A DNA stretch of 64,000 bases from NCBI GenBank assembly GCA_030446545.1, contig JAUJNB010000001.1, forward strand, positions 280,885 to 344,884, in the 5' to 3' direction. Below are positions 1-64,000 of the stretch, piece by piece; positions within the stretch are counted from its first letter, which is position 1; every line of letters starts with the position of its first letter. The stretch comes from Acidimicrobiales bacterium (lineage in GTDB: Bacteria; Actinomycetota; Acidimicrobiia; Acidimicrobiales; CADCSY01). The notes beneath the pieces were generated by a model. The model had not been told where the DNA came from and ran no database searches. It worked only from the letters and a program-made list of their open reading frames with translations. A program made the translations under genes and the position numbers.

Positions 1-709
1 AGGTGGCGCCGTGGATGGCGATACCCCCACCGGTGAAGTACACCGGGTTGTACAGCTTGCCCAGCCGGGAGGTGCGCCAGCCGGGGTAGCGCCACATGAA
101 GCGGTGGGCCCCGACGGGCGTGACGGCCGTGCCGCAGCCCCCGGGGGCGCAGTAGCGCTTCTTGTTCCCGGTGGAGACGTGGCTGATGAGGCGGAGGTCG
201 CCGCCCTTGTAGAGGAAGAGGAGCTGGCGACGAAGGTCGATCTCCACCCGGTCGGCGCCGCCGTCGGGCACCAGAGCCGAAGGCTCGTCGGGGTCCGCCA
301 ACGCCGATTCCACCTCGGGGGTGACCTCGCCCGTGGGCTCCATGCCCTGGAGCTTTTGGAACGCCTGGACGGCGAATACCGTGCCCTGTCCGAACACCCC
401 GTCGGGAGCGCCCGGGTCGAAGCGCAACTCGATGAGACGGCGTTGGAGCTCGGCCACGTCGTCACCCTCGGCCCCGGCGACCAGGCCTTCGGGGGCCGGC
501 GCCTCGGTGGTGGTCGTGGTCGGCGCCTCGGTGGTGGTGGTCGTCCCGACGGTGGTCGAGGTCACCCGGGTGGAGGAGGTGGACGTGCTCGGGGGGACCA
601 CGGCCGCCTCGCTGCTCGAGCCGGTGAGGCCGTACGTCGCCCCGGCCACGGCGATGCAGACCACCACGGCAGCGATGCTCACCCAACGGGTCTTGTTCAT
701 GTGCTCCAT
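1..709 (-). CDS. L,D-transpeptidase (YkuD-like) with peptidoglycan-binding domain; C-terminal part runs off the left edge
   Basis: Not in the ORF track because no stop lies inside the window. Own translation of the minus strand from ATG at 709 (alternative ATG at 700) gives MEHMNKTRWVSIAAVVVCIAVAG (signal/TM). A Thr/Pro-rich linker follows, then DDVAELQRRLIELRFDPGAPDGVFG (PG_binding_1-like). The rest reads RVEIDLRRQLLFLYKGG..SHVSTGN..IAIHGAT (YkuD-like). Confidence 0.7.
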   Translation of the reverse strand, partial: MEHMNKTRWVSIAAVVVCIAVAGATYGLTGSSSEAAVVPPSTSTSSTRVTSTTVGTTTTTEAPTTTTTEAPAPEGLVAGAEGDDVAELQRRLIELRFDPGAPDGVFGQGTVFAVQAFQKLQGMEPTGEVTPEVESALADPDEPSALVPDGGADRVEIDLRRQLLFLYKGGDLRLISHVSTGNKKRYCAPGGCGTAVTPVGAHRFMWRYPGWRTSRLGKLYNPVYFTGGGIAIHGAT

Positions 710-936
710 CTTCTTTTCCGGTTTCCGACCCTACGACGCACGAGACGTCTGCTTCGTTCCACCGTTCTTGGGCGAGAACGCAGAAAACCTACTCGCTTCT
801 GCCAGCGACTCGGCCGCGGGGGCAGAACCGCCGTTTCCCAACGACTGGGCCCGGGTACGCCGGGGCAGCGACGGGCCGGGCGCCACGGCGGAGCGCCCGG
901 CTCGGCACCACCATCTCCAGGTGAGGGTGGCGGACG

Positions 937-1020
937 TGCCGGCGACGGGAGTCGAACCCGTACGCCCCGAGAGGCAGTCCCTTTTAAGGGGACCGTGTCT
1001 GACCGTTCCACCACGCCGGC
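937..1020 (-). tRNA. tRNA-Leu (anticodon UAA), 84 nt, long variable arm
   Basis: Reverse complement is GCCGGCGTGGTGGAACGGTCAGACACGGTCCCCTTAAAAGGGACTGCCTCTCGGGGCGTACGGGTTCGACTCCCGTCGCCGGCA. Acceptor stem is 7 bp (GCCGGCG/CGCCGGC). Anticodon stem is GTCCC/GGGAC with loop CTTAAAA. T-arm is ACGGG-TTCGACT-CCCGT. Confidence 0.9.
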
Positions 1021-1029
1021 CGGCCCACT

Positions 1030-1485
1030 TTAGATCGGGCGATCGTCCTCTTCGGGCGGGGCGGGGTCGAGGTCGAGGGCGGCGGAGTTGATGCAGTAGC
1101 GCTCGCCGGTGGGTCGGGGTCCGTCGTCGAACACATGGCCGAGGTGTGAGCCGCAACGGGCGCAACGCACCTCGGTGCGGGCCATGCCCATGCTGCGATC
1201 GACCACCTTGGTGACCCGCTCGTCGTCGACCGCCGACCAGAAGCTGGGCCACCCCGTTCCCGAGTCGAACTTCTCGTCGGACCGGAACAACTCCACACCG
1301 CAGCCGATGCAGCGATAGACCCCGGGCGCCTTGGTGTCCCAGTAGGCGCCGGTGAAGGCCCGCTCGGTACCACCCTGGCGGGCGACGGCGTACTGCTCGG
1401 GCGTGAGGCGCCGGCGCCATTCGTCGTCGCTGGCGGGGACCTGCTCGTCGATGGACCCCGAGGGTCGCTCCATGTCGTCGGCCAT
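1030..1485 (-). CDS. msrB: peptide-methionine (R)-S-oxide reductase MsrB
   Basis: Track ORF 1030..1635. The plausible start is the internal Met ([10 protein letters not shown]). Motifs seen: two CxxC pairs ([21 protein letters not shown]) and GTGWPSF. Confidence 0.9.
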
Positions 1486-1495
1486 GGTCTGGAGG

Positions 1496-2146
1496 CTAGG
1501 TGGCTGGGGTGCCGTCCACCCACTGCGCGAGCAACTGTTGCCGGCGCTGAGCCCACTCCTCGGCGGTGATGGCGTAGCGGAGGTGGTCCTCCCACACCCC
1601 GTTGATCTCGAGATACCGCTCGGCGGTGCCCTCACAGCGCAAACCCAGCTTCTCCACCACCCGCCGGCTCGGTTGGTTGCGGGGCACGATGGCCACCTGC
1701 AGGCGGTGCAGGACGAGGTCCTCGAACGCGAAGCGGGTCAACACGACCAATGCCTCGGGGACGTACCCGTGGCCAGCGCAGTCCTGATCGATCCAGTACC
1801 CCACGTAGGCACTCTGGAACGGGCCTCGCTGGATGCCGTTGAGGTTGATCTCGCCGCAGAAGCGGGGGCCGGCGAAGATCCCGAAGCCGTAGCCGGTGCC
1901 CATCTGGCGCTCCCGGTCACGGGCCCGGCACCGGGAGGCGAAGGCTGAGCGGTTTCGGATGATGTCGGGTGAGCCCGGCGGCCGCCGGGGCTCCCAGGGG
2001 GTGAGCCAGGCGTGGCTGCGGAGGCGCACGGCTTGCCAGTCAGCGAAATCCCGGGAGGTCAGGGGGCGAAGGTGCACGCGCGCCCCCCGCAGGACCGCCG
2101 GCTCCTCGTGAACCGCCGTCGACACGGTTTCCCACACTAGGCCCAC
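1496..2146 (-). CDS. GNAT family N-acetyltransferase (RimJ/RimL-like)
   Basis: 216-aa ORF. Pattern typical of RimJ/RimL-type GNATs: [59 protein letters not shown]. Confidence 0.8.
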
Positions 2147-2188
2147 CGGGAACCTCGCGTGACCTCCACGCTGCTCGGCGGCCGGGGA

Positions 2189-3124
2189 TCAGCCGGACAG
2201 CAGGCTTCGCGCCATCCCGTCGAGGATGTCAGCCTCCGAGACGAGCAGCTCGTCGACCTCGAAGAAGCGCAGAACGGCGACGAGGGCGCAACACCCACCG
2301 ACGATCACGTCGGCCCGGGCCTCCTCCAGCCCGGGGTTGTGGACCCGGTCGGCCCGGGTCTCGGTGGCGAGGGTGCGGAACACGTCCTCGGCCGCCGCCC
2401 GGCTCAGTCGGAAGTGGTGGATCCGGTCGCGGTCATAGGACGCCAGACCCAGCTCGACGGCCGCCACCGTGGTGACGGTGCCGGCCAGGCCGACCATCAG
2501 CGCCGCATCCCGGGTGGAAGGAAGTTCCCGCACCACGTCGTCCAGGTAGGCCTCGGCCACGGAGATGGCCGCGCTCAGCTCTTCGGGGGCCGGTGGGTCG
2601 CGGTGGAGGTACTGCTCGGTCAGGCGCACGCAACCCACGTCGACCGAGATCACCCCCTCGGGGCCGTCCCGGCCCCTTCCCACCGCGAACTCGGTGGATC
2701 CGCCTCCGATGTCGACCACCAGGAACGGGCCAGTCTCGTCATCGAGCTCGGCGGTGGCGCCGAGGAACGACAGCCGGGCCTCCTCGGCCCCCGACAGGAG
2801 CTCGGGCGCCGCCCCGAGGGTGTCCTCCACCCGCGAGAACAGCACGTCGCGGTTGGCGGCGTCTCGGGCGGCCGAGGTGGCCGAGACCCGGACCCGCTCG
2901 ACGCCGTGGGCGTCGAGGATCCTGCGGTACTCCCCCAGGACCTCGATCGTGCGGTCCACGGCGAGGGGATCGAGCAGGCCGGAGGCGTCGACACCCGCAC
3001 CCAACCGGGTGATGAGGGCCCGTCGGTCGAGCGCCTGCAGCCGCCCGTCACCGGCATCGCGGGCCACGAGCAGGCGGGTGGAGTTGGTCCCGCAGTCGAT
3101 GACGGCGACCGCCGGACCGCTCAC
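2189..3124 (-). CDS. Ppx/GppA family phosphatase (exopolyphosphatase-like)
   Basis: 311-aa ORF. Shows AVIDCGTNSTRLLVA and VVDIGGGSTEF (ASKHA phosphate-binding motifs). Lies in the actinobacterial DUF501-ppx context. Confidence 0.85.
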   Translation of the reverse strand: MSGPAVAVIDCGTNSTRLLVARDAGDGRLQALDRRALITRLGAGVDASGLLDPLAVDRTIEVLGEYRRILDAHGVERVRVSATSAARDAANRDVLFSRVEDTLGAAPELLSGAEEARLSFLGATAELDDETGPFLVVDIGGGSTEFAVGRGRDGPEGVISVDVGCVRLTEQYLHRDPPAPEELSAAISVAEAYLDDVVRELPSTRDAALMVGLAGTVTTVAAVELGLASYDRDRIHHFRLSRAAAEDVFRTLATETRADRVHNPGLEEARADVIVGGCCALVAVLRFFEVDELLVSEADILDGMARSLLSG

Positions 3125-3612
3125 GTCGGGCCCGGCTCGCCAGCGAGCACCGTGGCCACCCAGCGGCCGACGGGATCGTCACCCCCGGCCAGGTACCAGG
3201 CGTAGTGGGCGTGCAGGCACTTCACCCCCCGCCGGGTCCCCCCGACCCCCCCACCGGGGCGGGGACCGTCGTGGCCGGCGGGCAAGGCCGCCTCTCGTTC
3301 GGCGGCGTAGCGACGGTGGGCCTGGCGCAACAGCTCGGGATCGACCGCCTGCTCGGCGGTCCGCACACCCCCCGACGACTCCAGGCGGCTGACCGCCAGC
3401 CGCTCCTCCGACCCGACGAGCCAGAAGCGCGTGGGCATGGGGGTGCCGTCATCGAGGAACGGGGCGTTGCGGATGACGACGGGTCGGCCGTCGGCCGAAC
3501 GCACCACCACCTCGAACGAGCCCCGAGGGTGGCGACCGAGCAGACCGGTGACGGCCTCGTGGTCGGGGTCGCCGTGATCACCACCGTGGTGATCGTCACC
3601 CGTCAACGGCAA
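3121..3612 (-). CDS. DUF501 domain protein
   Basis: 163-aa ORF with a 4-nt overlap onto the downstream ppx-like gene. Shows PTRFWLVG..VGGTRRGVKCLHAHYAWYLAGG, characteristic of DUF501. Confidence 0.75.
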   Translation of the reverse strand: MPLTGDDHHGGDHGDPDHEAVTGLLGRHPRGSFEVVVRSADGRPVVIRNAPFLDDGTPMPTRFWLVGSEERLAVSRLESSGGVRTAEQAVDPELLRQAHRRYAAEREAALPAGHDGPRPGGGVGGTRRGVKCLHAHYAWYLAGGDDPVGRWVATVLAGEPGPT

Positions 3613-3616
3613 CGGG

Positions 3617-3913
3617 TCAGGTCTGGATGACCGAGTTGGTCTCGCCGTACTCGTTGACCTGGTGGCTGTGGGCCTCGGGCTCGGTGAACCAGGTCCCGCC
3701 CTCGCTCAGGTACTTGAAGGAATAGCACTGGCCGGGCTCGAGCTCGACGGTGGCGCTTCGCGTCCCGTTGGCCCGCCTCTTGAGGGGATCGGCCAAGGGG
3801 TCCCAGTGGTTGAAGTCCCCCAGCACCGAGACCGGCTCGGGCGTCTCGGTGATGGGAAGGACGAAGCTGGCCTTGACGTTGCTGTGGGCTCGGTTGGCGG
3901 TGAGCTTGATCAT
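3617..3913 (-). CDS. glycogen-binding (CBM48 / isoamylase early-set-like) domain protein
   Basis: Track ORF 3617..3985. The internal ATG at 3913 is preceded by AAGGGA. Sequence reads MIKLTAN..VSVLGDFNHWDP..MKRRANGT..YSFKYLSEGGTW. Confidence 0.7.
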   Translation of the reverse strand: MIKLTANRAHSNVKASFVLPITETPEPVSVLGDFNHWDPLADPLKRRANGTRSATVELEPGQCYSFKYLSEGGTWFTEPEAHSHQVNEYGETNSVIQT

Positions 3914-3948
3914 GGGGACATTCCCTTTCGGTCGCCGTCCGGACCACG

Positions 3949-4956
3949 CTACCCGCCGGTCGGACGGAGTCCTGACCGACCCCACACCTCCGGGTTGGCC
4001 AGGTGGCGAGGGCGCCGACCGGCGAGAACGGACTCGACGTCGTCGACGATCATGGCGCTGTGGTGGGTCACCACGTCGTCGGCCGCCCCGGCCAGATGGG
4101 GGGTCAGGGTGACGGTGTCGAGGTCGAGCAGGGGGTGGTCACGCTCCAGTGGCTCGCGCCAGAACACGTCGAGCGCGGCCCCGGCGATCCGGCGTCGACG
4201 CAGGGCCGCGACCAGGGCGGCCTCGTCGACGATCGCCGCCCGGGCGGTGTTGACCAGGACGGCGTGGGGAGCCATCTGCTCCAGGGCGGCGGCATCGATG
4301 AGCCCGGTGGTCTCGGGCGTGAGCGGGCAGTGGAGGCTGACCACGTCGCTTTCGGCCAGGAGCCGGGCCAGGGACACGGCCTGCGCCGGCGGGTCGGGGG
4401 CGTCGACGTAGGGGTCGCTCACCAGGACGCGCATGGCGAAGCCTCCGGCGGCCCGACGGGCGACCTCTCGGCCCACGGCGCCGTAACCCACCAGCCCGAG
4501 GGTGCGCCCGGCCAGCTCCGGGCCCCGGAAGTGCAGGTAGGGCAGCTCCCCATCGACGTGCCACCCCACCCGGCGGAGGTGCTCCTGGCTCCTTGCGAGA
4601 GAGCGACACTGGGCGATGACCAACCCGATCGTGAAGTCGGCCACCGAGGCGGCGTTGCGGGCGGGGGTGTGGATCACCGGGATGCCCCGGGCCGCTGCTG
4701 CGGCCAGGTCGACGTTGCTCGGAGCACCCCGGGCGGTGGCCACCAGGCGCAGGTCGGGCAGGGCGTCGAGCACGGCGCCATCCACCGCCTCGATCTCCAC
4801 GATCAGCACGGTGGCCCCCTGCCCGGCGGCGACCAGGGCCTCGGGTTCGAGGACCCGCCGGGTGACGCCCCAGCCGGCCCGCAGCACCTCGTAGCCCAGG
4901 GCTTCGAGCCGGGACTGCCCGTCGCCACTCAGCTCGGCGGTGACCAGCGCCTTCAC
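3949..4956 (-). CDS. D-isomer-specific 2-hydroxyacid dehydrogenase family protein
   Basis: 335-aa ORF. NAD-binding GLVGYGAVGREVARR and catalytic-region pattern LVNTARAAIVDE..ALDVF..EP are present. Its GTG start overlaps the upstream stop (GTGA). Confidence 0.85.
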   Translation of the reverse strand: MKALVTAELSGDGQSRLEALGYEVLRAGWGVTRRVLEPEALVAAGQGATVLIVEIEAVDGAVLDALPDLRLVATARGAPSNVDLAAAAARGIPVIHTPARNAASVADFTIGLVIAQCRSLARSQEHLRRVGWHVDGELPYLHFRGPELAGRTLGLVGYGAVGREVARRAAGGFAMRVLVSDPYVDAPDPPAQAVSLARLLAESDVVSLHCPLTPETTGLIDAAALEQMAPHAVLVNTARAAIVDEAALVAALRRRRIAGAALDVFWREPLERDHPLLDLDTVTLTPHLAGAADDVVTHHSAMIVDDVESVLAGRRPRHLANPEVWGRSGLRPTGG

Positions 4957-6413
4957 GAAGGCGACTCGGGAAGGTGGGTGCGCACGGCGTCGGAGGTGGC
5001 GAGGTAGCGCTGGTAGGGCTGCTCGTAGGGACGGGGATCACCCGCGACCAGGATCTCGGCGTCGGCCGCCCCCCCGCCTGGCGGCAGGTCGATCCCACAG
5101 GCCCGGGCCACCAGGGCGGCGCCGGCCACCGCGGCCGGCTGGGTGGTGGCCGGCACGGTCACGTCCCGGCCGACGACATCGGCCACCAGTCGGGGTAGTC
5201 CCCCGTGGCGGGCTCCTCCGCCGGTCACCACCAAGGTGGTGGCCGACCGCCCGAGGACCCGCTCGAGGTCGGCCAGGTTGGCCCGGATGGCGTAGGCGTG
5301 GGCCTCGACGAAGGCCCGGGCCAGGTCGGCCTCGCTGGTGGAGGGACCGAGGCCCAGCACCGACTGCGGGGCTCGGGCCACCCACGCCTCCTCGCTCCAC
5401 ACCGGGGCGGCGACCACGGCGGTGACCCCGTTGGCCCCCGGTCGGCTGTCGGCGGCCCGGGCCCACAGCTCGCCCACCTCGCGGCGCTGCACCCCGGCCA
5501 ACCAGCCCAACATGGTGCCGGGGTAGGCGGCGTTGGTCTCCACCGCCCAGCGCTCGGGCGCCAGGTGGGTGGACACCCACGGGTGGCGCAGCGGGTCCCT
5601 CGGGGGCACCGCCGTGGCCGCCTGCACCGGGGTGCTGGAGCCGGCCACCACGGTCACCACGCCGTCGACCATCCCCCCCGACCCCATGGCCGCCATCTGG
5701 GTGTCGCCCCCCCCGGCGACCACCGGCAGGCCCAGCGGCAGGCCCAGGTCGCCGTCGAGCAGCTGTCCCACCACCGTGCCCGCCTCCACCAGGGGAGCCA
5801 GCTTGTCGACCTCGAGGCCGAGGTGGCCGATCAGGTCGCTGGCCCAACACCGCCTCACCACGTCGGCCAGTTGACCGGCGCTGGCCAGGGAGACCTCGGT
5901 GGCCTCCTGGCCCGAGAGCCGCCACAGGGCCCAGTCGTGCACGAACAGCACCCGCCGGGCGGCCCGCCAACGCTGCGGTTCGGCCTCGGCCAGGTGGAGC
6001 AGCTTGGGCAGGGTCAGCTCCGGGGCGGGCCAGTGCCCGGTGGTGGCGTAGAGGGCCTCGGTCCCGACCTCCCGGCGCAACCGCTCGAGCTGGGAAGCGC
6101 CCCGGCGGTCGCTGTTGAGAACGGCCGGCCCGAGCTCGGCCCGGCCGTCGGTGAGCACGAAGCCCTGGCGCAGGGAGGAGGCGGTGATCCCGGCGTAGTT
6201 CCCGGGCCCCCGCCCGGCCCGGGACACCGCTTCGCGCAACGTCCGCCGGCACGCCGCCCACCAGATCCCCGGATCGATCTCGGCGACCTGGGGTCGGGGG
6301 CGCCGGGTGACCACCTTCTCGCTGGCCTCGGCCACCATCTGCCCGCCCACCTCCGCCACCCAGGCCTTGACGGCCGAGCCGCCGAGGTCGAGGCCGGCGG
6401 CCAGGGGGGTCAA
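4953..6413 (-). CDS. FGGY-family carbohydrate kinase
   Basis: This is the C-terminal 486 codons of track ORF 4953..6950. The upstream 179 codons of that ORF overlap the aldolase gene out of frame. A TTG start at 6413 overlaps the aldolase stop (TTGA). Starts (L/M)TPLAAGLDLGGSAVKAWV, later VVAGGGDTQMAAMGSG and VVTGGGARHG. Confidence 0.8.
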   Translation of the reverse strand: MTPLAAGLDLGGSAVKAWVAEVGGQMVAEASEKVVTRRPRPQVAEIDPGIWWAACRRTLREAVSRAGRGPGNYAGITASSLRQGFVLTDGRAELGPAVLNSDRRGASQLERLRREVGTEALYATTGHWPAPELTLPKLLHLAEAEPQRWRAARRVLFVHDWALWRLSGQEATEVSLASAGQLADVVRRCWASDLIGHLGLEVDKLAPLVEAGTVVGQLLDGDLGLPLGLPVVAGGGDTQMAAMGSGGMVDGVVTVVAGSSTPVQAATAVPPRDPLRHPWVSTHLAPERWAVETNAAYPGTMLGWLAGVQRREVGELWARAADSRPGANGVTAVVAAPVWSEEAWVARAPQSVLGLGPSTSEADLARAFVEAHAYAIRANLADLERVLGRSATTLVVTGGGARHGGLPRLVADVVGRDVTVPATTQPAAVAGAALVARACGIDLPPGGGAADAEILVAGDPRPYEQPYQRYLATSDAVRTHLPESPS

Positions 6414-7069
6414 GGGATCGGCGGGGACGAAGCCGACGCCGCCTCGGCCTGGCGCACCCGGGCCAGGTACTCCGGCGGGCACTCGGTGGTGGTGTCGCCC
6501 AGCGTCAGGGCCCGGTAGGTGGCCACCGCCGCCTCCTCCAGGTTGGCCGCCCGCTTGTGGGCCGCTTCGATGGTGGCACCCACCACCGAGCACCCGTGGT
6601 GGCCGAGGATCACGGCGTCGGCCTCGGCCAGGGCGGCGGCGCCGGCCGCCGCCAGCTCCTCGGTGCCCGACGGGAGGTAGGCCACGGTCGCCACCCGTCG
6701 CACGTAGTAGGCGTGGTCGATCGTGATGAGGCGGATGCGATGGCCCAGCGCGTCGAGCAGCACCGAGAGCTGGGGGTGGAGGTGGATCACGGCGTTGACG
6801 TCGGGCCGGGCCCGGTAGCTGTGGAGGTGCAGGGCCACCTCGCTGGAGGGGGTGGGGTGGCCCCCCCGGTGGGTCCCGTCGAGCGCGACGAGGCTGAAGT
6901 CTTCGGGGCTCAGCTCGTCGAGCCAGGTCCCGCTGGCGGTGACCACGCACGCGTCGCCACCGGGGAGGCGGGCCGAGAGGTTGCCGCCCGACCCCAGCAC
7001 CAGTCCCCGGTCCACCGCCTTGGCCCCGAGGTGGATCAACTGGCCAATCAGCTCGGCATGGTCCTTCAT
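6410..7069 (-). CDS. class II aldolase/adducin-domain protein
   Basis: Track ORF 6410..7840, with the real start at MKDHAEL (ATG 7069). Shows GSGGNLSAR and HLHSYRARPDVNAVIHLHP (metal-binding His pattern). Confidence 0.85.
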   Translation of the reverse strand: MKDHAELIGQLIHLGAKAVDRGLVLGSGGNLSARLPGGDACVVTASGTWLDELSPEDFSLVALDGTHRGGHPTPSSEVALHLHSYRARPDVNAVIHLHPQLSVLLDALGHRIRLITIDHAYYVRRVATVAYLPSGTEELAAAGAAALAEADAVILGHHGCSVVGATIEAAHKRAANLEEAAVATYRALTLGDTTTECPPEYLARVRQAEAASASSPPIP

Positions 7070-8112
7070 GGCACCAGGACGGCCTTCAGGCGACCGCCTC
7101 CGGGCGCCTCGCCCACGGCCGCGTGGACGTCGCCGAGGGCGTGACGGTGGGTGACGATGCGACCGGCGTCGATGATCCCGGTGCTCAGGAGCTCGATGGC
7201 CTCCGGGAATGCCCCCGGCGCCAGGTGGCCGCCCCGGATGTCGAGCTCCTTGTGCTCGGCCACCACGTTGAGGTCGATGCTCGCCGGCCGCCGGTACACC
7301 CCGTAGAGGACGAGGCGGCCACCGGGCACCAGCGCGGCCAGACCCAGACCCACCGCCTCGGGCGACCCCGAGCAGTCGAGAAAGACGTCGGGGCCGTCGC
7401 CCCCGGTCAGCTCCAGCAGCTCCTCGAGGCCGGCCCGGGCCCCGCCGTCGGGGTGAGGGACGGCGGACAGGTCGACCGCGTCGTCGGCGCCCAGGGCCAG
7501 CGCCAGCTCGGCCCGGGCGGGGGACGTCACCACCGCCACCAGCCGGCGGACCCTGCCGCTGGCAACGCCCAGGGCGGCGGCCCCGATGGAGCCGATGCCG
7601 GCGATAGCCACCACGTCGTCGGCGTCGAGGTCGGCCCGGCGCAGGGCGTGCACGGCGCAGGCCGCCGGCTCGACCAGCACTGCCGCGGCCAGGTCTAGGT
7701 CGGGCGGGAGGTGGTGGACCACGGCCTCGGGAGGAAGGGCCATCCGCTCGGCAAAGGCGCCGGGCAGCCCGCTGCCCAGGTGGCTGCCGAACCGGCACAG
7801 GTTCTCCCGACTGGCCCGGCACAGCCGGCAGCGCCGGCACGCCACCTTGACCTCGGCCGTGACCCGGTCACCCACATCCACGCCCCAGTACCGGGCACTG
7901 CCTTCGTCGATCCAGGCCACCCGGCCCAGGATCTCGTGGCCGGGGGTGAAGGGGAACGACAACTCCCACGGCCCGTCACCCCGCCAGATCATGCGGTCGG
8001 CCGCGCACACGCCGGCGGCTTCGATCTCCAGCACCGCACCGGTCTCCCGTCCGGGCTCCGGCCTGTCCTCCAGGCGGAAGTCCCCCGGCCCGTGGGCCAC
8101 GACCGCCTTCAC
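7066..8112 (-). CDS. zinc-dependent medium-chain alcohol/polyol dehydrogenase
   Basis: Track ORF 7066..8328. GTG start at 8112 (VKAVVAHGPGDF) overlaps the upstream stop (GTGA). Shows GVCAADR, GHEILG, CRRCRLC (structural Zn) and the Rossmann motif IAGIGSIG. Confidence 0.85.
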   Translation of the reverse strand: MKAVVAHGPGDFRLEDRPEPGRETGAVLEIEAAGVCAADRMIWRGDGPWELSFPFTPGHEILGRVAWIDEGSARYWGVDVGDRVTAEVKVACRRCRLCRASRENLCRFGSHLGSGLPGAFAERMALPPEAVVHHLPPDLDLAAAVLVEPAACAVHALRRADLDADDVVAIAGIGSIGAAALGVASGRVRRLVAVVTSPARAELALALGADDAVDLSAVPHPDGGARAGLEELLELTGGDGPDVFLDCSGSPEAVGLGLAALVPGGRLVLYGVYRRPASIDLNVVAEHKELDIRGGHLAPGAFPEAIELLSTGIIDAGRIVTHRHALGDVHAAVGEAPGGGRLKAVLVP

Positions 8113-8915
8113 GGCCGACCTCGGAGCAGGTGGGTCCGGCTCTCGGCGGCGGCCTGGGCACCGGTGGCCACGCCGGCGCACACCGCGCCGTAGAGGTCGA
8201 GGGTAGCCGCGCCGGCATAGCCGGCGGCGTCGAGGGCGGCGGCGAAGGGCCCGAAGTCGTGCAGGCGGCCGACCGGCAGGTCGTCGTCGGCGTTGCCCTC
8301 GGCCGCGTCGCCCAGGTGCACGTGCCACAGCCGCTCCCCCAAGCGGCCCACCACTTCGGCCGGGTCCTCCCCGGCGGCGTAGGCGTGGCCGGTGTCGAGG
8401 AGCACGCCCAGCCCGGGCACGGCGTCACAGAGCCCGACCGCGTCGGCCGCCGTCGCCACCGCGGTGCCCGGCTTGTACTCCAGCGCCACCCGCACCCCGG
8501 TGGGCGCCACCGCGTCGACCACGCGCCGGGCGCCGGCGGCCACCTCGGTGGGAGCGGTGTGGGGCTCGTCGGCGCCGGGCCAGACGCCGATCGTGTCCAG
8601 ACCGAGGTCGACCGCCACCTCGGCGGTGGCCCGGGCCTGGTCGACCACCAGCGCCGTGCTCGACCCGGCGAGGGCCCCATCGGGCCAGCGGTCGGGCGGG
8701 AGCGACAGCAGCAGCATGGCCACCGGCATCCCCGTCACCTGCGTCAGTTCCCTCACGTGGGCCAGGCGTTCGACGGCCAACTCGTCGGCCACCCGGTAGA
8801 CGCCCAGCTCCATCCCCTGGAACCCGGCGGCGGCCACCGCCGGCCACAGGGCGGCGTCGTCCAGCCCGTCGGGCCAATGGTTCCAGTCGGCGTCACACAG
8901 CTGCCAGGCGGTCAC
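8109..8915 (-). CDS. sugar phosphate isomerase/epimerase (xylose isomerase-like TIM barrel)
   Basis: 268-aa ORF. Pattern typical of AP endonuclease 2/xylose-isomerase-like barrels: GFQGMEL..VALEYKPG..LLDTGHAYAAGEDP..HVHLGD. Confidence 0.8.
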   Translation of the reverse strand: MTAWQLCDADWNHWPDGLDDAALWPAVAAAGFQGMELGVYRVADELAVERLAHVRELTQVTGMPVAMLLLSLPPDRWPDGALAGSSTALVVDQARATAEVAVDLGLDTIGVWPGADEPHTAPTEVAAGARRVVDAVAPTGVRVALEYKPGTAVATAADAVGLCDAVPGLGVLLDTGHAYAAGEDPAEVVGRLGERLWHVHLGDAAEGNADDDLPVGRLHDFGPFAAALDAAGYAGAATLDLYGAVCAGVATGAQAAAESRTHLLRGRP

Positions 8916-10027
8916 GACCGACCCCCGCCGGCCTGGCCCAGGCGGGTCAACGTGGCCCGGCGCACCGGCGGGGTCTGGGCCTGGACGAGGTGGAACAGCG
9001 CCTCGCGCACCAAGCGCTGAGCGGGTGACGTCCGCGACAGGCCTGCTCCCCCGCTGGCCACCACCAGGGCGGTGGCCGCCCGCACCCCCAGCTCCAGGGC
9101 ATGGGCCCGCAGGACCAACCGCTCGTCGAGGCCCTCAGCCGGCGGGACCTCGTCGAGGAGGCGGTAGGCGCGGGCCCGCACCCCGGAGGCCTCCGAGCGC
9201 AGTGCTCGGGCCAGGGCCAGGGCCACCGGCTCCTCCCGACGCCGGGCCGCCTCCTCCAGCCCGGTGACCACCCGGTCGATCAGGCCGAACACCGCCGGGG
9301 TGACGTTCGCCGTCTTGAGGGCGTCGGCCCGGCGCCACTGATCCAGCGCCACCAGGTCGACCACGTCGTCGGCAGGCACCGCCAGCCCGTCGAAGTCGAG
9401 GCGGACCGTGGCCGTGGCCTCCATGGCGGCCAGGGCGAGCGGCGCCGACGCCACCAGGCCGGGTCGGGGTCGGGCCGCCACCAGGGCTGACAGCGCCCGC
9501 CCGTCGTCGGTCTCGGCCCCCACCAGGAGCACCTCGGCCAGGCCCCAGCTCGTCACCCACGACGCCGTGCCCTCGAGGCGCCAGCCCCCGCCGGGCGCGG
9601 GACGGGCCCGCACGGTGGGCCCGCCGGAACGGCGCAGGTGGGCCACGGCGATCCCGCCGAGGGCATCCCGGCACAATCGGGGCAGCCAGCGCCGGCGGAG
9701 CTCGTCGTTGTCGGAGCGGGCCAGGGCCCGCACCGGCGTGGCGTGTTGGGTCCACACGAACCAGGTGGCCCCGTCGGCGCCCGACAGCACCTCGGTGACC
9801 CGGCGGGCCACCGGCGCAGGAACGTCGCTGCCGCCGGCCTCGCAGGGACCGTACAGGCCGAGGAGGCCGGCGCCGGCCAGGGCGGCGACGTGGCCGACCG
9901 GGACCCCCTCCACGTCGACCCGCTCGGCCTGAGGCGCCAGCAGCTCGGCCGCCAGGCGGACCGTGGCCCGCACGCACGGGTGCCGGTCGATCTCGGGTGC
10001 GGCGAGACAGGCGGTGGCGTCGGTCAC
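8912..10027 (-). CDS. acyl-CoA dehydrogenase-like flavoprotein
   Basis: 371-aa ORF with a 4-nt overlap onto the downstream gene. Overall ACAD-like layout (LLGLYGP..GIAVAHLRRSGGP..RLEGTASWVTSWGLAE) but with a divergent C-terminus. Confidence 0.65.
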   Translation of the reverse strand: MTDATACLAAPEIDRHPCVRATVRLAAELLAPQAERVDVEGVPVGHVAALAGAGLLGLYGPCEAGGSDVPAPVARRVTEVLSGADGATWFVWTQHATPVRALARSDNDELRRRWLPRLCRDALGGIAVAHLRRSGGPTVRARPAPGGGWRLEGTASWVTSWGLAEVLLVGAETDDGRALSALVAARPRPGLVASAPLALAAMEATATVRLDFDGLAVPADDVVDLVALDQWRRADALKTANVTPAVFGLIDRVVTGLEEAARRREEPVALALARALRSEASGVRARAYRLLDEVPPAEGLDERLVLRAHALELGVRAATALVVASGGAGLSRTSPAQRLVREALFHLVQAQTPPVRRATLTRLGQAGGGRS

Positions 10028-10172
10028 CAGAGCAGACTACCGACGCCCTCCCCCACCGAGCCGGGTCGCACTCCGCCCCGAACCGTTCCCGGCCGCTCCG
10101 AGTACCCACCAAGCTCGAGTGCGATGAGATCGACGTTGAGGTCTGGTCAAACGAAGGTTGTAGCCTGAACCG

Positions 10173-11183
10173 GTGCGACTGGCGGTCTGCGGCGGTGTCT
10201 ACTCCAACCCCTATGCCCTGCGCGCGTTCCTCGACGACGCCCGCCGCCGGGGCTGTGACCGGCTTTTCTGCCTGGGTGACCTGGGCGGGTTCGGCGCCGA
10301 GCCCGATGCGGTGTGGCCGCTCCTGGTCGACAACGGGGTTGAATGCATCGCCGGCAACTACGACGTGGCCATCGGCAGGGGCGACGACGACTGCGGCTGC
10401 GGTTACCGCGACCCTCGCGACAACGAGTTCGCCCAGCTCATCTACGACTTCACCAAAGCCCACACCAGCGCCGACTACGCCGCTTGGATGCGCACCCTCG
10501 ACATCGAGCACCGCGAGACGATGGCCGGGCTCGACGTGCACTTCGTCCACGGGTCCCCGCTGGTGCTCAACGACTTCTTCTGGGAATCGCTCGACGATGC
10601 CGAGGTCGAGCTGCGGGTCAAGGAGAGTGGGGCCGACGTGTTGTGTTGCACCCACACCGGGCTGCCCTGGATCAAGCGGGTGGGTGAGCGGCTGGTGGTC
10701 AACGTGGGGGCGCTGGGACGGCCCGCCAACGACGGCCGCCGGGAGGTCTGGTACGCGGTTCTCGACATCGACGACGGCCGGGCCGAGGCCGAGCTCGTGC
10801 CCCTCGCCTACGACTGGCAGGCCCATGCCGCCTCCATGCGGGCGGCCGGGCTGCCCGAGCCGTTCGTGGAGACGGTCGAGACCGGCTGGTGGACCACCTG
10901 CCTGGAGGTCGTCCCGCCCCGGGAGCGGTCACGGGGGCGCTACCAGCTCTACCGCAGTGCCGTGCCCAGCGGGTTCGCGGCCGACGGCGTGGGTTGGGCC
11001 GACGCCCCCGAGGTGGTCGACGACGGCCTGCCCGTGGTGCCGCTGTTCGGCTCCCCCTGTTCCCACCCCGGCTGTGGGTGTACACCAACTTCCACTGCAA
11101 CCTGCGCTGCGTCTACTGCTCGGTGGCGTCCTCGCCCACGGCCCGGCGCCGCTCGATGCCTCTCCCCCGCTTCCGGGACCTGA
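10173..11183 (+). CDS. metallophosphoesterase (YfcE/diadenosine-tetraphosphatase-like); true 3' end uncertain
   Basis: Shows MRLAVCGGVYSN..CLGDLGGFG..GNYD..FVHGSP..CCTHTG (phosphoesterase metal-ligand motifs). The recognisable domain ends near TGWWTTCLEVVPPRERSRGRY (about 10950). The ORF tail then runs into the radical SAM start region. Confidence 0.75.
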   Translation: MRLAVCGGVYSNPYALRAFLDDARRRGCDRLFCLGDLGGFGAEPDAVWPLLVDNGVECIAGNYDVAIGRGDDDCGCGYRDPRDNEFAQLIYDFTKAHTSADYAAWMRTLDIEHRETMAGLDVHFVHGSPLVLNDFFWESLDDAEVELRVKESGADVLCCTHTGLPWIKRVGERLVVNVGALGRPANDGRREVWYAVLDIDDGRAEAELVPLAYDWQAHAASMRAAGLPEPFVETVETGWWTTCLEVVPPRERSRGRYQLYRSAVPSGFAADGVGWADAPEVVDDGLPVVPLFGSPCSHPGCGCTPTSTATCAASTARWRPRPRPGAARCLSPASGT

Positions 11184-11848
11184 TCGACGAGGCGGTGGTG
11201 GAGGGCTTCACCGAGGTGTACATGACCGGCGGCGAGCCCTTCCTCGAGCCCGACATCGTCGAGATGATCCTCTACGCCAGCGACCGCCTCGACACCGTGG
11301 TGCTCACCAACGCCATGTTGTTCAAGGGTCGCCAGCTCACCGAGCTGCGCCGCCTGGCCGGGCGCGCACCGCCTCGTGCTGCAGACCTCGATCGACGGCG
11401 CCCGGGCCGAGACCCACGACCGCAACCGGGGCCCGGGCTCGTGGGCCAAGGCCATGGAGGGCCTGGCTGTCGGTTGTGAGCTGGGCCTGCCCATGCGGGT
11501 GGGCCTGACCGAGACACCCGAGAACACCCACGAGGTGCCCGAGCTGGGCGCCCTGCTGGCCACCATGGGCATCGTCGGCCGGGATTTCGCCGTGCGCCCC
11601 TGATCAAGCGGGGCTTCTCCGAGACCGGCATGGACGTCGACGAGACCAACACCGTGCCTGAGCTCTCGGTAAGCGTCGACGGTGTGCACTGGCACCCGGC
11701 CGGCGCCGACATCGAGACCAGCCCCGACATGTTGCTGGCCGCCGGCGAGGTTCCCCTGGCCGAGGCCAAGCGCCTGGCCGTGGAGCGCTTCCTCACCCTG
11801 CGCCAGGGCGACGGCACCCTGCCCCACATCTACAACTGCGCGGTCTGA
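11078..11848 (+). pseudogene. radical SAM protein, reading frame broken twice (compensating +1/-1)
   Basis: The CxxxCxxC cluster YTNFHCNLRCVYC and GGEPFLEPD lie in the frame of ORF 10889..11479. The expected continuation LQTSIDGARAETHDRNRGPGSW is in the frame of ORF 11376..11603. The C-terminus (RPLIKRGFSETG)MDVDET..LPHIYNCAV is back in the first frame (ORF 11630..11848). The start is uncertain: GTG 11078 or an upstream fusion. Confidence 0.65.
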
Positions 11849-11927
11849 CCGGCCGGGGAAAAGTGCCTTCCCGGGGGTAGTACCGTCTCGAGACGAACCC
11901 GCGGATCGCAACACAGAGGTGCAGCTG

Positions 11928-12539
11928 ATGTCGCTCTCGCAGAACCGCTGGCTCACGCTGGGGACGTCCCTGGTCGTCGTCGCCCTCCTGGGTGTCGCCT
12001 GCGACAACGGTGAGGACGGTGAGGCGTTAGGAGCGGGTTCCGACGCCGATGGAACCACCACCACGGTTCCAGAGACCGCCACGACACTTCCGGTGACGAC
12101 CACCACGGCTGCGCCGACCCCGGAGGAGGAGGTGCTCGCCGCCTACCAGGGCTATTGGGATGCCGTCGACGACGCGTTCGGGCCTCCGGAGGTGGATCCC
12201 GAGTCACCCGGGCTTCGCCGGTTCGCTACGGGAGAGGTCCTGCCGGGCATCATCGACAGTGCCGAGGAGGTCAAGGCCGAGAACGCCTACGTCCGGACGC
12301 CCGAGGACAGTACGCATGAGTCGGAGGTCGTATCCCTCGAGGAGTCCACCGCCACCGTTCGGGACTGCACCGTCGACGACGCCGTACTCGAGCGGGTGGG
12401 TACCGGGGAGATCCTCGACGACGCCGTGAGCACCCGCGAGTACATTGCCATGCTGGTCCTGGAAGACGGCCAGTGGAAGGTTGCGGTCCTCACCGAGGCC
12501 AACACCTGGGAGGGCGTGGCCGGATGCGCCATCGAATAG
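11928..12539 (+). CDS. putative lipoprotein, unknown function (paralog A1)
   Basis: Internal ATG of ORF 11682..12539. Reads MSLSQNRWLTLGTSLVVVALLGVAC (lipobox-like), then a T-rich linker TTTVPETATTLPVTTTTAAPTPEEEVLAAY. Paralog at 21608..22231. Confidence 0.7.
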   Translation: MSLSQNRWLTLGTSLVVVALLGVACDNGEDGEALGAGSDADGTTTTVPETATTLPVTTTTAAPTPEEEVLAAYQGYWDAVDDAFGPPEVDPESPGLRRFATGEVLPGIIDSAEEVKAENAYVRTPEDSTHESEVVSLEESTATVRDCTVDDAVLERVGTGEILDDAVSTREYIAMLVLEDGQWKVAVLTEANTWEGVAGCAIE

Positions 12540-13417
12540 GCGTGGTGGCCTTCGCCGTCGCCATGGCGGGTACCTTCATCGCCGTCACCCCCTCGGCAAC
12601 GGCCCTCGGTAGGGACAACAAGAAGGCGCCGGACGTCGACGCCGGCGTCGACGGTTCAGCCCCGTCCGGGACGCCGGTGATCAGAGTCAGGGATCCCGGA
12701 GGTCCCGGCCGCCCGGGCAACTCCGGCGGCTCCGGGAGCTCCGGCGGCCCGGGCATCGACAGCGGGTCGGGCTACGACTGCACCTGGTACCGCCTGGACG
12801 GGGCCGACCAGCCCGACTTCGCCCAGCCCTACGACCCCCCGCCGCCCGACGGCACCCGAGCCTGGCTGCGCTGTTCGGGGCCCGAGAGCATCGACGGGAT
12901 CCGCACCCGCCAGAGCGGAGGGACGGTGGCGGCCATCGCCGTCGAGCGCCTGCCCCTCCCCGGACCCGAGGTAGGAGCCAACCCGAGGGTCGACGCCGAC
13001 CAGTTGGTGGGCGTGCCCACCTGGTTGTGGGTCACCAACTTCGAGGCGTTGTCGGTCACCGCCGCGGTGCCGGGCACCACCGCCGACCTGGTGGCCACCC
13101 CGGTGTCGGTGAGCTTCGACATGGGCGACGGCCGGTCGCCCCTGGTGATGGGGGTGGGGCCCCAGTTTGCCTGCCAGGCGCCCGGCACCCCCTACGACGT
13201 CTCCCTGCCCTCGGCTGCCCAGCGCAGCGCCTGCACCTACACCTACGAACGCTCCTCGGCCGGTCGCCCCTCCCAGGAGTTCACGGTCACCGCCACCATG
13301 TCCTACGACCTGGACTGGGCGGCCGACACGGGCCAGTTCGGGAGGCTGCCCACCCTCACCCGCACGTCCACCTTCCCCCTCCGGGTGGCCGAGGCCCAGG
13401 CCCTGGTGACGGGCTGA
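12524..13417 (+). CDS. secreted protein, unknown function (paralog B1)
   Basis: Internal ATG of ORF 12473..13417. Signal-like MRHRIGVVAFAVAMAGTFIAVTPSATA and a Gly/Ser-rich linker precede a conserved domain DCTWYRLDG..VGVPTWLWV..RVAEAQALVTG. Paralog at 22210..23082. Confidence 0.65.
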   Translation: MRHRIGVVAFAVAMAGTFIAVTPSATALGRDNKKAPDVDAGVDGSAPSGTPVIRVRDPGGPGRPGNSGGSGSSGGPGIDSGSGYDCTWYRLDGADQPDFAQPYDPPPPDGTRAWLRCSGPESIDGIRTRQSGGTVAAIAVERLPLPGPEVGANPRVDADQLVGVPTWLWVTNFEALSVTAAVPGTTADLVATPVSVSFDMGDGRSPLVMGVGPQFACQAPGTPYDVSLPSAAQRSACTYTYERSSAGRPSQEFTVTATMSYDLDWAADTGQFGRLPTLTRTSTFPLRVAEAQALVTG

Positions 13418-13469
13418 GCACCGACGCTTCTCCGTCGGGCCGAGTTGGACGACGGAGGACACCAGGGTC

Positions 13470-13565
13470 TCAGCCGAACGTTGGCGGCCGGGGTTCCAGG
13501 CGACGCTTGACGGTGAGGTAGGCGCTGCCGCCGCTCATGCCCAAGCCTGCCTCGAGGGCCGCCCG
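13470..13565 (-). pseudogene. decayed 3' fragment of a lipoprotein paralog
   Basis: Minus-strand reading ..ALEAGLGMSGGSAYLTVKRRLEPRPPTFG* parallels the C-terminus of the adjacent lipoprotein (..ARALTDGRAYLSVNVFWDLDRPRVG*). No start codon and no upstream body. Confidence 0.4.
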
Positions 13566-13620
13566 GCTTGGACATGCCAAGGGCTGGTCCCCGAAGATGG
13601 CGAAGTGGCTCGCGGAGGAC

Positions 13621-14187
13621 TCAGCCGACCCTGGGCCGGTCGAGATCCCAGAAGACGTTGACGCTGAGGTAGGCGCGACCGTCCGTCAGTGCCCTCGCCT
13701 GGATGGCGATGTTCGGCCCGTCGGTCCCGAGGCGCTGGGATGGGGTGTGCTCGAGGGACCCGGTGTTGTCTCTCCGGACGGCGTTGCGAGCGGCCCACTC
13801 CTCCAGTCGGGTGCCGTCGAGGCCCCAGCGCTTCACTAGGTCGGCGGCCCGCTGGGCGGCCTGGGCTACCGGCTCCCGGTCGAAGTTGACCACGATCGTT
13901 TGGAGTACCTGGCCGGAGGTATCCCCTGGCGGTCGGCCGGCGACGGCATCGAAGGGGCCTTCGATGGTCACACCCTCGGGGAGCAGGATGGTGAGCTCTC
14001 CCGGTTCGGGATCAACGAAGTAGCTGTCGCTGTCGATGTCCTCGGGCCAGTCCACGTCCTCGATGCGATGGCTGGTGCGTAGGTCCCACACTGCGGGCAC
14101 GGCGTTCTCCCCGTCTCCGAAGCCGATCTGACAGCCGGCCAGCAAGGTGCCGGCGGCCAGGGCGAGTGATGCCAGTCGATGTCTCAT
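13621..14187 (-). CDS. lipoprotein, candidate immunity protein for the upstream toxin
   Basis: 188-aa ORF. MRHRLASLALAAGTLLAGC is a canonical lipobox (LAGC). Its ATG overlaps the reconstructed toxin stop (ATGA). Confidence 0.7.
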   Translation of the reverse strand: MRHRLASLALAAGTLLAGCQIGFGDGENAVPAVWDLRTSHRIEDVDWPEDIDSDSYFVDPEPGELTILLPEGVTIEGPFDAVAGRPPGDTSGQVLQTIVVNFDREPVAQAAQRAADLVKRWGLDGTRLEEWAARNAVRRDNTGSLEHTPSQRLGTDGPNIAIQARALTDGRAYLSVNVFWDLDRPRVG

Positions 14188-15915
14188 CCACCCGGCTCGT
14201 ACTGGAGGAGCCAGTTCGGAATGTTGCGGCGCTCGGCGGCCAGGTCCTCGAGGGGGTGGCGATGTAGCCGCCGGCCTGTCCGGCGTTCACCAGGCACATG
14301 TAGCGGGGGAACATGTCCCCGATGATCCACTGCCAGCGGTGGTCGCGCATCGTCACGTTGTTGATGGGCAGTTCGGCCACGGTGCCCCCGATGCGGTCGG
14401 GAGTGTCGAGATAGACCGGGTCCCCGGGCATCCAGCCGGGCAGAAGGGGCATCCGGTCGGGGGTGTCCAGCACCGGCGTACGCACCTCGTAGGGCACCTC
14501 TTCGCGGAACGAGTCACCATTGGGGATGGGGCTGTCGGCCACGAAGGACATGCCCATGGTGAGGGCCCACGCCAGCGGGCTGTGGTTGCGGATCTCGTCG
14601 TAGTCGTCGCCGATGATCGTGTACTGCTCGTGGCGCACGATGCCCAGAGTGCCCCGCCGAATGAGGGCCGGATCTCCCGAGTCGATGTCGCGCCAGGCCG
14701 AGATGTGGGCGTCCAATATCTCCCCCGCCGGTACAGCCCCTCCATGGCGGCCAGGCCGCCCTGTCGGTAGGCCACGTGCTGCCAGGCCAGGTCGTCGAAG
14801 ATGTTCTGTTGCATCTCCAAGAGCCGGGTCTCGACGAACCGCAGCTCCTCGGCCACCGTGGTGAGGTCCTGGCTCGTCAGCTCGCCGATGTCGTCGAAGG
14901 GCAGGCCCAGGCGACGAAGCGCCTCGGTCACCTCCTCGGCGTTGAGCGCGCCCGCTTGGATGGCCCGGCGCAACACGTGGAGGTCCTGGAGGCCGGCGTA
15001 GACGCTGGCCCCGGCCAGCTTGGCCATGCCCGCCCACAAGAAGCGCTCGGGGTCACTGGCGTAGAGCCGGGCGTAGTACTCCCAGCCCGCTCGGACCTGG
15101 GCATCGATGGCGGCCAGGCCGAGGGCGGGGTCCCAGGCCTCGGCGTGGATGCCGGCCTGGTGCAGGGCCTCGAACTGCCACGACTCCTTGGAGTCGAGGA
15201 TGAGGCCGGCGTCGGTGACCAGGAAGCTGAGCTCCTGGCCGCCGGGGGCCCACAGGCCTTCGACCATCCCTCCGGCGATGCGGCCCAGCCAGGCCCCGAT
15301 GCCCGAGATCCACGGGTCGGCCAGGTCGTCGCTGCGGGCCACAGCCAGATCGCCGGCGGCGGCGCGGCCGGCCCGGTCGCGCCGGTCCACGGCATCCTCC
15401 AGCAGGCGCCGGGCCTCCTCGGCCTCGGCCTCGGCGTCGGCCAGGGCCGAGGCCCAGTCGGGTCCCGACCACGGTGCCGGCTCCCGGGGGGCCCGGTCGG
15501 GGTTGGCCTCGTTCCAGCGGGTGGCGTCCTCGGCCTCGTCGCGGTCGTGGCGGGCCCGAGCGGCCAGGCCCTGGTTGGCGTCGTCGATGTGGCCGCTGGC
15601 GTGTCGGGCTCGGCGCAGGGCCGCGGCGGCATCGTCCTGGGCGTGGTCCAGCTCGCCGGCGTAGGCCACCAGCGCCGAGGCGCTGCGGTAGCAGCGGGCG
15701 GCGGCCGACTCCAGCGCCGGGGGGACCTGGTCGCGGTGCTCGGCGAAGCGCTCGGCGGCCAGGCCCAGCCACAGGGGGCCGGGGTCGATGCGCTTGACCA
15801 CTCCGGCCTGGTCACCGAGTTCGTCGCCGAGACGCTCCAGGCGCCGGGCCGAGGCCCGCACGGCATCGGGGTCGCCCGGCACCGGGTCCGATTCGGCCAG
15901 CGGCTCCCAGCCCAT
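14184..15915 (-). CDS. putative T7SS-secreted polymorphic toxin (T7SS-signal-type N-terminal domain), two apparent 1-nt frameshifts
   Basis: The N-terminus matches the pattern of the actinobacterial 'putative T7SS secretion signal' domain: MGWEPLAESDPVPGDPDAVRASARRLERLGDEL..PLWLGLAAERF. The body is in ORF 14353..15915 and continues in ORF 14012..15037 after the C-run at 14722-14726 (..GLYRRG / EILDAHISAWRD..). A second shift at the G-run 14252-14256 gives ..YIATPLEDLAAERRNIPNWLLQYEPGG* ending at 14184. The C-terminal domain of about 330 aa was not recognised. Confidence 0.65.
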
Positions 15916-15921
15916 GGGGCG

Positions 15922-16206
15922 TCAGTACCCCACGGCCACGGTCACGATGGTGGCGTCGGCGTCGGTGAAGGCCCGGGTGGCGGCCTCGGTGTAGGCGGCC
16001 AGGGTGGCCAGAGCCGACGACAGGCGCTGGCGCCGTTGGTCCCAGTCACCGGCCACGTCGGCCAGCGCGTCGGTGACCTCGGGCGAGCCGGAGACGTCGA
16101 TGGCCAGCCCGGTCACCTCCTCGAGGTCGGCGACCGCCGTGCGGGCGTGGGAGAGGGCGTGGGCCAGGTCCTCCAGCTCCTCCAGGTCGGCCAGGATGCG
16201 CGTCAC
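15922..16206 (-). CDS. small helical protein, probable secretion partner of the downstream toxin
   Basis: 94-aa ORF that is acidic and helical (MTRILADLEELEDLAHALSHARTAVADLEE..). Its stop lies 6 nt before the toxin ATG. About 180 nt of non-coding sequence lies upstream. Confidence 0.55.
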   Translation of the reverse strand: MTRILADLEELEDLAHALSHARTAVADLEEVTGLAIDVSGSPEVTDALADVAGDWDQRRQRLSSALATLAAYTEAATRAFTDADATIVTVAVGY

Positions 16207-16384
16207 GGGGGGCCGGACCGGTCGGACACGATCGGTGGCCGGCTCCTCGGGGTCATGCGGTTCCCCTTGCGTCGATGCGTGGCGTCAGTTGGCTGCGGTG
16301 GAGTGCCGGGCTCACGTTAGGACTCCTCACGAGGAGCGTCCAGGGCTCGGTGCTCGGGGTGGTCCACCCCGGGATGGTCCCACC

Positions 16385-16816
16385 TCACGTCTCACCCTGG
16401 TCCACGCCCCGCACGCTGCGGGCCGAGCCCTGGCCCGTGACCGTGACCTGGGCCAACCCCCCGATGCCGAGGATCTGGAGGGGCTGTTCGACGGTGACGG
16501 TGACGGTGACGGCGTCACCGGTGACGACCACCGTTCCGGGCCGGCCCAGCAGGGCCAGGTGGGCAGTGGCCGCAGCTTGCGCCTGGGCCGCATCGAGCTC
16601 CTGGTCACCCGAAGACCGGAGACGGTCGATGGACACGGCCTGGGCGCCGGCTCGGGCCGCCGACTCGGCTTCGTTGTCGGCCTGGCGCTTGGCCGCCAGC
16701 AGGGTGCCCCCGTCGAGGACGAGGCCCACGACGAAGATGAGGGCGACGGTGAAGATGGTGACGAAGGCCGTCACCTGCCCAGCTTCGCCACGACGCCCGG
16801 TCCAGGGGCCCCTCAC
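16385..16816 (-). CDS. TadE/TadG-like pilus assembly (pseudopilin-like) protein
   Basis: GTG at 16816 overlaps the upstream stop (GTGA). Reads VRGPWTGRRGEAGQVTAFVTIFTVALIFVVGLVLDGG, a TadE/G N-terminal hydrophobic segment. Confidence 0.7.
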   Translation of the reverse strand: MRGPWTGRRGEAGQVTAFVTIFTVALIFVVGLVLDGGTLLAAKRQADNEAESAARAGAQAVSIDRLRSSGDQELDAAQAQAAATAHLALLGRPGTVVVTGDAVTVTVTVEQPLQILGIGGLAQVTVTGQGSARSVRGVDQGET

Positions 16817-17241
16817 GAGTCGAGCCCCCGGAACTGGTCCACCACTTCCACCGCTCCGGCGGAGAGGGTCTGGCTGCCCGGAAGCGGGAGGGGGGACAGG
16901 TCGCTCAGGTCGACGTCGCAGCTGACCTCCACCGACACGGTCCCGCCCCGTCGGAAGGCGTCGATGTCGGTGGTGACGATCACCGAGGCGCAACTGAACC
17001 CCTGGTCGGCCAACGTCGCCTGGGCCGCCGCCTGGGCCGCCGGGCCGGCGGCCACGGCGCTGCGTTGGATGGAGGCGGCCCGAGCGGCGTCACGGGCGGC
17101 CCCGACCAGGTCCCCCCGGGCCCCGGCCAGGCGACCGGCCAGGGTGGCGAAGACCAGCAACAGCAACAGCAACGGGGTCACCAGCACCAGCTCGGTGGCT
17201 GCGGCCCCCCGCTCAGCGCGCACCCGGGAGATGGGGGTCAC
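16813..17241 (-). CDS. TadE-like protein
   Basis: GTG at 17241 overlaps the upstream stop (GTGA). Reads VTPISRVRAERGAAATELVLVTPLLLLLLVFATLAG, the TadE motif (ERG..xxE + hydrophobic helix). Confidence 0.75.
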   Translation of the reverse strand: MTPISRVRAERGAAATELVLVTPLLLLLLVFATLAGRLAGARGDLVGAARDAARAASIQRSAVAAGPAAQAAAQATLADQGFSCASVIVTTDIDAFRRGGTVSVEVSCDVDLSDLSPLPLPGSQTLSAGAVEVVDQFRGLDS

Positions 17242-17636
17242 GGCGCCCGGAACTCCTCCACCGGGCCCTCGGACTCGGCCGAGATCGGCAGCCGGATGCC
17301 CGGGACGACCTGGATGGCCCGGCCATTGACCTCCACCCGGGCCACCCCAGCCGGGTCGCGGGTGGCCGTGACCGTGCGCTCGAGCACCAGGGCCTGGCCC
17401 ACGGCGTCGAGGAACGCCTCGGCCCGGGCCTTTCCCGCAGGGGCGCTCGACCCCTCGACCCGTGCCGCCCGAGCCCCTTCCTGGGCGGCCGCCGACGCCA
17501 CGTGCGAGGCGTGGAACCACAGGCCGAACTGCACCACCAGGAGCACCATGAACAGCATGACCGGCGTGACCAACACCAGCTCCGCCGTGGCCGCGCCCCG
17601 CTCGCCCTTGCCCCGTCCTCCGGTCACCCTCGGCAC
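17238..17636 (-). CDS. TadE-like protein
   Basis: 132-aa ORF reading GERGAATAELVLVTPVMLFMVLLVVQFGLWFHA. Confidence 0.8.
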   Translation of the reverse strand: MPRVTGGRGKGERGAATAELVLVTPVMLFMVLLVVQFGLWFHASHVASAAAQEGARAARVEGSSAPAGKARAEAFLDAVGQALVLERTVTATRDPAGVARVEVNGRAIQVVPGIRLPISAESEGPVEEFRAP

Positions 17637-25730: not shown

Positions 25731-26237
25731 TCAGCTCATGACGGTGACCGGCACGGCGTAGAACATCACCAGGGCGAGAGCCACGTCGACGGCGTCGACC
25801 GTCTCGGCCATCTTGTTCGACCCCAAAACCCCCCCGAGGCTGGCTACCGGCGTGCGGTCCTCCCTTTCCAGCATCTCACGAGCGAAGCCGATCCTTCGAT
25901 AGAGGTAAGAACGGGGCCCAAGTCGGATCACGATCCCCCGGCGACGACGGCTGAGAAGGGCCGAGTCCGGTTGTACCGCCTCACCGCCGAGCGTTGCCAC
26001 CGACAACGCCACCGGGTCGACAAAGGACGTGTGTCGCCTGCCGTCGAGCCTTCCGAAGGGACCGAACTCGATGCTGGCGTCGGGCAGGTGGGGACCCCAA
26101 GCCCGGGTCCCCAGCCGGTGATCGGTGAAGCCCACCCAGGCTGGCCCGTACGGCCCCTCCTATCGAGTACGCACCTCCACACCCTCCGGGGAAGCCGGGC
26201 CATGCCCCGAGGGGTCACTGACGGTGAAGGTGGTCAA
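25731..26237 (-). pseudogene. multicopy ~170-aa family, copy with in-frame TAG
   Basis: TTG at 26237 gives LTTFTVSDPSGHGPASPEGVEVRTR, then TAG at 26160-26162 exactly where paralogs have the Tyr of Y-E-G-P-H/Y-G-P. It continues EGPYGPAWVGFTD..RAWGPHLP..GRLDGRRHTSFVD..LSRRRRGIVI..RSYLYR..VALALVMFYAVPV. Confidence 0.6.
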
Positions 26238-26246
26238 AGGCCGCCT

Positions 26247-26780
26247 CTACGCCTGTGCCCTGATGGCGCTGTCGGGTACGCCATAGAACATCACCAGGGC
26301 GAGGGCCACGTCGACGTCATCTGCCTCCTCAGCCACCTGATGGGGCGCTCTCACGCCTCCGAAACTGACCACCGGAGTGCGGTCGTCGCGCTCCAGCAGA
26401 GGGCTGGAGATGCCGGCGATGCGGTAGAGGTATAACCGGGGCCCAAGATCGATCTTGATACCCCGACGGCGGCGATTGAACAGGGCCCAGTTCGGTTGCA
26501 CGGCATTCCCCGACAGCTCTCCCACGCCGAGGGCTACTGGATCCACGAACGACGTATGTCGCTGGCCGTCCAGTCGCCCCGAAGGGCCGAAGTCGAAGCG
26601 GGCGTCCGGAACAAGGGGACCCCACGCCTGAGTGACCTGGTCATTGTTCGTGTAGGCCGCGAAGACGGGTCCGTGGGGCCCGTCGTAGTAGCTGTGGGCG
26701 ACGGCACCCGGTGGAGCACCAGGTGCGTCGCCGGAGGCGTCTCCGAGCCTGAAGGTGATCATGGGCGGCTTCGCTCTCAC
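26247..26780 (-). CDS. multicopy ~170-aa family protein, copy 4
   Basis: GTG at 26780 overlaps the upstream stop (GTGA). VRAKPPMITFRL..YYDGPHGPVFAA..QAWGPLVP..GRLDGQRHTSFVD..FNRRRRGIKI..RLYLYR..VDVALALVMFYGVPDSAIRAQA. Confidence 0.7.
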   Translation of the reverse strand: MRAKPPMITFRLGDASGDAPGAPPGAVAHSYYDGPHGPVFAAYTNNDQVTQAWGPLVPDARFDFGPSGRLDGQRHTSFVDPVALGVGELSGNAVQPNWALFNRRRRGIKIDLGPRLYLYRIAGISSPLLERDDRTPVVSFGGVRAPHQVAEEADDVDVALALVMFYGVPDSAIRAQA

Positions 26781-27217
26781 GTCGGCTTCGCCGCCGACGT
26801 CTCGGGAGGGAGGGCGATCTGGACCAGGTACGCGTCCCCCCCGGTGACCACGAAGCCCCCGGGCCCGAGACTGATTCTGATGCCCCGACGGCAGCAGTTG
26901 AACAGTGCCCAGCTCGGTTGCACCGCGTTCCCCGAGAGCTCTCCCACGCTGACGGCCACCGGATCCAGGAACGACGTATGTCGCCGCCCGTCCAGTCGCC
27001 CGGAAGGGCCGAAGTCGAGGCGGGCATCGGAGACATGGGGACCCCAGGCCCGAGTGACCTGGTCACCGTCGGTGTAGGCCGCGAGGACGGGCCCGTGCGG
27101 CCCTTCGTAGTGGCCACGGGTCACTACCCCCTGCGGCGAGGGAGGTGCGTCATCGGCCGCATCTCGGAGGGTGGCGGTCTTTGTCAGCACTTCGGCGTCA
27201 CGTCGGCTCACCGCCAA
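26777..27217 (-). CDS. chimeric ORF: N-terminal ~105 aa of the ~170-aa family fused to an essC-like 3' tail
   Basis: HYEGPHGPVLAA..RAWGPHVS..GRLDGRRHTSFLD..FNCCRRGIRI is followed by SLGPGGFVVTGGDAYLVQIALPPETSAAKPT*. That tail parallels the frame-corrected end of the 33846..38090 gene (PGRGFLVAG..EAALVQVALPPEVPGPPAV*). The DNA shares CTGGTCCAG(A/G)TCGCCCT..CCCGAG. Confidence 0.55.
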   Translation of the reverse strand: MAVSRRDAEVLTKTATLRDAADDAPPSPQGVVTRGHYEGPHGPVLAAYTDGDQVTRAWGPHVSDARLDFGPSGRLDGRRHTSFLDPVAVSVGELSGNAVQPSWALFNCCRRGIRISLGPGGFVVTGGDAYLVQIALPPETSAAKPT

Positions 27218-27312
27218 TGTCCTGGGAGCTCGACGGCTACCTCCAAGTGCCCGGCAGAGATCAGCTCGACGGCGTCAGGATCCATGGACACCGACGTCAT
27301 GGCCACCAGTAT
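27208..27312 (-). pseudogene. orphan 5' fragment of the effector family (start codon mutated ATG to ATA)
   Basis: The minus strand reads I-LVAMTSVSMDPDAVELISAGHLEVAVELPGHWR*, compared with MLVAMTSVFMDPDAVELLSARLSDIAVDLG in 24731..25684. Confidence 0.55.
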
Positions 27313-27483
27313 GGCGCCGCTGCACGTTTCCATACGCCTGCGCCTTGATGGCGCTGATCGGCCCCGTAGGGCTCGGCTGACCGTGACAGCGGTCCCTACC
27401 TGTATCGGTACCGATCCGCTCTTTTGTGGTGCTACGTTTCGCGTGTGCCGTCGCCGGGTGAGCTACGGGAAGAAGCCGCCGGC

Positions 27484-27804
27484 ATGGAGGGAGCGGCATC
27501 CCACAAGGAGGAGGTGGCCTACGAGCTGCGTCGCCAGGCCGCCCTGCTCCCCGAGGGCACGGATCGGGTGGACGGGACGATCACGCCCGCACTGTGGGAG
27601 GGCCGGGCGGCAGAGGCCGCCGACGATGCGCTGGCGAGCAGCGTCCGGTGGATTCGTCAGGCCGCCGAGGATCTGGAGGAGATCGCCGCCGAGCTCGAGG
27701 ACGAGGCCCACGGTCTTCGTCAGGACGCGGCCGACGCCGGCCGACAGGCCGACGACCTTCAAGCCGAGCTGGACGCCGAGGCCGACGCCGGTGCCGTCGC
27801 CTGA
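27484..27804 (+). CDS. small WXG-type / T7SS-signal-like helical protein (orphan, opposite strand)
   Basis: ATG at 27484 inside ORF 27424..27804, preceded by GGGAAGAAG. Reads MEGAASHKEEVAYELRRQAALLPEG..ITPALWEGRAAEAADDAL..EDLEEIAAELEDEA, with an acidic Ala/Asp tail. The W-x-G + AA pattern resembles the N-domain of the 14184..15915 toxin. Confidence 0.5.
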   Translation: MEGAASHKEEVAYELRRQAALLPEGTDRVDGTITPALWEGRAAEAADDALASSVRWIRQAAEDLEEIAAELEDEAHGLRQDAADAGRQADDLQAELDAEADAGAVA

Positions 27805-27899
27805 ACCCTCGGCCCGCCCCGGCCTTTCGCCAAGGGGTCCCTCCCCATGGGCACATGCCTGCGACTCCAGGGCCGACCGGTCGTCAGGGTTGCCCAGCG

Positions 27900-28406
27900 C
27901 TACCCCTCTCGAGCCTCAGGTGCCCGGCGCACCAGGTCGTGCAGGAGCCGGGCCAGCTGCGGCGGATCCTGGGTGGCCACGGCGACGTAGCCGGGCTGAC
28001 CGCGCTCCTTCACGATGACGTAGCGGTCACCCACGGCCGCTCCCCACTGACCCCCCGCCACCCGCACGTCGCTGGCGCGGTCACCGAACCAGCCGCCGAC
28101 GGTACCGGTGAAGCGCTGGCCGGCCGCCTGCTCCTCGAGCGGGGCGGGATCGAGATCGGCCAGGGCGAAGCGCTCCTTGCCGATCCGCAGGGTTTCTTCG
28201 GTGACCTCCAGCTTCCCGTAGCGCCGCTTGCTGTAGACGTAGGGACCGATCCCACCCAAGCCCACGACGGCACCGCCGAGCACGATGCTCAAGGCGTCGC
28301 CGGGGGTCCGGAGCACCGAGTCGATTGCCGTGCCGAGGGCGGTGACGGCAAGCAGGACCCACAGCGGAGTGAGAGACCCGCCCGGCTCAGTGTGCAGAAC
28401 ATTCAC
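27900..28406 (-). CDS. two-TM membrane protein with DUF3093/bacterial-PH-like soluble domain (candidate immunity)
   Basis: GTG start overlaps the upstream stop (GTGA). TM segments are LTPLWVLLAVTALGTAIDSVL and ALSIVLGGAVVGLGGIGPYVY. The soluble part reads KLEVTEETLRIGKERFALADL..YVIVKERGQPGYVAVATQDPPQLARLL. Confidence 0.6.
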   Translation of the reverse strand: MNVLHTEPGGSLTPLWVLLAVTALGTAIDSVLRTPGDALSIVLGGAVVGLGGIGPYVYSKRRYGKLEVTEETLRIGKERFALADLDPAPLEEQAAGQRFTGTVGGWFGDRASDVRVAGGQWGAAVGDRYVIVKERGQPGYVAVATQDPPQLARLLHDLVRRAPEAREG

Positions 28407-28936
28407 GCCTGTGCCGTGATGGCGCTTACCGGCACGCCTGCGAACAGCACCAGGGCGACGACCACATCCACCGGATCGGCTGACTCGGAGATCGCGTGGT
28501 CTCCGGTCACACCTCCGAGCGCGGCCACCGTCGATCGATCACCCCGCTCCAATGACGGCCGGGAGAAGCCAGTCACACGATAGAGGTAGGACCGGGCCTC
28601 CAGAGTCACCGCGATCCCCCGCCCGCGGCGGCTGAACAAGGTCCAATTCGGTCTGACCATCGCCCCGGAAGCTCCACCCACGGTGAGCGGTACCGGGTCC
28701 AGGTAGAAGGCGAGCGGCTGACCATCCGACCGACCGAAGGGGCCGGCCTCCAGCTGAGCACTCGGTACATGAGGTCCCCACGCGAACGTCGCTTCTTGGC
28801 TCTCGTTGTGACCGACGTACACCGGGCCGTGAGGGCCTTCGTAGCGACTACGAGCTGCCGTGCCCTCGGGCGAGCGGGGGGCGTCGCGGGGAGCCTCGTG
28901 CAGGCGGAAGCTGGTCATGGACGTCCGCGAGCTCAT
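28403..28936 (-). CDS. multicopy ~170-aa family protein, copy 6
   Basis: ATG at 28936 overlaps the stop of the upstream remnant (ATGA). MSSRTSMTSFRL..RYEGPHGPVYVG..FAWGPHVP..GRSDGQPLAFYLD..FSRRGRGIAV..RSYLYR..VDVVVALVLFAGVPVSAITAQA. Confidence 0.7.
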   Translation of the reverse strand: MSSRTSMTSFRLHEAPRDAPRSPEGTAARSRYEGPHGPVYVGHNESQEATFAWGPHVPSAQLEAGPFGRSDGQPLAFYLDPVPLTVGGASGAMVRPNWTLFSRRGRGIAVTLEARSYLYRVTGFSRPSLERGDRSTVAALGGVTGDHAISESADPVDVVVALVLFAGVPVSAITAQA

Positions 28937-29174
28937 CCGGGTGCCTCCACGCCGGGCAACAGGGCGCTCAGGCGTCGCCACACCTCTCCTGAGGACACCG
29001 GCTCGAGGGTCACTCCCAGGGCAGGGTCGTCGTAGGCGGCGGCGGCGAGCACGATGCTCAAGGCGTCCCCGGGCCCTGGAGCACCGAGTCGACCACCGTG
29101 CCGAGGGCGGTGACGGCAAGCAGGACCCACACCGGCGTGAGACGCGCGCCCAGCTCAGCGTGCAGAACGCTCAC
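28933..29174 (-). pseudogene. deletion chimera: 5' end of a DUF3093-like gene joined to 3' end of an EspG-like gene
   Basis: VSVLHAELGARLTPVWVLLAVTALGTVVDSVLQGPG.. is near-identical at the DNA level to the start of 27900..28406. After a 1-nt loss it runs into ..DALSIVL|AAAAYDDPALGVTLEPVSSGEVWRRLSALLPGVEAPG*. Confidence 0.6.
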
Positions 29175-29707
29175 GCCTGTGCCTTGATCGCGCTGGGAGG
29201 TACGCCGTAAAACATCACGAGGGCGACGGCCACGTCGACGGCATCCGCCGTCTCGGTGATCAGATGGCTCCCGAGGACGCCCTTGAGACTCGCCACCGGC
29301 GTGCCGTTCTGCCACTCCAACAGCTCACGTGGAGCGATCCCCGTGATCCGGTAGAGGTACGACCGGTTCTCCAAGGTGACCACAACCCCTCGGTGGCGGC
29401 GGCTGAACAGTGCCCATTCGGGCCGCACCACTTCTCCGGAGAGAGATCCCACGTGCAGCGGCACCGGTTTCATGTAGGCCGCGACCGGCTGGCCGTCCAG
29501 CCGTCCCCAATGGCCGACGTCGAGCTGGGTAGAGGGCACGTTGGGCCCCCATACCCGGGTGGCGGTCTGGTCGTCGCTGTACCCGACGTAGGCCGGCCCG
29601 TACGGCCCTTGGTACCCAGCGCGCACCTCCACGCCGTCGGGCGAGCGGGGGGTGTCGTCGGAAACACTTCCCAGGCTGAAGGCCACCATGGGTGCCTTGG
29701 GGGTCAC
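29171..29707 (-). CDS. multicopy ~170-aa family protein, copy 7
   Basis: GTG at 29707 overlaps the upstream stop (GTGA). VTPKAPMVAFSL..GYQGPYGPAYVG..RVWGPNVP..GRLDGQPVAAYMK..FSRRHRGVVV..RSYLYR..VDVAVALVMFYGVPPSAIKAQA. Confidence 0.7.
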   Translation of the reverse strand: MTPKAPMVAFSLGSVSDDTPRSPDGVEVRAGYQGPYGPAYVGYSDDQTATRVWGPNVPSTQLDVGHWGRLDGQPVAAYMKPVPLHVGSLSGEVVRPEWALFSRRHRGVVVTLENRSYLYRITGIAPRELLEWQNGTPVASLKGVLGSHLITETADAVDVAVALVMFYGVPPSAIKAQA

Positions 29708-30983
29708 CGGGACACCTGCGCCACGCCCGGCAGCAGGGCGCTCAGGCGTCGCCACACCTCTCCCGAGGACACCGGCCCGAGGGTCACACCCAGAGCGGGG
29801 TCGTCGAAGGCGGCGTCGTCGGGCACCGAAGAGATCCAGTAGCCGGCCTCGACGGCGTCGACCACGGTGAGCGAGCGGCTCCGCCGGGACCCCTCTCGCC
29901 AGAGAGAGGTGGCTCGCCACGTCAGGCGCCGGCTGCCCACCATGGTTGCTACTGCCGTGGCCCCTTGTCGATCGAGCCGGCCTTTGCCCATCAGGGATGC
30001 CACCGCCCGGGAGCCGGCACCGGCGTCGACGTTGGCCATGGTGGCGTCGAGGAGGTGACGCTCGACGGTGACGGGATGGTCGAGCGCCGGGGCGGGGCGC
30101 CGGCGGTGCAAGGCCAACTTGAACCTCAGCCTGACATGGCCGAGAGCCAGGTCCCGGTCACCGGGGTGGGGCGTGTCGAGGAGCTGTCGGGCCAGACGGT
30201 CGATCTCTCCCGCGCTCACTCGTTGGGGCCCGACTACCGCCCCGGAAACGCCGTCGCCCTCCAGCAGCCACAGCCCGTCATCGGTCCCGAAGGCCCGCAC
30301 CGTGCGCTCCGGCGAGTCCGAGCGCCAGACCGGAGCGCGCTGCAGCGTGGTGGTGGCGGCGGCGGCGGTGAGCTGCTGGAGGTCGGGCACGGCCCCGGCC
30401 GACCCATTGGGCGCGACCGGCGACCCGTCGCCGGCCCGGCCGTCGGGATCCAGGGCACCAAAGACGTAGATCGCCTCCCGGTCCAGCGAGCGGAAAACCA
30501 ATATGTGCTGGCCGGACTGGGTGTCGACGTCGTCGTGCAGGGCGATCCCGTCGCCGAGGACCAGGGTCGCCCCGGCCCACCCCGCTCGCTCCCCGGATCC
30601 GTGGCGCCAGGTGAGCTGGCCGACCGCATGTTGGAAGGCATGGACAACGGCGTCGAGCAGGGGGTCGCACTCGACCTCGTCAGGGGCGTCCTCGGGGTAG
30701 GAGATCACCTCGTGGGCGACGTCGAGTCGCTCGACGGTCCGGGTCGACAACGACCGGAGCGACGGGGTCAGCGGCCAGAGGTAAGGGGTCCAGTGGGGGT
30801 CGGGCTCCTCGGGGAGACCCGCAAGCCCGCGGCACAGGACCAGTTCCTCGTCGAGGACCTCGCCCACCACCACATCGGAGCTGGCCGCCAGGCCCCCAGC
30901 CGGCCCCACTCCACCACCCCGGAGCGGTCGGCCAGGGCGGACAGGTCGACAGGACTGGTGAGGTAGGGGCCGTCAGCGGTCAT
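29704..30983 (-). CDS. two-part protein: unknown N-terminal domain + EspG-like C-terminal half; one apparent frameshift near 30895-30915
   Basis: ATG at 30983 (MTADGPYLTSPVDLSALADRSGVVEW) lies in the frame of ORF 30768..31076. The body is in ORF 29704..30909 (..GGLAASSDVVVGEVLDEELVLCRG..). The N-half is paralogous to 32905..33782. The C-half (LALHRRRPAP..SRRLTWRATSLWREG..TVVDAVEAGYWISS..VSSGEVWRRLSALLP) is paralogous to 23926..24714. Confidence 0.5.
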
Positions 30984-31521
30984 CGCCGGCCCAGCTGGTG
31001 GCGGCGCTGGGCGTTGGCCCGGGCTGCCTCCAACGCCTCCACCATCTCCTCGGCCCGAGGGCCGGGCAGCAACCACAGCGACGGCTCACGGCCGGGTTGG
31101 CGGTCTTCGACGAGCACTCCCTTGCCCCACCCCAACGCGCCACCGTAGAGGTTCTGCCTGACCCTCAACCGACCGTTCTCCCAATGCGGGAACCAACTGG
31201 TGAGCTGGCCACATGGCCGCTCAGCGACCTGACGTCACCCAGGCGGTGGACGGGGACCACCAGGCGACCGCGCACGTGCAGCCCCTTGTCGTCCACCTCG
31301 ACCGACCCCCAGCTCTGGGGGATGAACAGCAGCCCGGAGAAGACCACCAGGGCCAGGTACGTGCCGGCGATCCACCACCAGGCGTTGGGAGCTGTGGGTC
31401 CGGATGGGGTCAACGCATCAGTGGTCAGACAACCCACGGGGATGGCGACCATGAGGACGATCCATCCCCGAAGGAGGCGAGGGCCGTTCTTGAAGTGTGG
31501 AGTGGGAGCGGAGGGTTCCAC
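30980..31521 (-). CDS. two-TM DUF3093/PH-like membrane protein (paralog of 27900..28406), one apparent frameshift near 31215
   Basis: ORF 31165..31521 reads MEPSAPTP..GWIVLMVAIPVGCL..WWWIAGTYLALVVFSGLLFI..VEVDDKGLHVRGRLVVPV. The alternative frame reads ..QLTSWFPHWENGRLRVRQNLYGGALGWGKGVLVEDRQPGREPSLWLLPGPRAEEMVEAL (ORF 30980..31168). That parallels GGWFGDRASDVRVAGGQWGAAVGDRYVIVKERGQPGY of the paralog. Its stop overlaps the next ATG (ATGA). Confidence 0.55.
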
Positions 31522-31532
31522 TGTTGGTACGG

Positions 31533-32515
31533 CTAGAAGATGCTTCCGAGGACCCTACCGGCGCCCTTGACCACCGAGGACGCTCCGTCGACCACTGCGT
31601 CGGCACCGCTGTCCATCCACTGGCCGATCTTCTCCCGGTGCTCGTAGGCGGTCGCACCCACTACGAGTACCGCTCCGGCGCCGGCGACGACCGGGTTGGG
31701 GGTCATCAACATGACGCTCCCGGCGGCCGTCAGCCCTTTGGTGATGGCCTTCTCGGTATCCCCCTTCTTGTATGCGTCGTAGGAGTCATAGGCGGAGAGT
31801 GCGGCCCCGGCCGCACCGAGCCCTCGCCCGGCAACCGTCACTACGCGACCGGCGCCGGGGACTTCAAGAAGTCCTGCACACGGCGCCCGGGACCGGTCAG
31901 CCCTCGGTTGGCCCGTAGGGCGTAGCGACTCTCGTTGGATCGGCGCAGGAGAGCTCGGCGGACAGCCTTGAGCTCCCGGTACTTCACCTTCTTGACGACT
32001 TGTATCTCCCGGCGCGCCATGGTGGCGCCGCCGGGCGTCATAGCCCGGATGCTCGCCGTCGAAGGCATGGGGCGACTGCCGAACTGGCGGGCGATGTTCC
32101 AGGTCTGCGCCCCCGCAGTGACGGCCCGGGTGCCGGAGACGCTGGTTCGCACCAGCCGCAAGATGGCTTCGGAACCGCTCGTGGCCGCGTCGGCCATGCG
32201 GATGCCGGCGGCGACCGACGACACGATCGAGCCGAAGTTACCCACGCCCTCTCGGTCGGCCTCCTCGGCGGCGGCACCCAACAGCCCCACGTTCTCGCCC
32301 AGGGTGACGATGAGGTCGGCGGCGCTGTCGATGGCCTCTCCGTGGGCCGGCAGGGGCGGGACGAACTCCGAGGAGGTGGAGCGGAAGCGGTTGAGCGCAT
32401 CCTCGACGTCTTCGCCGGTGGCCCGCAGGTCGTCGGCCAAGATCTCGAGGTCGGCCGCCATCTCGTACATGGCCTCGGGCACGAAGACGACGTCGTTGCT
32501 CACCGGGGCCCCCAA
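31533..32515 (-). CDS. putative secreted effector (paralog c), split into 31841..32515 and 31533..31841 by a frame break
   Basis: The N-part reads ..VSNDVVFVPEAMYEMAADLEILADDLR... The C-part reads VTVAGRGLGAAGAALS..MTPNPVVAGAGAVLVVGATAYEHREKIGQWMDSGADAVVDG. That aligns with RGLGVAGGAVS..VAPSPVTAAATIVTGVAWVGLEAWNHREEIAEVWNDGVDAVGD of 24731..25684. Combined length is 326 aa against 317 aa for the paralog. Confidence 0.6.
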
Positions 32516-32849
32516 CGCCCTCGAGCTCGAGGCGACGCCGCTCCTGTTCCTCCTCCAGCTGCTCCTGGCGCTCCCGGCGCCGCTCCTCGTCCTCCGCCAG
32601 CGCGTCGGCCAGGGCCTGGCGGATGGCGTCGGCGGTCTCCTCGAGGTTGCCGGCCTCGGTGCGCAGGATCTGGGCCAGGTCGTCGGCGTTGGCGTCGAAG
32701 CCCAGGCGAGACGCTCCCGACCACGCCCCCAGCTGGCCGGCGGAGGCCTGCACCAGCCGCTGGGCGGCGGCGTCGAGGTCCGACGCTGCCGTCATGCAGG
32801 CCTCGATGGCCTGACGGGCGGTGGCCTCATCGAAGTCGACGAGCTCCAT
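32500..32849 (-). CDS. small WXG-like helical protein; 3' end ambiguous
   Basis: ATG at 32849 inside ORF 32238..33059. Reads MELVDFDEATARQAIEACMTAASDLDAAAQRLVQASAGQLGAWSGASRLGFD (W-x-G), followed by a charged coiled-coil tail. As assembled the frame runs on over the next gene. A 1-nt shift in the GGGGG/CCCC run gives a TGA at 32500-32502 overlapping a GTG (GTGA). Confidence 0.5.
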
Positions 32850-32904
32850 CTCATCCCCTCTTCTTCCGACAGAGGACCACAGCCAACAGCGCGATGGTAG
32901 TGCG

Positions 32905-33782
32905 TCAACCCCGGCGCCAACGCCGCTTCCATCGAGGGGTGTCGTCGCCGAGGGACAGGAGCTGGCGGGCGGCGGCCAGGATCTCCTGGTCGCCCAGTCG
33001 CTGCAGGACGGCGCCAGGCTCGGCGCCCCGCCGGCCCTGGAACAGCCACAGCCCGTCATCGGCGCCGTAGGCGGTGACGGCCTGCTCCTTCCCGCCGCCG
33101 GCGGTGATCCCGGCGGCGGCCATCACCGTGGTGGAGCGGGCCCGGCGGGCCAACTCCGCCACCCGGGGGCGACCTCCTCGACGGTGGCCGCCACCTCGGG
33201 GGCGACGGTGGTGGTGGAGCGGCCGGTGGGGTCGAGCATGGCCGCCAGCCACGCCGCCTGGCGCTCCTGGGTGCGCAGGACCATCTCGTGCAGTCCCGAC
33301 TCGGCGGAGATGTCGTCGTGTAGGGCTAGGCCGTGGGGAACCACGAACGCTCCCCCGATCGCCGTACCCTCGTCGACCACGTCGGTGCGCCAGGTCACCA
33401 GGGCCGAGGCCTGCTGGACCGCCCACACCAAGGTGGCATGGGGTTGTTCGAACACCGGGCCGCCGTCGTCGCCGAAGCTCAACTGCCCCCGGGACAACAG
33501 CAGGCGGACACAGGCCTGCTTGGCGATGTCGGCCTCCTCGGCGGCCAGTGCGCTCAGGTGCGCCGTCCAGTGGGGGTCGCCCGTCGAGTCGGGGTCGTCG
33601 CCGCACAGGACCACCTCCTCGTCGGTGAAGGTGCCCACCACGATGTCGTGGGCGCGGGCCACCTCGGCCAGGCGTCCCTTGGCCAGGTCGGTGCTGGTCA
33701 GGGACAGGTCCAGGGGAGCGGGGCGGTGGAGGTCGGGGTTGGTCGCCACCACCGGATGGTAGTGAAGGCCCCCACCAGCCAT
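32905..33782 (-). CDS. unknown-domain protein (paralog of the N-half of 29704..30983), one apparent frameshift near 33165-33185
   Basis: ORF 33123..33821 reads ..DLSLTSTDLAKGRLAEVARAHDIVVGTFTDEEVVLCGDDPDSTGDPHW..GLALHDDISAESGLHEMVLR. It continues in the frame of ORF 32905..34185: ..AVTAYGADDGLWLFQGRRGAEPGAVLQRLGDQEILAAARQLLSLG. The start may be 33782 or 33821. Confidence 0.5.
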
Positions 33783-33845
33783 GCCGGCCAACCAGGGTCT
33801 TGCCCGCACCAGAGAGTCCACCGGCTCGGCGTGGAGAACGGCCGC

Positions 33846-36800
33846 TCAAACGGCCGGCGGCCCCGGCACCTCGGGGGCAGGGCGACCTGGACCAGGGCTG
33901 CCTCTCCCCGGCCACGAGAAAGCCCCGTCCCGGCACAAGGGCGACGGGGACTCGACGGGGCAGGCGTTGGCCCAGGAGCTCGCCGTCGGCGGACAGGTTG
34001 GGTTGGAGCAGGATGCCCGTGCGCGACTGGCGCAGGCCCTGGTCCAGTGCCCGTAGGCCGCCCGTAGATCGTCGCTGCGCCCGGCGGCCACCACGTGCAG
34101 GCCCGGCCGGCGTGACTGCAGGAGCGTCCCCAGCAGGCCGTCGACGTCGTCCACCTGGGGGGCGTCGTCGACGAAGACGAACCACCGACGACCGTCACCC
34201 GGGGCCACCCGGATGACCTGGGCCAACTGCGACAGGGTCCCGGCGGCGTCGAGCGCCTCCAGGGGATGCAGCGACGAGCGATCGTCACAGACCCCCACCA
34301 GCACGGTGGCCGGGTCGGCCCGGCGCACCAGGCTGGCCATCAGGGCCAGCGTGGAGGTCTTGCCACTGCGGGGCGGCCCGGCCACCAGCACGTGGTCACC
34401 GGCGTGCAGGGTCAGCACCGCCGGGCCGAGGTCGTCGTCGGCGATCCCGACCGTGAGCTCCACCGGCGCAGGCTCCAGCTTGGCCCCGCCCGGCAGCTCG
34501 TGGAAGGCCAAGGAAGGCGGGAGCCCCCGGATGACGGCCGGAGGCGGGCGCCGCCCGGCACCCGTTCCCCGCAGGAGGGGCGACAGGTCACCGGGATGGC
34601 CCACCTGCATCACCAGCTTGGTGGGCCCGTGGACGGCCCGGCCGGGGACGAAGGCCGGCAGTCGCTTCGGTCGCAGCCCGATGGCGGAGAAGTCGGCCGG
34701 GTCCGCCAGTCGGAAGAGGATCTTCTGGCTGACCAGGGCGGCCATGCGCGCCGGGAGCGATCCGGGACGCTCGCCGGCGACCACGAACAGGATGTCCACC
34801 TCGGGCCCGTCGGCGAACACCCGCCGGAAGGCCTCGGCCGTCTCGGTGCTTTCGATTCCCTCATGTTCGGCCACAAAGGCGCCGATGCCGTCGATGAGCA
34901 CGACGACGCGGGCCTCCCCCGCCCGGTCGCTCGGGCTCAGGGCGCGCCGACGGTCGAGCTCGCGACGCAGGTAGCGAACCAGCCGGAGCTGACCCTCGTG
35001 ATCTCCGGCGGGCACGACCGCCCCGACGTCGTCATGGGCCACCAGGGGGGCCAGGCCTCCCGCCCCGAAGTCGACGGCGTAGACGTGCCAGGGCCGGTCC
35101 TCGCACCGATGGAGCAGCGAGCGGGCCACCGCCAGCAGGGCCGTGGTCGTGCCGCCGCCCACCATCCCGAAAAGGGCCAGGTGCCCGTCGGCCGGGTTCC
35201 ACCCCACCACTGCCTGACGCTGGTGCTCCGGGTCGTCGGCCAGAGCGAAAGGCACGGTCCCGACGTCGGCCTCGAGCAAGAGGATGTCGTCCAACTCGAT
35301 TCGGTCGCTCAGCATCTCGAGCCACGGCCGCCGAGGTGGTGGCGCCTGGCCCCGTTCGAAGGCGGACACCACGGCGTCGACCAGGCGGGCCAGGTCGCTG
35401 GGCCCGTTACCGGGCTCGGGCCCGGTCGCGGGCGACGAGGGAAGGGAGCCGAAGCCAAAGGGGCTCAGGCGCAGGGCGGTCGTCCGCCGGGCCTGGCGGG
35501 TGGCGGTGGCCAAGGCCGTCTGTACCAACTCGACATCGGTCGGGCCCGACCGGACGTAGGCCCTGCCGGGGTTCGACCGGGCAATGGCGGCCGCATCCTT
35601 GCGGTCGATGATGTCGGAGGAGTCGCCGGCGTCCTGGACACGAAGGGCGATGCGCAGGTTGGTGTTGGCCTTGATGTTGCCGTTCACCGCTCCCGACGGC
35701 CGCTGGGTGGCGAGCACCAGGTGCACTCCGAGGCTGCGGCCCCGCTGCGCCACCCCGACCAGGGCGCCCAGGAACTCGGGAAGTTCGCTGGCCAGGGTGG
35801 CGAACTCGTCGACCACCACCACCAACCGGGGCAACGGACCCGAGGGCGAGCCGCTGCGCAGGTAGCTGGCCTGGTCCTGGGCGGCCGACACCCGCAGCAC
35901 GCGTTCTCGATGGGCCAGCTCGGCCTCCAGCGAGGTGAGGGCCCGCTCCCCGAGGTGTTCGTCGAGGTCGGTGACCAGCCCGACGACGTGGGGCAGACGG
36001 GCGCACTGGTCGAAGGCGCTGCCCCCCTTGTAGTCGACGAGGACGAACACCAGGTGGTCGGGGTCCACCCGGGCCGCCAGGCCGGCGACCAGAGAGCGCA
36101 GCAGCTCGCTCTTCCCCGACCCGGTGGTGCCGCCCACCAGGGCATGGGGCCCGTCGCGCACCAGGTCGATGTCGACCATCCCGCGCTCGCCCATGCCGAT
36201 GGGCGTGCGCAGGGGCGGGTCGGGCAGGCCCCGGGACCACGCCCGGGCCACGACGTCGGGGTCGACGTCGTCCATCTCGAGCAGGGGCAGCAGCCGCACC
36301 AGCTTGGGCAGGCCGCTCCCGAGCACCTCCAGCTCGGAGTCCTCGTAGCGGGCCAGGGCCCGGGCGGTGGCCCGAGCGGTGGCGTCGTCGACCCCTCCGA
36401 TCAGAAAGGCGTCGATGCGCACCCGGTCCCGGGGCCGACGGAGGTCGGCATCGCCCAGGGGCCGGAGGTCGACCACCACGGTGCACATGGCCGGCAACTG
36501 GTCCTCGCTCGGGGCCAACACCACCCCCGCCACCGGCCCGGCCGCACCGTTGAGCACCAGGCGGGCCGGGGCCCGCCGACCCTCGACGAGCGCCACGTCG
36601 TCGACCACCACCAGTCGGGTGCGGCCTCCGCTGGTGTCGGCCGGACGCGACCGCAGGCGCGAGCCCGGTCCGCCCTCGTCCCCGGAGGAGGCCAGCAGCT
36701 CGCTCAGCAGCGCCTCGCAGGCCGGGCGGTCACCCGCCAGCAACCGGGACGACCCGTCCACATGGCGGGTGTGGGGCAGCCACTTGGCCCAGTCCCAGTC

Positions 36801-38090
36801 GGAGGTATGCCCGCCGGAGGCCAAAACCACCACGGCCAGGTCGGCCGGCCCGTGATGCACCGCCGCCTGGCACACCAGGGACCGGGCCAGCGCCAGGCCG
36901 GCGGCCCGGTCCCCGACCAGTCCCACCACCCCCCCGGACGAGAGGTCGACCTCGACGGGAGCGTCGTGGAGCAGGGTGAAGCGGGCCATCACCCGGCCCA
37001 CCTCTTCGTCCATCTCGTCGCGAGGTCCCTCGACGGGCGGTGACCAGGGGACGGGGCCGGTCCCGGCGCGCAAGGCGAGGAAATCGTCGTGGACGGGACG
37101 ACGCTGCCAGAGCGTGGTACTCGGTGCGTGGGCCCGGCGCAGCGTCTCGGCGATGTCGACCAACCGTTCCTCGCCGCGCCGGACCTCGGCCGCGGCGGCG
37201 GCTCGCAGGGCCTGGTCGAAGGCCTCGAGGGCAGCTCGGAAATCCCGGCCTCTCGCCTTGTTCTCCTTGGTCGTCCGACGCCGGGACGACACGTAGTTGC
37301 CGATCATCATGATCGGGCTGAGCAGCATGAACAGGGCGAATCGGGGATCACGGTAGAAGTAGATGAGCGCTCCGCCCATCAACAGCGGGGCCACAACCGT
37401 GATCACGCTGAAAGCCCGGCTACGGCCGGAGCCCCGGGGCGGTTCCGGCGCTTTGATCGGCGGCGGTCCCTCAGCCGGCGCCGGGCGGGGCGGTCGGTTG
37501 AACGGGACGAGCCCGCCCACGGCCCGGTGCAGCGGGTCGATGGCCAGCGGCCGGTCGTCGGGGAGGCGCAGGCGCAGGCGCGCCTGGGTGGCGCCGAAAC
37601 GCACCAGGGCGCCCGGAGGCACGGGCGTGGGCCCGAGCACCGGGTGCCCGTCGATCCAGGTGCCGTTGTGTGACTCGAGATCGGTCACCACCACCGAGCC
37701 GTCGGGGACGACGTGGAGGCGGGCGTGGTGGGCCGAGAGGGTGGAGTCGGCCAGCGCCACCTCGCACGCCGGCGAGCGGCCCACCACCACCTCGCCGGGG
37801 CCGAGAGGGTGGGCCGATCCCGCCCCACGGCCGCCGACGAACATCAGGGTGGGGCCCTCGCCGGCGACTCGGGCCACGGGGGCCTTGCCGGCCACGTGCA
37901 CCATCGCCCCCTCGTGCAGGCCGATCTCGTCCAACCCGGCGTCGGCGCCGAAGTACCGCTCGGCGATGACCACCCCGGCTCCAGGGGCGGCGCCGATGGC
38001 GGCCACGAGGTCGGACACGCACGCCTGCGGGTGTTCGATGTCGAGGTCGAGCTCCTGCTCGGCCCCGTCGTGCACGACGACGATCTGCAC
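33846..38090 (-). CDS. FHA-domain FtsK/SpoIIIE-family triple ATPase (EssC/EccC-type T7SS-like coupling ATPase)
   Basis: 1414-aa ORF with a GTG start 12 nt after the tadA stop. FHA-like core: VVVGRSPACEVALADSTLSAHHARLHV..LESHNGTWIDG. Two TM helices: AFSVITVVAPLLMGGALIYFY and FALFMLLSPIMMIGNYV. Three P-loops: GGTTGSGKSELLRSLV, degenerate GMVGGGTTTALLAVA, and GPPRSGKTSTLALMA. The last ~70 codons as assembled look like off-frame junk. The expected ..LRQSRTGILLQPNLSADGELLGQRLP..PGRGFLVAG.. and ..EAALVQVALPP.. lie in the other two frames, implying about 3 single-nt indels near 34040, 33905 and 33875. Confidence 0.85.
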   Translation of the reverse strand: MQIVVVHDGAEQELDLDIEHPQACVSDLVAAIGAAPGAGVVIAERYFGADAGLDEIGLHEGAMVHVAGKAPVARVAGEGPTLMFVGGRGAGSAHPLGPGEVVVGRSPACEVALADSTLSAHHARLHVVPDGSVVVTDLESHNGTWIDGHPVLGPTPVPPGALVRFGATQARLRLRLPDDRPLAIDPLHRAVGGLVPFNRPPRPAPAEGPPPIKAPEPPRGSGRSRAFSVITVVAPLLMGGALIYFYRDPRFALFMLLSPIMMIGNYVSSRRRTTKENKARGRDFRAALEAFDQALRAAAAAEVRRGEERLVDIAETLRRAHAPSTTLWQRRPVHDDFLALRAGTGPVPWSPPVEGPRDEMDEEVGRVMARFTLLHDAPVEVDLSSGGVVGLVGDRAAGLALARSLVCQAAVHHGPADLAVVVLASGGHTSDWDWAKWLPHTRHVDGSSRLLAGDRPACEALLSELLASSGDEGGPGSRLRSRPADTSGGRTRLVVVDDVALVEGRRAPARLVLNGAAGPVAGVVLAPSEDQLPAMCTVVVDLRPLGDADLRRPRDRVRIDAFLIGGVDDATARATARALARYEDSELEVLGSGLPKLVRLLPLLEMDDVDPDVVARAWSRGLPDPPLRTPIGMGERGMVDIDLVRDGPHALVGGTTGSGKSELLRSLVAGLAARVDPDHLVFVLVDYKGGSAFDQCARLPHVVGLVTDLDEHLGERALTSLEAELAHRERVLRVSAAQDQASYLRSGSPSGPLPRLVVVVDEFATLASELPEFLGALVGVAQRGRSLGVHLVLATQRPSGAVNGNIKANTNLRIALRVQDAGDSSDIIDRKDAAAIARSNPGRAYVRSGPTDVELVQTALATATRQARRTTALRLSPFGFGSLPSSPATGPEPGNGPSDLARLVDAVVSAFERGQAPPPRRPWLEMLSDRIELDDILLLEADVGTVPFALADDPEHQRQAVVGWNPADGHLALFGMVGGGTTTALLAVARSLLHRCEDRPWHVYAVDFGAGGLAPLVAHDDVGAVVPAGDHEGQLRLVRYLRRELDRRRALSPSDRAGEARVVVLIDGIGAFVAEHEGIESTETAEAFRRVFADGPEVDILFVVAGERPGSLPARMAALVSQKILFRLADPADFSAIGLRPKRLPAFVPGRAVHGPTKLVMQVGHPGDLSPLLRGTGAGRRPPPAVIRGLPPSLAFHELPGGAKLEPAPVELTVGIADDDLGPAVLTLHAGDHVLVAGPPRSGKTSTLALMASLVRRADPATVLVGVCDDRSSLHPLEALDAAGTLSQLAQVIRVAPGDGRRWFVFVDDAPQVDDVDGLLGTLLQSRRPGLHVVAAGRSDDLRAAYGHWTRACASRARASCSNPTCPPTASSWANACPVESPSPLCRDGAFSWPGRGSPGPGRPAPEVPGPPAV

Positions 38091-38102
38091 CAGGAGCGGG
38101 GG

Positions 38103-39476
38103 TCAGCCCCGGTAGGGCGACGAGGGGCGGGCGGCGCCTGCGGTCCCGGCCTGGTCCCACCATCCCTGGGGTCGGCTCAACACCGAGGGGTCGAAGCCGG
38201 CCTCTTCCAGGTCGGCCTGGGTGCGGCTGCGCAGGGGCGCCCCGGGGACGGCCCGGCGATCCGGTCCCGGCTCGAACACCTCGTTGGAGATCACCATGGA
38301 GCCTTCGGCCCCCACCACCTCCCGGATCGAGGAGATGTAGCGACCGAACCGGCGCTCGTGGGTGTCGCGCCCGACGTAGACGACGAAGTCGAGGGCATTG
38401 GCCACGATGAGGTTGGTGGCCTCCAGCGGGAGGCGCTCGGGCGCCTGCACCGCGTACATGGCCAGCTTGCCAAAGGCGCCGGCCGAGGAGTTGGCGTGGA
38501 TGGTGCACATCGAGCCGTCGTTGCCCTGGCTCATGGCGTTGAGCATGGGCAGCACCTCGTCGCCCCGCACCTCACCGACGATGACCCGGTCGGGGTCCAT
38601 GCGCAGGCCCCACCGCACGAGCGCGGCCAGGGTGATGGCTCCCTCGCCCTCCACGTTGTGCTCGCGGGCCTCGAGGGCCACCACGTCGGGGTGGAGCTCG
38701 GGATAGCGGTCGACACCGAGCTCGAGGTTGTCCTCGATGGTGACCAGGCGCTCGTCGGGGTCGATCTCGTTGATGAGGGCCCGCAACAGGGTGGTCTTGC
38801 CGGCGTCGACCCCCCCGCAGACGATGATGTTCTTGCGGGCCCGCACGGCTGCGGCCAGGAACTCCTGCAGGGCGAGGTCGATGGTGCCCAGGCCGACCAG
38901 GTCTTCGAGGAACAGCTTGGGATAGCGGTGGCGGCGGATGGCCACGCACGGGTGCGACGTCACCGCCATCACCGCGAACAGGCGGCTCCCGTCGGGCAGC
39001 TGCACGCTCAGTCGAGGAGCGCCGACATCGAAGCGCCGCTCGGTCAGGCCCACCCGGGCCGCCGTCATCCGCAGCGTCTCGATCAGCTCCTCGTCGCTGT
39101 CGGCGATGGCCGGCCCGAGCTCCTTGGTGCCGTCGGCCCGGGTGATCCACACCTCGGCCGCGCCGTTGATGTTGATGTTCTCGATGGTCTCGTCCTCGAG
39201 CAGCCGCTGCAGGGTGCCGAGGCCGAAGAGGGCGTCGTGGACGGCCTGGGCCAGCGACATCTCCTCCTCGGCGGAGAGGGGGACACGCCCCTCCTCGAGC
39301 TCCTCGCGGGCGAAGACGGCCAGCCGCTCGTTGATGAGCTGGCGCCCGAACAGGCGCTGGTCGACCTGGCTCAGCCGGGCGCGGCTGGAGGCGGTGTCCT
39401 CACGCAGCCGGTCGGTCAACTTGTCGGCCACCTCCTGGCGGAAGCGGCGGACGAGCACCTGGTCAGCGCGGTCCAT
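38103..39476 (-). CDS. tadA: CpaF/TadA-family type II/IV secretion ATPase
   Basis: ATG at 39476 (MDRADQVLVRRFRQEV) inside ORF 38103..40130. Walker A is VCGGVDAGKTTLLRAL. Also shows RVIVGEVRGDEV and MSQGNDGSMCTIHANS. Confidence 0.9.
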   Translation of the reverse strand: MDRADQVLVRRFRQEVADKLTDRLREDTASSRARLSQVDQRLFGRQLINERLAVFAREELEEGRVPLSAEEEMSLAQAVHDALFGLGTLQRLLEDETIENININGAAEVWITRADGTKELGPAIADSDEELIETLRMTAARVGLTERRFDVGAPRLSVQLPDGSRLFAVMAVTSHPCVAIRRHRYPKLFLEDLVGLGTIDLALQEFLAAAVRARKNIIVCGGVDAGKTTLLRALINEIDPDERLVTIEDNLELGVDRYPELHPDVVALEAREHNVEGEGAITLAALVRWGLRMDPDRVIVGEVRGDEVLPMLNAMSQGNDGSMCTIHANSSAGAFGKLAMYAVQAPERLPLEATNLIVANALDFVVYVGRDTHERRFGRYISSIREVVGAEGSMVISNEVFEPGPDRRAVPGAPLRSRTQADLEEAGFDPSVLSRPQGWWDQAGTAGAARPSSPYRG

Positions 39477-40623
39477 CGGGGTTCTCCTCGTCTGGGGGAT
39501 CGGGAGGGGGGCCCGACGACGGTGGGTCCGCCTCGGACAGGTGGGGACGGGCCTGGAGGGGCCGGGCCCGCGCCGTGCGACGAGGCCGCTCGGTCGGGGG
39601 CTGGCGAGGTCGGGGAGGCTCCGAGGATCTCGCCGGTGTGGGGGCCGGCGCCACCGTGGTGGCCAGGTCGGCCAGCGATCGCCACGGCGCCACCGGCTCG
39701 GCCGGGGCGCCCGAGGGCGCCAGGGCGGGCACCGGCGGCTCGGGATCCGGCTCCAGCTGTCGCGACCAGGGCCGGGCCGGCGGTGGCGGGGGAGGCGGCG
39801 GCGATGGCGCCTGCTCACGCCCCGCCAGGGGTGGTGGGTGCCGGAGCTGCTCGGGCTCCGGGTCGGGCCAGGTGGCCACCGAGGACCGCCCGTCGGCGCT
39901 CCCGGACCCCATTCGGGCCGACAGCTGCTCGGCCAGGGTACGGGCCGTGCGCAGGAGACCCGAGGCCCGCAGCACCCGCGACCGGCCGTGGTCGCCGCCG
40001 GACAGCAGCTCGGCGGCCCGGGCGTCGTCGGCGATGGTCCCGAGGGGCTGGGCCCCGACCGCCCGGCCGGCCTCGACCACGCCGTAGGGGCGGTCGCCGA
40101 CCAGCAGCAACGCCGTCGCCACCCCGGCACCGAGGGCCTGCACCCGCGCCGCCAGGTGGTGCAGCTGGGAGACCTGTGGCCGGGCCACCAGGATCATCAG
40201 CTCCGCCGCCCGCACCATGGCCATGACCGGCGACGCCGGGTCGAGCCGCCCGCAGTCGGCCAGCACGTCGATGCCGTCGAGCCCGGCCAGCAGGTTGGCC
40301 AGCCGAGAGCTCAGGGCCGACAGGGCGGCGGTGGACTGCTCGGCCGAGGCCGGGCCGGCCAGGACCTGGACTGCGTCGGAACCGGGCAGGGGCTGCGTCT
40401 GTTGCCACAGCATCTCCGGCGTCAGCTCTCGGCGGCCCTCGGCCGCCAACCGCACCAGGCCCCGCTCGACGTCCAAGCCCAGGCGAGGAGCCAGGTCGCC
40501 GCCGGCCGGGTCGGCCTCCACCACCAGGAGGCGCCGGTCGCCGGGCCAGCGGGCGGCCAGAGCGGCCACCGCCGTGGTCACGCCCGGCGAACCCTTGGCC
40601 GAGCCCAGTGCGACCAGCGTCAC
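39463..40623 (-). CDS. ParA/MinD-like ATPase-fold protein (TadZ/CpaE- or Ssd-like) with Pro-rich tail
   Basis: GTG at 40623 overlaps the upstream stop (GTGA). VTLVALGSAKGSPGVTTAVAALAA is a deviant P-loop region. The C-terminal ~130 aa are rich in Pro, Ala and Glu. Confidence 0.65.
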   Translation of the reverse strand: MTLVALGSAKGSPGVTTAVAALAARWPGDRRLLVVEADPAGGDLAPRLGLDVERGLVRLAAEGRRELTPEMLWQQTQPLPGSDAVQVLAGPASAEQSTAALSALSSRLANLLAGLDGIDVLADCGRLDPASPVMAMVRAAELMILVARPQVSQLHHLAARVQALGAGVATALLLVGDRPYGVVEAGRAVGAQPLGTIADDARAAELLSGGDHGRSRVLRASGLLRTARTLAEQLSARMGSGSADGRSSVATWPDPEPEQLRHPPPLAGREQAPSPPPPPPPPARPWSRQLEPDPEPPVPALAPSGAPAEPVAPWRSLADLATTVAPAPTPARSSEPPRPRQPPTERPRRTARARPLQARPHLSEADPPSSGPPPDPPDEENPDGPR

Positions 40624-41339
40624 CGGTCGGGCACCAGGACCAGGCTGACCCGGCCCTCGGCCGATGCCCCGGCGATGTCGGGCGCCCCTTCCCGGGGCAC
40701 GGCGAGGGACACCACCGCGGTGGACCCGTCGACCAGCTCGTCGCTGGCGAACACCCGGGCCTCGGCCAACACCCGCCCGAGGGAGCCCGGTGCCACGCTG
40801 CCGGCCGGGCGACCCGCTCCCCCGTCGAGATCGGCGGGGGCCGACGACGAGGCGTTGAGCACCACCAGCACCTGGTCGCCGGGCTGGAGCCGGCCCGAGG
40901 GCAACTGCTCGCGCGGCACGGGCACGCCCACCACCACGTCGCCCTCGGCCAGGAGCGACGCGTCCCCCCACTGACCCTGGGTCAGCAGCGCGCCCGGTAC
41001 CAGATCGACGGCGGCCGACTGGCCGATGACCGCAGCCCGCCGGTCGGCACCGACCGGCCGCAGGCCGGGGTCGGCGGAGACCCGCACCACCGCGAGGTCG
41101 GCAGCCTCGATGAGCTGACCCTCCGGCACCGGCCGGGCCACCGCCAGCACGGGCTCGCGCCCGCCGGCGTTCACCCACAACAGAGCGAAGGCCAGAGCCG
41201 AGCCGATGGTGACGAGGATCGACACCAGGGCGAGCGACCAGCGTCGCTGACGGGTCGGGCCCGAAGGCACCCGAGGGGGTCGGTCGGGGCCACGGGGCGC
41301 CGGGGCGGCCCGACGAGTCGGTGCGCTGGTGCTCGCCAT
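40620..41339 (-). CDS. SAF-domain / CpaB-like Flp pilus assembly protein
   Basis: ATG at 41339 (MASTSAPTRR..). Has one TM segment (WSLALVSILVTIGSALAFALLWV), then PVLAVARPVPEGQLIEAADLAVVRV (SAF-like). Confidence 0.65.
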   Translation of the reverse strand: MASTSAPTRRAAPAPRGPDRPPRVPSGPTRQRRWSLALVSILVTIGSALAFALLWVNAGGREPVLAVARPVPEGQLIEAADLAVVRVSADPGLRPVGADRRAAVIGQSAAVDLVPGALLTQGQWGDASLLAEGDVVVGVPVPREQLPSGRLQPGDQVLVVLNASSSAPADLDGGAGRPAGSVAPGSLGRVLAEARVFASDELVDGSTAVVSLAVPREGAPDIAGASAEGRVSLVLVPDR

Positions 41340-41346
41340 GTCGCTC

Positions 41347-42306
41347 CTAGTCGTCTTCGGTGGAGGAGTCGGGGGAGGTGGGGCGTCCCGCCCCGTCGTC
41401 GGGGCTGCCCGTCGCCAGGAGGGACTCGCCTCGGCCCGGGTCGTCGCTCTGGGGGCCGAGGGGCACCATGACCTCCATCCGGTCTCCGTCCCCGCCGTCG
41501 GACACCACCAGGGTGCCACCGGCCGTGCCGTCGGACGGGAGTGGCCTCATCGACTCCGTGGCCGGGCCCGGCGACGAAGCCACCCCGGCCACCGTCGCCC
41601 CCTCCCCCGGGCCGAGGCCGACGGCGTCGTCGGGCAGGCGCAGCGTCCACCCCGGGTAGATCCGGTCGGGGTCGGCCATGGTGGCGCCGTCGGGCTGCTC
41701 GCGTCCCTGGTTCAGCTCCCAGATCTCCACCCACCGGAAGGGATCGCGCAAGCACGTCTCGGCGATCCCCCACAACGTGTCGCGCTGCTGCACCACGTAG
41801 GTCGGTTGGGCGTCCGCGCCTGCCAGGTCGGTGAGCTCGGCCCCGCTGGCCACCACCCCGGCCGTGGCCGCCGGCATCGGCACGGGCACGGCCTGCACGG
41901 TGCGATCGGGCCGGGTGAGCAGAAGGATGACCATCAGCGAGACAGCGGCGACCAGCCGGGCCACGAGCCGCTGGACCGGGCCGGTGAGCGGGACCCGCCC
42001 GGCCTGGCGCCCGCGCACGACGGCGACCACCTCCACCAGCAGCGACGCCACCAGTTCGACCCACACGATCCAACACACCACCGCCAGCGCCTTGGCCAGG
42101 AAGGTGTCAGGGATGTAGCTGTCGCCCAGCGCAGTGGTGACCTGCGACCAGCTGGGGATGGCCGACGGCAGGGGCCAGCCGACGAAGGTCGACAAGGCCC
42201 AGGGCACCCCGCCCACCAGGGCGGCGATGGCCACCGCCCCCAGTGCGCCGCGCGCCAGGTCGGGACCTCGGGGAATGGCCTGTGTCGCTACCGGTCCCGT
42301 CACCAT
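41347..42306 (-). CDS. membrane protein with LysM peptidoglycan-binding domain
   Basis: 319-aa ORF with several N-terminal TM segments. The LysM-like segment reads YVVQQRDTLWGIAETCLRDPFRWVEIWELN..IYPGWTLRLP. Confidence 0.7.
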   Translation of the reverse strand: MVTGPVATQAIPRGPDLARGALGAVAIAALVGGVPWALSTFVGWPLPSAIPSWSQVTTALGDSYIPDTFLAKALAVVCWIVWVELVASLLVEVVAVVRGRQAGRVPLTGPVQRLVARLVAAVSLMVILLLTRPDRTVQAVPVPMPAATAGVVASGAELTDLAGADAQPTYVVQQRDTLWGIAETCLRDPFRWVEIWELNQGREQPDGATMADPDRIYPGWTLRLPDDAVGLGPGEGATVAGVASSPGPATESMRPLPSDGTAGGTLVVSDGGDGDRMEVMVPLGPQSDDPGRGESLLATGSPDDGAGRPTSPDSSTEDD

Positions 42307-42354
42307 GGTTGGCCTCCTTCTCCGTCTACCGGCGAGGTTCCGCCGGCCTGTCGC

Positions 42355-43854
42355 TCATGCCTCGTCGGTCTGGCTCTCGGTGGGAGCCGGGAGATCAGGT
42401 GGGACGACGGCGCCGCCCCGCAACACGATCTCCTGGCATCCGCCTTTCCCATCATCGCTCACTTCGGGGGAGGCGTCGCGCTGGTTGGTCTCCACCGCCG
42501 CCGCGCTGGGCAGCGGTTCGCCGGGTCGGGCCCAGGTGAGGAAGTAGAAGACCTGGCCGGTGGCCGGACGGTAGAGGCCCGGGGTGTCGGTCCCGTCACA
42601 GTCCCAGTCGCCGAGGAGGAAGGCGTCGTCGGGCTGGCCCAGCTGGAATCGCCGGGGCTGCGACTCGGCCGGGTCGACCACCGCCTCCACCACGTCTCCC
42701 TGGCGGACGACGAAGGTGTCACAGCCGTCGCCGTCGAGGTCCCCCTGGAGCAGGGCCGAGCCCTCAGGCCGCGATGGGGGCGCAAGGGCCGTACACGCCG
42801 GCGCCCGGACCCCGCCGGAGCCGGCCTCACCCGACAGCAGTGCTCGCAGGGGGCCAGCCAGGACGGTGAGCACGGCCAGCCCGGCCAGCACGCCGCCGAG
42901 CACCAACACCCGGGATCGGCGGCGGGACGGAGCCAGCGCCGGACGGGGTGGCCGAGGACCGAAGGTGCTGGTACCCCGGGCGCCGGCATCACCCCGGCCT
43001 GCGGGCCCGAGGGTGGCCGGCAGCACCGCAGCGGTGGCACCGAGCGACGCCCGAAGGTCCCGGGCCAGGTCGGCCGCGCCGGCGTAGCGGTCGGCCGGAC
43101 GCCGGGCCATGGCCCGCTCGACCACCGAGGCCAGGGCGTGGGGGACCTGGGGATCTGCTGTGAGCGGCGGGTGGCGGCCGCGGTCGGCGGCCCGAACCAC
43201 GGCCAACGGGGTCGTCCCGGCGAACGGCGGTCGCCCGGACAGCGCCTCGTAGCAGACGACGCCGAGGGAGTAGACGTCGCTCCGGACATCGGGATGGCCG
43301 CCGTCCAGGAGCTCCGGGGCCAGGTACTCAGCCGTCCCGGCCACCGACTCCTCGGCGGTGAGGGCCTGGGCGAAACGCCGGGCCACGCCGAAGTCCGACA
43401 GCAGGGGCTCCCCGTCGGAGGTGAACAAGATGTTGGCCGGCTTGACGTCGCAGTGCAGCACCTGGCGCCGATGAGCCGAGGCCAAGGCGTCGGCGATGGG
43501 GGCGGCCAGGGCCACCACCTCACCTGCGGCCAGTCGTGGGCGCCGGGCCAGGACGTCGGCCAGCGACCCTCCCGGTGCGTACTGCATCACCACGGCCAAG
43601 CCGTCGCCTTCGTCGATCACCTCGATCACCCGGACGATGTGTGGGTGATCGAGCTGGGTCAACACGGTCGCCTCGTCCCGCAGACGCTCCACCTCGCGCC
43701 CCTCCACACCGGGGCGCAGCCGCTTGAGCGCCACCACCTGGCTGACCGGACCAATCCGCCGGGCGCGCCACACCACTCCGGTCGAGCCTGAGCCCAACTC
43801 CTCCTCGAGCTGGTAGCTCCCGAACGTCTGCCGCCGAGCAGTGCCGTCGATCAC
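42355..43854 (-). CDS. transmembrane Ser/Thr protein kinase with FG-GAP/VCBS-like extracytoplasmic repeats
   Basis: GTG at 43854 inside ORF 42355..45087. Hanks motifs: GSGSTGVVW, VALKRL, HCDVKPANIL, DFG, TAEYLAPE. One TM segment (VLVLGGVLAGLAVLTVLAG). Extracytoplasmic part: GDLDGDGCDTFV and LGDWDCDGTDTPGLYRPATGQVFYF. Confidence 0.85.
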   Translation of the reverse strand: MIDGTARRQTFGSYQLEEELGSGSTGVVWRARRIGPVSQVVALKRLRPGVEGREVERLRDEATVLTQLDHPHIVRVIEVIDEGDGLAVVMQYAPGGSLADVLARRPRLAAGEVVALAAPIADALASAHRRQVLHCDVKPANILFTSDGEPLLSDFGVARRFAQALTAEESVAGTAEYLAPELLDGGHPDVRSDVYSLGVVCYEALSGRPPFAGTTPLAVVRAADRGRHPPLTADPQVPHALASVVERAMARRPADRYAGAADLARDLRASLGATAAVLPATLGPAGRGDAGARGTSTFGPRPPRPALAPSRRRSRVLVLGGVLAGLAVLTVLAGPLRALLSGEAGSGGVRAPACTALAPPSRPEGSALLQGDLDGDGCDTFVVRQGDVVEAVVDPAESQPRRFQLGQPDDAFLLGDWDCDGTDTPGLYRPATGQVFYFLTWARPGEPLPSAAAVETNQRDASPEVSDDGKGGCQEIVLRGGAVVPPDLPAPTESQTDEA

Positions 43855-43955
43855 CAGCCGCGACGATACTGCGCCTGGCTGATCCGACCGGCCGTGCCGT
43901 CCCAGCCTCGGCCGCCACTCCCCGCCTGATCGCCCGACGGGGCCTGCGCCGGCGG

Positions 43956-45221
43956 TCAGGCGGCGGCCGGCTCCTCGGGCGGCGCGAGCAGGCTGAAGGC
44001 GTCGCTGACCTGGTCCCAGCCGATACGCAGCAGGAACTGGTTCACCCGTCCGTAGGACTTCATTCCCAGGATGAAGAAGTTGGGCTCGGGGTTGCGCAGC
44101 ACGTCGGGACCGTGGCTGACCTGATCGAGGCAGTCGCCGCCGGCGGCGCCCAACAAGGCGGCCGACAGCTCGATGGGGGCGGCGGTGGCGTAACACTCGT
44201 GGACCTGGAGCTGTCGGTAGAGGCCGTGATCCCCGACGTAGCCGGTGAGGGCCAGCACCCGGTCGACGACGACGTCCTCGTGGCTGCCGGGGTAGTCGCC
44301 GCGGTGGCTGCTGCCGGGGTGGCTGCCGGGGTGGTCGCCGGATGTCCGCAGGGTGACGCGGATGCGGCCGTCGACCCGGGCCAGCCCCTCGACGGCGACG
44401 CCGGTGCGCACCGTCACCCCGGGCTGGCCACCGGCGGCCAGCCGTTCGGCCTCGGCCGCCAGCGAGGCCCGGGCGGGCAGCGGGTCGTCGTCGACCGCAC
44501 CCCACGTCGGTTCGGCGTCGCGCACCACCCACACCACCTCGGTGGAGGGGTCGGTGGCGGCCAGGGCGGCGAGGGAGCGGGCCGCCGTCTGGGCCGAGGC
44601 CCCCGTCCCCACCAGCAGCACCCGAACGCCGCGCCAGCGGTCGGCCTCGACCTCGAAGTCGGGCAGGGTGCGCACGATCTCGGCATCGAGAGCCCGCTCG
44701 CCCGGTGCGGGGATGCCTCCGTCGCCGATGGTGTTGGCGTTGGCGTAGGTGCCCGAGCAGTCGAGCACCACCGAGGCGCTGTCCACCTCCTCGCCGTCGC
44801 CGGTCTCCACCAGCAGACGGAAGGGTCGGGCCGCCCGTGCGGGTGTGGCGATCTCCTCGTGCTTGAGCAGGCCCTGGCGACCCACGCCGACCACCCGGGC
44901 CCCCAGGCGCACGTGGGGCGCCACCTCCGGCAGGCCGGCCAGGGGCACCAGGAGGCGCTCGACCAACTCGGCCCCGGTCGGGCACTCCTGGCCGGCGGGC
45001 ACCTCGAGCCCCGCGGCCGCCAGATGCGCGGCCATGCGGGCGGAGACGTTCATGTCCCAGGGGGTGAAGAGCCGGACGTGGCCCCATGCCCTGACGTTGC
45101 CGGCCACCTCGCCGGCCGCCTCGTAGACGGTGAAGGGCCGTCCGCGGTCGACCGCCGCCAGGGCCGCCTCCAATCCCGTCGGCCCTGCCCCCAGGATGGC
45201 GATGTGGTTTTCGGTGTCCAT
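43956..45221 (-). CDS. FAD/NAD(P)-binding oxidoreductase (pyridine nucleotide-disulfide oxidoreductase-like)
   Basis: ATG at 45221 (MDTENHIAILGAGPTGLEAAL, a GxGxxG motif). A second dinucleotide motif is VLLVGTGASAQT. An internal low-complexity insert reads DHPGSHPGSSHRGDYPGSH. Confidence 0.7.
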   Translation of the reverse strand: MDTENHIAILGAGPTGLEAALAAVDRGRPFTVYEAAGEVAGNVRAWGHVRLFTPWDMNVSARMAAHLAAAGLEVPAGQECPTGAELVERLLVPLAGLPEVAPHVRLGARVVGVGRQGLLKHEEIATPARAARPFRLLVETGDGEEVDSASVVLDCSGTYANANTIGDGGIPAPGERALDAEIVRTLPDFEVEADRWRGVRVLLVGTGASAQTAARSLAALAATDPSTEVVWVVRDAEPTWGAVDDDPLPARASLAAEAERLAAGGQPGVTVRTGVAVEGLARVDGRIRVTLRTSGDHPGSHPGSSHRGDYPGSHEDVVVDRVLALTGYVGDHGLYRQLQVHECYATAAPIELSAALLGAAGGDCLDQVSHGPDVLRNPEPNFFILGMKSYGRVNQFLLRIGWDQVSDAFSLLAPPEEPAAA

Positions 45222-45391
45222 CCGAGCCTCCTCGCTAGAGGCTGGGCCAGGAGGCACAGCCGTGAGCCGAGCGGCCCGCCGGCGAAGCCGGCACGCGCGC
45301 CAGGCGCAGCCCCGGACTCGGCGGCCAACCGTCGAGCATGGGAGGACCGCGTGCACGCGGACGCTCGTATTTCAATCTGGACTAGAACGTT

Positions 45392-46159
45392 GTGCTTGGT
45401 GTTGTACCACGGTGGGCACCGGTGACGCGAGCGGAGTGGCTGCTGGCGCTCGGCCTCGACGCCGCCGACATCCCCCGGTTGGTGGTGCTGGAGGGCTCTT
45501 GGTGGCGGGCCGAACGCAACGCGTCCCGCTTGGCCCTCCTCGACGACGTGCGCGAGCTGGCCTTCCCCGAGTTCCACCTCGGTCACCATGGTGGTCTGCC
45601 GGTGCTGTACTCCTGCGCCTACGGAGCGCCCCGGGCCGTCGAGCCGGTGCACGTCTGTGGCGAGCTGGGGACCCCGCTGGTGGTCCAGATCGGGTCCTGT
45701 GGGACCCTCCAAGAGGGCATCGCCACCGGTGACATCGTCCTGCCCGAGCGAGCCACCATCGGCGAGGGTGCGTCGCAGTACTACGGTGGGCAGGGCCAGT
45801 CCCTGGCCGACCCTGCCCTGGTGGACGCGGCCGAGGCGGCCTTCGTCCGTCGGGGGTTCCGGGTGCACCGGGGATCCCAGTTCACCACCTCGGCCCTCCT
45901 GGCCCAGCCCCCGGAGCGGGTGGCCGCCTGGCACGACGCCGGGCACCTGGCCGTCGACATGGAGACGTCGGCGGTGTTCAGCGCGGCCCGGTGGTTCGGG
46001 CTGCGGGCGGTATCCCTGCTCTTCGCCTGGGACGACCTGCTCCGCCACCGGAGCTGGCTCGACCCCTTCACGCCCGACGAGACCCAGGCCCAGCGCCGGG
46101 CCAACGCCGCCCTCATGGATGTGGCCCTGGAGCTCCTGGGTACGACCGACGTCCCGTGA
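45392..46159 (+). CDS. nucleoside phosphorylase family (PNP/UDP-1) protein
   Basis: 255-aa ORF; the start could be GTG at 45422. Pattern typical of PNP_UDP_1: GELGTPLVVQIGSCGTL..GDIVLPE..AVDMETSAV. Confidence 0.65.
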   Translation: MLGVVPRWAPVTRAEWLLALGLDAADIPRLVVLEGSWWRAERNASRLALLDDVRELAFPEFHLGHHGGLPVLYSCAYGAPRAVEPVHVCGELGTPLVVQIGSCGTLQEGIATGDIVLPERATIGEGASQYYGGQGQSLADPALVDAAEAAFVRRGFRVHRGSQFTTSALLAQPPERVAAWHDAGHLAVDMETSAVFSAARWFGLRAVSLLFAWDDLLRHRSWLDPFTPDETQAQRRANAALMDVALELLGTTDVP

Positions 46160-46319
46160 TCGGGAGGCCGGAGGCCGGGGCGGTGTCGCCGATGGTGGCG
46201 TCCCGCCTCGAGGAGCCGGCCATGTCCGAGAGCTCCACGGCGGCGGGCCCGGCCGGGTCCGCCGGCACCATGGACCTCGTCACCCGCCTGATCGGCGCCA
46301 CCGCTTGCGCGTTCGGGCC

Positions 46320-47948
46320 TCAGTTCGACGCCGACGCCGCCGCCGATGCCGCCGCCGTCACCTGGCTGGCCGAGGTGGCGCCCTCGGCCGTGCGCCCGAA
46401 GACGACGAGCGTGACGTCGTCGTGGTGGTCCTCTCCGGCCCGGAAGGCATCGAGGGTCCGAAGGCAGCGCTCGGCGATCTCGTCGAGGACCGTCGTGGAG
46501 GTGGCGTCCGCCTCCCTGGCCGCCTCGACCACCTCGGCGGCCAGACGATCGAGGCCGAACTCGTCACCCCACTTGTCGCGCGTCTCCAAGACGCCGTCGG
46601 AACAGGCCACCACCACGGCCGAGGCCGAGAGCGCCACCTCGACGCTGGCCCAGCTCTGGAGGCCCAACGCCGGGCCCACGACGGGGCCGGTGAGGTCCAG
46701 CGTCTGCACCGCGTCACCGTCCACCACCACCAGCGAAGGGTGCCCGGCGTTGGCGTAGCGCAAGGTTCCCCGGTCGTCGTCGACCACGGCGATCACCCCG
46801 GTGAGGAAGCGCTCGTCAGTGTCGCCCAGGCGGGCGGCCACCCAGGCGAAAGCCTCGCCCGGATCGCAGCCGATGTCGAGAGCGGCGAGGGTCAACTCCT
46901 TGGTGCGCAGGGCGAAGATCCCGGCTTCGGCCCCGTGGCCGGCGACGTCGACCACGATCACGGCCGACCGGCCCGGGCCCAGAGAGACCACCTCGCACCA
47001 GTCACCGGCCACCACCCCGCTGGCCGGCGTCCAGCGGGTCGACACCCGGATGCCGGGGGCAGGCGCGGCGCCTTCGGGGTGAAGCCGCTCCGACAGGCTG
47101 AGCACCACCATGCCCCGCTGCAACAGCGCATCGCGCGCTCGACCGGCTTCGTCGACCTCGGCCAGGATGCGCTGGCGCATGGCCTCGACGTCGGCGCCCA
47201 ACCGGGCCAGCTCGGGGGGCCCGGGACTGGGGATCGACCGACGCAGATCGCCGGCCGCCACGGCCCGCACCGCCGCCCCCAGGACCATCAGTGGACGGCT
47301 GACCCAGCGCTTCAGCAACGAGGCGCCCAGCCCGAGCAGGAGGAGTCCCGAGAGGGCCCCGGCGATGGTCAGCGCGCTCAGCGTCAGGCGGATGCCGCGC
47401 AGTCGGGCGTCGACGGCGGCCTGCTCGGCGACGAGCCCGTCGCGCAGTCCGGCCAACTCGGTCCGGGCCTGGTCGAAGAGTCGTCGTCCGGTCCCCGACG
47501 ACACCAGCGCGGCCGCCTCGTCGAAGCGCCCGGCCCTCACCGCCCCGATCTCGTACTCGGCGCCGACCTGACGCCAGGCGCTCACCCTGGCCTCGAGCCG
47601 GTCGACCGATGGCCCGTGGGCGGGGTCGTCGCCCACCAGGCGGCGCAACTTCACCAGCGCGTCGTCGACCAGGCGCTGCCCCTCGGCGTAGGGCTGGAGG
47701 AAGGCCGGGTCGTGGGTGATGACGTAACCCCGCTCCCCCGTCTCCTGGTCGACCAGTCCCTGGGACACGTCGTTGACCGCGGCTCGGGCCGGCTCGAGCT
47801 CGGTGTCGAGCTGCCGGGCGAAGCGGGAACGCTCCTGGATGAACCACAGGTCGGCCACCAGGCTCATCAACAAGAAGCCGGTGACCAGTGCGAAGAGCAA
47901 CTCCACCCGGCGCCCGAGCGACATGCCCGAGCTCATCGCGCCCCCCAC
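46320..47948 (-). CDS. CHASE3-HAMP-PP2C (SpoIIE-type) sensor phosphatase
   Basis: 542-aa ORF. After an N-terminal TM segment comes QETGERGYVITHDPAFLQPY (CHASE3-like). A second TM segment and HAMP follow (PLMVLGAAVRAVAAGDL). PP2C motifs are GDWCEV..VVDVAGHG..NAGHP..CSDGV. Confidence 0.8.
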   Translation of the reverse strand: MGGAMSSGMSLGRRVELLFALVTGFLLMSLVADLWFIQERSRFARQLDTELEPARAAVNDVSQGLVDQETGERGYVITHDPAFLQPYAEGQRLVDDALVKLRRLVGDDPAHGPSVDRLEARVSAWRQVGAEYEIGAVRAGRFDEAAALVSSGTGRRLFDQARTELAGLRDGLVAEQAAVDARLRGIRLTLSALTIAGALSGLLLLGLGASLLKRWVSRPLMVLGAAVRAVAAGDLRRSIPSPGPPELARLGADVEAMRQRILAEVDEAGRARDALLQRGMVVLSLSERLHPEGAAPAPGIRVSTRWTPASGVVAGDWCEVVSLGPGRSAVIVVDVAGHGAEAGIFALRTKELTLAALDIGCDPGEAFAWVAARLGDTDERFLTGVIAVVDDDRGTLRYANAGHPSLVVVDGDAVQTLDLTGPVVGPALGLQSWASVEVALSASAVVVACSDGVLETRDKWGDEFGLDRLAAEVVEAAREADATSTTVLDEIAERCLRTLDAFRAGEDHHDDVTLVVFGRTAEGATSASQVTAAASAAASASN

Positions 47949-48835
47949 CGACTGGGTGCCACACCTCCGAGCTGCGCCCTGATCTCGACCACAAACCAGC
48001 GCCGGAACGCTCGTACCTGGTCCGAGGCGGCCAGGGTCAGCAGCGCCCCCTCGGCGCAGTACCGGTCGGCCTCCTCCAGCAGCTCGACCACCCGGTCGAG
48101 AACGTCCAGGGCCTCGGGGGGCAGCTCCATCGACAGGTCGACCGTGGCCTCACCGCGCTGCTCGGCTTCGTCCACCTGGGCTTCCAGCAGGGCGGTCTCC
48201 CCGGCGAAGCGATCGGCCAGTTCCTCGCTGAGCGCCACCAACCGGGCCGGCACGCCGGTGGCATCGGCGTCGTCGAGGGTCATGAGCACGAACTCGCGGA
48301 TGAGCCCCTCTCGGTGCTCCTGTGAAGCCCGGTACAAGGCCAGGGGGACCCGTTCGAGGCAGACCCTTGACGAGCACGTGGTCACGCCGGGCGGGACCTG
48401 ACGCTCCGGGGTGGGTTCGTGGCCCCCTGGGGTGGGCACGGGAAGGTCGAGCTCGAGCTCGAACCAGACCGACTTGCCCCCCTGCGCATCCGGTCCCTCG
48501 TCGAGCTGCACCCCCCACCGGTCCGAGAGCAGCTCCACCAGCTCGAGCCCGCGCCCGGTCTGTGACTCCCGGTGGTGCGCCCGGGGCGTGGGCAGGGCGG
48601 CGCTGAGGTCGCGAACCTCGACCCGCAGGAGCTCGCCTGAGACCTCCACCACCAGCTCGGCTCGTGAGCGGGCGTGCAGCACGGCGTTGGTCACGAGCTC
48701 CGACACGAGGAGCTCGGCGGTCTCGGCGTCACCCGGACGGCCCGACGCCATCAGGGCCTCGGCCACGAAGCGCCGGGCGGCTCTCACACTGCTCGGGTCC
48801 GCCTCCAGGGTGGTGCTGCGCTCCACCGCAGCCAT
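47933..48835 (-). CDS. RsbW/SpoIIAB-like HATPase_c protein with extra C-terminal domain
   Basis: 300-aa ORF. SSVRAARRFV..LVSELVTNAVLHA..GRGLELVELLSDRWG forms an anti-sigma-kinase-like ATP-binding fold. The C-terminal ~150 aa were not recognised. Confidence 0.65.
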   Translation of the reverse strand: MAAVERSTTLEADPSSVRAARRFVAEALMASGRPGDAETAELLVSELVTNAVLHARSRAELVVEVSGELLRVEVRDLSAALPTPRAHHRESQTGRGLELVELLSDRWGVQLDEGPDAQGGKSVWFELELDLPVPTPGGHEPTPERQVPPGVTTCSSRVCLERVPLALYRASQEHREGLIREFVLMTLDDADATGVPARLVALSEELADRFAGETALLEAQVDEAEQRGEATVDLSMELPPEALDVLDRVVELLEEADRYCAEGALLTLAASDQVRAFRRWFVVEIRAQLGGVAPSRWGAR

Positions 48836-48983
48836 GGTAGGCCGCCCCGCCCGCTCTGATGGCCCCGACCCTGTGCGTCACCCAGGTGGCCGGACGTCAT
48901 GGCGTGGCCTGGCGGCCCTGGCCGAGCTGGCCGGTGAGTGGTCGCTCACAGCCCGACCGGGCCGTCGTGCGCTGATGGCCGCC

Positions 48984-49058
48984 TGGCGCCCCCGGTAGGA
49001 TTCGAACCTACGCACCCGCCTCCGGAGGGCGGTGCTCTATCCCCTGAGCTACGGGGGC
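48984..49058 (-). tRNA. tRNA-Arg (anticodon CCG), 75 nt including encoded CCA
   Basis: Reverse complement is GCCCCCGTAGCTCAGGGGATAGAGCACCGCCCTCCGGAGGCGGGTGCGTAGGTTCGAATCCTACCGGGGGCGCCA. Acceptor stem is GCCCCCG/CGGGGGC. Anticodon stem is CCGCC/GGCGG with loop CTCCGGA. The T-loop is GGTTCGAATCC. Confidence 0.9.
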
Positions 49059-49117
49059 GGCCCGCTGATCCTACCCGGCCCACGGGAGCGGCGAGGGGGC
49101 GCCGGTAGCATCAAGAG

Positions 49118-49495
49118 GTGCGCGAGGCCGTCCGGGTGCTCGTGGTCGACGACGACCCTGTCATCCTCAAGCTCCTCCAGGTCAACTTCGAGATGGAGGG
49201 CTTCGCCGTCCTGACCGCGGTCGACGGCGTGGAGGGCCTGCGGGCGGCGAGGGAGGCCCGGCCCGACGTGGTCATCTCCGACGTGATGATGCCCCACATG
49301 AACGGCATCGAGCTGGTGGCCGCCCTCGGGGCCGACGCCGGCACCGAGGGGATCCCGGTGATCCTGCTCTCGGCCCGGGCCCAGGACACCGACGTGGCCG
49401 ACGGCCTGCACGCCGGGGCCGACGCCTACGTGACCAAGCCCTTCGATCCCCTCCAGCTCATCGACCAGGTCCACTTGTTGCTGGCCCGACCGTGA
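49118..49495 (+). CDS. single-domain response regulator (CheY-like receiver)
   Basis: 125-aa ORF. VLVVDDDP..DVVISDVMMPHMNG..VILLSA..YVTKPF shows the Asp pocket, the phospho-acceptor D and the conserved K. Confidence 0.85.
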   Translation: MREAVRVLVVDDDPVILKLLQVNFEMEGFAVLTAVDGVEGLRAAREARPDVVISDVMMPHMNGIELVAALGADAGTEGIPVILLSARAQDTDVADGLHAGADAYVTKPFDPLQLIDQVHLLLARP

Positions 49496-50760
49496 CCCCG
49501 CTACCACCCGAGCTGCTGCCCCTCACCGCCGAGGTGGGCCCCGATGGGCGACTGCTCGTGGGGGGCTGTGACGTCGTCGATCTGGCGTCCGAGCACGGCA
49601 CCCCCCTCTTCGTCTACGACGAGGCCCACCTCCGGGCCCGGTGCCGCGAGACCGTGGACGCCTTTGGTGACGGCGCCACCTACGCGGCCAAGGCCTTCCT
49701 GTGCAGGGCCATGGCCGCACTGGTGCACGAGGAGGGCATGGGCCTCGACGTGGCCAGCGGTGGCGAATTGCACGTGGCCCTGGCCGCCGGCGTGCCCGCC
49801 GAGAGGCTGGTGCTCCACGGCAACAACAAGTCCGAGGAGGAGCTGGCCCGGGCCCTGGCGGTGGGCGTCGGACGCATCGTGGTCGACAGCCACGACGAGC
49901 TCGACCGCATCGAGGCCCTGGTGGCTGCGGGCGCACCGGCCCCCCGGGTGCTGGTGCGGGTGACCCCGGGCGTGGAGGCCCACACCCACGTCTACGTGAT
50001 GACGGGCCAGGCCGATTCCAAGTTCGGCTTCGGTCTGGCGTCTGGAGCCGCGGCCGAGGCCGTAGCCCGGGCCCAGGCGTCGTCGGCCGTGGAGGTGGTG
50101 GGCATCCACGCCCACATCGGCAGCAACATCTTCCTGCTGGCCTCCTTCGCCCAGGCCGTGGAGGTGCTGGCCGACTTCGTCGTGCCGCTCGGCCTGCCCG
50201 AGTTGGTCCTCGGCGGGGGCCTCGGGGTGGCCTACGTCGAGGGCGAGGCCGCGCCCACGATCAGTGAGTGGGCCGCGGTGTTGTCCAAGGCCTGCGCCGA
50301 GGCCGGCATCACCGCTCGCCTGGCGGTGGAGCCGGGACGGGCCATCACCGCCGCCGCCGCCCTCACCCTCTACACCGTGGGCACCGTCAAGGACGTGGCC
50401 GGCCTCCGCACCTACGTCTCGGTCGACGGGGGCATGAGCGACAACCCCCGGCCCGTCCTCTACGGCAGCGGCTACGAGGCCTTTTTGCCTCGTGCCACCA
50501 CCGCCGAGCGGCCCCGTCAGGTCCGGGTGGTGGGCAAGCACTGCGAGTCGGGAGACGTCGTCGTCCATCAGGCCCGGCTCCCGGCCGACCTGGCGGTGGG
50601 TGACATCCTGGCCACGCCCGTCACCGGCGCCTACGGGCACTCCATGGCTTCGACCTACAACAAGGTACCCCGGCCCGCGGTGGTCTTCGTGGTCGACGGT
50701 CAGGCCCGGCTGGTGGTGCGCCGGGAGAGCTTCGACGACCTCCTGCGCCTCGACACCTGA
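49492..50760 (+). CDS. lysA: diaminopimelate decarboxylase
   Basis: 422-aa ORF. Shows TPLFVYDE, YAAKAF (PLP Lys), HIGSNI, EPGRAI and CESGD. Its GTG start overlaps the upstream stop (GTGA). Confidence 0.9.
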   Translation: MTPLPPELLPLTAEVGPDGRLLVGGCDVVDLASEHGTPLFVYDEAHLRARCRETVDAFGDGATYAAKAFLCRAMAALVHEEGMGLDVASGGELHVALAAGVPAERLVLHGNNKSEEELARALAVGVGRIVVDSHDELDRIEALVAAGAPAPRVLVRVTPGVEAHTHVYVMTGQADSKFGFGLASGAAAEAVARAQASSAVEVVGIHAHIGSNIFLLASFAQAVEVLADFVVPLGLPELVLGGGLGVAYVEGEAAPTISEWAAVLSKACAEAGITARLAVEPGRAITAAAALTLYTVGTVKDVAGLRTYVSVDGGMSDNPRPVLYGSGYEAFLPRATTAERPRQVRVVGKHCESGDVVVHQARLPADLAVGDILATPVTGAYGHSMASTYNKVPRPAVVFVVDGQARLVVRRESFDDLLRLDT

Positions 50761-50795
50761 GGGAAGGCCACCGGCCTGACCGGTAGCGTGGCCCC

Positions 50796-52088
50796 GTGCA
50801 CGCAGAGACGTCGGTGGTGCGGCTGGGCCTGTTGGGCTGCGGCAACGTGGGGGCGGCCCTGGTGGGCCTGGTCGGCGAGCAGGGCCACATCATCGAAGCC
50901 CGTACCGGCCTGCGCCTGGAGGTGGCCCGGGTGGCGGTGCGCAACGTGGCCAAGGACCGTCCCGTCGACCTCCCGGTGGGCTGCCTCACCCACGACGCCG
51001 ACGGTGTCGTCCACGACCCGGAGATCGACCTGGTGGTGGAGCTGGTGGGCGGCATCGAGCCCGCTCGCAGCCTGGTGCTCGACGCTCTCAAGTTGGGGAA
51101 GCCGGTAGTCACGGCCAACAAGGAACTGGTGGCCAACGTGGGCACCGAGCTCTTCGCCGCGGCCGAGAGCGCGGGCGTCGACCTGCTCTTCGAGGCCGCC
51201 GTGGCCGGAGCCATCCCCGTCATCCGTCCCCTGCGGGAGTCGCTGGCGGGCACCCGCATCCGCCGGGTCACCGGCATCGTCAACGGCACCACCAACTACA
51301 TCCTCACCCGCATGAGCGAGCAGGGGGCCACCTACGCCGATGCCCTGGCCGAAGCCCAGAGCCTGGGCTACGCCGAGCGCGACCCCACCGCCGACGTGGA
51401 GGGCTACGACGCCGGGGCCAAGGCCGCCATCCTCGCCACCATCGCCTTTGGAGCCTCGGTGGTGGCCGGCGACGTCTCCCACGAGGGCATCTCGGGAGTC
51501 ACCCCGGCCGACATCGCCTTCGCCCACCGCCTGGGATACGAGATCAAGCTGCTGGCCGTGGCCGAGCAGGGCGACGACGGGCGCGTGGCGGTGCGAGTGC
51601 ACCCGGCCATGGTCCCGGCCAGCCACCCGCTGGCCAGCGTGCGGGGCAGCTTCAACGCCGTGTTCATCGAGGGCGAAGCCGTTGGTGAGCTCATGCTCTA
51701 CGGCCGGGGGGCGGGCGGGCGCCCCACCGCCAGCGCCGTGTTGGGCGACGTCGTCGACGCCGCCGGCAACCTGCGCCGGGGCACGAGCGCCAGCATCGGG
51801 ACTCTGCCTCGGGCGGTCATCCGTCCCGTCGACGAAGCTCGCTCCGAGTACTACCTGCACATCGAGGTCCTCGACCGGCCCGGCGTCCTGCACGCGGTGG
51901 CAGGGGTCTTCGCCGAGCACCGGGTGTCGATCCGCTCCATGGAGCAGGAGGGCATGGGCGACGAGGCCCGGCTCATCTTCATCACCCACGAGGCGGCCGA
52001 GTCCGACTTCCAGGCCACCCTGGCCGCCCTGCGGGGCCTCGACGCCGTCGACCGGGTGACCAGCGTGCTACGGGTGGTGGCGGCGTGA
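50796..52088 (+). CDS. hom: homoserine dehydrogenase
   Basis: 430-aa ORF. Shows LGLLGCGNVG, VVTANKE, GIVNGTTNYIL and a C-terminal ACT-like region (YYLHIEVLDRPGVL). Confidence 0.9.
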   Translation: MHAETSVVRLGLLGCGNVGAALVGLVGEQGHIIEARTGLRLEVARVAVRNVAKDRPVDLPVGCLTHDADGVVHDPEIDLVVELVGGIEPARSLVLDALKLGKPVVTANKELVANVGTELFAAAESAGVDLLFEAAVAGAIPVIRPLRESLAGTRIRRVTGIVNGTTNYILTRMSEQGATYADALAEAQSLGYAERDPTADVEGYDAGAKAAILATIAFGASVVAGDVSHEGISGVTPADIAFAHRLGYEIKLLAVAEQGDDGRVAVRVHPAMVPASHPLASVRGSFNAVFIEGEAVGELMLYGRGAGGRPTASAVLGDVVDAAGNLRRGTSASIGTLPRAVIRPVDEARSEYYLHIEVLDRPGVLHAVAGVFAEHRVSIRSMEQEGMGDEARLIFITHEAAESDFQATLAALRGLDAVDRVTSVLRVVAA

Positions 52089-53479
52089 AGTACGTCAGCA
52101 CGAGGGGCGACGCCCCTGTCCTCGGCTTCGACGACGTGCTGCTCGCCGGCCTGGCCCGCGACGGCGGCCTCTACCTCCCCGAGACCTGGCCCGAGCTGTC
52201 GCCCGCCGCCCTCACCGCCTTCGCCGGTCGCCCCTACGCCGAAGTGGCCACCGCCTTGATGGCTCCCTACCTCGGAGGAGGGATCGACGAGGACCTGGTG
52301 TCGGGCATCGTGGCCGAGGCCTATGACCGCTTTCGCCACCCGGCCGTCGTCCCCCTGCGCCAGGTGGGCGACAACGAGTGGGTGCTGGAGCTGTTCCACG
52401 GGCCCACCCTGGCCTTCAAGGACGTGGCCCTCCAGGTGCTGGGACGGCTCTTCGACGCCGAGCTGACCCGGCGCAGCGAGCGCCTGACCATCCTCGGGGC
52501 CACCTCGGGCGACACCGGCCCGGCCGCCATCGAAGCCTGTCGCGACCGCCAAGCGCTCGACGTGTTCATCCTGCACCCAGCCGGACGCATCTCGGAAGTG
52601 CAGCGTCGACAGATGACCACCGTCGAGTCGGCCAACGTGCACAACCTGGCCGTCGAGGGCACCTTCGACGACTGCCAGGACCTGGTCAAGACCATGTTCG
52701 CCGACCTCTCCCTGCGCGACGAGCTCCGGCTGTCGGCCGTCAACTCCATCAACTGGGCCCGGGTGCTGCCCCAGGTGGTGTACTACGCCACCGCCGCCGT
52801 GGCCCTGGGGGCGCCCGGCCGACCCATCGCCGTGTCGGTGCCCACGGGAAACTTCGGCAACGCCTTTGCCGCCTGGATCGCCCGGCGCATGGGCGTGCCC
52901 ATCGCCCAGACGATCGTGGCCAGCAACCGCAACGACATCGCCAGCCGCTTCCTCACCACCGGGATCATGGAGGTCCAGGAGGTGCACCCCACCACCAGCC
53001 CGGCCATGGACATCCAGGTGTCGAGCAACCTGGAGCGACTGCTGTTCGAGCTCTTCGACCGCGACGCCGCCGCCGTGGCCGACCACATGGCCCGCTTCTC
53101 CCACGGGGGGCGCATGGAGATCGACCCCGAGCGCCTGGCGCCGCTGGGCGAGGTGTTCGACACCACCCGGGTCGACGACGCCACCGTGGCCCGGGCCATG
53201 GGTGAGCTCTACGCCGCATCGGGCCACATCGTCGACCCCCACACCGCGGTCGGCCTGGTGGCCGGCCGGAAATGCCGGCGCGACCCGGCGGTGCCCCTGG
53301 TGGCCCTGGCCACGGCCCATCCGGCCAAGTTCCCCGACACCGTCGAGGCCGCCACCGGCGTGCGCCCCGAGTTGCCGGCCCACCTGGCCGACCTGTTCGA
53401 TCGGCCCGAGCACTGCGCCACCCTTCCCTGTGACCTGGCCGCCGTGCGCGACTACGTCGTGGCCAACGCCCGGGCGTGA
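52085..53479 (+). CDS. thrC: threonine synthase
   Basis: 464-aa ORF. Starts MKYVSTRG. Shows FHGPTLAFKDVALQ (PLP Lys) and GATSGDTG. Has a 4-nt overlap with hom. Confidence 0.9.
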   Translation: MKYVSTRGDAPVLGFDDVLLAGLARDGGLYLPETWPELSPAALTAFAGRPYAEVATALMAPYLGGGIDEDLVSGIVAEAYDRFRHPAVVPLRQVGDNEWVLELFHGPTLAFKDVALQVLGRLFDAELTRRSERLTILGATSGDTGPAAIEACRDRQALDVFILHPAGRISEVQRRQMTTVESANVHNLAVEGTFDDCQDLVKTMFADLSLRDELRLSAVNSINWARVLPQVVYYATAAVALGAPGRPIAVSVPTGNFGNAFAAWIARRMGVPIAQTIVASNRNDIASRFLTTGIMEVQEVHPTTSPAMDIQVSSNLERLLFELFDRDAAAVADHMARFSHGGRMEIDPERLAPLGEVFDTTRVDDATVARAMGELYAASGHIVDPHTAVGLVAGRKCRRDPAVPLVALATAHPAKFPDTVEAATGVRPELPAHLADLFDRPEHCATLPCDLAAVRDYVVANARA

Positions 53480-53682
53480 TCGGCCTCACTCGTTCCGCTT
53501 CGCTCCACTCCGTTCGGCCGAGCTGACGGCGCTCCGGGCGACCGGCAGAGCCGGCCACCCTCCGCCCAGAACTCATCTGGCTCGCTTCGCTCGCCGGGCC
53601 GCCAGCCAGATGGGCCGGCTTCGCCGGCGGGCGTGGCCGGCGGCGACGCCCCTGCGCCCGGTGCACCGGTAGCGTCGCTTCT

Positions 53683-54846
53683 ATGAAGTACGTGGTGTGC
53701 GTGCCGGACGGTTGTGCCGACGAGCCGCTGGCCGAGCTGGACGGGCGGACGCCGCTCGAGGTGGCCAACATGCCGGTGCTGGCCGGTCTGGCGGCGCGTG
53801 GTGAGGTGGGGCGGGCCGCAGTCATCCCGTCCGGAATGGCGCCCGGGAGCGACGTGGGCAACATGAGCATCCTCGGCTACGACCCCTCCCTCCACCACAC
53901 CGGCCGGGCGCCCATCGAGGCCGCCGGGCGGGGCGTGGCCCTGGCGCCCGACGAAGTGGCCTACCGCTGCAACCTGGTCACCGTGGCCGACGACGCCACC
54001 ATGGTCGACTTCGCCGGTGGCCACCCGAGCACCGAGGACGCGGCCGAGATCGTCGATGCCCTGCAGCGGGAGCTGGGCGGTGACGGCGTCCGCTTCCATG
54101 CGGGTGTGCAGTACCGCCACCTCCTCGTCGCCCCGTCCGACTGGCTCGAAGCCGAGTGCGTCCCTCCCCACGACCTGTCGGGGCGCACCGCGATCTGGCC
54201 CACCGGCCCGGCGGCACCCAGGCTCCAGGCCCTGATGGACGCCTCCCGCCCCATCGTCTCCGGCTTCGGGGCCAAGGCCAACCAGGTGTGGCTCTGGGGC
54301 CAGGGTCGGGCCCCGGTCCTGCCCCCGTTCACCGAGCGCCACGGCCTGGCGGCCGGGCTCACCACCGCCGTCGACCTCATCCGGGGCCTGGGCCACCTGG
54401 CCGGCATCGACGTAGTCGAGGTGGCCGGAGCCACCGGTTGGTACGACACCGACTACGAGGCCAAGCGCGACGCCTGCCTCCACAGCCTGGCTGCCGGCAC
54501 CGACCTGTTCCTCATCCACATCGAGGCCACCGACGAGGCCGGCCACGCCGGCGACCTGGGCGAGAAGGTGACCGCCCTCGAGCACTGGGACCGGCGGGTC
54601 CTGGGCCCGCTCACCGACGGTCTCGACGCGCTCGGCCCCTGGCGCCTGCTGTTGTTGCCCGACCACGCCACCCCCGTCGCGCTCCGCACCCACACCTCCG
54701 AGCCGGTGCCGTGGTTGCTGGTCGACAGCGAGGTCGACGGCCCCGGCGGCACCTACAGCGAGGCGGGGACGGCCCGCCTCCCGGTGACCGCCGGCCACCA
54801 GTTGATGGGGCGACTCACCGGTGGGGGCGGACCTGCGACTGGTTGA
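53683..54846 (+). CDS. cofactor-independent phosphoglycerate mutase-like protein (apgM family; 'proposed homoserine kinase' type)
   Basis: 387-aa ORF. Shows MKYVVCVPDGCADEP, MAPGSDVGNMSILGYDP, YRCNLVTV and HIEATDEAGHAGD. It occupies the position where actinobacterial lysA-hom-thrC clusters normally carry thrB. Confidence 0.75.
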   Translation: MKYVVCVPDGCADEPLAELDGRTPLEVANMPVLAGLAARGEVGRAAVIPSGMAPGSDVGNMSILGYDPSLHHTGRAPIEAAGRGVALAPDEVAYRCNLVTVADDATMVDFAGGHPSTEDAAEIVDALQRELGGDGVRFHAGVQYRHLLVAPSDWLEAECVPPHDLSGRTAIWPTGPAAPRLQALMDASRPIVSGFGAKANQVWLWGQGRAPVLPPFTERHGLAAGLTTAVDLIRGLGHLAGIDVVEVAGATGWYDTDYEAKRDACLHSLAAGTDLFLIHIEATDEAGHAGDLGEKVTALEHWDRRVLGPLTDGLDALGPWRLLLLPDHATPVALRTHTSEPVPWLLVDSEVDGPGGTYSEAGTARLPVTAGHQLMGRLTGGGGPATG

Positions 54847-54890
54847 GAGCCCGACGGTCGTCCTCTGACGGCGCCGGTACGCTGGCCACC

Positions 54891-55778
54891 ATGGCGGCTC
54901 CTCCGTCCGATCCCATCCCGTCCGGCGCCGTTCCTCCCGGCGACGCCCCGCGCGTGCTGTGGGACTGCTACCGCCACCCGGGGCGGGAGAGCGGTGTCCG
55001 CTGCCGGCGCTGTGAACAGTTCATCTGCCCCGACTGCATGATCACCGCCCCCGTGGGCTTCCAGTGCCCGGCCTGCGTCAAGGCGGCGCCGGCGGTGCGG
55101 CCCTTGCGCTCGCTCGTGACCAGACCCGTGGTCACCCTCACGCTCATCGCCGCCAGCGTGGCCCTCTTCGTGCCCTCCCTGGCCGGCGGTGCGTTCCTCT
55201 CGGGGGGGGGAGGCGAGTTGGCGGATCGGCTGGCCGTCAACGGACCCGACGTGGCCGCGGGTGAATGGTGGCGCCTCATCACCTCGGGGTTCTTGCACTT
55301 CGGGCTGATCCACATCGGGTTCAACATGTTGATCCTGTTCCAGCTGGGCTCCATGCTCGAGCCCGCCCTGGGTCGGGCCCGCTTCGCCCTGCTCTACGCC
55401 GCCGCCCTGCTCGGCGGCTCCTTCGGTGCCCTCCTGCTCGACCCCGAGGCCTTCACCGCCGGGGCGTCGGGCGCCGTCTACGGGCTGATGGGCGCCGCCT
55501 TCGTCGGCATGCGCCGGCGGGGCGTCGACCCCATGCAGTCCGGCATCGGCGGGCTGTTGGTCATCAACCTGCTCCTGACCTTCGTCATCCCCGGCATCTC
55601 CATCGGCGGGCACCTCGGCGGCCTCGTCGCCGGAAGTGCGGCCGGCGCTGCCCTGTTCGCCACCGAGGGCACCGAACCCGGCCGTCGTGCGCTGGGCACG
55701 GCCGCTGCCGCCGCCGTCGCCGCCGTGGCCGTGGCCGGTGCCCTTCTGACCGCCTCCACCCCGCTCTGGCCCTTCTGA
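54891..55778 (+). CDS. rhomboid-family intramembrane serine protease with N-terminal zinc-ribbon
   Basis: ATG at 54891 inside ORF 54156..55778. CRRCEQFICPDCM..FQCPAC is a Cys4 motif. Shows WWRLITSGFLHFGLIHIGFNM, GASGAVYGLMG (catalytic Ser) and GGHLGG (His). Confidence 0.8.
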   Translation: MAAPPSDPIPSGAVPPGDAPRVLWDCYRHPGRESGVRCRRCEQFICPDCMITAPVGFQCPACVKAAPAVRPLRSLVTRPVVTLTLIAASVALFVPSLAGGAFLSGGGGELADRLAVNGPDVAAGEWWRLITSGFLHFGLIHIGFNMLILFQLGSMLEPALGRARFALLYAAALLGGSFGALLLDPEAFTAGASGAVYGLMGAAFVGMRRRGVDPMQSGIGGLLVINLLLTFVIPGISIGGHLGGLVAGSAAGAALFATEGTEPGRRALGTAAAAAVAAVAVAGALLTASTPLWPF

Positions 55779-55799
55779 CGCCGCCGAACAGCGGCGGCC

Positions 55800-56204
55800 C
55801 TACGACCGATCGGCGGGAAGATCGAGCAGGGCGAGCATCTCCGGCAACTCGAAGAAGCGGGCGACCTCCCGGGCCGAGGGCGATCCCAGGTCGGGGTCGG
55901 CCCCACCGGCCAGGAGCGCGCCCACCCCGTCGGAGGACTTCCGGAACACCGCCGCCGCCAGGGCGGTCTGGCCCCGATCGTTCACCCGGGTGGTGTCGGC
56001 TCCGTGCTCCAGGAGCATGCGGACGGTCACCGGGTGGTCGTGGTAGGCGGCCAGGATGAGCAGGGTGTCACCCTTGTCGTTGGTGAGGTTGGCCGGCACC
56101 CCGGCGGCGACCAGGGCGCTCAGCTCCTCGGCCCCGCCCGAGCGGGCCAGCTCGAAGACCCGGTGCGCCAGCGCCAGGGTTTCCTCGTCGATCGGCTCGC
56201 TCAC
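55800..56204 (-). CDS. ankyrin-repeat protein
   Basis: 134-aa ORF. GDTLLILAAYHDHPVTVRMLLEHGADTTRVNDRGQTALAAAV is a consensus-like ANK repeat. Confidence 0.75.
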   Translation of the reverse strand: MSEPIDEETLALAHRVFELARSGGAEELSALVAAGVPANLTNDKGDTLLILAAYHDHPVTVRMLLEHGADTTRVNDRGQTALAAAVFRKSSDGVGALLAGGADPDLGSPSAREVARFFELPEMLALLDLPADRS

Positions 56205-56974
56205 CTGGCGATCCTGGAGTTGCGGCCCATGGCGACCCTCGGCAAGCCGAAGCGATCCTCCCGGGCCATCAGCGCCCGCAGCTCGGGGCCGATGTCACGT
56301 TCTTCCAGCATCTCGAACCCCAACGTGCGGTAGTAGGGGGCGTTCCAGGGCACGTCCCGGAAGGCGGTGAGGGTGGTCGTGGGGAACCCCCAGGCCGAGG
56401 CCGTGGCCCGGGCGTGGTCGATGAGCTCGCGACCGACGCCACGCCCGGCCGAGGTCGGCACCACGCTCACCTGGTCGATGTGGGCGTTGCCGTCGACCAC
56501 CGCGAGGAGGAGATATCCGACCGCTCTGTGGGTCTCGTCCTCGTGGACCCAGGCCCGCCCGGCGTCGATGTAGCCGCTGAGGTCCTCGTGGGAGGGAGGG
56601 GCATCGTCGGCCACGGCAGCCATGGCGATGTCTTTGAAGCGCCGTCCCGCCTCCCGCTCGATGTCCTGCAGCCGGGCCACGTCGGCCACGGTGGCCGGGC
56701 GGATGGTCGAGGCGCCGTCCTCCGTCGAAGACGGCATGGCCTCACGGCGGAGCACCACCTTGCGTGCCTCGGGCAGGTCCCGCCAGTCGAGATCGACGAG
56801 CGCTCCCTCGAGCGCCCACAAGAGATCGAGGCTGGCCCCACCGCCGGCGTCCAGCACCCGCCGGTAGGCGGCGGCGGCTCCGATGCGGTCGAGCTGTCGG
56901 GGTGTGGCCACCCCCACCGCCTTCAACATCCGCTCCGATGCCGGCCCGAGATTTCGCAGATCCCGCAGTCGCAT
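56201..56974 (-). CDS. TfoX C-terminal-domain + GNAT acetyltransferase fusion protein
   Basis: ATG at 56974 inside ORF 56201..58072. MRLRDLRNLGPASERMLKAVGVATPRQL is TfoX_C-like. The GNAT core reads IDQVSVVPTSAGRGVGRELIDHA. Confidence 0.65.
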   Translation of the reverse strand: MRLRDLRNLGPASERMLKAVGVATPRQLDRIGAAAAYRRVLDAGGGASLDLLWALEGALVDLDWRDLPEARKVVLRREAMPSSTEDGASTIRPATVADVARLQDIEREAGRRFKDIAMAAVADDAPPSHEDLSGYIDAGRAWVHEDETHRAVGYLLLAVVDGNAHIDQVSVVPTSAGRGVGRELIDHARATASAWGFPTTTLTAFRDVPWNAPYYRTLGFEMLEERDIGPELRALMAREDRFGLPRVAMGRNSRIAR

Positions 56975-57061
56975 ACGCCATGGAAGCACACCCGCACGCC
57001 GTCTCCGGCCTCGGCCCCCACGGAGATCTGGAACTGCGGGCAGAGGCTGTGGAAGCGTGGG

Positions 57062-58090
57062 GTGGTGCCCCAGAGACAGGCCCTGTTGACCGGTGCGACC
57101 GGGTTCATCGCGTCCCACCTCCTGCCCGCCCTCCTGGCCGACGGCTGGTCGGTCCGGGCCTGCGGCCGTCGCCCCCGCCCGGACTGGTTCCCGGCCGAGG
57201 TGGACTACCGGTCGGTGGACCTGACCCGACCCGAGGAGCTCGAGGGCCTGTACGACGGCGTCACCCACCTGTTCCACCTGGCCGGGGCGTCCAGCTCCAC
57301 CTCCACCGAGGAGGAGATGCACCGGGCCAACGTGGTGGCCACCCGGAACCTGGTGGCGGGCGCGCCGGCGGAGCTGGAGCGCGTCGTGCACATGAGCTCC
57401 ACCTCGGTGTACGGCGAGGAGGTCCAGCTCCCCGTGCCGGTGCCGGAGGACGTGGTGCCCAGTCCGAGCCGGGGCTACGGCAAGGCCAAATGGGCGACCG
57501 AGCAGGAGGTGTGGGCCCGGGGCGAGAGCGGCCTGCCGGTGGTCGTCCTGCGTCCGGTCTCGGTCTTCGGCCCGGGCAACGTCAAGTTGCTGGGCAGCGC
57601 CGTGCTCGACGTGGCCCTGGAGCGCTGGGCCGGCCTCGACACGGTGGCGGTCCATGCCCGCCCGGTCGAGCAGCGGATGGTCCACGTCGACGACCTGGTG
57701 GCCGCCTCTCTGCACCTGGCCACCCATGAGGGAGCTGCGGGCCACGCCTACAACGTGGTGGCCGAGGAGTACCCGTCGAGCCACGCGGTGACCGGCATCC
57801 TGGCCGACGCCTTTGGGATGGGGATGACGTTGGCCGATGACCCCGAGTGTGGGTTGGGCTACGAGGCCCGGGCGAGTGCCCACACCCAGATGCTCGAGCA
57901 GGGGATGGCACCCCACATCCTGCTCACCCGGCAGCGCTTCCGTTTCATGGGCAAGACCAACCGCAACAACCGACTGCGCCTCGACGCGCTGCTGAGCACG
58001 GGCTTTCGCTTCACCCATGGCGACCTGGAACCAGCCATCCGCTCGACGATCGACTGGTACCGGGAGCACCACTGGGTCATCACCCGCTGA
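57062..58090 (+). CDS. NAD-dependent epimerase/dehydratase (SDR) family protein
   Basis: GTG at 57062 in the frame of ORF 56414..58090. Shows LLTGATGFIASHL (Rossmann fold) and SRGYGKAK (YxxxK). Confidence 0.8.
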   Translation: MVPQRQALLTGATGFIASHLLPALLADGWSVRACGRRPRPDWFPAEVDYRSVDLTRPEELEGLYDGVTHLFHLAGASSSTSTEEEMHRANVVATRNLVAGAPAELERVVHMSSTSVYGEEVQLPVPVPEDVVPSPSRGYGKAKWATEQEVWARGESGLPVVVLRPVSVFGPGNVKLLGSAVLDVALERWAGLDTVAVHARPVEQRMVHVDDLVAASLHLATHEGAAGHAYNVVAEEYPSSHAVTGILADAFGMGMTLADDPECGLGYEARASAHTQMLEQGMAPHILLTRQRFRFMGKTNRNNRLRLDALLSTGFRFTHGDLEPAIRSTIDWYREHHWVITR

Positions 58091-58112
58091 GCATCCTCCC
58101 GGGGACTCGGGT

Positions 58113-58406
58113 TCAGCAGTGGTACTGCACCGAGGCCCGCTCTGCCACCATGGTCCGGACGTGCTCGGCGATCAACTGTTGGTGGGCGGGGTGGGCCAGA
58201 TAAGCCCGCCACGCCTCGGCGTCGTCGAACTCGGCCACCACCACGAAGTCCCAGTTCCCCTCGGCCAGGCCGGCATCGGGCCCCACCCGGTAGGCACGAA
58301 GCGCTGGGATGGCATCGGGCAGCCGACCCAGGGCCCGCGCCAGGCCCTGCACCTGCTCCTCGCTGGTGCCGGTCGCCCAGCGGAACATGGTCACGTGACG
58401 GAACAC
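58113..58406 (-). CDS. Dabb-family stress-responsive alpha/beta-barrel protein
   Basis: 97-aa ORF reading MFRHVTMFRW..WDFVVVAEFDD..YLAHPAHQ. Confidence 0.75.
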   Translation of the reverse strand: MFRHVTMFRWATGTSEEQVQGLARALGRLPDAIPALRAYRVGPDAGLAEGNWDFVVVAEFDDAEAWRAYLAHPAHQQLIAEHVRTMVAERASVQYHC

Positions 58407-58415
58407 ACCTCGAGC

Positions 58416-60233
58416 CTAGGCAGGGTCACCACCCAGCTCCTCGGCCAGCGCCAGCCAGTGGTCCTCGGCCTGGTGGAGGCGCTCCTCGGCCTCGGCCATC
58501 GAGTGGGCGACCTGGACGAGGATGTCGTGGTCGCCGGCACCAGCGGAGAGCTCCCCCGCCAGCCGGTCTCGCTGCACCTGGGCGTCGGCCATCTCCCGCT
58601 CGGCCCGGCCCAGGAGCCGCCGTAGCGTGGTGGACGAGCGCACCCTGGTCGACGTAGGGGCCGGGCTCCGGGTGCTGGCGTGTCCCCCCGTCCCCGTTCC
58701 CGTTCCCGCCTCCGGGACTCGGGAGGCCGCCAGAGGAGCTCCGACCGACGGTGCCGTGCCGCGGTTGCCGGCTGAGGGTCGGGTGGCGGCGTACCCGGCA
58801 TAGCCCCCCGGGGCGAGGGCCCCCTGGCCTTGGCCGTCCAACACCAGGACGTCCTCCACGGTGCGCTCGAGGAAGGCCCGGTCGTGGCTGACCACCACCA
58901 CGGTGCCCGGCCAGGTGTCCAGGTGATCCTCCAGGGCGCGAAGGGTGTCCAGGTCCAGGTCATTGCTGGGCTCGTCCAGCAGCACCACGTTGGGCAGCCC
59001 GGCCAGTACCAACAAGAGCTGGAGCCGGCGCTGCTCGCCGCCCGAAAGGGTGCCGACGGGCGCCCACTGGGCGTCGGTGTCGAACCAGAACCGCTCCATG
59101 AGGCGGGCCTGCTCCCAGCTGGGTTGACCCTGGCGCCCGGCCACCGCTTCTCGCACCCGCTGGGCCGGGTCGAGATCCTTGCCGGTCTGGTCGTAGTAGC
59201 CCAGGCGGACGGTTGGCCCTGTCTCCACCCGCCCGGCGGTCGGGGCCAGACGACCGGCCAGGAGGTCGAGGAGGGTCGACTTTCCCGTTCCGTTGGGGCC
59301 CACCAGGCCCAGTCGCTCGCCGGGGCCGAGATCGAGCTCCAGGCCCTCGAAGAGCGGGGCCTGGTCGCCGTAGTGGTGGCCCACGCCGTGCAGTCGGAGC
59401 ACCTTGTCTCCCAGGCGGGGGGTGGCACCCCACTGCCCGCCGCCGGCCAGGTCCAGGTCCCCGGAGCGGTCGGGGGCCGGGCCGCGTCCCTCCACGATGG
59501 CGGTGGCGGTGGCGATGCGGGCCTTGGGCTTGCGGGTACGGGCCGGGGCGCCCCGGCGTAGCCAGGCCAGCTCGGCCCGGGCCAGGTTCCGCCGTACCGA
59601 CTCGGCCGTGGCCTCCTGCTCGGCCCGCTCGGCCGCGGCCGCCAGGTAGGCGCCGTAGCCCCCGTCGTGGAGGTAGCTCCGCCCCCGGTCGAGCTCGAGG
59701 ATGCGGGTGCTCACCCGGTCGAGCACGTGACGGTCGTGGGTGACCACCACCAGCCCGCCCCGGAACCGGGCCAGGCGGTCCTCCAACCAGGCGATGGCGT
59801 CGATGTCGAGGTGGTTGGTGGGTTCATCGAGGATGAGGAGGTCGACCTCGTCGACCAGCACCCGGGCCAGCGCCACCCGCTTGGCCTGGCCGCCCGAGAG
59901 GGTGGCCACGTCGGCGTCTACCAGGCCGCCCATCCCCAGCCGCTCCAGGATCACCGCCGCCTCCCAGTGCATCCCCACGGCCGACCGCACGTCGCCGGGC
60001 GGCAGCGCCGGGCGCTGGGCGAGGAACCCCACCCGCACGTTGCGGCCCCGGCGCACCGTTCCCTCTTCCGGCCCTTCGATGCCGCCCAGGGCCCGCAGCA
60101 GGGTCGACTTGCCGGTGCCGTTGCGGCCTACCACGCCCAACCGATCTCCGGTGGCCACGGTGAGGGACAGGTCCTCGAACAACGCACGGTCGGGACGGCG
60201 CGCCGCCACCCGCTCGAGGTCCACCAGGATCAC
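58416..60233 (-). CDS. ABC-F family ATPase (two ABC domains, no TM domain)
   Basis: 605-aa ORF. Two Walker A motifs (GRNGTGKST, GPNGTGKST), two LSGG signatures (LSGGQAKR, LSGGEQRR) and a C-terminal coiled coil. Confidence 0.9.
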   Translation of the reverse strand: MILVDLERVAARRPDRALFEDLSLTVATGDRLGVVGRNGTGKSTLLRALGGIEGPEEGTVRRGRNVRVGFLAQRPALPPGDVRSAVGMHWEAAVILERLGMGGLVDADVATLSGGQAKRVALARVLVDEVDLLILDEPTNHLDIDAIAWLEDRLARFRGGLVVVTHDRHVLDRVSTRILELDRGRSYLHDGGYGAYLAAAAERAEQEATAESVRRNLARAELAWLRRGAPARTRKPKARIATATAIVEGRGPAPDRSGDLDLAGGGQWGATPRLGDKVLRLHGVGHHYGDQAPLFEGLELDLGPGERLGLVGPNGTGKSTLLDLLAGRLAPTAGRVETGPTVRLGYYDQTGKDLDPAQRVREAVAGRQGQPSWEQARLMERFWFDTDAQWAPVGTLSGGEQRRLQLLLVLAGLPNVVLLDEPSNDLDLDTLRALEDHLDTWPGTVVVVSHDRAFLERTVEDVLVLDGQGQGALAPGGYAGYAATRPSAGNRGTAPSVGAPLAASRVPEAGTGTGTGGHASTRSPAPTSTRVRSSTTLRRLLGRAEREMADAQVQRDRLAGELSAGAGDHDILVQVAHSMAEAEERLHQAEDHWLALAEELGGDPA

Positions 60234-60427
60234 CCAGGCAGGCTACGGCCGCGCCGGTGCTCCTGATGGAGGAGGCGGAACGGGGCGCCTCGCCCAGAAG
60301 AATGGGAAGATCGGATCGTGCTCCGCGGGCAGCTGGCTGTGAAATGCACTTGACCGGCCGAACGCGTGTGGCGTAGTGAACGGGCCCCGAACCACGAGCT
60401 GGCGAACGACGAGGTGAAGACGACCAC

Positions 60428-62224
60428 GTGAACGGCATCTTCAGGATCATTCGCTACACCTGGGAGTTGAAGCGCTACTACCTGGCCACGGGGTTCTTCG
60501 TCATCGTGGTGGCCCTGCTCAACCAGGCCAACCCGTTCCTTCTCAAGTTCCTGGTCGACGCCGTGGTGCAGCGCGGCTCCGGCCAGCAGGTGGAGACGAG
60601 CTACTTCGGGCTCCTCCTGGGTCTGCTGTTCGCGGCCGGCGTCTCCATCTCGCTGATCACCAACGTCCAGGGTTACATCGGGGACCAGCTCGGGGCCAAG
60701 CTCCAGACCCTGTTGAGCCGGCGCTACTACGACCACCTCCTCGAGCTGCCCCTGGAGTTCTACGACAACGCCGTCACCGGAGGCATCACCAGCAAGCTGG
60801 AGCGCAGCATCGCCGGCATCTCCCAGCTCGTCCAGGCCATGGCCAACAACTTCATCGGCTTTTTCCTGACCAGCGCCTTCACCCTGGTCATCCTGGCTCG
60901 CTACTCCCCCTTCGTCGCCCTGCTCCTGGCGGTGCTCTTCCCCTTGTACATCTGGTTGACCACCCGCACCAGCCGCGCCTGGCAAAAGAAGCAGGAGGGG
61001 ATCAACAAGGACACCGACTACGCCAACGGACGCTTCGTCGAGGCGATCGGCAACATCCGGGTCGTGAAGTCATTCGTCCAGGAGCGGGCCGAGAGCAGGA
61101 TCTTCGCCCGTACCCGTCGCCTCATCGAGGACCAGACCAAGCTGCAGTCCAAGCAGTGGCACCGTGACGACGTCTGGCGGGGGTTGAGCCTGAACATCAT
61201 CTTCTTCGGGATCTACGCCACCATCATCTGGCAGGCCCTCAACGGGACGTTCGGTCCCTTGCAGGAGTCGATCGGCACCGTCGTGTTGATGCTCCAGCTC
61301 TCACTCCAGGCCCAGTTCCCCCTGTTCGCCTCCTCCTTCATCGTCGACCAGATCCAACAGGCGACGGCCGACAGCAAGGACTTCTTCGCGGTGATGGACC
61401 TGGCCCCGACGATCACCGACGTCGAGGGGGCAGCCGAGCTCGAGGTGACGGCGGGGAGGGTGGAGTACCGCGACGTCTCCTTCCACTACCAGGGAGGCCA
61501 GCCCGTCCTGAGCGGCGTCAGCTTCACCGTCGAGCCCGGAAGCAAGCTGGCGCTCGTGGGCGAGAGCGGCGAGGGCAAGACCACGCTGGCCAACCTCCTG
61601 CTCCGCTTCTACGAGCTGACCGAAGGCTCGATCCTCATCGACGGCAGCGACGTTCGATCCGTGAGCCAAGCGTCACTGCGGCGCAACATCGGCGTGGTCT
61701 TCCAGGAGCCGGCACTGTTCTCCGGCTCGGTGGCGGAGAACATCACCTACGGCCAGTCCAGCTTCGACCACGAGCACGTGGTCGCCGCGGCCCGAGCCGC
61801 CAACGCCCACGACTTCGTCGAGCGGCTCCCCCAGGGATACGACACCCAGATCGGCGAGCGAGGGGTCAAGCTCTCGGGGGGCCAGAAGCAACGCATCGCC
61901 ATCGCCCGGGCCCTCATGAAGAACCCGCCCATCCTCGTCCTCGACGAAGCCACCAGTTCGCTCGACAGCAAGGCCGAACGCGAGGTGCAGGACGCGCTCG
62001 AGCGCCTCATGCAGGGCCGGACCACGCTCATCATCGCCCACCGGCTGTCGACCATCCAGAACGTCGACAAGATCGTGGGTATAAGCCGAGGTGGCGTGGC
62101 CGAGATCGGCTCGCCGGCCGAGCTCGCCGCCGGCGACGGCATCTACGCCGAGCTCCTCCGCCTGCAAGCGCCGACCAAGGCCAACAAGGCCAAGCTCAAG
62201 GAATACGACATCGCCCGGGTCTGA
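60428..62224 (+). CDS. ABC exporter, fused permease/ATPase (MsbA/ABCB-like)
   Basis: 598-aa ORF with an N-terminal six-TM region. Shows GESGEGKTT, LSGGQKQRIAIARA and LVLDEATS. Confidence 0.9.
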   Translation: MNGIFRIIRYTWELKRYYLATGFFVIVVALLNQANPFLLKFLVDAVVQRGSGQQVETSYFGLLLGLLFAAGVSISLITNVQGYIGDQLGAKLQTLLSRRYYDHLLELPLEFYDNAVTGGITSKLERSIAGISQLVQAMANNFIGFFLTSAFTLVILARYSPFVALLLAVLFPLYIWLTTRTSRAWQKKQEGINKDTDYANGRFVEAIGNIRVVKSFVQERAESRIFARTRRLIEDQTKLQSKQWHRDDVWRGLSLNIIFFGIYATIIWQALNGTFGPLQESIGTVVLMLQLSLQAQFPLFASSFIVDQIQQATADSKDFFAVMDLAPTITDVEGAAELEVTAGRVEYRDVSFHYQGGQPVLSGVSFTVEPGSKLALVGESGEGKTTLANLLLRFYELTEGSILIDGSDVRSVSQASLRRNIGVVFQEPALFSGSVAENITYGQSSFDHEHVVAAARAANAHDFVERLPQGYDTQIGERGVKLSGGQKQRIAIARALMKNPPILVLDEATSSLDSKAEREVQDALERLMQGRTTLIIAHRLSTIQNVDKIVGISRGGVAEIGSPAELAAGDGIYAELLRLQAPTKANKAKLKEYDIARV

Positions 62225-62302
62225 GGCTCGGTCCCCGAATATGGCTCTCGGCGAAGGCCGGCAGGCTTCCCCGATCCACCCCTCGACGAATAGATTCGAG
62301 CC

Positions 62303-63022
62303 ATGAAGGTAGCTATCCGCCACGACCCCTCCTTCGCCGTCGCCCGGATCGCCCTACGCCCGGGCGAGCAGTTCCGAGCCGAGTCAGGAGCCATGATGGC
62401 CACGTCGCATGGCGTCTCGGTGGAGTCCGGCACCCGGGGCGGGGTGCTGAAGGGCCTGAAGCGATCGGTGCTCGGCGGGGAGAGCTTGTTCATCACCACC
62501 TTCACCGCTCCCGACCAAGGTGGTTGGGTCGACGTCGCTCACCACCTGAGCGGCGACATCGTGGTGAAAGACGTCACCGCTGAAGCACCGGTGTCGATCA
62601 CGAGGGGCTGCTGGTTGGCCTCGGCGACGGGCGTCGAGTTGGACACGAAGTGGGGCGGGTTCAAGAACCTGGTCGGTGGTGAGGGCGGCTTCTTGGTCCG
62701 GGCCAGCGGCCTGGGCACCGTCCTCCTCGCCTGTTACGGAGCCCTGGACACGATCACCCTCGGCCCCGGTGAGTCAGTCACGGTGGACACCGGCCACGTG
62801 GTGGCCTTCGACTCCGCCGTGCAGAGCCAGATCCGCAAGGTCACCGGGGGTGTCGTCCAGACGTTGAAGTCCGGCGAAGGGTTCGTCTTCGACTTCACCG
62901 GCCCGGGCTGGATCATGACCCAGGCCAGGAACCCCGCTGCCCTCGAGGCCTGGATCCGCCAACTCCTGCCCGGCCAGACCGGTGGCGCACCCGGTGCGCT
63001 GGGGGGGTTGCTCGGACGTTGA
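62303..63022 (+). CDS. AIM24 / TIGR00266-family protein
   Basis: 239-aa ORF reading ..AESGAMMATSHGV..GGESLFITTFTA..GEGGFLVRASG.GTVLLACYGA..GEGFVFDFTGPG. Confidence 0.75.
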   Translation: MKVAIRHDPSFAVARIALRPGEQFRAESGAMMATSHGVSVESGTRGGVLKGLKRSVLGGESLFITTFTAPDQGGWVDVAHHLSGDIVVKDVTAEAPVSITRGCWLASATGVELDTKWGGFKNLVGGEGGFLVRASGLGTVLLACYGALDTITLGPGESVTVDTGHVVAFDSAVQSQIRKVTGGVVQTLKSGEGFVFDFTGPGWIMTQARNPAALEAWIRQLLPGQTGGAPGALGGLLGR

Positions 63023-63091
63023 GGTGGTCCGGATCGGTCCTGCCGGTGAGCGCCTCGGAGTAGCGTGCAAGCACCGAAAGAGGGAGGTCCC

Positions 63092-63280
63092 ATGTCCTCG
63101 ACAGAGCCGTACCGGTCCGACGAGGTGTCCGCCGCCATCAGCGCCGCCCTGGACGAGTTGATCGGCCCCGAGCCCGACGAGCTGGTGGAGGAGCAAGCGC
63201 AACTTCCCCCGCGACCGCCCCTCGACTCCGGCGTGGAAGAGGAGCTGTTCCGGCTCAACCCCACGCGTTACGGAGCCTGA
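63092..63280 (+). CDS. small acidic hypothetical protein
   Basis: ATG at 63092 is preceded by AAGAGGGAGG. 62 aa. No recognisable domain. Confidence 0.4.
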   Translation: MSSTEPYRSDEVSAAISAALDELIGPEPDELVEEQAQLPPRPPLDSGVEEELFRLNPTRYGA

Positions 63281-63320
63281 CCGACAGCCTCCTGCGACCA
63301 GACCGGTCGAGGCTGCGGCT

Positions 63321-63794
63321 CTACCGGATGGGAGGGCTCGCTCCTCCGACGGCGTGATCGAAGATCGCTCCGGTTGCTTCGGCTTGCACCAGCTTGTCGA
63401 TGATGTCCACGGCCCAGTCCTCGGCCGACCAGCTGCTGGGCTGGTACAAACCGAGCGCGGTGTTGAGCACGACGTCCCCGGTGTAGACCGTGACGAACAC
63501 CGCCGCCACGGCTCGTTGACCCCGGAGCCCGGCGTGGGCGGCCAAGCCGTAGGCCGCGCCCCACAGGGTGCCGAGGGCGAAGTGGGTCGCGTAGTTCACT
63601 CGCCGCCGAGCTCGGTCACTGGCGGGGTTGATGGGGAGCACCTTCTGAGCGAAGTTCGCGGGGGCGTAGCTCTCGCTGCGCCCGGTGAGCGGCATCTCGA
63701 CGAACTTCTGGAACGCAGTCATCACCGCGGTACCGCCCAGCCCGGCAACGATGCCTCTTCCTATGGTCGCGGGCAACGGTCGGACTGCGGACAT
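63321..63794 (-). CDS. hypothetical membrane protein
   Basis: 157-aa ORF with three to four hydrophobic segments (GIVAGLGGTAVMTAF, HFALGTLWGAAYGLAA, AVAAVFVTVYTGDVVL). No confident family assignment. Confidence 0.5.
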   Translation of the reverse strand: MSAVRPLPATIGRGIVAGLGGTAVMTAFQKFVEMPLTGRSESYAPANFAQKVLPINPASDRARRRVNYATHFALGTLWGAAYGLAAHAGLRGQRAVAAVFVTVYTGDVVLNTALGLYQPSSWSAEDWAVDIIDKLVQAEATGAIFDHAVGGASPPIR

Positions 63795-63903
63795 GGTCCT
63801 CGCCTACCCGCCCCCGCCCGGACGCACGCTCGCACGCCTTGGTGCTGGAGCGACCGTGACGAGGCCCCGGGCTAGATCCGCTCGACCCGGGGTAGACCCA
63901 GGC

Positions 63904-64000
63904 ATGCTCGGATGGTCCGCCGACATCGAGGCGGCAACAGTCGACAACGACACCTTTCGGACGGTGCTGTTCACCGGCCAGTCGCTGCAGCTGACCGTCA
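63904..64000 (+). CDS. cupin-like protein, N-terminal fragment at the right edge
   Basis: Own translation gives MLGWSADIEAATVDNDTFRTVLFTGQSLQLTV.. The N..FR.VLFTG...QL pattern is typical of small cupins. It runs off the window edge. Confidence 0.45.
   Translation, partial: MLGWSADIEAATVDNDTFRTVLFTGQSLQLTV

Follow-up and report, generated by a model that had tools for sequence, protein, structure and literature searches.

Why does a 2.6-kb segment occur twice within one stretch of an Acidimicrobiales genome, and why do the two copies resemble each other so unevenly? The stretch analysed here (64,000 nt of contig JAUJNB010000001.1; hereinafter "the window") had been described by a sequence-only reading as carrying a segmental duplication with mosaic divergence and an internal deletion. 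In a self-BLAST of the window, 11791–13418 matches 21465–23083 at 78.9% identity (1662 columns, 26 gap openings), and 14171–14378 matches 23130–23326 at 85.6%. Against chance, the E values are 0 for the large block and 3e-58 for the small one, and the edges fall 4–7 nt from those proposed. A genuine segmental duplication is present: its two copies, 2588 nt (copy 1) and 1862 nt (copy 2) long, do not overlap and are separated by 9.7 kb. Alignment of the copies bears out the gene order and orientation reported before, namely the 3′ end of a radical-SAM gene, gene A, gene B and, on the opposite strand, the 3′ end of a toxin gene. The two copies and their surroundings contain the following elements.

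10173–11848, plus strand: metallophosphoesterase and radical-SAM fusion gene (Pfam Metallophos_2 and Radical_SAM matches)
11791–11848, plus strand: left end of copy 1, 58 nt, last 19 codons and stop of the radical-SAM gene (93% identical to 21465–21522)
11928–12539, plus strand: A1, 203 aa (translation)
12524–13417, plus strand: B1, 297 aa (translation)
13419–13620, no strand: copy-1-specific spacer after B1, absent from copy 2
13621–14187, minus strand: 188-aa lipoprotein, immunity candidate (translation)
14171–14378, minus strand: right homology block of copy 1, lipoprotein start and last 60–65 toxin codons (the small self-BLAST block)
14196–15915, minus strand: T7SS_signal toxin (Pfam PF21725, E = 2e-13) with a weak DUF2515 match
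20427–21222, minus strand: left arm of a roughly 800-nt direct repeat around copy 2 (77.8% to 23362–24155, self-BLAST)
21465–21522, plus strand: left end of copy 2, orphan radical-SAM 3′ fragment (alignment to copy 1)
21608–22231, plus strand: A2, intact paralogue, 207 aa (translation, block comparison)
22210–23082, plus strand: B2, intact paralogue, 290 aa from GTG (translation)
23084–23129, no strand: copy-2 spacer (alignment with relatives)
23126–23326, minus strand: debris, first 6 lipoprotein codons (23126–23146) and last 60–65 toxin codons (three-frame translation, alignment)
23362–24155, minus strand: right arm of the direct repeat (self-BLAST, Pfam)

Homology to copy 2 begins abruptly at 11791, inside the fusion gene. 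Compared with its intact 565-aa homologue P0197, this gene has three frameshifts, located at C/G runs, and is readable only in four frame segments. An alignment places its C-terminal 72 aa at the very C-terminus of P0197 (Metallophos_2 + Radical_SAM); accordingly, the 58-nt left end encodes the native C-terminus of that 565-aa protein family. Downstream of B1, the spacer contains a remnant of a lipoprotein 3′ end (13466–13549 resembles 13617–13701, 75.6% over 86 nt in self-BLAST). It is followed by the lipoprotein and toxin genes, with predicted immunity and toxin roles, which are coupled by an ATGA overlap of lipoprotein start and toxin stop. The 188-aa lipoprotein is 55% identical to a 193-aa lipoprotein downstream of the intact toxin of contig L007, and no Pfam or NCBIfam family was found for it. 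The toxin of the window has two frameshifts, at about 14713–14725 and 14252–14267, and the intact 590-aa L007 toxin matches it in three frames (tblastn).

The corresponding ends of copy 2 are remnants. Its left junction has just 2–3 nt of microhomology with the island sequence, and both outer junctions have at most 3 nt in common with it. At the right end, the toxin codons, earlier estimated at about 60 and counted here as about 60–65, need three frame changes for reading, and the lipoprotein, an immunity candidate already reported as lost, is reduced to ATG plus five codons (MSHRLA* on the minus strand). The ATGA overlap is retained. Copy 2 has this toxin C-terminal fragment and no intact cognate immunity gene. 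The proposed internal deletion stands in part: 752 nt of copy 1 (13419–14170, including the lipoprotein gene) are absent, but they are replaced by 46 unrelated nt that also occur in relatives. Specifically, the first ~30 nt of this spacer (stem-loop GGCCCTCTTCGG.TGGGCC) are common to L001, L007 and L009 and missing from copy 1. Since the genes represented only by fragments at the ends of copy 2 are full length next to copy 1, copy 2 is the derived or decayed copy.

As placed before, copy 2 lies in the island between tadB (19546–20388) and tadA (38103–40193). The tadA–tadB interval also includes genes for an FHA-EssC/EccC-type T7SS ATPase and EspG-like genes. The left arm of the repeat around copy 2 holds a 172-aa gene and the C-terminal part of an EspG-like gene, and the right arm holds a 188-aa gene and the 3′ part of the full EspG-like gene at 23926–24879, whose EspG match is weak (26.1 bits, below the Pfam gathering cut-off of 27).

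A1 contains a lipoprotein signal, a Thr/Pro linker and an NTF2-like domain. The best Foldseek matches of the predicted structure of A (AlphaFold2, mean pLDDT 82) are the ARC6/PARC6 intermembrane-space NTF2-like domains (E = 2e-5). B1 overlaps the A1 stop by 16 nt and contains a signal peptide, a disordered linker and an all-beta domain of about 215 aa (pLDDT >90 for residues 80–297); a search with the AlphaFold2 model of B found no PDB fold match at E ≤ 0.001. Pfam, NCBIfam and PDB yielded the NTF2-like fold for A and no relative giving B a function. The B mature domain is strongly conserved family-wide, with invariant Trp, Cys and Gly columns. It is 92–93% identical between B1 and B2, while their signal peptides and linkers cannot be aligned. 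A1 and A2 equal P0121 and P0128, B1 is exactly P0189 in the NCBI-derived collection, and P0001 is B2 from a later start codon. All four genes lie on one 369,411-bp NCBI contig.

Elsewhere the pair has a regular address. In a survey of 80 representative genomes, A–B stands at the Tad operon head, with B followed by CpaB, TadA, TadB and TadC in 62–67 of 80 loci, and an A-profile ORF lies upstream of B in 74 of 82. Within 10 kb of the surveyed A–B loci there was no match to the N-terminal region of the window toxin (ToxN), the EspG-like proteins or the EssC-type ATPase. The survey indicates that A–B is a conserved pair normally heading Tad operons across Actinomycetota, and is not island cargo by origin. 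In the window, both A–B pairs are on the strand opposite the Tad genes, and no A or B was found upstream of cpaB.

Conservation between the copies is patchy, as the sequence-only reading had observed: identity is 86% in the A 5′ block, 62% in the A core, 46% in the B 5′ region and 91–93% in the B core. The earlier count of about 16 differences between B1 and B2 over the last ~210 residues is exact over the last 205–215 residues. The corresponding dS values between the copies are 0.32, 1.07, 1.18 and 0.16 (chi-square for heterogeneity 71, P = 2.5e-15), a difference of about 7-fold, which contradicts uniform divergence along the repeat, the counter-case named at the outset.

Comparison with relatives gives a different nearest neighbour for different blocks. 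In the A core, A1 is 86% identical to its L007 counterpart (dS 0.64) and A2 is 93% identical at the nucleotide level to that of L008 (dS 0.17), while A1 and A2 share only 62%. In the A 5′ block, A1–A2 identity (86%) exceeds that of A1–L007 (80%) and A2–L008 (76%), and in the B core the dS of B1–B2 (0.16) is lower than that of B1–L007 (0.26). Thus, the paralogues are closest within the genome in some blocks and closest to the counterparts in other assemblies in others. Likewise, at the protein level the N-terminal block of A2 groups with A1 and P0122 (81–82%), and the relatives of its core, P0136 and P0141, have only 60–62% identity with A2 in that block. By block comparison, A2 is a chimera, with its 5′ block A1-like and its NTF2 core A2-type. 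Because dS differs so strongly between blocks and the block phylogenies conflict, recombination or gene conversion is needed. Two sites of exchange can be placed in copy 1.

12131–12134, plus strand: recombination breakpoint in gene A at the boundary of linker and NTF2 domain, about codon 68 (triplet test)
12969–13129, plus strand: candidate recent gene-conversion tract in the B core (matches 22634–22794)

In the triplet test, A2 was set against A1 and the A2-type gene of L008; the ratio of informative sites changes from 34:12 on the left of the breakpoint to 10:126 on the right (Fisher P = 5e-18), and the equivalent position in copy 2 is about 21811–21814. Over about 160 nt, the copies differ in the candidate tract at 2 positions against about 12 expected (permutation P = 0.004); its longest identical run is 90 nt (P = 0.03), its local dS is about 0, and L007 differs from it at 7 sites. 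All close relatives share about 90% identity in the B core, with nearly star-like four-taxon site patterns (10:6:2); the modest dS gap to L007 and this one short tract suggest homogenisation of the B core. Taken together, the block comparisons indicate concerted evolution of the A 5′ block and the B mature-domain block, in which the copies are more alike than their counterparts elsewhere. Exchange of these conserved flanking blocks probably took place inside the genome, through homologous recombination or gene conversion. The middle part of about 590 nt (A NTF2 domain plus B signal peptide and linker) is of A1-type or A2-type, each nearly unchanged in other assemblies. Since both core types occur in other contigs and the 5′ block of A2 is nearest to that of A1, the core types are old lineages.

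The comparison contigs are short metagenome assemblies and may themselves be chimeric; six of them (L001, L004, L007, L008, L009 and L011) carry the same fragments in other combinations, and A genes occur in tandem in L008 and L009. Because the same fragments are found recombined in related assemblies, the locus family recombines repeatedly. Contig L006 has a single A–B pair directly adjoining the 5′ end of tadB, in the orientation of copy 2, and no sign of the radical-SAM fragment was seen at that pair.

The history that we consider likely is a fairly old duplication of the two-gene operon (A, B), made mosaic by non-allelic homologous recombination at two conserved blocks. The order of events, which we infer from one genome and short metagenomic contigs, would start with an A2-type pair resident beside tadB, as in L006. 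A copy-1-like segment would then have been copied beside or over this pair; the dead gene ends and the abrupt, microhomology-only junctions show that the flanks of copy 2 derive, through illegitimate recombination, from a locus resembling copy 1. The two would have merged when crossing-over or gene conversion took place in the B core and in the A 5′ block, there with a breakpoint near 12131. Short conversion tracts such as 12969–13129 may still be exchanged between the copies. The lipoprotein gene of copy 2, useless without its toxin, would have been deleted.

In an alternative history, copy 2 is a full duplicate whose core was later swapped for foreign A2-type DNA, and there was no resident A2-type pair. 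The closest match to the A2 core, in L008, comes from an unrelated sample with a dS similar to that of B1–B2, the conserved flanking blocks would serve as homology arms, and in the actinobacterium Micrococcus luteus natural transformation has reportedly been connected with Tad pili, which would also speak for such xenologous replacement. However, the L006 pair beside tadB, with its lack of a radical-SAM fragment, suggests a resident pair, and we regard replacement as unlikely; it differs from the preferred account only in the source of the A2 core.

It is very improbable that the copies come from different strains or loci and were stitched or partly mixed by the metagenome assembler. Contig L010 is B2-type (bar a 1-nt gap) over 13281–13366 and identical to copy 1 over 13367–14308, with the switch in a 44-nt stretch identical in both copies; therefore, assemblers or real strains mix the two copies. 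In addition, several genes around copy 1 are frameshifted at homopolymer runs. Thus, an artefact of this kind could underlie part of the fine-scale mosaicism in the window; it could account for short patches but not for the large blocks. Specifically, the A core is 38% different and the B 5′ region unalignable, with each core type found independently in other samples; the short sequence shared at the outer copy 2 junctions offers no repeat for a graph-based mis-join; A1, A2, B1 and B2 come from a single 369-kb contig; and the 1-nt toxin deletion at about 14265 recurs in L010, an independent Logan contig.

The sequence-only reading had offered gene conversion or diversifying selection; the dS heterogeneity and the block conflict argue for conversion or recombination, and diversifying selection is unsupported because dN/dS is below 1. 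The ratio is 0.36 in the A core (at most 0.65 in every window, with dS saturated there) and about 0.3 in the B core, and ranges from 0.05 to 0.5 over A and B. In other assemblies, the A1-type and A2-type core lineages have dN/dS of 0.08 and 0.29, respectively. These values indicate that both A–B pairs, which are intact, are under purifying selection. Because both core types have close counterparts elsewhere, the divergence of the A core is old and does not reflect rapid change after duplication. A recent duplication followed by positive selection on the A NTF2 domain and the B N-terminus in an arms race would explain a variable block between conserved blocks, as in polymorphic immunity genes, and would fit the T7SS toxins encoded in the island and, over codons 1–30 of B, an apparent dN/dS of about 1. 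We give such a history scant credence, since the B comparison is one of unalignable signal peptides and linkers and the A cores belong to separate conserved lineages with the low ratios given above. A simple old duplication whose patchiness reflects varying functional constraint, for which one might cite the conserved B mature domain and the fast drift expected for signal peptides and linkers, is barely credible, because constraint affects amino-acid changes, yet dS runs from about 0.16 to >1, the block trees are in conflict, and the neutral debris at the copy 2 ends is 7–14% diverged versus 38% for the A core.

From the duplicated and recombined pairs, the cell most likely produces two variants of an extracytoplasmic lipoprotein/secreted-protein pair associated with Tad, the main difference between them being in the A NTF2 domain. 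The mechanism is ordinary, being the usual plasticity of a toxin island; the pair itself is uncharacterised and widely conserved alongside Tad pilus operons.

Among duplicated bacterial genes, the esx and PE/PPE paralogues of mycobacteria and tufA/tufB in Salmonella are known cases of gene conversion and concerted evolution. As in those systems, segments are closer within the genome than to orthologues, and short near-identical tracts lie in diverged sequence. Unlike in those systems, homogenisation is seen in only two blocks, alongside an ancient unconverted core.

Polymorphic toxin loci, such as CDI, Rhs and T6SS arrays, contain orphan toxin-C-terminus/immunity modules as displaced cassettes. 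Similarly, truncated toxin 3′ ends and immunity fragments lie here downstream of a full-length, frameshifted candidate toxin with its putative immunity gene, and are rearranged in relatives. However, copy 2 has neither an immunity gene nor the upstream conserved toxin segment for restoration. The copy 2 remnant was considered as such a module and rejected; it is debris carried with A–B and not a stored alternative cassette.

The T7SS immunity paralogues esaG (Staphylococcus aureus) and tipC (Streptococcus) recombine through conserved sequence blocks (Garrett et al. 2022, PMC9484751). The resemblance lies in several features: the paralogues belong to a T7SS toxin island; a variable centre is bordered by conserved 5′ and 3′ blocks, with homologous recombination giving chimeras, losses and expansions; TipC, like A, has a lipoprotein signal and faces outward (PMC9484751); and the relatives L008 and L009 have A genes in tandem. 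In contrast to esaG and tipC, the exchanged unit here extends over two genes (the domain of A, and the signal peptide and linker of B), the copies lie at a distance of 9.7 kb and not in tandem, and A and B are normally in Tad operons with no toxin nearby, their immunity role being only putative. Assignment of A–B to an immunity family of the esaG/tipC type was rejected, the pair not being consistently beside a T7SS toxin. By analogy, the NTF2 domain of A might serve a combined Tad pilus/T7SS apparatus for contact-dependent antagonism as its polymorphic specificity module, with a TipC-like outward-facing role in immunity or recognition, a proposal that we consider quite doubtful. If it is true, balancing selection would keep old A types, the conserved blocks would shuffle them between paralogues, and the duplication would give the cell two specificities.

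Concerning the setting and not the duplication itself, a system described in 2024 (PMC11217815) likewise has genes for an EssC/EccC-type ATPase, WXG100-like proteins and an EspG-like chaperone together with a full Tad set. In contrast to that system, the host here is a high-GC actinobacterium whose nearest named hits are Acidimicrobiales MAGs, the ATPase has an FHA domain, and the Tad operon itself contains the T7SS genes and effector island, in the tadA–tadB interval, instead of having them beside it.

The window contains two copies of a segment that carries, in the same gene order and orientation, the 3' end of a metallophosphoesterase and radical-SAM gene (rSAM), a gene for a lipoprotein with an NTF2-like domain (A), a gene for a secreted all-beta protein (B) and, on the opposite strand, the end of a toxin gene. 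Self-comparison of the window resolves the duplication into two matching blocks, 11791-13418 against 21465-23083 (78.9% identity over 1662 columns) and 14171-14378 against 23130-23326 (85.6% identity). Copy 1 is 2588 nt long, against 1862 nt for copy 2.

Features of the two copies and of the copy-2 surroundings (window positions)
58 nt in both copies: rSAM 3' end, last 19 codons and stop
11928-12539: A1, the copy-1 A gene
12524-13417: B1, the copy-1 B gene, overlapping the A stop
21608-22231: A2, the copy-2 A gene
22210-23082: B2, the copy-2 B gene, overlapping the A stop
both copies, strand opposite to A and B: toxin gene end
20427-21222 and 23362-24155: arms of a direct repeat around copy 2, ~800 nt, 78% identity

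The sequence-only reading, which had claimed a segmental duplication on these grounds, is borne out in most particulars. Of the lipoprotein gene (minus strand, 188 aa, the immunity candidate beside the toxin), said to be lost from copy 2, six codons are left (MSHRLA*), with the ATGA stop/start overlap intact. About 60 toxin codons had been reported for copy 2, and ~60-65 are found, readable only with three frame changes. Over their last 205-215 residues the B proteins show exactly 16 differences, as counted before. The claim of an internal deletion holds in part: 752 nt (13419-14170) are absent from copy 2, but 46 unrelated nt stand in their place, and the start of this spacer is common to relatives. 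Specifically, its first ~30 nt after the B stop, a stem-loop, are absent from copy 1 and common to the related contigs L001, L007 and L009, where the stem-loop spacer is joined to a lipoprotein fragment starting near 14020. The copy-2-like arrangement therefore predates this strain, and the copy-2 'deletion' is one among several independent truncations. The spacer between B1 and the lipoprotein gene also holds an 84-nt remnant of a lipoprotein 3' end (13466-13549, 76% identical to 13617-13701), probably from an earlier immunity gene displaced there.

The outer junctions of copy 2 are abrupt, with microhomology of at most 2-3 nt, and the direct repeat around it is part of an array of ~170-aa repeated genes and EspG-like genes. 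The gene to the left of copy 1 encodes a metallophosphoesterase and radical-SAM fusion. Its final 72 codons match the very C-terminal end of other members of the family, among them an intact 565-aa two-domain protein, which identifies the 58-nt piece at the left edge of copy 2 as a genuine gene fragment. Scans of both copies for promoter and terminator consensus sequences gave nothing beyond shuffled expectation.

The toxin has a T7SS_signal domain (PF21725) and a weak match to DUF2515; a phmmer search of PDB sequences with the C-terminal region of its homologue on L007 returned no match. Because the toxin gene (14196-15915) reads in three frames relative to this intact 590-aa homologue, it contains two frameshifts, at ~14265 and ~14715. 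Three occur in the rSAM gene (10173-11848). All five lie at C or G runs of 4-5 nt; neighbouring genes of 4.2 kb and 2.1 kb read through without interruption. L010, an independent contig, has the toxin frameshift at ~14265 too, which makes at least this one probably genuine. A GC3-based heuristic for frameshifted genes elsewhere in the window could not tell frameshifts from adjacent genes and was dropped.

Divergence between the copies is strongly mosaic.

Nucleotide identity between copy 1 and copy 2
rSAM fragment: 93%
A 5' block (signal peptide and linker): 86%
A core (NTF2 domain): 62%
B 5' region: 46%
B mature domain: 91-93%
toxin remnant: 86-92%

Nei-Gojobori dS is 0.32 in the A 5' block, 1.07 in the A core, 1.18 in the B 5' region and 0.16 in the B core, and the heterogeneity among these four blocks is highly significant (chi-square 71, P = 2.5e-15). 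Uniform divergence along the repeat would have pointed to a simple duplication; silent divergence is instead seven-fold uneven, a range for which unequal constraint cannot account. A stretch of ~160 nt in the B core (12969-13129) shows two differences against ~12 expected (permutation P = 0.004), and L007 differs there at seven sites, which fits a recent short conversion tract. Of the two causes proposed from sequence inspection, gene conversion is supported by the dS heterogeneity, by conflicting relationships among blocks and by a breakpoint test, while diversifying selection is not: dN/dS comes to 0.36 for the A core and ~0.3 for the B core and stays at or below 0.65 in every A window, with no sign of positive selection in the A and B blocks.

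The conflicting relationships emerge from comparison with other assemblies. L007, from ENA, carries a gene of the A1 lineage (core 86% identical at the nucleotide level, dS 0.64), a B of the B1 type, and an intact toxin accompanied by its lipoprotein. L008, from Logan, carries an A2-type gene whose core is 93% identical to that of A2 (dS 0.17), but whose 5' block is only 76% identical. In the A 5' block, the nearest relative of each copy is thus the other copy (A1-A2 86%, against 80% for A1-L007). Similarly, the A2 N-terminal protein block groups with A1 and the homologue P0122 (81-82%), and the relatives of the A2 core, P0136 and P0141, are just 60-62% identical to A2 in that block. With A2 tested as a recombinant of A1 and the L008 gene, a breakpoint falls at 12131-12134, at about codon 68 on the linker/domain boundary, with informative sites split 34:12 to its left and 10:126 to its right (Fisher P = 5e-18). 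In B, the block boundary falls at about codon 72. In the B core, dS is lower for B1-B2 (0.16) than for B1-L007 (0.26); four-taxon site patterns of 10:6:2 are too star-like to place B1 and B2 firmly.

Searching metagenome contigs with A2 gave only relatives of 54-56% identity on contigs of ~2 kb, and no orthologous long contig. On L004, L009 and L011 the same pieces are rearranged otherwise, in one case beside a DDE transposase. In L004 (ENA ERZ27247912), a truncated A, B, the lipoprotein gene and the toxin 3' end lie between an acyl-CoA dehydrogenase-like gene (window 8912-10027) and the metallophosphoesterase gene start, upstream of the rSAM gene and not downstream as in the window; either the same module has inserted at a further site here, or the contig is chimeric.

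All four genes, A1, A2, B1 and B2, lie on one NCBI contig of 369,411 bp. The independent L010 (Logan, SRR24860172) is identical to copy 1 over 13367-14308 (942 nt) and, save for a 1-nt gap, of B2 type over 13281-13366 (86 nt), switching inside a 44-nt stretch common to both copies. Either gene conversion produced this form in the population, or L010 is a chimera made during assembly at the k-mer level. It does not call into question that there are two copies, because their cores are 38% different and no repeat through which a mis-join could arise is present at the outer junctions. The fine-scale patches require read-level confirmation. Identical stretches between the copies exceed a typical assembly k-mer and an independent assembly mixes the copies, so gene-level conclusions from this MAG need long-read support; the practical value of the duplication is as a warning on the assembly of such paralogues.

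A consists of a lipoprotein signal, a Thr/Pro-rich linker and an NTF2-like domain modelled confidently (mean pLDDT 82), with the ARC6/PARC6 intermembrane-space domains as best PDB matches (E = 2e-5). In B, a signal peptide and a disordered linker precede an all-beta domain of ~215 residues (pLDDT > 90) with no solved relative at E <= 0.001. Neither protein matches a Pfam or NCBIfam family, and NCBIfam likewise holds none for the lipoprotein, the toxin, the EspG-like genes or the ~170-aa repeated genes.

The B1 domain alone found no relative in genome contigs, and a family profile was needed. A profile of B homologues detected 311 relatives among species-representative genomes, and 80 of the loci were retrieved. 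The genes cpaB, tadA, tadB and tadC come after B, on its strand, in 62-67 of these 80, and an A-family gene lies directly upstream of B at 74 of 82 loci. A-B is therefore a conserved, unnamed pair heading actinobacterial Tad operons, found there in most actinomycete genera sampled, e.g. Streptomyces, Pseudonocardia, Lentzea and Amycolatopsis, and in Acidimicrobiales. Given this position, A and B are candidates for envelope components not yet accounted for in Gram-positive Tad pili. In the window, neither gene lies upstream of cpaB (40620-41519), and both A-B pairs are on the strand opposite to the Tad genes.

The Tad operon of the window (15922-41519) is itself unusual in being interrupted between tadA and tadB, and copy 2 sits in the intervening island, as had been noted from the sequence.

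Features of the Tad operon and island (window positions)
38103-40193: tadA
33846-38102: FHA-EssC/EccC-type T7SS ATPase (TIGR03928, E = 1e-144, under the curated cut-off)
33123-33821, 29704-30909 and 23926-24879: EspG-like paralogues
20479-20997, 23411-23977, 25731-26135, 26247-26780, 26777-27217, 28403-29119 and 29171-29920, minus strand: array paralogues
19546-20388: tadB
17964-18467 and 15922-16206: WXG-like genes, interleaved with tadC, flp, tadE and tadG

Effector-like repeated units occupy ~13 kb between tadA and tadB, and WXG-like genes and the T7SS_signal toxin come after the pilin genes. The array at 20479-29920 is made up of seven or more divergent paralogues of one gene (~135-250 aa), without a family match, along with pieces of EspG-like genes and of a protein of 317 aa (24731-25684) with a glycine-rich C-terminus; it looks like a decaying effector/immunity array. 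In L007 (6361-6551, against window 16206-18112), the WXG100-toxin module comes right after the 167-aa WXG-like gene that is tadC-adjacent in the window, and the flp, tadE, tadE and tadG found in the window at 16385-17884 are missing from this junction. Presence or location of the pilin gene block thus varies within the clade.

In our conclusion, the segmental duplication is real and not very recent. The copy-2 flanks derive from a copy-1-like locus via illegitimate recombination, homologous exchange through two conserved blocks, that of the A 5' end and that of the B mature domain, has remodelled the copy-2 interior, and the central ~590-nt block (A NTF2 domain and B signal peptide/linker) represents two old lineages that persist in several populations. 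In the most likely order of events, an A2-type pair would have been resident beside tadB, as in the relative L006; a copy-1-like segment would have been copied beside or over it; the two would have merged by crossing-over or conversion through the conserved blocks; and the orphaned lipoprotein gene would have been lost later. In a variant of this account the A2 core was acquired by uptake of foreign DNA, and the present data do not tell it from the account with a resident pair. A mobile-element origin was considered and rejected, with no transposase or integrase between positions 9 and 33 kb of the window, although L009 does have a DDE transposase beside a B fragment. A recent foreign origin is unsupported, the GC of the island and around copy 1 being merely ~2-4% below the nearby flanks. 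The window has a G+C content of 72%, and its closest named homologues are in MAGs of Acidimicrobiales and other Actinomycetota.

The mechanism is of a known kind, and the main interest lies in the identity of the duplicated pair and its setting: A-B in two old allelic types, and a Tad operon with an inserted T7SS ATPase and effector island. Tad-adjacent T7SS variants are described in the literature consulted for Bacillota only (PMC11217815). The duplication itself is textbook evolution of a secretion-system island: a segment is copied, its passenger fragments decay, and the paralogues recombine block by block. Its closest described parallel is provided by the T7SS immunity genes esaG and tipC, whose paralogues recombine through conserved 5' and 3' blocks (PMC9484751); to these firmicute cases it adds a two-gene actinobacterial example.

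Follow-up and report, generated by a model that had tools for sequence, protein, structure and literature searches.

Three adjacent genes on the minus strand of the 64,000-nucleotide stretch of DNA analysed here (the window) very probably form, judging from their sequences, a polymorphic toxin-immunity cassette of the type VII secretion (T7SS) kind in an Acidimicrobiia-like actinobacterium. The gene for a small helical protein comes first, followed by that of a putative toxin (called the toxin below) and then by that of a lipoprotein which is the putative immunity protein. Cassettes of this type are familiar, but the toxin domain and the antidote family are both uncharacterised. To our knowledge, T7SS antibacterial toxins are well studied in Firmicutes and hardly at all in environmental Actinomycetota, and the locus offers a clean, testable toxin-immunity pair together with a helper protein and a nearby presumed T7SS motor. 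The DUF2515-like domain of the toxin and the immunity family have no assigned function and no solved structure, yet they recur in several phyla; finding the substrate of the domain could expose a new mode of attack on the bacterial envelope, and a Pfam DUF of long standing would thereby acquire a function. Every refuting condition named in an earlier note on this DNA that was put to the test came out in favour of the toxin-immunity interpretation.

The small helical partner is encoded at 15922..16206 (94 aa, starting with GTG and ending 6 nt before the ATG of the toxin), the toxin at 14184..15915 (577 aa once one base is added at each of two homopolymer runs) and the lipoprotein at 13621..14187 (a 188-aa ORF). 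The earlier note had described a three-gene operon, and all of its elements are present, at most a few bases from where it had placed them. It had also pointed to an ATGA geometry: with one base restored per run, the toxin TGA does overlap the lipoprotein ATG at 14184..14187 (minus strand, read directly from the sequence). The same 4-nt overlap of toxin and lipoprotein recurs in five homologous loci (L001, L002, L004, L006 and L026); the order of small gene, toxin and lipoprotein is repeated in L001, L004, L006 and L026, and L002 has the toxin-lipoprotein pair only. A scan of 13300-16500 found neither promoter nor terminator, the GC content of 72% making such a scan uninformative.

As assembled, the toxin gene (15915..14184) runs through three successive frames separated by two breaks, both on the minus strand. 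One falls in a coding-strand run of five G (14721..14725), where a single added G restores ...LYRRG|EILDAH..., and the other in a run of five C (14252..14256), where a single added C restores ...IATP|LEDLAAERR.... The stitched reading frame is 1734 nt long (577 aa and a stop) and contains all of the peptide strings quoted in the earlier note. The window holds six other homopolymer breaks in three genes, those of the T7SS ATPase, a radical-SAM protein and a WXG-like protein (near 11045, 11362, 11598, 32510, 33904 and 34038); this list retains only sites that survived the follow-up of a GC3 screen. Overlapping same-strand ORFs elsewhere had been read as frameshifts in the first GC3 screen, and this reading was dropped, most of them being ordinary adjacent genes. 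Given the six breaks in three other genes, both breaks in the toxin gene are most likely homopolymer consensus errors, and the gene is therefore probably intact in the organism.

The gene is nonetheless broken as assembled, and a homologue from another MAG (P0010) is likewise frameshifted and reads into its own lipoprotein gene, which leaves room for real decay. We consider it unlikely that the toxin gene is a genuine pseudogene with two real single-base deletions and a retained immunity lipoprotein, even though loss of the toxin with retention of immunity is frequent at polymorphic-toxin loci, the two breaks lie within 1.7 kb, and the window's other copy of the toxin tail is clearly decayed. 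Two run lengths aside, the gene is free of internal stops and is colinear with intact homologues of 554-591 aa (39-58% identity), with no indels at the stitches; the codon-position GC signal changes frame exactly at both runs and is upheld in all three segments; and the six further breaks, in short G/C runs, follow a pattern typical of consensus errors. It is extremely improbable that toxin production is controlled at the breaks, be it by programmed -1 ribosomal frameshifting or by phase variation of the tracts: both breaks lie in homopolymers and would need a -1 shift, but neither run exceeds 5 nt, the intact homologues pass both positions without a shift, and unrelated genes show similar breaks.

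The N-terminus of the toxin had been likened to a T7SS signal, and this is borne out by a match of aa 12-195 (15331..15882, minus strand) to the Pfam family T7SS_signal (PF21725; 50.7 bits against a gathering score of 27, E 3e-13, profile positions 69-235 of 241). The WxG motif W49-L-G51 lies at nt 15763-15771, and W49 and G51 are nearly invariant, each being at least 90% conserved in the alignment (A1). No LXG family was found for the toxin among Pfam matches at E up to 1. At a distance of 18 kb from the cassette, 33849..38102 (minus strand) encodes an ATPase of the EssC/EccC type with an FHA and three FtsK/SpoIIIE domains (Pfam FHA, FtsK_SpoIIIE), which matches the NCBIfam models EssC (E 1e-144) and EccCa (E 2e-107), both under the equivalog cut-offs; two of the homopolymer breaks fall within the last 250 nt of this gene. 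The ATPase is presumed to be the T7SS motor that would export the toxin. An EspG-like protein and a WXG100-like protein are also encoded in the window.

No family membership was found for the small 94-aa partner: its matches to WXG100 (Pfam E 0.14; 12.9 bits against 27.3) and to TIGR03930 (E 0.005; 17 bits against 44.85) are below the cut-offs, and none of five members of the small-partner family passes the WXG100 cut-offs. Homologues of 88-96 aa adjoin the toxin upstream in L001, L004, L006 and L026; they are 33-52% identical in the alignment, with the motif "DADATIVT" common to their C-termini. The partner probably pairs, as the analogy of WXG100 dimers and LXG-Lap complexes suggests, with the WxG-containing helical N-terminal domain (T7SS_signal) of the toxin, and the complex may then be recognised by the EssC/EccC-type ATPase.

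The C-terminal domain of the toxin (about aa 230-577; 14187..15228, minus strand) had been called unassignable. A family can be assigned, since the domain matches Pfam DUF2515 (PF10720; 32.2 bits against a gathering score of 24.3, E 9e-8) over profile positions 12-123 of 294 only. DUF2515 is also matched by 77 of 96 distant homologues. A profile search recovered 1072 representatives of the C-domain family, which is present in several phyla, and in 133 of the 147 sequences listed the domain ends at most 40 residues from the C-terminus, the median N-terminal extension being 146 aa. Among 96 homologues, the modules that precede it include WXG100 (11), T7SS_signal (6), eCIS_core (2) and others; Rhs-core-like ends were noticed by eye in P0089 and P0127. 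The architecture of T7SS_signal plus DUF2515 is already annotated in four database homologues (P0001, P0004, P0009 and P0011), all unnamed hypothetical proteins, of which P0001 is the window's own 520-aa ORF. The literature searched holds no mention of DUF2515, PF10720 or PF21725. The domain, which matches DUF2515 only and behaves like the tip of a polymorphic toxin, is no housekeeping enzyme.

Across 147 sequences, Y281, D375, G387, E430 and Q431 are invariant and Q369, H380, R527, W528 and D534 nearly so. The domain is mostly alpha-helical, and its AF2 model (pLDDT 92.8, pTM 0.88) gave nothing under E 1 in a Foldseek search of PDB and BFVD; sequence searches returned no NCBIfam match and chance matches only in PDB, and no recognisable catalytic fold was found among PDB sequences or by Foldseek in PDB and BFVD. 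A resemblance to lytic transglycosylases ("E...MQ...AY..GG", seen by eye) was rejected for unfit motif spacing and for want of a match to a lysozyme-like fold. The interpretation of "FDD" and "DDYDE" as terpene-synthase or prenyl-diphosphate motifs was likewise discarded, as it goes back to a chance-level Foldseek match (E 2.3, TM 0.11), and so was membership of Lipocone/TelC, to which neither sequence nor structure similarity was detected.

The lipoprotein begins with MRHRLASLALAAGTLLAGC, a lipobox (LLAGC at aa 15-19, nt 14131-14145); read by pattern, the N-terminus MRHR-LASLALAAGTLL-AGC fits [LVI][ASTVI][GAS]C, and the conserved motif VWDLRTSHRIEDVDWP comes after it. The claim that a lipoprotein partners the toxin stands on a conserved family tied to the toxin domain in three phyla: in 11 other loci, spread over Actinomycetota, Acidobacteriota and Planctomycetota, the gene directly 3' of the toxin domain encodes a homologous lipoprotein or TM-anchored protein, and it usually overlaps the toxin gene by 4 nt. 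The alignment of the family (A8) shows the lipobox Cys conserved to at least 90%, and a Planctomycetota member (L023) has a TM anchor without the lipobox Cys. All 24 lipoprotein homologues are labelled "hypothetical". The window's lipoprotein matches no Pfam family, and a comparison of A8 with Pfam gave isolated weak matches in single members; the strongest, at E 9e-4, links one sequence to SIMPL. No relatives were found among PDB sequences, and the AF2 model (pLDDT >90 for the mature part) had no significant Foldseek match (best E 0.03, TM 0.27). An Amycolatopsis subgroup of the C-domain family (L015-L021) has no downstream lipoprotein, so members of this family need not all be toxins with such immunity.

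The partner is lipid-anchored and extracytoplasmic in monoderms and diderms, so the toxin most likely acts outside the cytoplasm, and the lipoprotein family directly downstream of the toxin domain in three phyla also argues for an extracytoplasmic target. All known immunity proteins of this kind, whether TM-anchored or lipoproteins, mark toxins that work outside the cell, TelC/TipC being the template (PMC12419801). That the toxin should instead act in the cytoplasm of the target cell, while the lipoprotein bars its entry or has nothing to do with immunity, is at odds with this and seems improbable: the downstream gene is translationally coupled to the toxin domain and co-varies with it, and in each of the three phyla examined its product carries a lipobox or TM anchor. 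For cytoplasmic action speak the lack of any envelope-related fold among the Foldseek results (PDB, BFVD) and the general precedent, most characterised T7SS and Rhs toxins being cytoplasmic nucleases, NADases or similar. We find it quite improbable, too, that the large protein is no antibacterial toxin but a T7SS-secreted enzyme for the producer's own envelope, for example in wall remodelling, with the lipoprotein as regulator or docking partner. Such a role would suit a domain with no assigned chemistry in a family whose description names it from stand-alone Firmicutes proteins, and it would suit the Amycolatopsis subgroup without the lipoprotein; however, the domain is fused to several delivery modules that are unrelated to one another (WXG100, T7SS_signal, eCIS core and Rhs-like ends), two related loci (L026 and L027) carry arrays of orphan fragments and multiple immunity genes, and between the window and L026 the flanks are 82-86% identical when the cassette is just 55-58% identical. 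Varied delivery modules, orphan arrays and a divergent cassette are hallmarks of conflict systems, not of housekeeping.

For the toxin-immunity cassette, the following mode of action can be proposed. The exported DUF2515-like C-domain of about 340 aa would be the toxic part, most likely acting extracytoplasmically on a conserved envelope component, candidates being peptidoglycan, a lipid-linked precursor or a membrane lipid. Its activity is probably hydrolytic and may depend on conserved carboxylates, as the conserved residues, taken alone, suggest. Neutralisation of the toxin would fall to the translationally coupled lipoprotein, working on the outside of the producer's membrane. More broadly, and tentatively, it is possible that the DUF2515-like domain represents an unrecognised class of envelope-targeting antibacterial enzymes, with a fold absent from PDB, delivered by T7SS, eCIS or Rhs systems in at least five phyla, always countered by one extracytoplasmic immunity family (with the motif "VWDL-x-SH...DVxWP"), and directed at a target shared by monoderms and diderms.

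Among known systems, the TelC-TipC pair of Streptococcus intermedius comprises a T7SSb LXG toxin, a lipid II phosphatase, and an immunity protein which is membrane-anchored and extracellular (PMC12419801). The toxin described here shares with TelC a predicted export by the T7SS, a WXG-type helical targeting domain at the N-terminus, small helical partner genes alongside, a mostly alpha-helical C-terminal toxin domain and, as proposed, extracytoplasmic action; the putative immunity protein, like TipC, is anchored at the outer face of the membrane. Unlike TelC-TipC, the pair comes from an actinobacterial host; the toxin has no sequence or Foldseek similarity to TelC or to any PDB entry, its N-terminus is of the Pfam T7SS_signal type instead of LXG, and the fold of the immunity protein is unrelated to any solved structure. 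In the TslA-TilA system of Staphylococcus aureus, a T7SS lipase toxin with reversed domain order and an alpha/beta-hydrolase lipase domain is met by a lipoprotein immunity protein present in multiple copies. Here too a T7SS toxin is proposed to attack the envelope from outside and to be countered by multi-copy lipoproteins, whereas the toxin domain is C-terminal, alpha-helical and DUF2515-like. As in Rhs and CDI loci, the toxin has a variable C-terminal tip and its immunity gene is closely linked to it, orphan tips and immunity genes lie displaced further downstream, and the flanks are conserved. Delivery differs: it is of the T7SS type here and not by Rhs or CdiA, although Rhs-like or eCIS modules do occur in some members of the family.

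The surroundings of the cassette make it a compact example of cassette turnover, with conserved flanks, a diverged toxin-immunity pair and orphan relics. A degenerate copy of the lipoprotein C-terminus had been reported downstream; it is real, and as the decayed 3' end of a second, orphan immunity gene (13470..13600, minus strand, from collinear DNA matches) it reaches somewhat further than had been described, to about 13600. The relic and the intact gene share an 18/19-nt match, GCGCCTACCTCA[G/C]CGTCAA, and a second match of 9/9, TCGGCTGAG, spaced 48 nt apart as in the intact gene (BLAST E 2e-5 in a small search space). If a single frame shift is allowed, the relic can be read as ...GDQPLACPSRAALE..GGSAYLTV|SVAW, which matches the C-terminal motif of the lipoprotein family.

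The orphan toxin C-terminus proposed for another part of the window has likewise proved genuine. At 23130..23400 (minus strand) lies a decayed toxin 3' fragment (about aa 494-575) with the first nine or so lipoprotein codons: aa 494-575 of the toxin match window positions 23400..23146 (tblastn, E 4e-10), and 14171-14378 is 85.6% identical to 23130-23326 over 208 nt (blastn, E 2e-59). This tail has several frame breaks or indels and an in-frame stop. Convergent to the cassette, a conserved flank of two secreted or lipoprotein-like genes (285 and 314 aa; 11791..13418, plus strand) is duplicated at 21465-23083, with 79% identity over 1662 nt (blastn). We attribute the relics in the window to cassette turnover together with a segmental duplication of roughly 1.9 kb; replacement of cassettes would drive the turnover, and would have left both the immunity relic at 13470-13600 and the orphan toxin tail at 23130-23400, the latter inside the duplicated copy of the flank. 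The cassette of L026 is flanked by the same two genes at 82-86% protein identity, with toxin and immunity proteins just 55-58% identical to those of the window, and L026 further contains an orphan toxin tail and, at the place equivalent to the immunity relic, a second immunity gene that is intact; in L027, toxin fragments form an array together with three immunity genes.

The three genes of the cassette are packed tightly on the minus strand, and their ORFs lie where the earlier note had placed an operon of this make-up: a small helical protein of 94 aa (16206..15922, GTG start), the toxin gene, which starts 6 nt further on at 15915 and runs through three successive frames, and a lipoprotein of 188 aa (14187..13621). 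The frame switches fall in a G5 run (14721-14725) and a C5 run (14252-14256); with one base added to each run, the gene encodes a 577-aa toxin with no internal stops, whose restored TGA overlaps the lipoprotein ATG (ATGA, 14184-14187). A hidden Markov model of codon-position GC independently placed both switches at the same two runs, and the stitched toxin aligned end to end with intact homologues of 554-591 aa from Acidimicrobiales-type metagenome bins (39-58% identity), with no indels at the stitches. The stop-free stitch, the modelled switch points and the colinear homologues together confirm what had been observed, a toxin stop that overlaps the lipoprotein ATG once single-nucleotide corrections are made at a C-run and a G-run.

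The window was screened for coding-frame changes without a stop codon, and candidates were checked by eye. Six further breaks of the toxin type were found at short G/C runs in three other genes: three in a radical-SAM gene (11035-11060, 11352-11375 and 11590-11610; near 11045, 11362 and 11598), one in a WXG-like gene (32495-32530, near 32510), linking it to the next reading frame, and two (33895-33915 and 34028-34048) within the final 250 nt of the gene for the EssC/EccC-type ATPase, whose expected tail (...HWT/LRQSRTGILLQP...GRGFLVAG/AALVQVALPP) is split over three frames. Together the six point to systematic errors in the assembly consensus. The window holds 237 G/C runs of at least five bases, and run-length miscalls in a few percent of them, as in long-read consensus, suffice to explain all eight breaks; the toxin gene is therefore read as probably intact. 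Genuine decay, which it would take reads to exclude, is the less probable explanation; on its side, a homologue from another bin (P0010) is likewise frameshifted. Given the suspected consensus errors, odd ORF ends anywhere in the window deserve re-examination.

The N-terminus of the toxin had been proposed to be a T7SS secretion signal, and the Pfam search bears this out: residues 12-195, which include a conserved W49-x-G51, score 50.7 bits on PF21725 (T7SS_signal), for which the gathering threshold is 27 (E 3e-13). By family tests the toxin is not an LXG protein. Three T7SS-related proteins are also encoded in the window: a 1418-aa FHA + FtsK/SpoIIIE protein (NCBIfam EssC, E 1e-144, and EccCa, E 2e-107, both below the equivalog cut-offs), an EspG-like protein (Pfam E 5e-6, slightly short of the cut-off) and a WXG100-like protein (TIGR03930, E 2e-4). 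Homologues of the 94-aa protein hold the same upstream position in four homologous loci (L001, L004, L006 and L026), with 33-52% identity and a common C-terminus, DADATIVT. The 94-aa protein missed every family threshold, WXG100 included, and is not demonstrably a WXG100 protein; by analogy it may be the secretion partner of the toxin.

The C-terminal ~330 aa had been called unassignable; as to chemistry this stands, as to family it does not, as residues ~230-577 match Pfam DUF2515 (32.2 bits, cut-off 24.3). A profile built from 13 C-domains and run on a set of 1.84 billion representative proteins picked up 1072 relatives at E <=1e-3, 724 of them below 1e-10. Among the best 147 of these, 133 have no more than 40 residues after the domain, and the part N-terminal to it has a median length of 146 residues. 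DUF2515 was matched by 77 of 96 distant relatives, whose N-termini include WXG100 (11), T7SS_signal (6), eCIS core domain (2), WXG100_2 and EspA/EspE; by eye, those of P0089 and P0127 resemble Rhs-core ends. The domain is present in Actinomycetota, Halomonas, Planctomycetota, Bacteroidota, Chloroflexota and Acidobacteriota (one genome per species scanned), a pattern that is the hallmark of a polymorphic-toxin tip. Over the 147 sequences Y281, D375, G387, E430 and Q431 are invariant, Q369, H380, R527, W528 and D534 are nearly so, and conserved Trp and Tyr residues are numerous; our guess is a hydrolase acting through the D375/E430 carboxylates. An Amycolatopsis subgroup of DUF2515-like proteins (L015-L021, 25-36% identity) is without a downstream lipoprotein, LuxR/AfsR-like regulator genes coming next, and may have a role different from that of the toxin branch.

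The toxin thus passes the T7SS_signal and DUF2515 tests and has the structural features of polymorphic toxin systems, and this two-domain architecture is already in the databases, unnamed; we therefore consider the cassette likely, and with good support, to be of the T7SS polymorphic toxin-immunity type, with toxin and immunity families that are both uncharacterised. In the literature searched there was no mention of DUF2515, or of PF10720 or PF21725 by accession.

The lipoprotein begins with a canonical lipobox (MRHR-LASLALAAGTLL-AGC). Homologues of 165-210 aa lie directly 3' of the toxin domain in L001, L002, L004-L008, L011, L012 (Pyrinomonas, Acidobacteriota), L013 (Streptomyces) and L023 (Phycisphaerales), usually with a 4-nt overlap. 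After their lipobox, which a TM anchor replaces in one of them, comes the motif VWDL-x-SH...DV-x-WP. The family lacks both a Pfam model and a PDB relative, and its proteins go by no name other than "hypothetical protein"; its structure model, confident over the mature part, gave no significant fold match. For TelC/TipC and other toxins whose immunity proteins are TM proteins or lipoproteins, the location of the immunity protein has been argued to mark an extracytoplasmic target (PMC12419801, sections 29-30). Here an extracytoplasmic partner is kept in monoderms and diderms, which tips the balance modestly towards a target that would lie outside the cytoplasm. By mode of action TelC-TipC is the nearest known system, a T7SS toxin active outside the cell with its immunity protein anchored at the outer face of the membrane; the toxin has no detectable relation to TelC or Lipocone domains. 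TslA with its lipoprotein immunity is presumably a second analogue.

Relics of the cassette persist nearby. Toxin residues 494-575 match window positions 23400..23146 (tblastn E 4e-10), and DNA 14171-14378 is 85.6% identical to 23130-23326, so the orphan toxin C-terminus reported at 23132-23330 is real; it is decayed, with several indels and one stop. It adjoins a duplicate (21465-23083, ~1.65 kb, 79% identity) of the two convergent genes beside the main cassette (11791-13418, +; a lipoprotein-like protein of 285 aa and a secreted one of 314 aa, neither matching Pfam or NCBIfam), and is therefore part of a segmental duplication from which most of the toxin and the lipoprotein gene have disappeared. 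The degenerate lipoprotein C-terminus described downstream was likewise recovered: 13470-13600, 3' of the intact gene, holds 18/19-nt and 9/9-nt matches at the 48-nt spacing of the intact 3' end, and one frame shift restores the family's C-terminal motif (...GGSAYLTV/SVAW). This relic is explained by the arrangement in the close relative L026, where the stretch from the immunity gene to the flank contains an orphan toxin tail of 75 aa, itself chimeric, and another immunity gene, this one without signal peptide. Both flank genes are 82-86% identical between L026 and the window, the toxin merely 58% and the immunity protein 55%; since the same pair flanks both cassettes, its function may be linked to the locus. 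L027 (1-3759) is an array of partial toxin, immunity gene, fragment (aa 122-231), fragment (aa 456-576), immunity gene, short fragment and immunity gene. The two layouts are textbook cassette turnover of polymorphic-toxin loci, and the L027 array, with its three immunity genes, is a good natural series for immunity specificity in the lipoprotein family. The orphan ORF in L026 (2905-3132) looks by its sequence like a recombination chimera: its N-terminal part (MLRQNLYGDALGWGEGVLVADRQPGRDPSLW) closely resembles a small window ORF (30980-31234, -) upstream of an EspG-like paralogue, and its final ~20 residues are toxin tail.

Three minus-strand paralogues (23926-24714, 29707-30972 and 33126-33845) share a C-terminal block (...RRLTWRATSLW...SLTVVDAV.AGYW.SS.P...DPAL.VTL.PVSSGEVWRRLSALLPG) and may be substrate-specific T7SS chaperones; 23926-24714 is the sole one with the near-threshold Pfam EspG match (E 5e-6). 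Directly 5' of it, 24731-25684 (-) encodes a 317-aa protein without a family match, helical at its N-terminus and both hydrophobic and rich in glycine at its C-terminus (GLGVAGGAVSTGVGIA...FFVAPSPVTAAATIVTGVAWVG), which could be a membrane-acting T7SS substrate. Tad/Flp-pilus genes (TadE-like proteins, TadB/C-like membrane proteins, a CpaF-type ATPase and a CpaE-like protein) flank the region at 16385-20406 and 38103-41400, and in L001 RcpC and T2SSE genes lie within 10 kb of the cassette.

Follow-up and report, generated by a model that had tools for sequence, protein, structure and literature searches.

An in-frame chimera of a cassette gene and an EssC-type 3' end: a probable recombination scar in an Acidimicrobiales type VII secretion-like locus

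In T7SSb, coupling between the C-terminus of the secretion ATPase and the effector cassettes is thought to set substrate choice. In Staphylococcus aureus and in group B Streptococcus, the variable essC 3' end is co-inherited with downstream effectors (PMC10327511, PMC9900821). In Listeria monocytogenes and L. seeligeri, the T7SSb locus can hold a second, truncated essC of another variant, regarded as a pseudogene, which co-occurs with that variant's toxins and with an enlarged variable region (PMC10327511). FHA-bearing actinobacterial relatives of EssC have been described as T7SSd (PMC11217815).

Here we describe an open reading frame (ORF) from an Acidimicrobiales bacterium in which a gene of an unnamed ~170-aa protein family runs in frame into the last codons of an EssC-type ATPase (the "relic"). 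It lies in a 64,000-nt stretch of DNA, the window, to which all coordinates refer. The Listeria second essC is the closest precedent, and we regard the two as the same kind of footprint. Each appears as a 3' remnant of a non-resident essC type, sits downstream in a variable region, is followed by effector-type cassettes (here family, toxin-like and EspG-like genes), and is read as a trace of module exchange. The relic lies 7 kb downstream of the resident essC stop at 33846 (minus strand), on the same strand and within a variable cassette region, and is as close or closer to the tails of other organisms as to the resident one. In size the two differ: the Listeria copies are free-standing, begin at about residue 771, take in the variable D3 region and extend over hundreds of codons to the C-terminus, whereas the relic is 27 codons fused in frame to an unrelated cassette gene and is no large remnant of that type. 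The setting differs as well: the Listeria locus is a firmicute T7SSb, whereas the present host is an Acidimicrobiales-type actinobacterium whose locus combines EspG-like genes with a divergent FHA-EssC. As in S. aureus and group B Streptococcus, where the essC 3' end and following genes form one exchangeable unit, the content 3' of essC varies between close relatives; no full-length alternative allele set was seen in this lineage, and 27 codons cannot delimit the variable part. The parallel with firmicute T7SSb loci drawn in a preliminary description of this DNA therefore holds through Listeria, while the parallel it drew with Rhs/CDI systems is reduced to an analogy, discussed below.

The resident ATPase and the chimeric reading frame

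All genes discussed are on the minus strand, and downstream of essC they form a repeated-cassette array from 33.8 to 20.5 kb. The main features are as follows.

33846-38090, minus strand: essC/eccC-like T7SS ATPase, 1414 aa, with FHA and FtsK/SpoIIIE P-loop domains (Pfam)
33846-33927, minus strand: resident essC tail, R-GFLVAGE?AALVQVALPPEVPGPPAV and stop, 2 nt short as assembled
29704-30909 and 23926-24879, minus strand: EspG-like genes (PF14011, E 7.6e-6, 26.1 bits against a cutoff of 27)
Six to eight copies in the array, minus strand: genes of the ~170-aa family
27226-27340, minus strand: surviving 5' part of a toxin-like gene (I/MLVAMTSVSMDPDAVEL...), next to the chimera on its upstream side
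26777-27217, minus strand: chimeric ORF, 146 aa counted from TTG
GTG start at 27124: P0001, the public gene call of the chimeric ORF, 115 aa
26861-27181, minus strand: family-derived part of the chimera, aligned to family residues ~2-108
26858-26860, minus strand: junction codon; the chimera has GGG, the copy at 21 kb has TTG and intact family genes have CGG
26777-26857, minus strand: EssC-type tail relic, GFVVTGGDAYLVQIALPPETSAAKPT and stop, from HMM, tblastn, shuffles and the separate assembly L011
26247-26780, minus strand: intact family gene P0002 directly 3' of the relic, 171 aa from ATG 26762
24731-25684, minus strand: one example of the toxin-like genes, which start MLVAMTSV...

The resident ATPase matches PF01580 in two stretches (E 8e-37) and has a third NTPase region at 1234-1344, a multi-P-loop arrangement. 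Its best NCBIfam match is TIGR03928 (EssC; E 1e-144), at 483.9 bits against a cutoff of 778.4, and it scores 360.8 against 509 and 250 against 347 with TIGR03924/5 (EccCa/b). Since it passes none of these curated equivalog cutoffs and represents a divergent subtype, we call it essC-like. A WXG100-like ORF downstream matches TIGR03930 with an E-value of 2.4e-4, below the cutoff, and the nearest essC in a genome is that of Aquihabitans sp. G128 (49% identity over the last 205 residues).

As assembled, the essC end passes through three frames. Piecewise three-frame alignment to P0005, an 80% identical homologue, restores the conserved reading ...VPGRGFLVAGE?AALVQVALPPEVPGPPAV and stop (...HWTRALRQSRTGILLQPNLSADGELLGQRLPRRVPVALVPGRGFLVAGE?AALVQVALPPEVPGPPAV) with three 1-nt additions, near 34035, near 33901 and in the C5 run at 33873-33877, all homopolymer-type sites. 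These gaps are probably assembly errors, and otherwise a real lesion. Frameshifting throughout the window was considered and rejected, the overlapping stop-to-stop ORFs being separate genes. The array itself holds at least eight other gene relics between 20 and 34 kb, and the 90% cluster of the toxin-like protein includes a relative labelled 'Acidimicrobiales bacterium'.

The chimeric ORF aligns with the ~170-aa family over ~105 residues, up to ...FNCCRRGIRISLGP (RRGIRISLGP, 26861), with 72% identity to P0002. It then reads GGFVVTGGDAYLVQIALPPETSAAKPT and stop, 27 codons (26860-26780) of an EssC-type C-terminus. The Arg/Gly codon and the stop are 84 nt apart both here and in the frame-corrected resident tail, and both DNAs contain the motif GGGGCTT..GTGG..CTGGTCCAG(A/G)TCGCCCT..CCCGAG. 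On these points, the switch after ~105 family residues, the colinearity with the ATPase end, the shared motif and the indels of the resident 3' end, the preliminary description was borne out. It had also stated that in both cases the stop is followed at once by the next gene; this is exact for the chimera, in which the stop codon and the following GTG overlap as GTGA, and approximate for essC, where a GTG lies 25 nt 3' of the stop and EspG-like homology starts ~170 nt away. Separately, the 5' end of L001 has 20 of 21 nt (CCGACGTGAGAGCGGAGCCGC) in common with the relic-stop/next-gene junction, with no convincing tail upstream of those positions, and is at most a hint.

In the family-derived part, alignment shows KTATLRD where the family has M-x-T-F-x-L, with loss of the ATG, and CCRR in place of the conserved RRRR. 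The chimera matches the family profile only over positions 22-108; the C-terminal ~65 residues, with RSYLYR...LER.D and the hydrophobic C-terminal helix, are replaced, and no full-length family match was found. To judge from this alignment, the chimera is a truncated derivative and no intact family member. In an AlphaFold (AF2) model of the family (pLDDT 84, pTM 0.85) the break falls within a beta-hairpin, and is predicted to cost four strands and the C-terminal helix.

The tail as an EssC-type C-terminus

Window G+C is ~70-75%, the match between the two tails spans only ~60 nt (19-27 residues), and column identity in a MAFFT alignment is modest, all of which would suit a chance likeness between two GC-rich ORF ends rich in Gly, Ala, Pro and Val. 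We compared the 92-nt tail with both strands of the window (128 kb) by Smith-Waterman alignment under three scoring schemes. Outside the tail itself and its paralogue regions, the essC 3' end was the top match in all three, and its score was reached by 1 of 60, 0 of 60 and 0 of 60 dinucleotide-preserving shuffles. A tblastn search with the corrected resident C-terminus matched 26887-26801 (57% identity, E 2.3e-4). We also built an EssC-tail HMM from 56 C-termini of EssC homologues, all from other organisms and none from the window. Run against six-frame ORFs of the window, a database of the same composition, it ranked the true essC end first (6e-21) and the chimera tail second (1.8e-4), with the third match at 0.017. 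Together with the equal 84-nt lengths, these results leave chance very improbable, and the reservation that the similarity might be no better than expected for GC-rich sequence can be set aside.

The relic agrees at all conserved positions with the tail signature of EssC in other organisms, G-F-[VL]-V-x-G-G-x-A-x-L-x-Q-[VI]-A-L-P-P-E, and fits the profile G-[FY]-x-V-x-x-G-x(4,5)-Q-[VIL]-A, after which LPPE often follows. Homologue tails such as those of P0006 (GFVVVGGEPTLAQIALPPE and stop), P0008 (GFLVSGGEATLVQVALPP) and P0005 (GFLVVAGEPALTQVALPPD...) follow the pattern PGRGF[LV]V..GG....Q[VI]ALPPE, and distant EssC-like proteins terminate in VQVALPPE.., although this word had itself partly served to select them. 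By its sequence, then, we identify the chimera tail as a homologue of the EssC-type 3' end. No further essC-like sequence was found in the window besides the resident gene and the 27-codon relic.

Two other relationships were considered. Deep homology between the family's RRRRGI.I.LGPR.YLY and essC's LPRR.PV.L.PGRGFLV was rejected: it amounts, by eye, to ~49% DNA identity over 39 nt, and the chimera is the only family member that scores with the tail profile. A frameshifted family sequence is also unlikely as the source, since none of the tail's frames encodes family sequence.

The tail could instead be a normal alternative C-terminus of the family, as its open frame and its gene call as P0001 in a public predicted-protein collection might suggest. 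The family is rare and is without a Pfam or NCBIfam entry: a word-indexed search of 5.8 billion proteins gave four matches, and a full HMMER scan of 1.84 billion representatives gave 55 relatives. We tested 58 sequences, the 55 from the profile scan and three from the first search, and an EssC-type tail was present in none of the other members (0 of 58). Among the 55 relatives from the profile scan only P0001, the chimera itself, matches the EssC-tail profile; against family proteins it scores 5e-6 and the next 0.15. The 90% cluster of P0001 also includes an intact form of the same gene with an ordinary family C-terminus, and the predicted break in the beta-hairpin would remove much of the fold. 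We therefore give almost no credence to a family variant, the second possibility that the preliminary description had held against its own reading.

The junction, its second copy and an intact allele

Several features would favour an assembly chimera, with reads mis-joined across repeated family genes: the source is apparently a metagenome-assembled genome (MAG), closely related sequences occur in several metagenome runs, the region is rich in repeats, and 1-nt gaps cluster in the essC end. A Logan assembly of SRR24765285 (L011) is base-identical to the window through junction and tail, with six differences over its full 2.4 kb. The junction also recurs, as the preliminary description had noted, in a second and diverged copy at 21 kb.

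21250-21357, minus strand: family-derived piece of the second copy
21226-21249, minus strand: second, diverged junction with 8 tail codons, LGFVVTGG

This copy (~21221-21357) is 88% identical to 26832-26967. Because mis-assembly could not produce a junction diverged by 12%, and because the separate assembly is identical, we exclude an assembly artefact for practical purposes.

The second copy also bears on the age of the junction. Upstream it is joined, at a GGATCC repeat, to a toxin 5' relic (21358-21400), within a segment (21358-21448) that is 90% identical to 27275-27365; downstream it is fused to an EspG-like 3' end of ~70 codons (21017-21225). It is out of frame and further deleted. Since it keeps the junction, the junction appears to have arisen once and to have been duplicated later.

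In the chimera, the copy at 21 kb and intact paralogues alike, the family sequence continues through CTC GGG CCC. The essC codon before GGC TTT is CGG, as is the corresponding codon of intact family genes. From these sequences the ancestral junction codon was probably CGG (Arg), common to LGP-R-SYLY of the family and VPG-R-GFLV of essC, and we infer that the two genes were joined in frame there through 3-6 nt of microhomology.

The intact form of the chimera's gene is P0118 (180 aa), encoded on the ENA metagenome contig L015 (ERZ1758345). It reads ...RRRRGIRISLGP/RSYLYRIAGISSPLLERDD...AIRAQA, continues at the junction as ...LGP/RSYLYRIAGISS... and ends in an ordinary family C-terminus. The family part of the chimera is 94% identical in nucleotides to this allele (L015:225-578), and the contig is colinear with window positions 27434-25631 at 88-94% identity, apart from segment 26246-25892, a deletion of its own, and the following block.

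26433-26857, minus strand: block of 425 nt missing from L015, comprising the tail relic and the 5' two-thirds of the P0002 gene

In place of this block, L015 has the single intact gene P0118. Chimera-type nucleotide markers persist in L015 until 6 nt before the junction, and its boundary falls at most 9 nt from that of the chimera. In a comparison of site patterns, 3 sites unite the chimera and the copy at 21 kb to the exclusion of L015, and 1 site favours each of the two other groupings. L015 may be either the unrecombined ancestral allele or the product of a secondary, precise deletion: the coincident boundary (at most 9 nt) and the site patterns (3 against 1 and 1) speak for the former, and the presence of a separate deletion nearby speaks for the latter.

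The state of these copies also weighs on whether the chimera is a functional fusion, in which a truncated family protein with the EssC terminal hairpin might bind to the ATPase or disturb its action. Its tail continues the open frame as far as the essC stop, two assemblies give the same relic sequence, and the consensus residues of the relic are intact. Against this, the family start codon is gone and RRRR is mutated, the fold is predicted to be truncated, the sister copy at 21 kb has lost the frame and more of its sequence, L015 does not have the block, and P0087 (below) would imply loss of the whole 28.9-24.4 kb interval in the strains that carry it. We consider a functional fusion highly unlikely; most likely the chimera is a decaying pseudogene whose frame happens to stay open. 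With the tail frame open, a truncated protein may still be expressed from it.

Related loci attest to continuing rearrangement. In related assemblies, P0087 is an in-frame chimera of family residues 1-44 and an EspG-like protein, joined at a shared Gly-His (GH), and P0069 is another in-frame chimera, with an internal deletion. P0087 joins a family gene at ~28.9 kb to an EspG-like gene at ~24.4 kb, which suggests that the intervening DNA was lost in those strains. Gene content 3' of essC varies among the close relatives L003, L009, L010 and L012, with WXG-like genes in L010 and L012 and a convergent EspG-like/family pair in L009. In none of the relatives examined did a family gene of the same orientation come straight after essC. 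The array is clearly unstable and reshuffled by microhomology joins.

Source of the tail and a possible replacement of cassettes

Over its 19-residue core, the relic is identical to the resident tail at 13 of 19 positions, to P0006 at 14 of 19 and to P0008 at 13 of 18. Where it departs from the resident tail (V/L, T/A, G/E, I/V), functional EssC proteins vary too, and a direct reading finds synonymous differences in 5 of ~12 codons for the same amino acid. The 13/19 identity and the synonymous changes argue against a recent copy of the resident gene and point, on few residues, to a diverged essC allele or an old paralogue as the source. The relic, at 27 codons, is too short for phylogenetic placement.

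Candidate donors were sought in several collections. Two degenerate DNA patterns (GFVV.GG...L.QIALPPE and a looser form) gave no match in JGI metagenome contigs, and none of 59 EssC homologues carried the relic's tail; no full-length essC allele ending in it turned up in these searches. A profile scan for orphan tails in the related loci examined returned genuine essC ends and L011 only. P0010 and P0014, short EssC C-terminal proteins encoded on long contigs and at first sight orphan tails, were rejected as pieces of frameshift-split full genes in error-rich assemblies, in which rpoB/C and topA are likewise split.

We conclude that the chimera is very probably a recombination scar, in which a family gene was fused in frame to ~27 codons of a non-resident essC-like end, and that it is likely a pseudogene. 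The EssC signature and the 13/19 match to the resident tail thus support the proposal of the preliminary description that a family gene recombined here with the 3' end of another essC-like gene. The family gene would have been joined after codon ~108 (...LGP) to the last ~27 essC-like codons, at microhomology around the Arg codon (GGG CCC CGG in the family, CCG GGA CGG in essC). The donor essC-like gene would have been followed directly by another family gene, now at 26247-26780.

The sequence of events and the origin of the donor, foreign or resident, we infer. In the route that we prefer, incoming DNA with an essC 3' part and its own cassettes would have entered the locus by one homologous crossover within essC and one illegitimate crossover at the far end. 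The old essC tail and old downstream genes would then have been left ~7 kb from the ATPase, on the same strand and between two cassette groups. Later the chimeric block would have been duplicated, and the copy at 21 kb trimmed by two to three further microhomology deletions. This scenario would account for the strand and position of the relic and for the overlap between its stop and the start of the family gene. Replacement or displacement of cassettes 3' of the ATPase is plausible on these grounds; tandem duplication followed by deletion, or the arrival of a block that was chimeric beforehand, could have led to the same arrangement.

For tandem duplication of the resident essC 3' end and its cassettes, with later deletions and long divergence and with no foreign or alternative allele, the arguments are the wealth of segmental duplicates and deletion relics in the array, the location of the relic downstream of essC on the same strand, and the failure of pattern scans of JGI contigs to yield a donor allele. 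The divergence between relic and resident tail (13/19 and synonymous changes) nevertheless matches the level seen between organisms, and the confinement of differences to positions where functional EssC proteins vary suggests, from 19 residues, selection as a working essC end. We regard such a duplication as unlikely, if by no means negligible.

The preferred route, by incoming DNA, resembles homology-facilitated illegitimate recombination, described in naturally transformable bacteria, which combines one homologous anchor with one microhomology join. That process would yield a product of just this kind: a foreign segment joined through microhomology at one end, while the homologous crossover at the other end leaves no visible trace. 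Rhs and CdiA loci hold orphan or displaced C-terminal toxin-immunity modules, and there a conserved junction motif guides homologous exchange. Like the present array, they build up 5'-truncated gene ends by successive recombination, possibly a reservoir for re-assortment; unlike it, they displace the toxin tip of an effector, whereas here the end of a secretion ATPase is displaced, apparently joined illegitimately through 3-6 nt of microhomology. Pfam and NCBIfam searches found no Rhs or CdiA sequence in the window, and we compare these systems by analogy and not by homology.

The chimera is a real yet fairly ordinary footprint of cassette shuffling. For annotation, it flags a likely pseudogene called as a protein (P0001), a probable error, or real lesion, where essC ends, and a protein family, so far unnamed, that is associated with EspG-like genes. 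For the locus, the relic serves as a dated footprint: a cassette gene once bordered an essC-type end at a point that now lies 7 kb inside the array. In related strains the chimera coexists with an intact allele, with a copy reduced by further deletion and with other fusions, which indicates that reshuffling goes on. The relic also hints that the coupling of ATPase C-terminus and effector cassette is not limited to firmicutes. By analogy with the firmicute systems, the essC-like 3' end and the following cassettes might pass together from strain to strain as a single specificity module, the relic and its overlapping family gene being a displaced older module; we offer this as a tentative reading, possible though doubtful at present. 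If true, essC-module switching would extend to a deep actinobacterial lineage with EspG-like proteins and an uncharacterised ~170-aa beta-rich family.

Relics and fusions within the cassette array

The cassette array downstream of essC, the resident essC/eccC-like T7SS ATPase gene, contains two further gene remnants next to one another:

29174-29067 (-): 36-codon 5′ relic of a 168-aa membrane-protein gene
29061-28942 (-): 40-codon EspG-like 3′ relic

Both remnants (28942-29174 (-)) sit between two genes of the ~170-aa cassette family, a placement which indicates that they are the product of tandem duplication followed by deletion. In related strains, two Logan contigs of about 1.5 kb (P0087 and P0125) join residues 1-44 of the ~170-aa family in frame to the central part of an EspG-like protein, and the fusion point is a Gly-His common to both partners. 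Placed relative to the window, the partners lie at ~28900 and ~24400. The fusion implies that those strains have undergone a deletion of ~4.5 kb, in which the chimera of family gene and essC-type tail, together with the tail relic itself, would be lost.

The stop junction of the essC-type tail relic also has an echo outside the window. A 21-nt sequence, CCGACGTGAGAGCGRAGCCGC, which covers the final two codons of the relic, the stop codon and the leader of the next gene, recurs in the related metagenome contig L001 (100-175), upstream of a frameshifted family gene and separated from it by a ~45-nt partial repeat. This segment of L001 may be a still more eroded copy of the relic's junction. The same contig conserves a small ORF from the array's opposite strand, at L001 510-932 (-), where it lies in divergent orientation upstream of a toxin-like gene:

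27424-27804 (+): small helical, WXG-like ORF

Frame disruptions

One family copy aligns over its full length to its paralogues and carries an in-frame stop near 26160:

25731-26237 (-): ~170-aa family copy

Compared with L011, an independent assembly, the window shows three single-base indels (26242, 26238 and 26191), all in the 5′ part of this copy. Frameshifts are also concentrated where essC meets the array (32900-34050 (-)). The first ~1350 codons of essC are clean, and its last ~200 nt contain three 1-nt gaps. The next gene, EspG-like (33821-32935 (-)), is frame-broken as well and truncated, its match to a 401-aa paralogue being limited to residues 2-247. These boundary frameshifts could be artifacts of assembling a region that varies among strains, or the locus could really be decaying.

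A rare family and its neighborhood

The ~170-aa family matches no entry in Pfam or NCBIfam, and a scan of 1.84 billion representatives turned up only 55 relatives. At most of its loci (20479-29920 (-) of the window; L001, L002, L009, L014 and L015 among related contigs and loci), it adjoins an EspG-like gene, a toxin-like gene or both. An AF2 model predicts a C-terminal hydrophobic helix with about 13 β-strands around or beside it. No PDB fold matched this model at E < 0.4, and a tubby/LURP1-like barrel is no more than conjecture.

Genes of Tad/Flp-pilus type lie on both sides of essC and the entire array, with a kinase and a phosphatase just upstream of the locus:

19131-20388 (-): membrane-protein ORFs, opposite flank; no family match, may be TadB/C-like
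38103-40130 (-): CpaF-like T2SSE ATPase
40620-41519 (-): RcpC/CpaB, same flank as the CpaF-like ATPase
42355-43850 and 46320-47948 (-): Ser/Thr protein kinase and PPM (SpoIIE-type) phosphatase with CHASE3/HAMP domains

The kinase and phosphatase bring to mind the kinase/phosphatase/FHA association reported for newly described T7SS subtypes (PMC11217815). The essC cassette array may have inserted into an operon of pilus genes.

Follow-up and report, generated by a model that had tools for sequence, protein, structure and literature searches.

What does the long reading frame beside tadA encode in the 64,000-nucleotide stretch of Acidimicrobiales DNA analysed here (the window), and to which machine does its product belong? 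The original prediction had called the protein EssC-like rather than EccC-like. Judged from sequence comparisons, the gene probably encodes the membrane ATPase (an EccC/EssC-type motor) of a minimal T7SS, in a lineage distinct from T7SSa–j. The gene and its upstream neighbour are positioned as follows:

33846..38090, minus strand: ATPase with ubiquitin-like (Ubl), FHA and T7SS ATPase domains, whole open reading frame; 1414 aa as deposited, 1415 aa with three bases restored
38103..39470, minus strand: tadA/cpaF ATPase gene, 12 nt upstream of the ATPase start codon; Pfam T2SSE, E 1.3e-35

The reading frame starts with GTG, and this start agrees with the consensus of the homologue family, MQIV. 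The close apposition to tadA with a 12-nt spacer, proposed earlier, was borne out by the sequence, in which the tadA stop and the ATPase start are joined as TGA CCCCCGCTCCTG GTG. The gap is also 12 nt in the closest relative (locus L001), where the arrangement is alike and tadA is 92% identical.

From the N-terminus, the domains follow each other in the order Ubl, FHA, PFNRPPRP linker, two TM helices, DUF, D1, D2 and D3:

37887..38090, minus strand: ubiquitin-like beta-grasp domain, aa 1–68 (AF2 models and Foldseek)
37572..37850, minus strand: FHA domain, aa 81–173, with the pocket residues G104-R105, S119..H122 and N142-G143-T144
37482..37505, minus strand: PFNRPPRP motif, invariant in the family alignment, in the linker before the membrane
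37290..37412, minus strand: two TM helices, aa 227–246 and 251–267 (hydropathy maximum)
36231..37223, minus strand: stalk and DUF (degenerate NTPase-like) region, aa ~290–620 (profile coverage and alignment)
35511..36230, minus strand: ATPase domain D1; Walker A GGTTGSGKSE (aa 653) and Walker B VVVVDEFA, both family-invariant
34611..35243, minus strand: ATPase-like domain D2; GGGTTT at aa 975, no Lys
33849..34493, minus strand: ATPase-like domain D3; GPPRSGKTS at aa 1238, Walker B DD

The AF2 model of aa 1–230 (pLDDT 88.7) contains the beta-grasp fold (aa 1–68) followed by the FHA sandwich (aa 81–173). In Foldseek searches, the model of the isolated 77 N-terminal amino acids (pLDDT 89.2) matched ubiquitin (TM 0.65–0.70) and the ubiquitin-like domain of EccD5. 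V25 and G61 of the Ubl domain are invariant across 63 family sequences. The FHA domain was detected by Pfam at aa 101–166 (PF00498, E 1.3e-14, 54.7 bits against a cut-off of 20.7), its model matched the FHA domains of Rv0020c, GarA and OdhI at E 1e-8, and the phosphothreonine residues GR/SxxH/NG are invariant in the ATPase family. Both the N-terminal FHA domain and the beta-grasp-like segment in front of it had been predicted. The EccCa model TIGR03924 aligns from aa 210 to aa 860 and the EssC model TIGR03928 from aa 253 to aa 1153; the stalk/DUF region aligns with the DUF regions of YukB and Thermomonospora curvata EccC. Only D1 has a complete Walker A and Walker B and, according to its motifs, it is the sole catalytically complete module. 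The Walker A Lys of D2 is replaced by Thr (GxxGSGTTT; Thr in 58 of 62 family sequences), and the D2 Walker B reads D-G without the catalytic Glu. Pfam recognized FtsK_SpoIIIE (PF01580) with E 8e-37 and detected the third P-loop at aa 1234–1344. Hydropathy, Pfam and motifs thus agree with the earlier reading of two TM helices and three P-loop modules, the middle one degenerate.

At its 3′ end, the ATPase gene differs from its L001 counterpart by three single-base deletions and adjoins a small helper gene:

33870..34040, minus strand: three single-base deletions relative to L001, at ~34036 (GGGC^CTG), ~33910 (G5 to G4) and ~33878 (C6 to C5)
32505..32849, minus strand: WXG100-like helper gene, 116 aa, 96.5% identity to the L001 counterpart

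With P0002/L001 (82% identical) as the reference for repair, the deposited C-terminus is out of frame, and ~55 C-terminal codons of D3 are scrambled. The net change is −3, and therefore the last nine codons and the stop are again in frame. Restoration of the three bases, which had been anticipated as three 1-nt corrections, yields the canonical C-terminus ...HWTRALRQSRTGILLQPNLSADGELLGQRLPRRVPVALVPGRGFLVAGGEAALVQVALPPEVPGPPAV. The last ~250 nt of the ATPase gene and the adjoining helper gene are 93–99% identical to L001, compared with ~84% in the gene body. By sequence identity, both are a recently exchanged module, with the same modular logic as in the variable 3′ ends of essC in Staphylococcus and Listeria.

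Most probably, the three deletions arose as consensus errors when this variable island was assembled. Each of the six frameshifts that could be resolved in the window is a loss of one nucleotide, in at least four cases within a G/C run, which is the classic signature of such errors. Besides the three in the ATPase gene, frameshifts of the island affect tadC (~19167), the T7SS_signal toxin (~14728), the helper gene (32463, where a G6-to-G5 deletion removes the stop codon), a second toxin (~31810) and an EspG-like module (~33162). If the deletions were real, they would inactivate this copy of the ATPase and make its gene a pseudogene, within a T7SS/Tad/toxin island that would be decaying as a whole in this strain. 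We regard this as possible, though clearly less probable than assembly errors. It would fit the restriction of the ~12 candidate frameshifts to 11–34 kb, with none across the other ~40 kb of the window, and the deposited NCBI protein P0001, which is identical to the frameshifted translation; a young pseudogene could conceivably also show the indel:substitution ratio of ~1:10 seen in the conserved module. However, the three events of the ATPase gene are packed into 160 nt, its remaining 4.09 kb have none, and the 4-kb gene body shows no indel relative to L001; such clustering is unlikely under neutral decay. The island is also rich in repeats and varies among strains, which is just where polishing fails, and no independent copy of either variant was found in the metagenome contigs scanned.

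The genes around the ATPase gene include possible substrates, a chaperone and a kinase:

42355..43803, minus strand: membrane Ser/Thr protein kinase; Pfam Pkinase, E 2e-46
31533..32503, minus strand: putative toxin with a Gly-rich membrane tail; 1-nt deletion near 31810
23926..24882, minus strand: EspG-like chaperone; Pfam ESX-1_EspG, E 7.7e-6, 26.1 bits, just under the cut-off of 27
17964..18470, minus strand: p206, helical WXG-like protein of ~170 aa with a W-E-G motif; weak Pfam WXG100 match, E 0.025
14353..15921, minus strand: toxin carrying T7SS_signal (PF21725) and DUF2515, frameshifted near 14728

The toxin with the Gly-rich tail is a single 323-aa reading frame in L001 and is split into frames of 224 and 102 aa here. 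Paralogous EspG-like modules are present as well, C-terminal ones in 29704–30909 and an N-terminal one in 33123–33821. The small neighbours match WXG100 weakly, at E 0.025–0.036, which is under the Pfam cut-off. The p206 gene, which is flanked by tadC and the Flp-like pilin gene in the window, is a conserved neighbour of the family, with homologues directly 3′ of the ATPase gene in L002 (two copies), L004, L006, L007 and L011. The catalytic motifs of the kinase are complete (GSGSTG, VALK, HCD..KPAN, DFG and APE). It is the candidate enzyme for producing the phosphothreonine to which the FHA domain would bind. A Ser/Thr kinase gene is located within 10 kb of the ATPase gene in seven of 11 informative loci, namely the window and L003, L004, L006, L012, L014 and L016, in the last six of which the kinase homologue adjoins the ATPase gene. 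No kinase was found within this distance in the other four (L002, L011, L013 and L015).

Tad genes and the ATPase gene are interleaved and co-directional in the window, in the order cpaB, cpaE-like, tadA, ATPase, toxin island, tadB, tadC, p206, flp-like and three tadE-like genes. The ATPase might hence form one hybrid machine with Tad, or the two might be separate machines under one kinase switch, and there would be no independent T7SS; this appears unlikely. Such a coupling is suggested by tadA next to the ATPase gene in L001 and by the full Tad clusters adjoining it in L003, L012 and L004. Among the envelope-spanning and other membrane components looked for at the locus (EccB/D/E, MycP, EssA/B, EsaA and TsdI), none was found, and the T7SSg and T7SSh of Bacillota are reported always to adjoin Tad genes (PMC11217815). 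However, Tad genes are near the ATPase gene in only five of 12 family loci and absent within 10 kb in the other seven, the relative gene order varies among loci, and adjacency by itself is no proof of physical coupling. T7SSg/T7SSh resemble the locus in their link to a complete Tad cluster and in an EspG-like protein (TshG), but they belong to another phylum, their ATPases lack FHA and fall into another D1 clade, and their ubiquitin-like gene is separate.

The distinct lineage of the proposed T7SS ATPase is suggested by the placement of D1. In a neighbour-joining (NJ) tree of this single domain, which includes sequences read by OCR from a supplementary PDF, the ATPase family, T7SSa and T7SSb–j were separated with 100/100 support each. 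By this domain, the family is a clade of its own. The tree, the NCBIfam scores under the cut-offs and the single FHA domain with its intact pocket behind a fused Ubl domain all mark the protein as neither canonical EssC nor canonical EccC. The view of an N-terminal FHA domain as a hallmark of firmicute EssC that is foreign to Actinobacteria is outdated, because TsdC, the ATPase of the actinobacterial T7SSd, has one (Garrett, Higginson and Palmer 2024, PMC11217815), as do all 120 homologues listed. FHA plus a kinase has been described in T7SSd/e (PMC11217815).

TsdC of Olsenella and Bifidobacterium shares with the protein studied here the origin in Actinomycetota, the two TM helices with DUF and three P-loop modules, the N-terminal FHA domain with GR/SxxH/NG and the associated membrane Ser/Thr kinase; origin, FHA and kinase are all stressed in PMC11217815. 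It is nevertheless very improbable that the ATPase is a TsdC orthologue and thus a plain member of the published T7SSd. D1 grouped with TsdC/TseC in 0/100 bootstraps, and its identity to TsdC (42%) is no higher than to other subtypes. TsdC is longer (1563 aa) and appears to start with an FHA-like extra module, in place of the Ubl domain that precedes the single FHA domain here, and T7SSd has been reported without any ubiquitin-like component (PMC11217815). The large Ig-repeat envelope protein TsdI has no counterpart among the open reading frames at 14–46 kb of the window or in 12 related loci, whereas the locus does contain EspG-like and Tad genes. Neither the text nor the supplements of PMC11217815 mention Acidimicrobiia or similar taxa.

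The description as EssC-like holds in outline, in that three ATPase modules of T7SS type follow an N-terminal FHA domain, but not in detail. EssC/YukB of the T7SSb (Staphylococcus aureus, Bacillus subtilis) likewise have FHA N-terminal to the TM helices, a D1 that is 41–45% identical, degenerate D2 and D3, and a gene 3′ end that co-varies with downstream substrate genes. However, EssC has two FHA domains without a phosphothreonine pocket, and their partner is the pseudokinase EssB/YukC, whereas a single FHA domain with the invariant residues is accompanied by a real kinase here. The ubiquitin-like partner YukD/EsaB is a separate protein that contacts the FHA domains and stabilizes those of YukB (PMC12637312), in contrast to the Ubl domain fused in cis. 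EssA, EssB and EsaA were not found at the locus. EccC of the T7SSa (T. curvata, mycobacterial ESX) has the same stalk/DUF/D1–D3 layout and the C-terminal motif LRxSRTGxLLQP...LPRR...GRG, and EspG-type chaperones and T7SS_signal toxins occur in T7SSa as in this locus. EccC lacks FHA and Ubl, the T7SSa Ubl domain being located on EccD, and its D1 is only 30–40% identical; EccB, EccD, EccE and MycP were not found here.

The best full-length PDB match was T. curvata EccC (4NH0, 237.7 bits), with YukB at 209.5, EccC5 at 187 and FtsK at 63 bits. NCBIfam scores were 483.9 bits for EssC, 360.8 for EccCa and 250.2 for EccCb, all under the respective cut-offs (TIGR03928 EssC: 484 vs 778 bits). Among the 765 homologue matches, all 120 listed carry FHA and FtsK/SpoIIIE; they include Acidimicrobiia, Egibacteraceae and others, the named ones mostly Actinomycetota. 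It is extremely improbable that the protein translocates DNA for a conjugative or integrative element, in the manner of the TraB/FtsK-like proteins of Streptomyces plasmids, as the FtsK/SpoIIIE superfamily membership and a faint TrwB_AAD_bind Pfam match are opposed by low scores (29 bits for TraB, where the cut-off is 800, and 65 bits for FtsK), by the T7SS layout of a DUF region plus three tandem P-loop modules, and by flanks with Tad, EspG-like, WXG-like and T7SS_signal toxin genes and without relaxase, replication or spread genes.

For the proposed T7SS ATPase, a post-translational switch can be envisaged. In the H1-T6SS of Pseudomonas aeruginosa, a membrane Ser/Thr kinase and an FHA reader (PpkA-Fha1) form a threonine-phosphorylation switch that gates machine assembly post-translationally; this secretion system is unrelated and has its FHA domain on a separate scaffold protein, so that it serves as an analogy only. 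At the locus described here, the kinase may sense an envelope or external cue and phosphorylate a threonine on itself, the ATPase or a partner, and the FHA domain would bind this phosphothreonine. The cis-fused Ubl domain might take the role that free YukD/EsaB has on the FHA domains of YukB. FHA and Ubl together would fix the cytoplasmic N-terminus, upon which the ATPase could oligomerize into an active channel. ATP would be hydrolysed by D1, with D2 and D3 as putative regulatory and substrate-docking modules, and the C-terminal end of D3 may recognize the WXG-like/toxin complexes encoded just downstream. In this view, the genes likely form a minimal T7SS under the control of a kinase, through which WXG-like proteins and toxins would be exported.

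The ATPase gene (33846..38090, minus strand) begins with GTG and stays open over 1414 codons. The G+C content of the window is about 72%, and the third-position G+C content of 0.90 in the ATPase frame marks it as the coding frame. The GTG start agrees with the family consensus MQIV.... The stop codon of the upstream gene and the GTG are separated by 12 nt (TGA CCCCCGCTCCTG GTG), and an identical 12-nt gap precedes the ATPase gene on L001, the contig of the closest relative. The original prediction of a 12-nt spacer lacking an obvious Shine-Dalgarno sequence was borne out by direct reading. Since the spacer contains no GGAGG-like element, translational coupling to the upstream gene is reasonable to infer.

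The N-terminus combines two small domains. The FHA domain (PF00498) was assigned by Pfam to residues 101-166 (E 1.3e-14, 54.7 bits, gathering threshold 20.7). The AlphaFold2 model of residues 1-230, which rests on 63 sequences, reached a pLDDT of 88.7 and comprised a beta-beta-alpha-beta-beta...beta unit (residues 1-68) and an 11-strand FHA sandwich (residues 81-173). Foldseek matched this model to the phosphothreonine-binding FHA domains of Rv0020c, GarA, and OdhI (E ~1e-8, TM 0.83-0.93 on the target). The pocket residues G104, R105, S119, H122, N142, G143, and T144 are invariant or nearly so in the family, so that the N-terminal FHA domain claimed at the outset is supported by profile, pocket residues (R105, S119, H122, N142), and fold alike. 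The search with the whole 230-residue model returned FHA matches only, and the beta-grasp had to be modeled and searched separately. Modeled alone, the first 77 residues (pLDDT 89.2) matched ubiquitin and ubiquitin-like proteins with TM scores of 0.65-0.70, among them the EccD5 ubiquitin-like domain from the structure of ESX-5. V25 and G61 of the beta-grasp are invariant or nearly so. The Pfam family YukD gave no match on the ATPase protein, and a faint SAMP2 match on the Aquihabitans homologue was the only related match. At the level of the predicted fold, residues 1-68 are thus a ubiquitin-like (Ubl) beta-grasp, which gives substance to an N-terminus that had been called "possibly beta-grasp-like".

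An invariant PFNRPPRP motif follows C-terminal of the FHA domain. Two hydrophobic helices (residues 227-246 and 251-267) come next, then a segment that aligned to the EccC/YukB stalk and to the degenerate NTPase-like region before the first ATPase module (DUF), and finally the three FtsK/SpoIIIE P-loop modules D1, D2, and D3. Pfam reported FtsK_SpoIIIE (PF01580) with E 8e-37 and recovered the third P-loop at residues 1234-1344. The layout is that of a type VII secretion (T7SS) membrane ATPase, with two transmembrane helices, the DUF, and three tandem P-loop modules, of which the middle one is degenerate as first proposed. The Walker motifs were compared in 62 homologues:

Walker motifs of the three P-loop modules
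D1: Walker A GGTTGSGKSE, invariant; Walker B hhhhDEFA, invariant
D2: Walker A GxxGSGTTT, Lys replaced by Thr in 58 of 62; Walker B D-G
D3: Walker A GPPRSG followed by K (32), R (13), V (11), or T (6); Walker B D-D

Judged by these motifs, D1 alone is a complete ATPase. In EccC, EssC, and other T7SS ATPases, D2 and D3 serve as regulatory and docking modules, and by analogy the same role is the best reading here.

Similarity to characterized proteins placed the ATPase within T7SS and outside the established profiles. It scored 483.9 bits with the NCBIfam model of EssC (TIGR03928, cut-off 778.4), 360.8 with EccCa (TIGR03924, cut-off 509), and 250.2 with EccCb (TIGR03925, cut-off 347), in each case a strong match that stayed under the curated cut-off. 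Among PDB entries, the EccC of T. curvata (238 bits), B. subtilis YukB (210), and EccC5 (187) were matched far better than FtsK (63); the single-domain score over DUF-D1 was higher with YukB (189) than with T. curvata EccC (158). The subtypes T7SSc-j were defined by Garrett, Higginson and Palmer (2024; PMC11217815). For the phylogenetic placement, D1 of seven family members was compared with that of YukB, T. curvata EccC, and ten representative ATPases, whose sequences were taken as somewhat noisy OCR text from supplementary Fig. S2 of that study. With this input, D1 of the window ATPase was 41-47% identical to the T7SSb-j ATPases (TsdC, 42%), 40% to T. curvata EccC, and 30% to EccC5. In a neighbor-joining tree with 100 bootstraps, supports being counted as unrooted splits, the family, T7SSa, and T7SSb-j were each separated from the rest in 100/100 replicates, and the family grouped with TsdC/TseC or with T. 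curvata EccC in 0/100. Within the limits of a single-domain distance tree built on OCR text, the family therefore appears to be a third branch outside every named subtype, apart from T7SSa and T7SSb-j.

The domain content agrees with such a position. In contrast to T7SSb, where EssC carries two FHA domains without a phosphothreonine pocket and the partner is the pseudokinase EssB, the ATPases described here have one FHA domain with invariant GR/SxxH/NG residues, and a kinase with complete catalytic motifs is encoded nearby. EssA, EssB, and EsaA were found neither among the Pfam-scanned window neighbors nor in 12 related loci. The EccC of T7SSa, unlike the family, has no N-terminal FHA domain, and EccB, EccD, EccE, and MycP were absent from the scanned window ORFs and the 12 related loci. 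There is a likeness to T7SSd, an actinobacterial subtype with an FHA-bearing ATPase in which GR/SxxH/NG is intact, a membrane kinase, and no ubiquitin-like protein (PMC11217815); the family shares the FHA residues and the associated Ser/Thr kinase, whereas its Ubl is fused to the ATPase. Membership in T7SSd is very unlikely on account of this fusion, the bootstrap result for TsdC/TseC, and the TsdI-like protein (~1650 aa), which was seen neither among the ORFs at 14-46 kb of the window nor in the 12 related loci. A conjugative TraB translocase can be dismissed (NF041214, 29.1 bits against a cut-off of 800; the flanks are Tad and T7SS genes), as had been supposed. The premise that an N-terminal FHA domain is a hallmark of firmicute EssC and not of actinobacterial EccC is outdated, given the T7SSd ATPase, and an EssC-like architecture does not fit one competent FHA domain, a score under the EssC cut-off, and a D1 split of its own. 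What was initially observed is accurate; the interpretation named the correct kind of protein, a T7SS ATPase bearing an FHA domain, and was imprecise in detail.

A protein search with the window ATPase gave 765 matches (E <= 1e-10). Among the 120 matches listed, all were 1100-1570 aa long and contained PF00498 and PF01580; their named sources were Egibacteraceae, Acidimicrobiales/Acidimicrobiaceae, Aquihabitans sp. G128, 'Actinobacteria' MAGs, and one Chloroflexi MAG, and the closest named ones were Egibacteraceae MAGs (59-61% identity), followed by Acidimicrobiales (46-56%). A scan of GTDB genomes yielded six family loci. A protein of Rhizocola hellebori (Micromonosporaceae) has the same layout at 35% identity and a degenerate FHA domain. 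Family proteins are currently labeled just 'FtsK/SpoIIIE domain-containing' or 'DNA segregation ATPase'; the family is widespread and unnamed.

The ATPase gene is embedded among kinase, Tad, and WXG-like genes on the minus strand:

Gene order around the ATPase gene, from high to low coordinates
42355-43803, minus strand: Ser/Thr kinase (Pkinase E 2e-46; complete GxGxxG, VALK, HCD..KPAN, DFG, and APE motifs)
minus strand: LysM membrane protein
minus strand: CpaB/RcpC-like protein
minus strand: CpaE-like protein, without Pfam match
minus strand: TadA (T2SSE E 1e-35)
33846..38090, minus strand: Ubl-FHA T7SS ATPase
minus strand: island of ~13 kb with EspG-like, WXG-like, toxin, and repeated immunity-like genes
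minus strand: TadB-like protein, without Pfam match
18637-19561, minus strand: TadC (T2SSF)
17964-18470, minus strand: WXG-like protein p206
minus strand: Flp-like pilin
minus strand: three TadE/TadG-like pseudopilins
14353-15921, minus strand: T7SS_signal toxin candidate (PF21725 E 2.4e-13, and DUF2515)

A kinase gene lies within 10 kb of the ATPase gene in 7 of the 11 loci that are long enough (the window, L003, L004, L006, L012, L014, and L016). Tad genes were found near it, among the 12 family loci, in the window, L001, L003, L004, and L012. In most of these 12 loci, the ATPase gene is followed by homologues of p206, a helical protein of ~170 aa, or by small WXG-like genes. The p206 gene adjoins the ATPase gene in most relatives, whereas the window has it within the Tad operon, flanked by tadC and the gene of the Flp-like pilin. 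The WXG100 matches in the window are weak (E 0.025 and 0.036), as are those beside the ATPase homologues of L013 and L016; p206, a conserved neighbor, contains a W-E-G motif. L003 and L012 each encode a 183-aa protein downstream of the ATPase gene; these proteins were rejected as p206 homologues (7-10% identity).

Several further features of the region were observed. The extracellular C-terminal part of the kinase (42355-42900, minus strand) contains repeated D-x-D-G-D-G-x-D/T motifs (GDLDGDGCDT, GDWDCDGTDT), which suggests a putative calcium-binding or FG-GAP-like sensor domain. At 46320-48835 (minus strand), the translations of two neighboring genes suggest a putative partner-switching pair, in which a phosphatase of PP2C/SpoIIE type with a HAMP domain is joined by an anti-sigma kinase resembling RsbW. 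The Rfam and tRNA scans of the window detected two tRNAs only, unrelated to the ATPase locus. At least seven paralogues (~135-180 aa, 66-78% nucleotide identity) alternate with small transmembrane proteins and with putative toxins, an arrangement that resembles an array of immunity genes:

Repeated genes of the region
20479-21151, 23436-23935, 25731-26135, 26247-26780, 26777-27217, 28403-29119, and 29171-29920, minus strand: immunity-like paralogues
11791-13418 and 21465-23083, plus strand; also 14171-14378 and 23130-23326: duplicated two-gene block

The duplicated block (79% nucleotide identity) encodes a lipoprotein with an LGAAC lipobox and a second secreted protein. Homologues of both genes are located between the LysM gene and cpaB in L004, so the block may belong to the Tad/T7SS supercluster. 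Pfam gave nothing for the immunity-like paralogue family (five members scanned), a 401-aa paralogue, or the TadB-like and CpaE-like proteins.

The ATPase gene is scrambled at its 3' end. The deposited C-terminus (…HWTRACASRARASCSNPTCPP…) resembles an out-of-frame translation, and the motif ending every homologue, LRQSRTGILLQPNLSADGELLGQRLPRRVPVALVPGRGFLVAG followed by GEAALVQVALPP, was found in the other two frames. Aligned to the DNA of L001 (a Logan contig encoding P0002, which shares 82% identity with the window ATPase), the window has three single-base gaps at ~34036, ~33910 (G5 to G4), and ~33878 (C6 to C5); the gap at ~34036 could also be C3-to-C2, provided that the original codon was GCC. 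Restoring the three bases yielded a 1415-aa protein with the canonical C-terminus, in line with the three 1-nt corrections that had been called for. The three deletions sum to -3, which leaves the stop and the last nine codons in frame; for this reason gene callers and the deposited NCBI protein (P0001) show an intact product of 1414 aa. P0001 is identical to the window translation, scrambled C-terminus included.

The coding frame was followed over the whole window by a codon-usage Viterbi path, and same-strand switches with a distant old-frame stop were listed. Candidate switches occurred at 11049, 11358, 14728, 19167, 21005, 31205, 32514, 33162, 33840, and 34047, all within 11-34 kb, and none in 1-10 kb or 34.05-64 kb. 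In tadC, a frameshift near 19167 places the T2SSF domain (E 1.3e-10, 18637-19167) out of the frame of the N-terminal half. A G6-to-G5 deletion has abolished the stop of the 116-aa WXG100-like helper gene, another 1-nt deletion breaks in two what is a 323-aa toxin in L001, and a paralogue pair within the window differs by a G3-to-G2 deletion. All six resolvable events are single-base deletions, at least four of them in G/C runs, and the 4-kb body of the ATPase gene is free of indels relative to L001. Single-base deletions in G/C runs, limited to a repeat-rich, strain-variable island, fit consensus errors better than neutral decay, and we regard the three deletions as probably residual errors of consensus or assembly. 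It is less likely, if still a serious possibility, that they are real, the ATPase copy being inactivated in a decaying island; the confinement of the frameshifts to one island can be read in this way too, but the uniform 1-nt deletions and the indel-free ATPase body speak against it. Neither the G4/C5 nor the G5/C6 form of the 3' end was found in metagenome contigs. Poor polishing of a within-window repeat was rejected, as a blastn self-comparison showed no long repeat at this position. For the window copy, the choice lies between mis-assembly of the 3' end and inactivation.

Other broken frames were noted besides. The last ~125 codons of the T7SS_signal toxin gene (14353-15921) are out of frame after a switch near 14728. 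A series of short ORFs at 10173-11848 (plus strand) apparently represents one or two genes broken over three to four frames; the frame changes near 11049 and 11358, and possibly near 11597. On L004, a JGI metagenome contig, a p206 homologue aligns in two frames (14364-14847) and the called gene is merely 70 aa long, showing that frameshifts in the p206 family are not unique to the assembly of the window.

A second peculiarity of the 3' end is its modularity. Sliding identity to L001 is 75-90% over the ATPase gene but reaches 92-97% across the final ~250 nt; it amounts to 93-99% in the helper gene, which directly follows the ATPase gene in L001, and to 70-80% in the toxin gene. In the window, the two genes are separated by a ~900-nt insertion relative to L001 (32960-33766, minus strand), in which the N-terminal half of the 401-aa protein (29704-30909) has a frameshifted paralogue. 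Furthermore, the immunity-like ORF at 26777-27217 (minus strand) ends in GPGGFVVTGGDAYLVQIALPPE, left over in frame from the 3' end of another ATPase allele; this orphan remnant (26777-26870, minus strand) is diverged (~75% nucleotide identity over ~70 nt). The identity jump, the insertion, and the remnant together show past recombination at the putative substrate-recognition end of the ATPase. The same behavior at the 3' end is known for essC variants (PMC5994694, PMC10327511).

Taken by analogy, these components would most likely form a phospho-regulated export system. The kinase would write a phosphothreonine that is read by the FHA domain of the ATPase; FHA and the cis Ubl would order the cytoplasmic N-terminus and so permit oligomerization; and D1 would power the export of WXG-like/toxin complexes docked on D3. 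The role of the Ubl is modeled on YukD, which fixes the FHA domains of YukB and enables assembly (PMC12637312). Control by kinase and FHA domain would resemble that proposed for T7SSd/e (PMC11217815) and for the Esx system of oral Actinomycetales (PMC13622651). A bolder reading joins the Ubl-FHA ATPase and the Tad apparatus into one functional unit, with a shared kinase switch or with the Tad platform and pseudopilins as the route through the wall. It would explain why no other T7SS membrane component is encoded and why a conserved WXG-like gene lies between tadC and the pilin genes, as well as the independent recurrence of T7SS-Tad linkage in Bacillota, where T7SSg and T7SSh adjoin Tad genes and T7SSh includes an EspG-like protein (PMC11217815). 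We nevertheless consider such a unit improbable.

The cataloguing of T7SS diversity beyond mycobacteria and firmicutes has only just begun, and the family adds a widespread environmental actinobacterial lineage comprising Acidimicrobiia, Egibacteraceae-type Nitriliruptoria, and some Actinomycetes. For T7SS specialists, its interest lies in the Ubl-FHA fusion, the competent FHA domain with its kinase, and the interleaved Tad genes. Since linkage to Tad genes recurs, one may ask whether T7SS and Tad machines cooperate. As a natural 'Rosetta stone', the fusion of Ubl, FHA domain, and ATPase lends independent support to YukD acting on the FHA domains of the ATPase and offers a single-chain model of the YukD-FHA interaction, and the intact phosphothreonine pocket together with the linked kinase makes phospho-regulation of T7SS directly testable.
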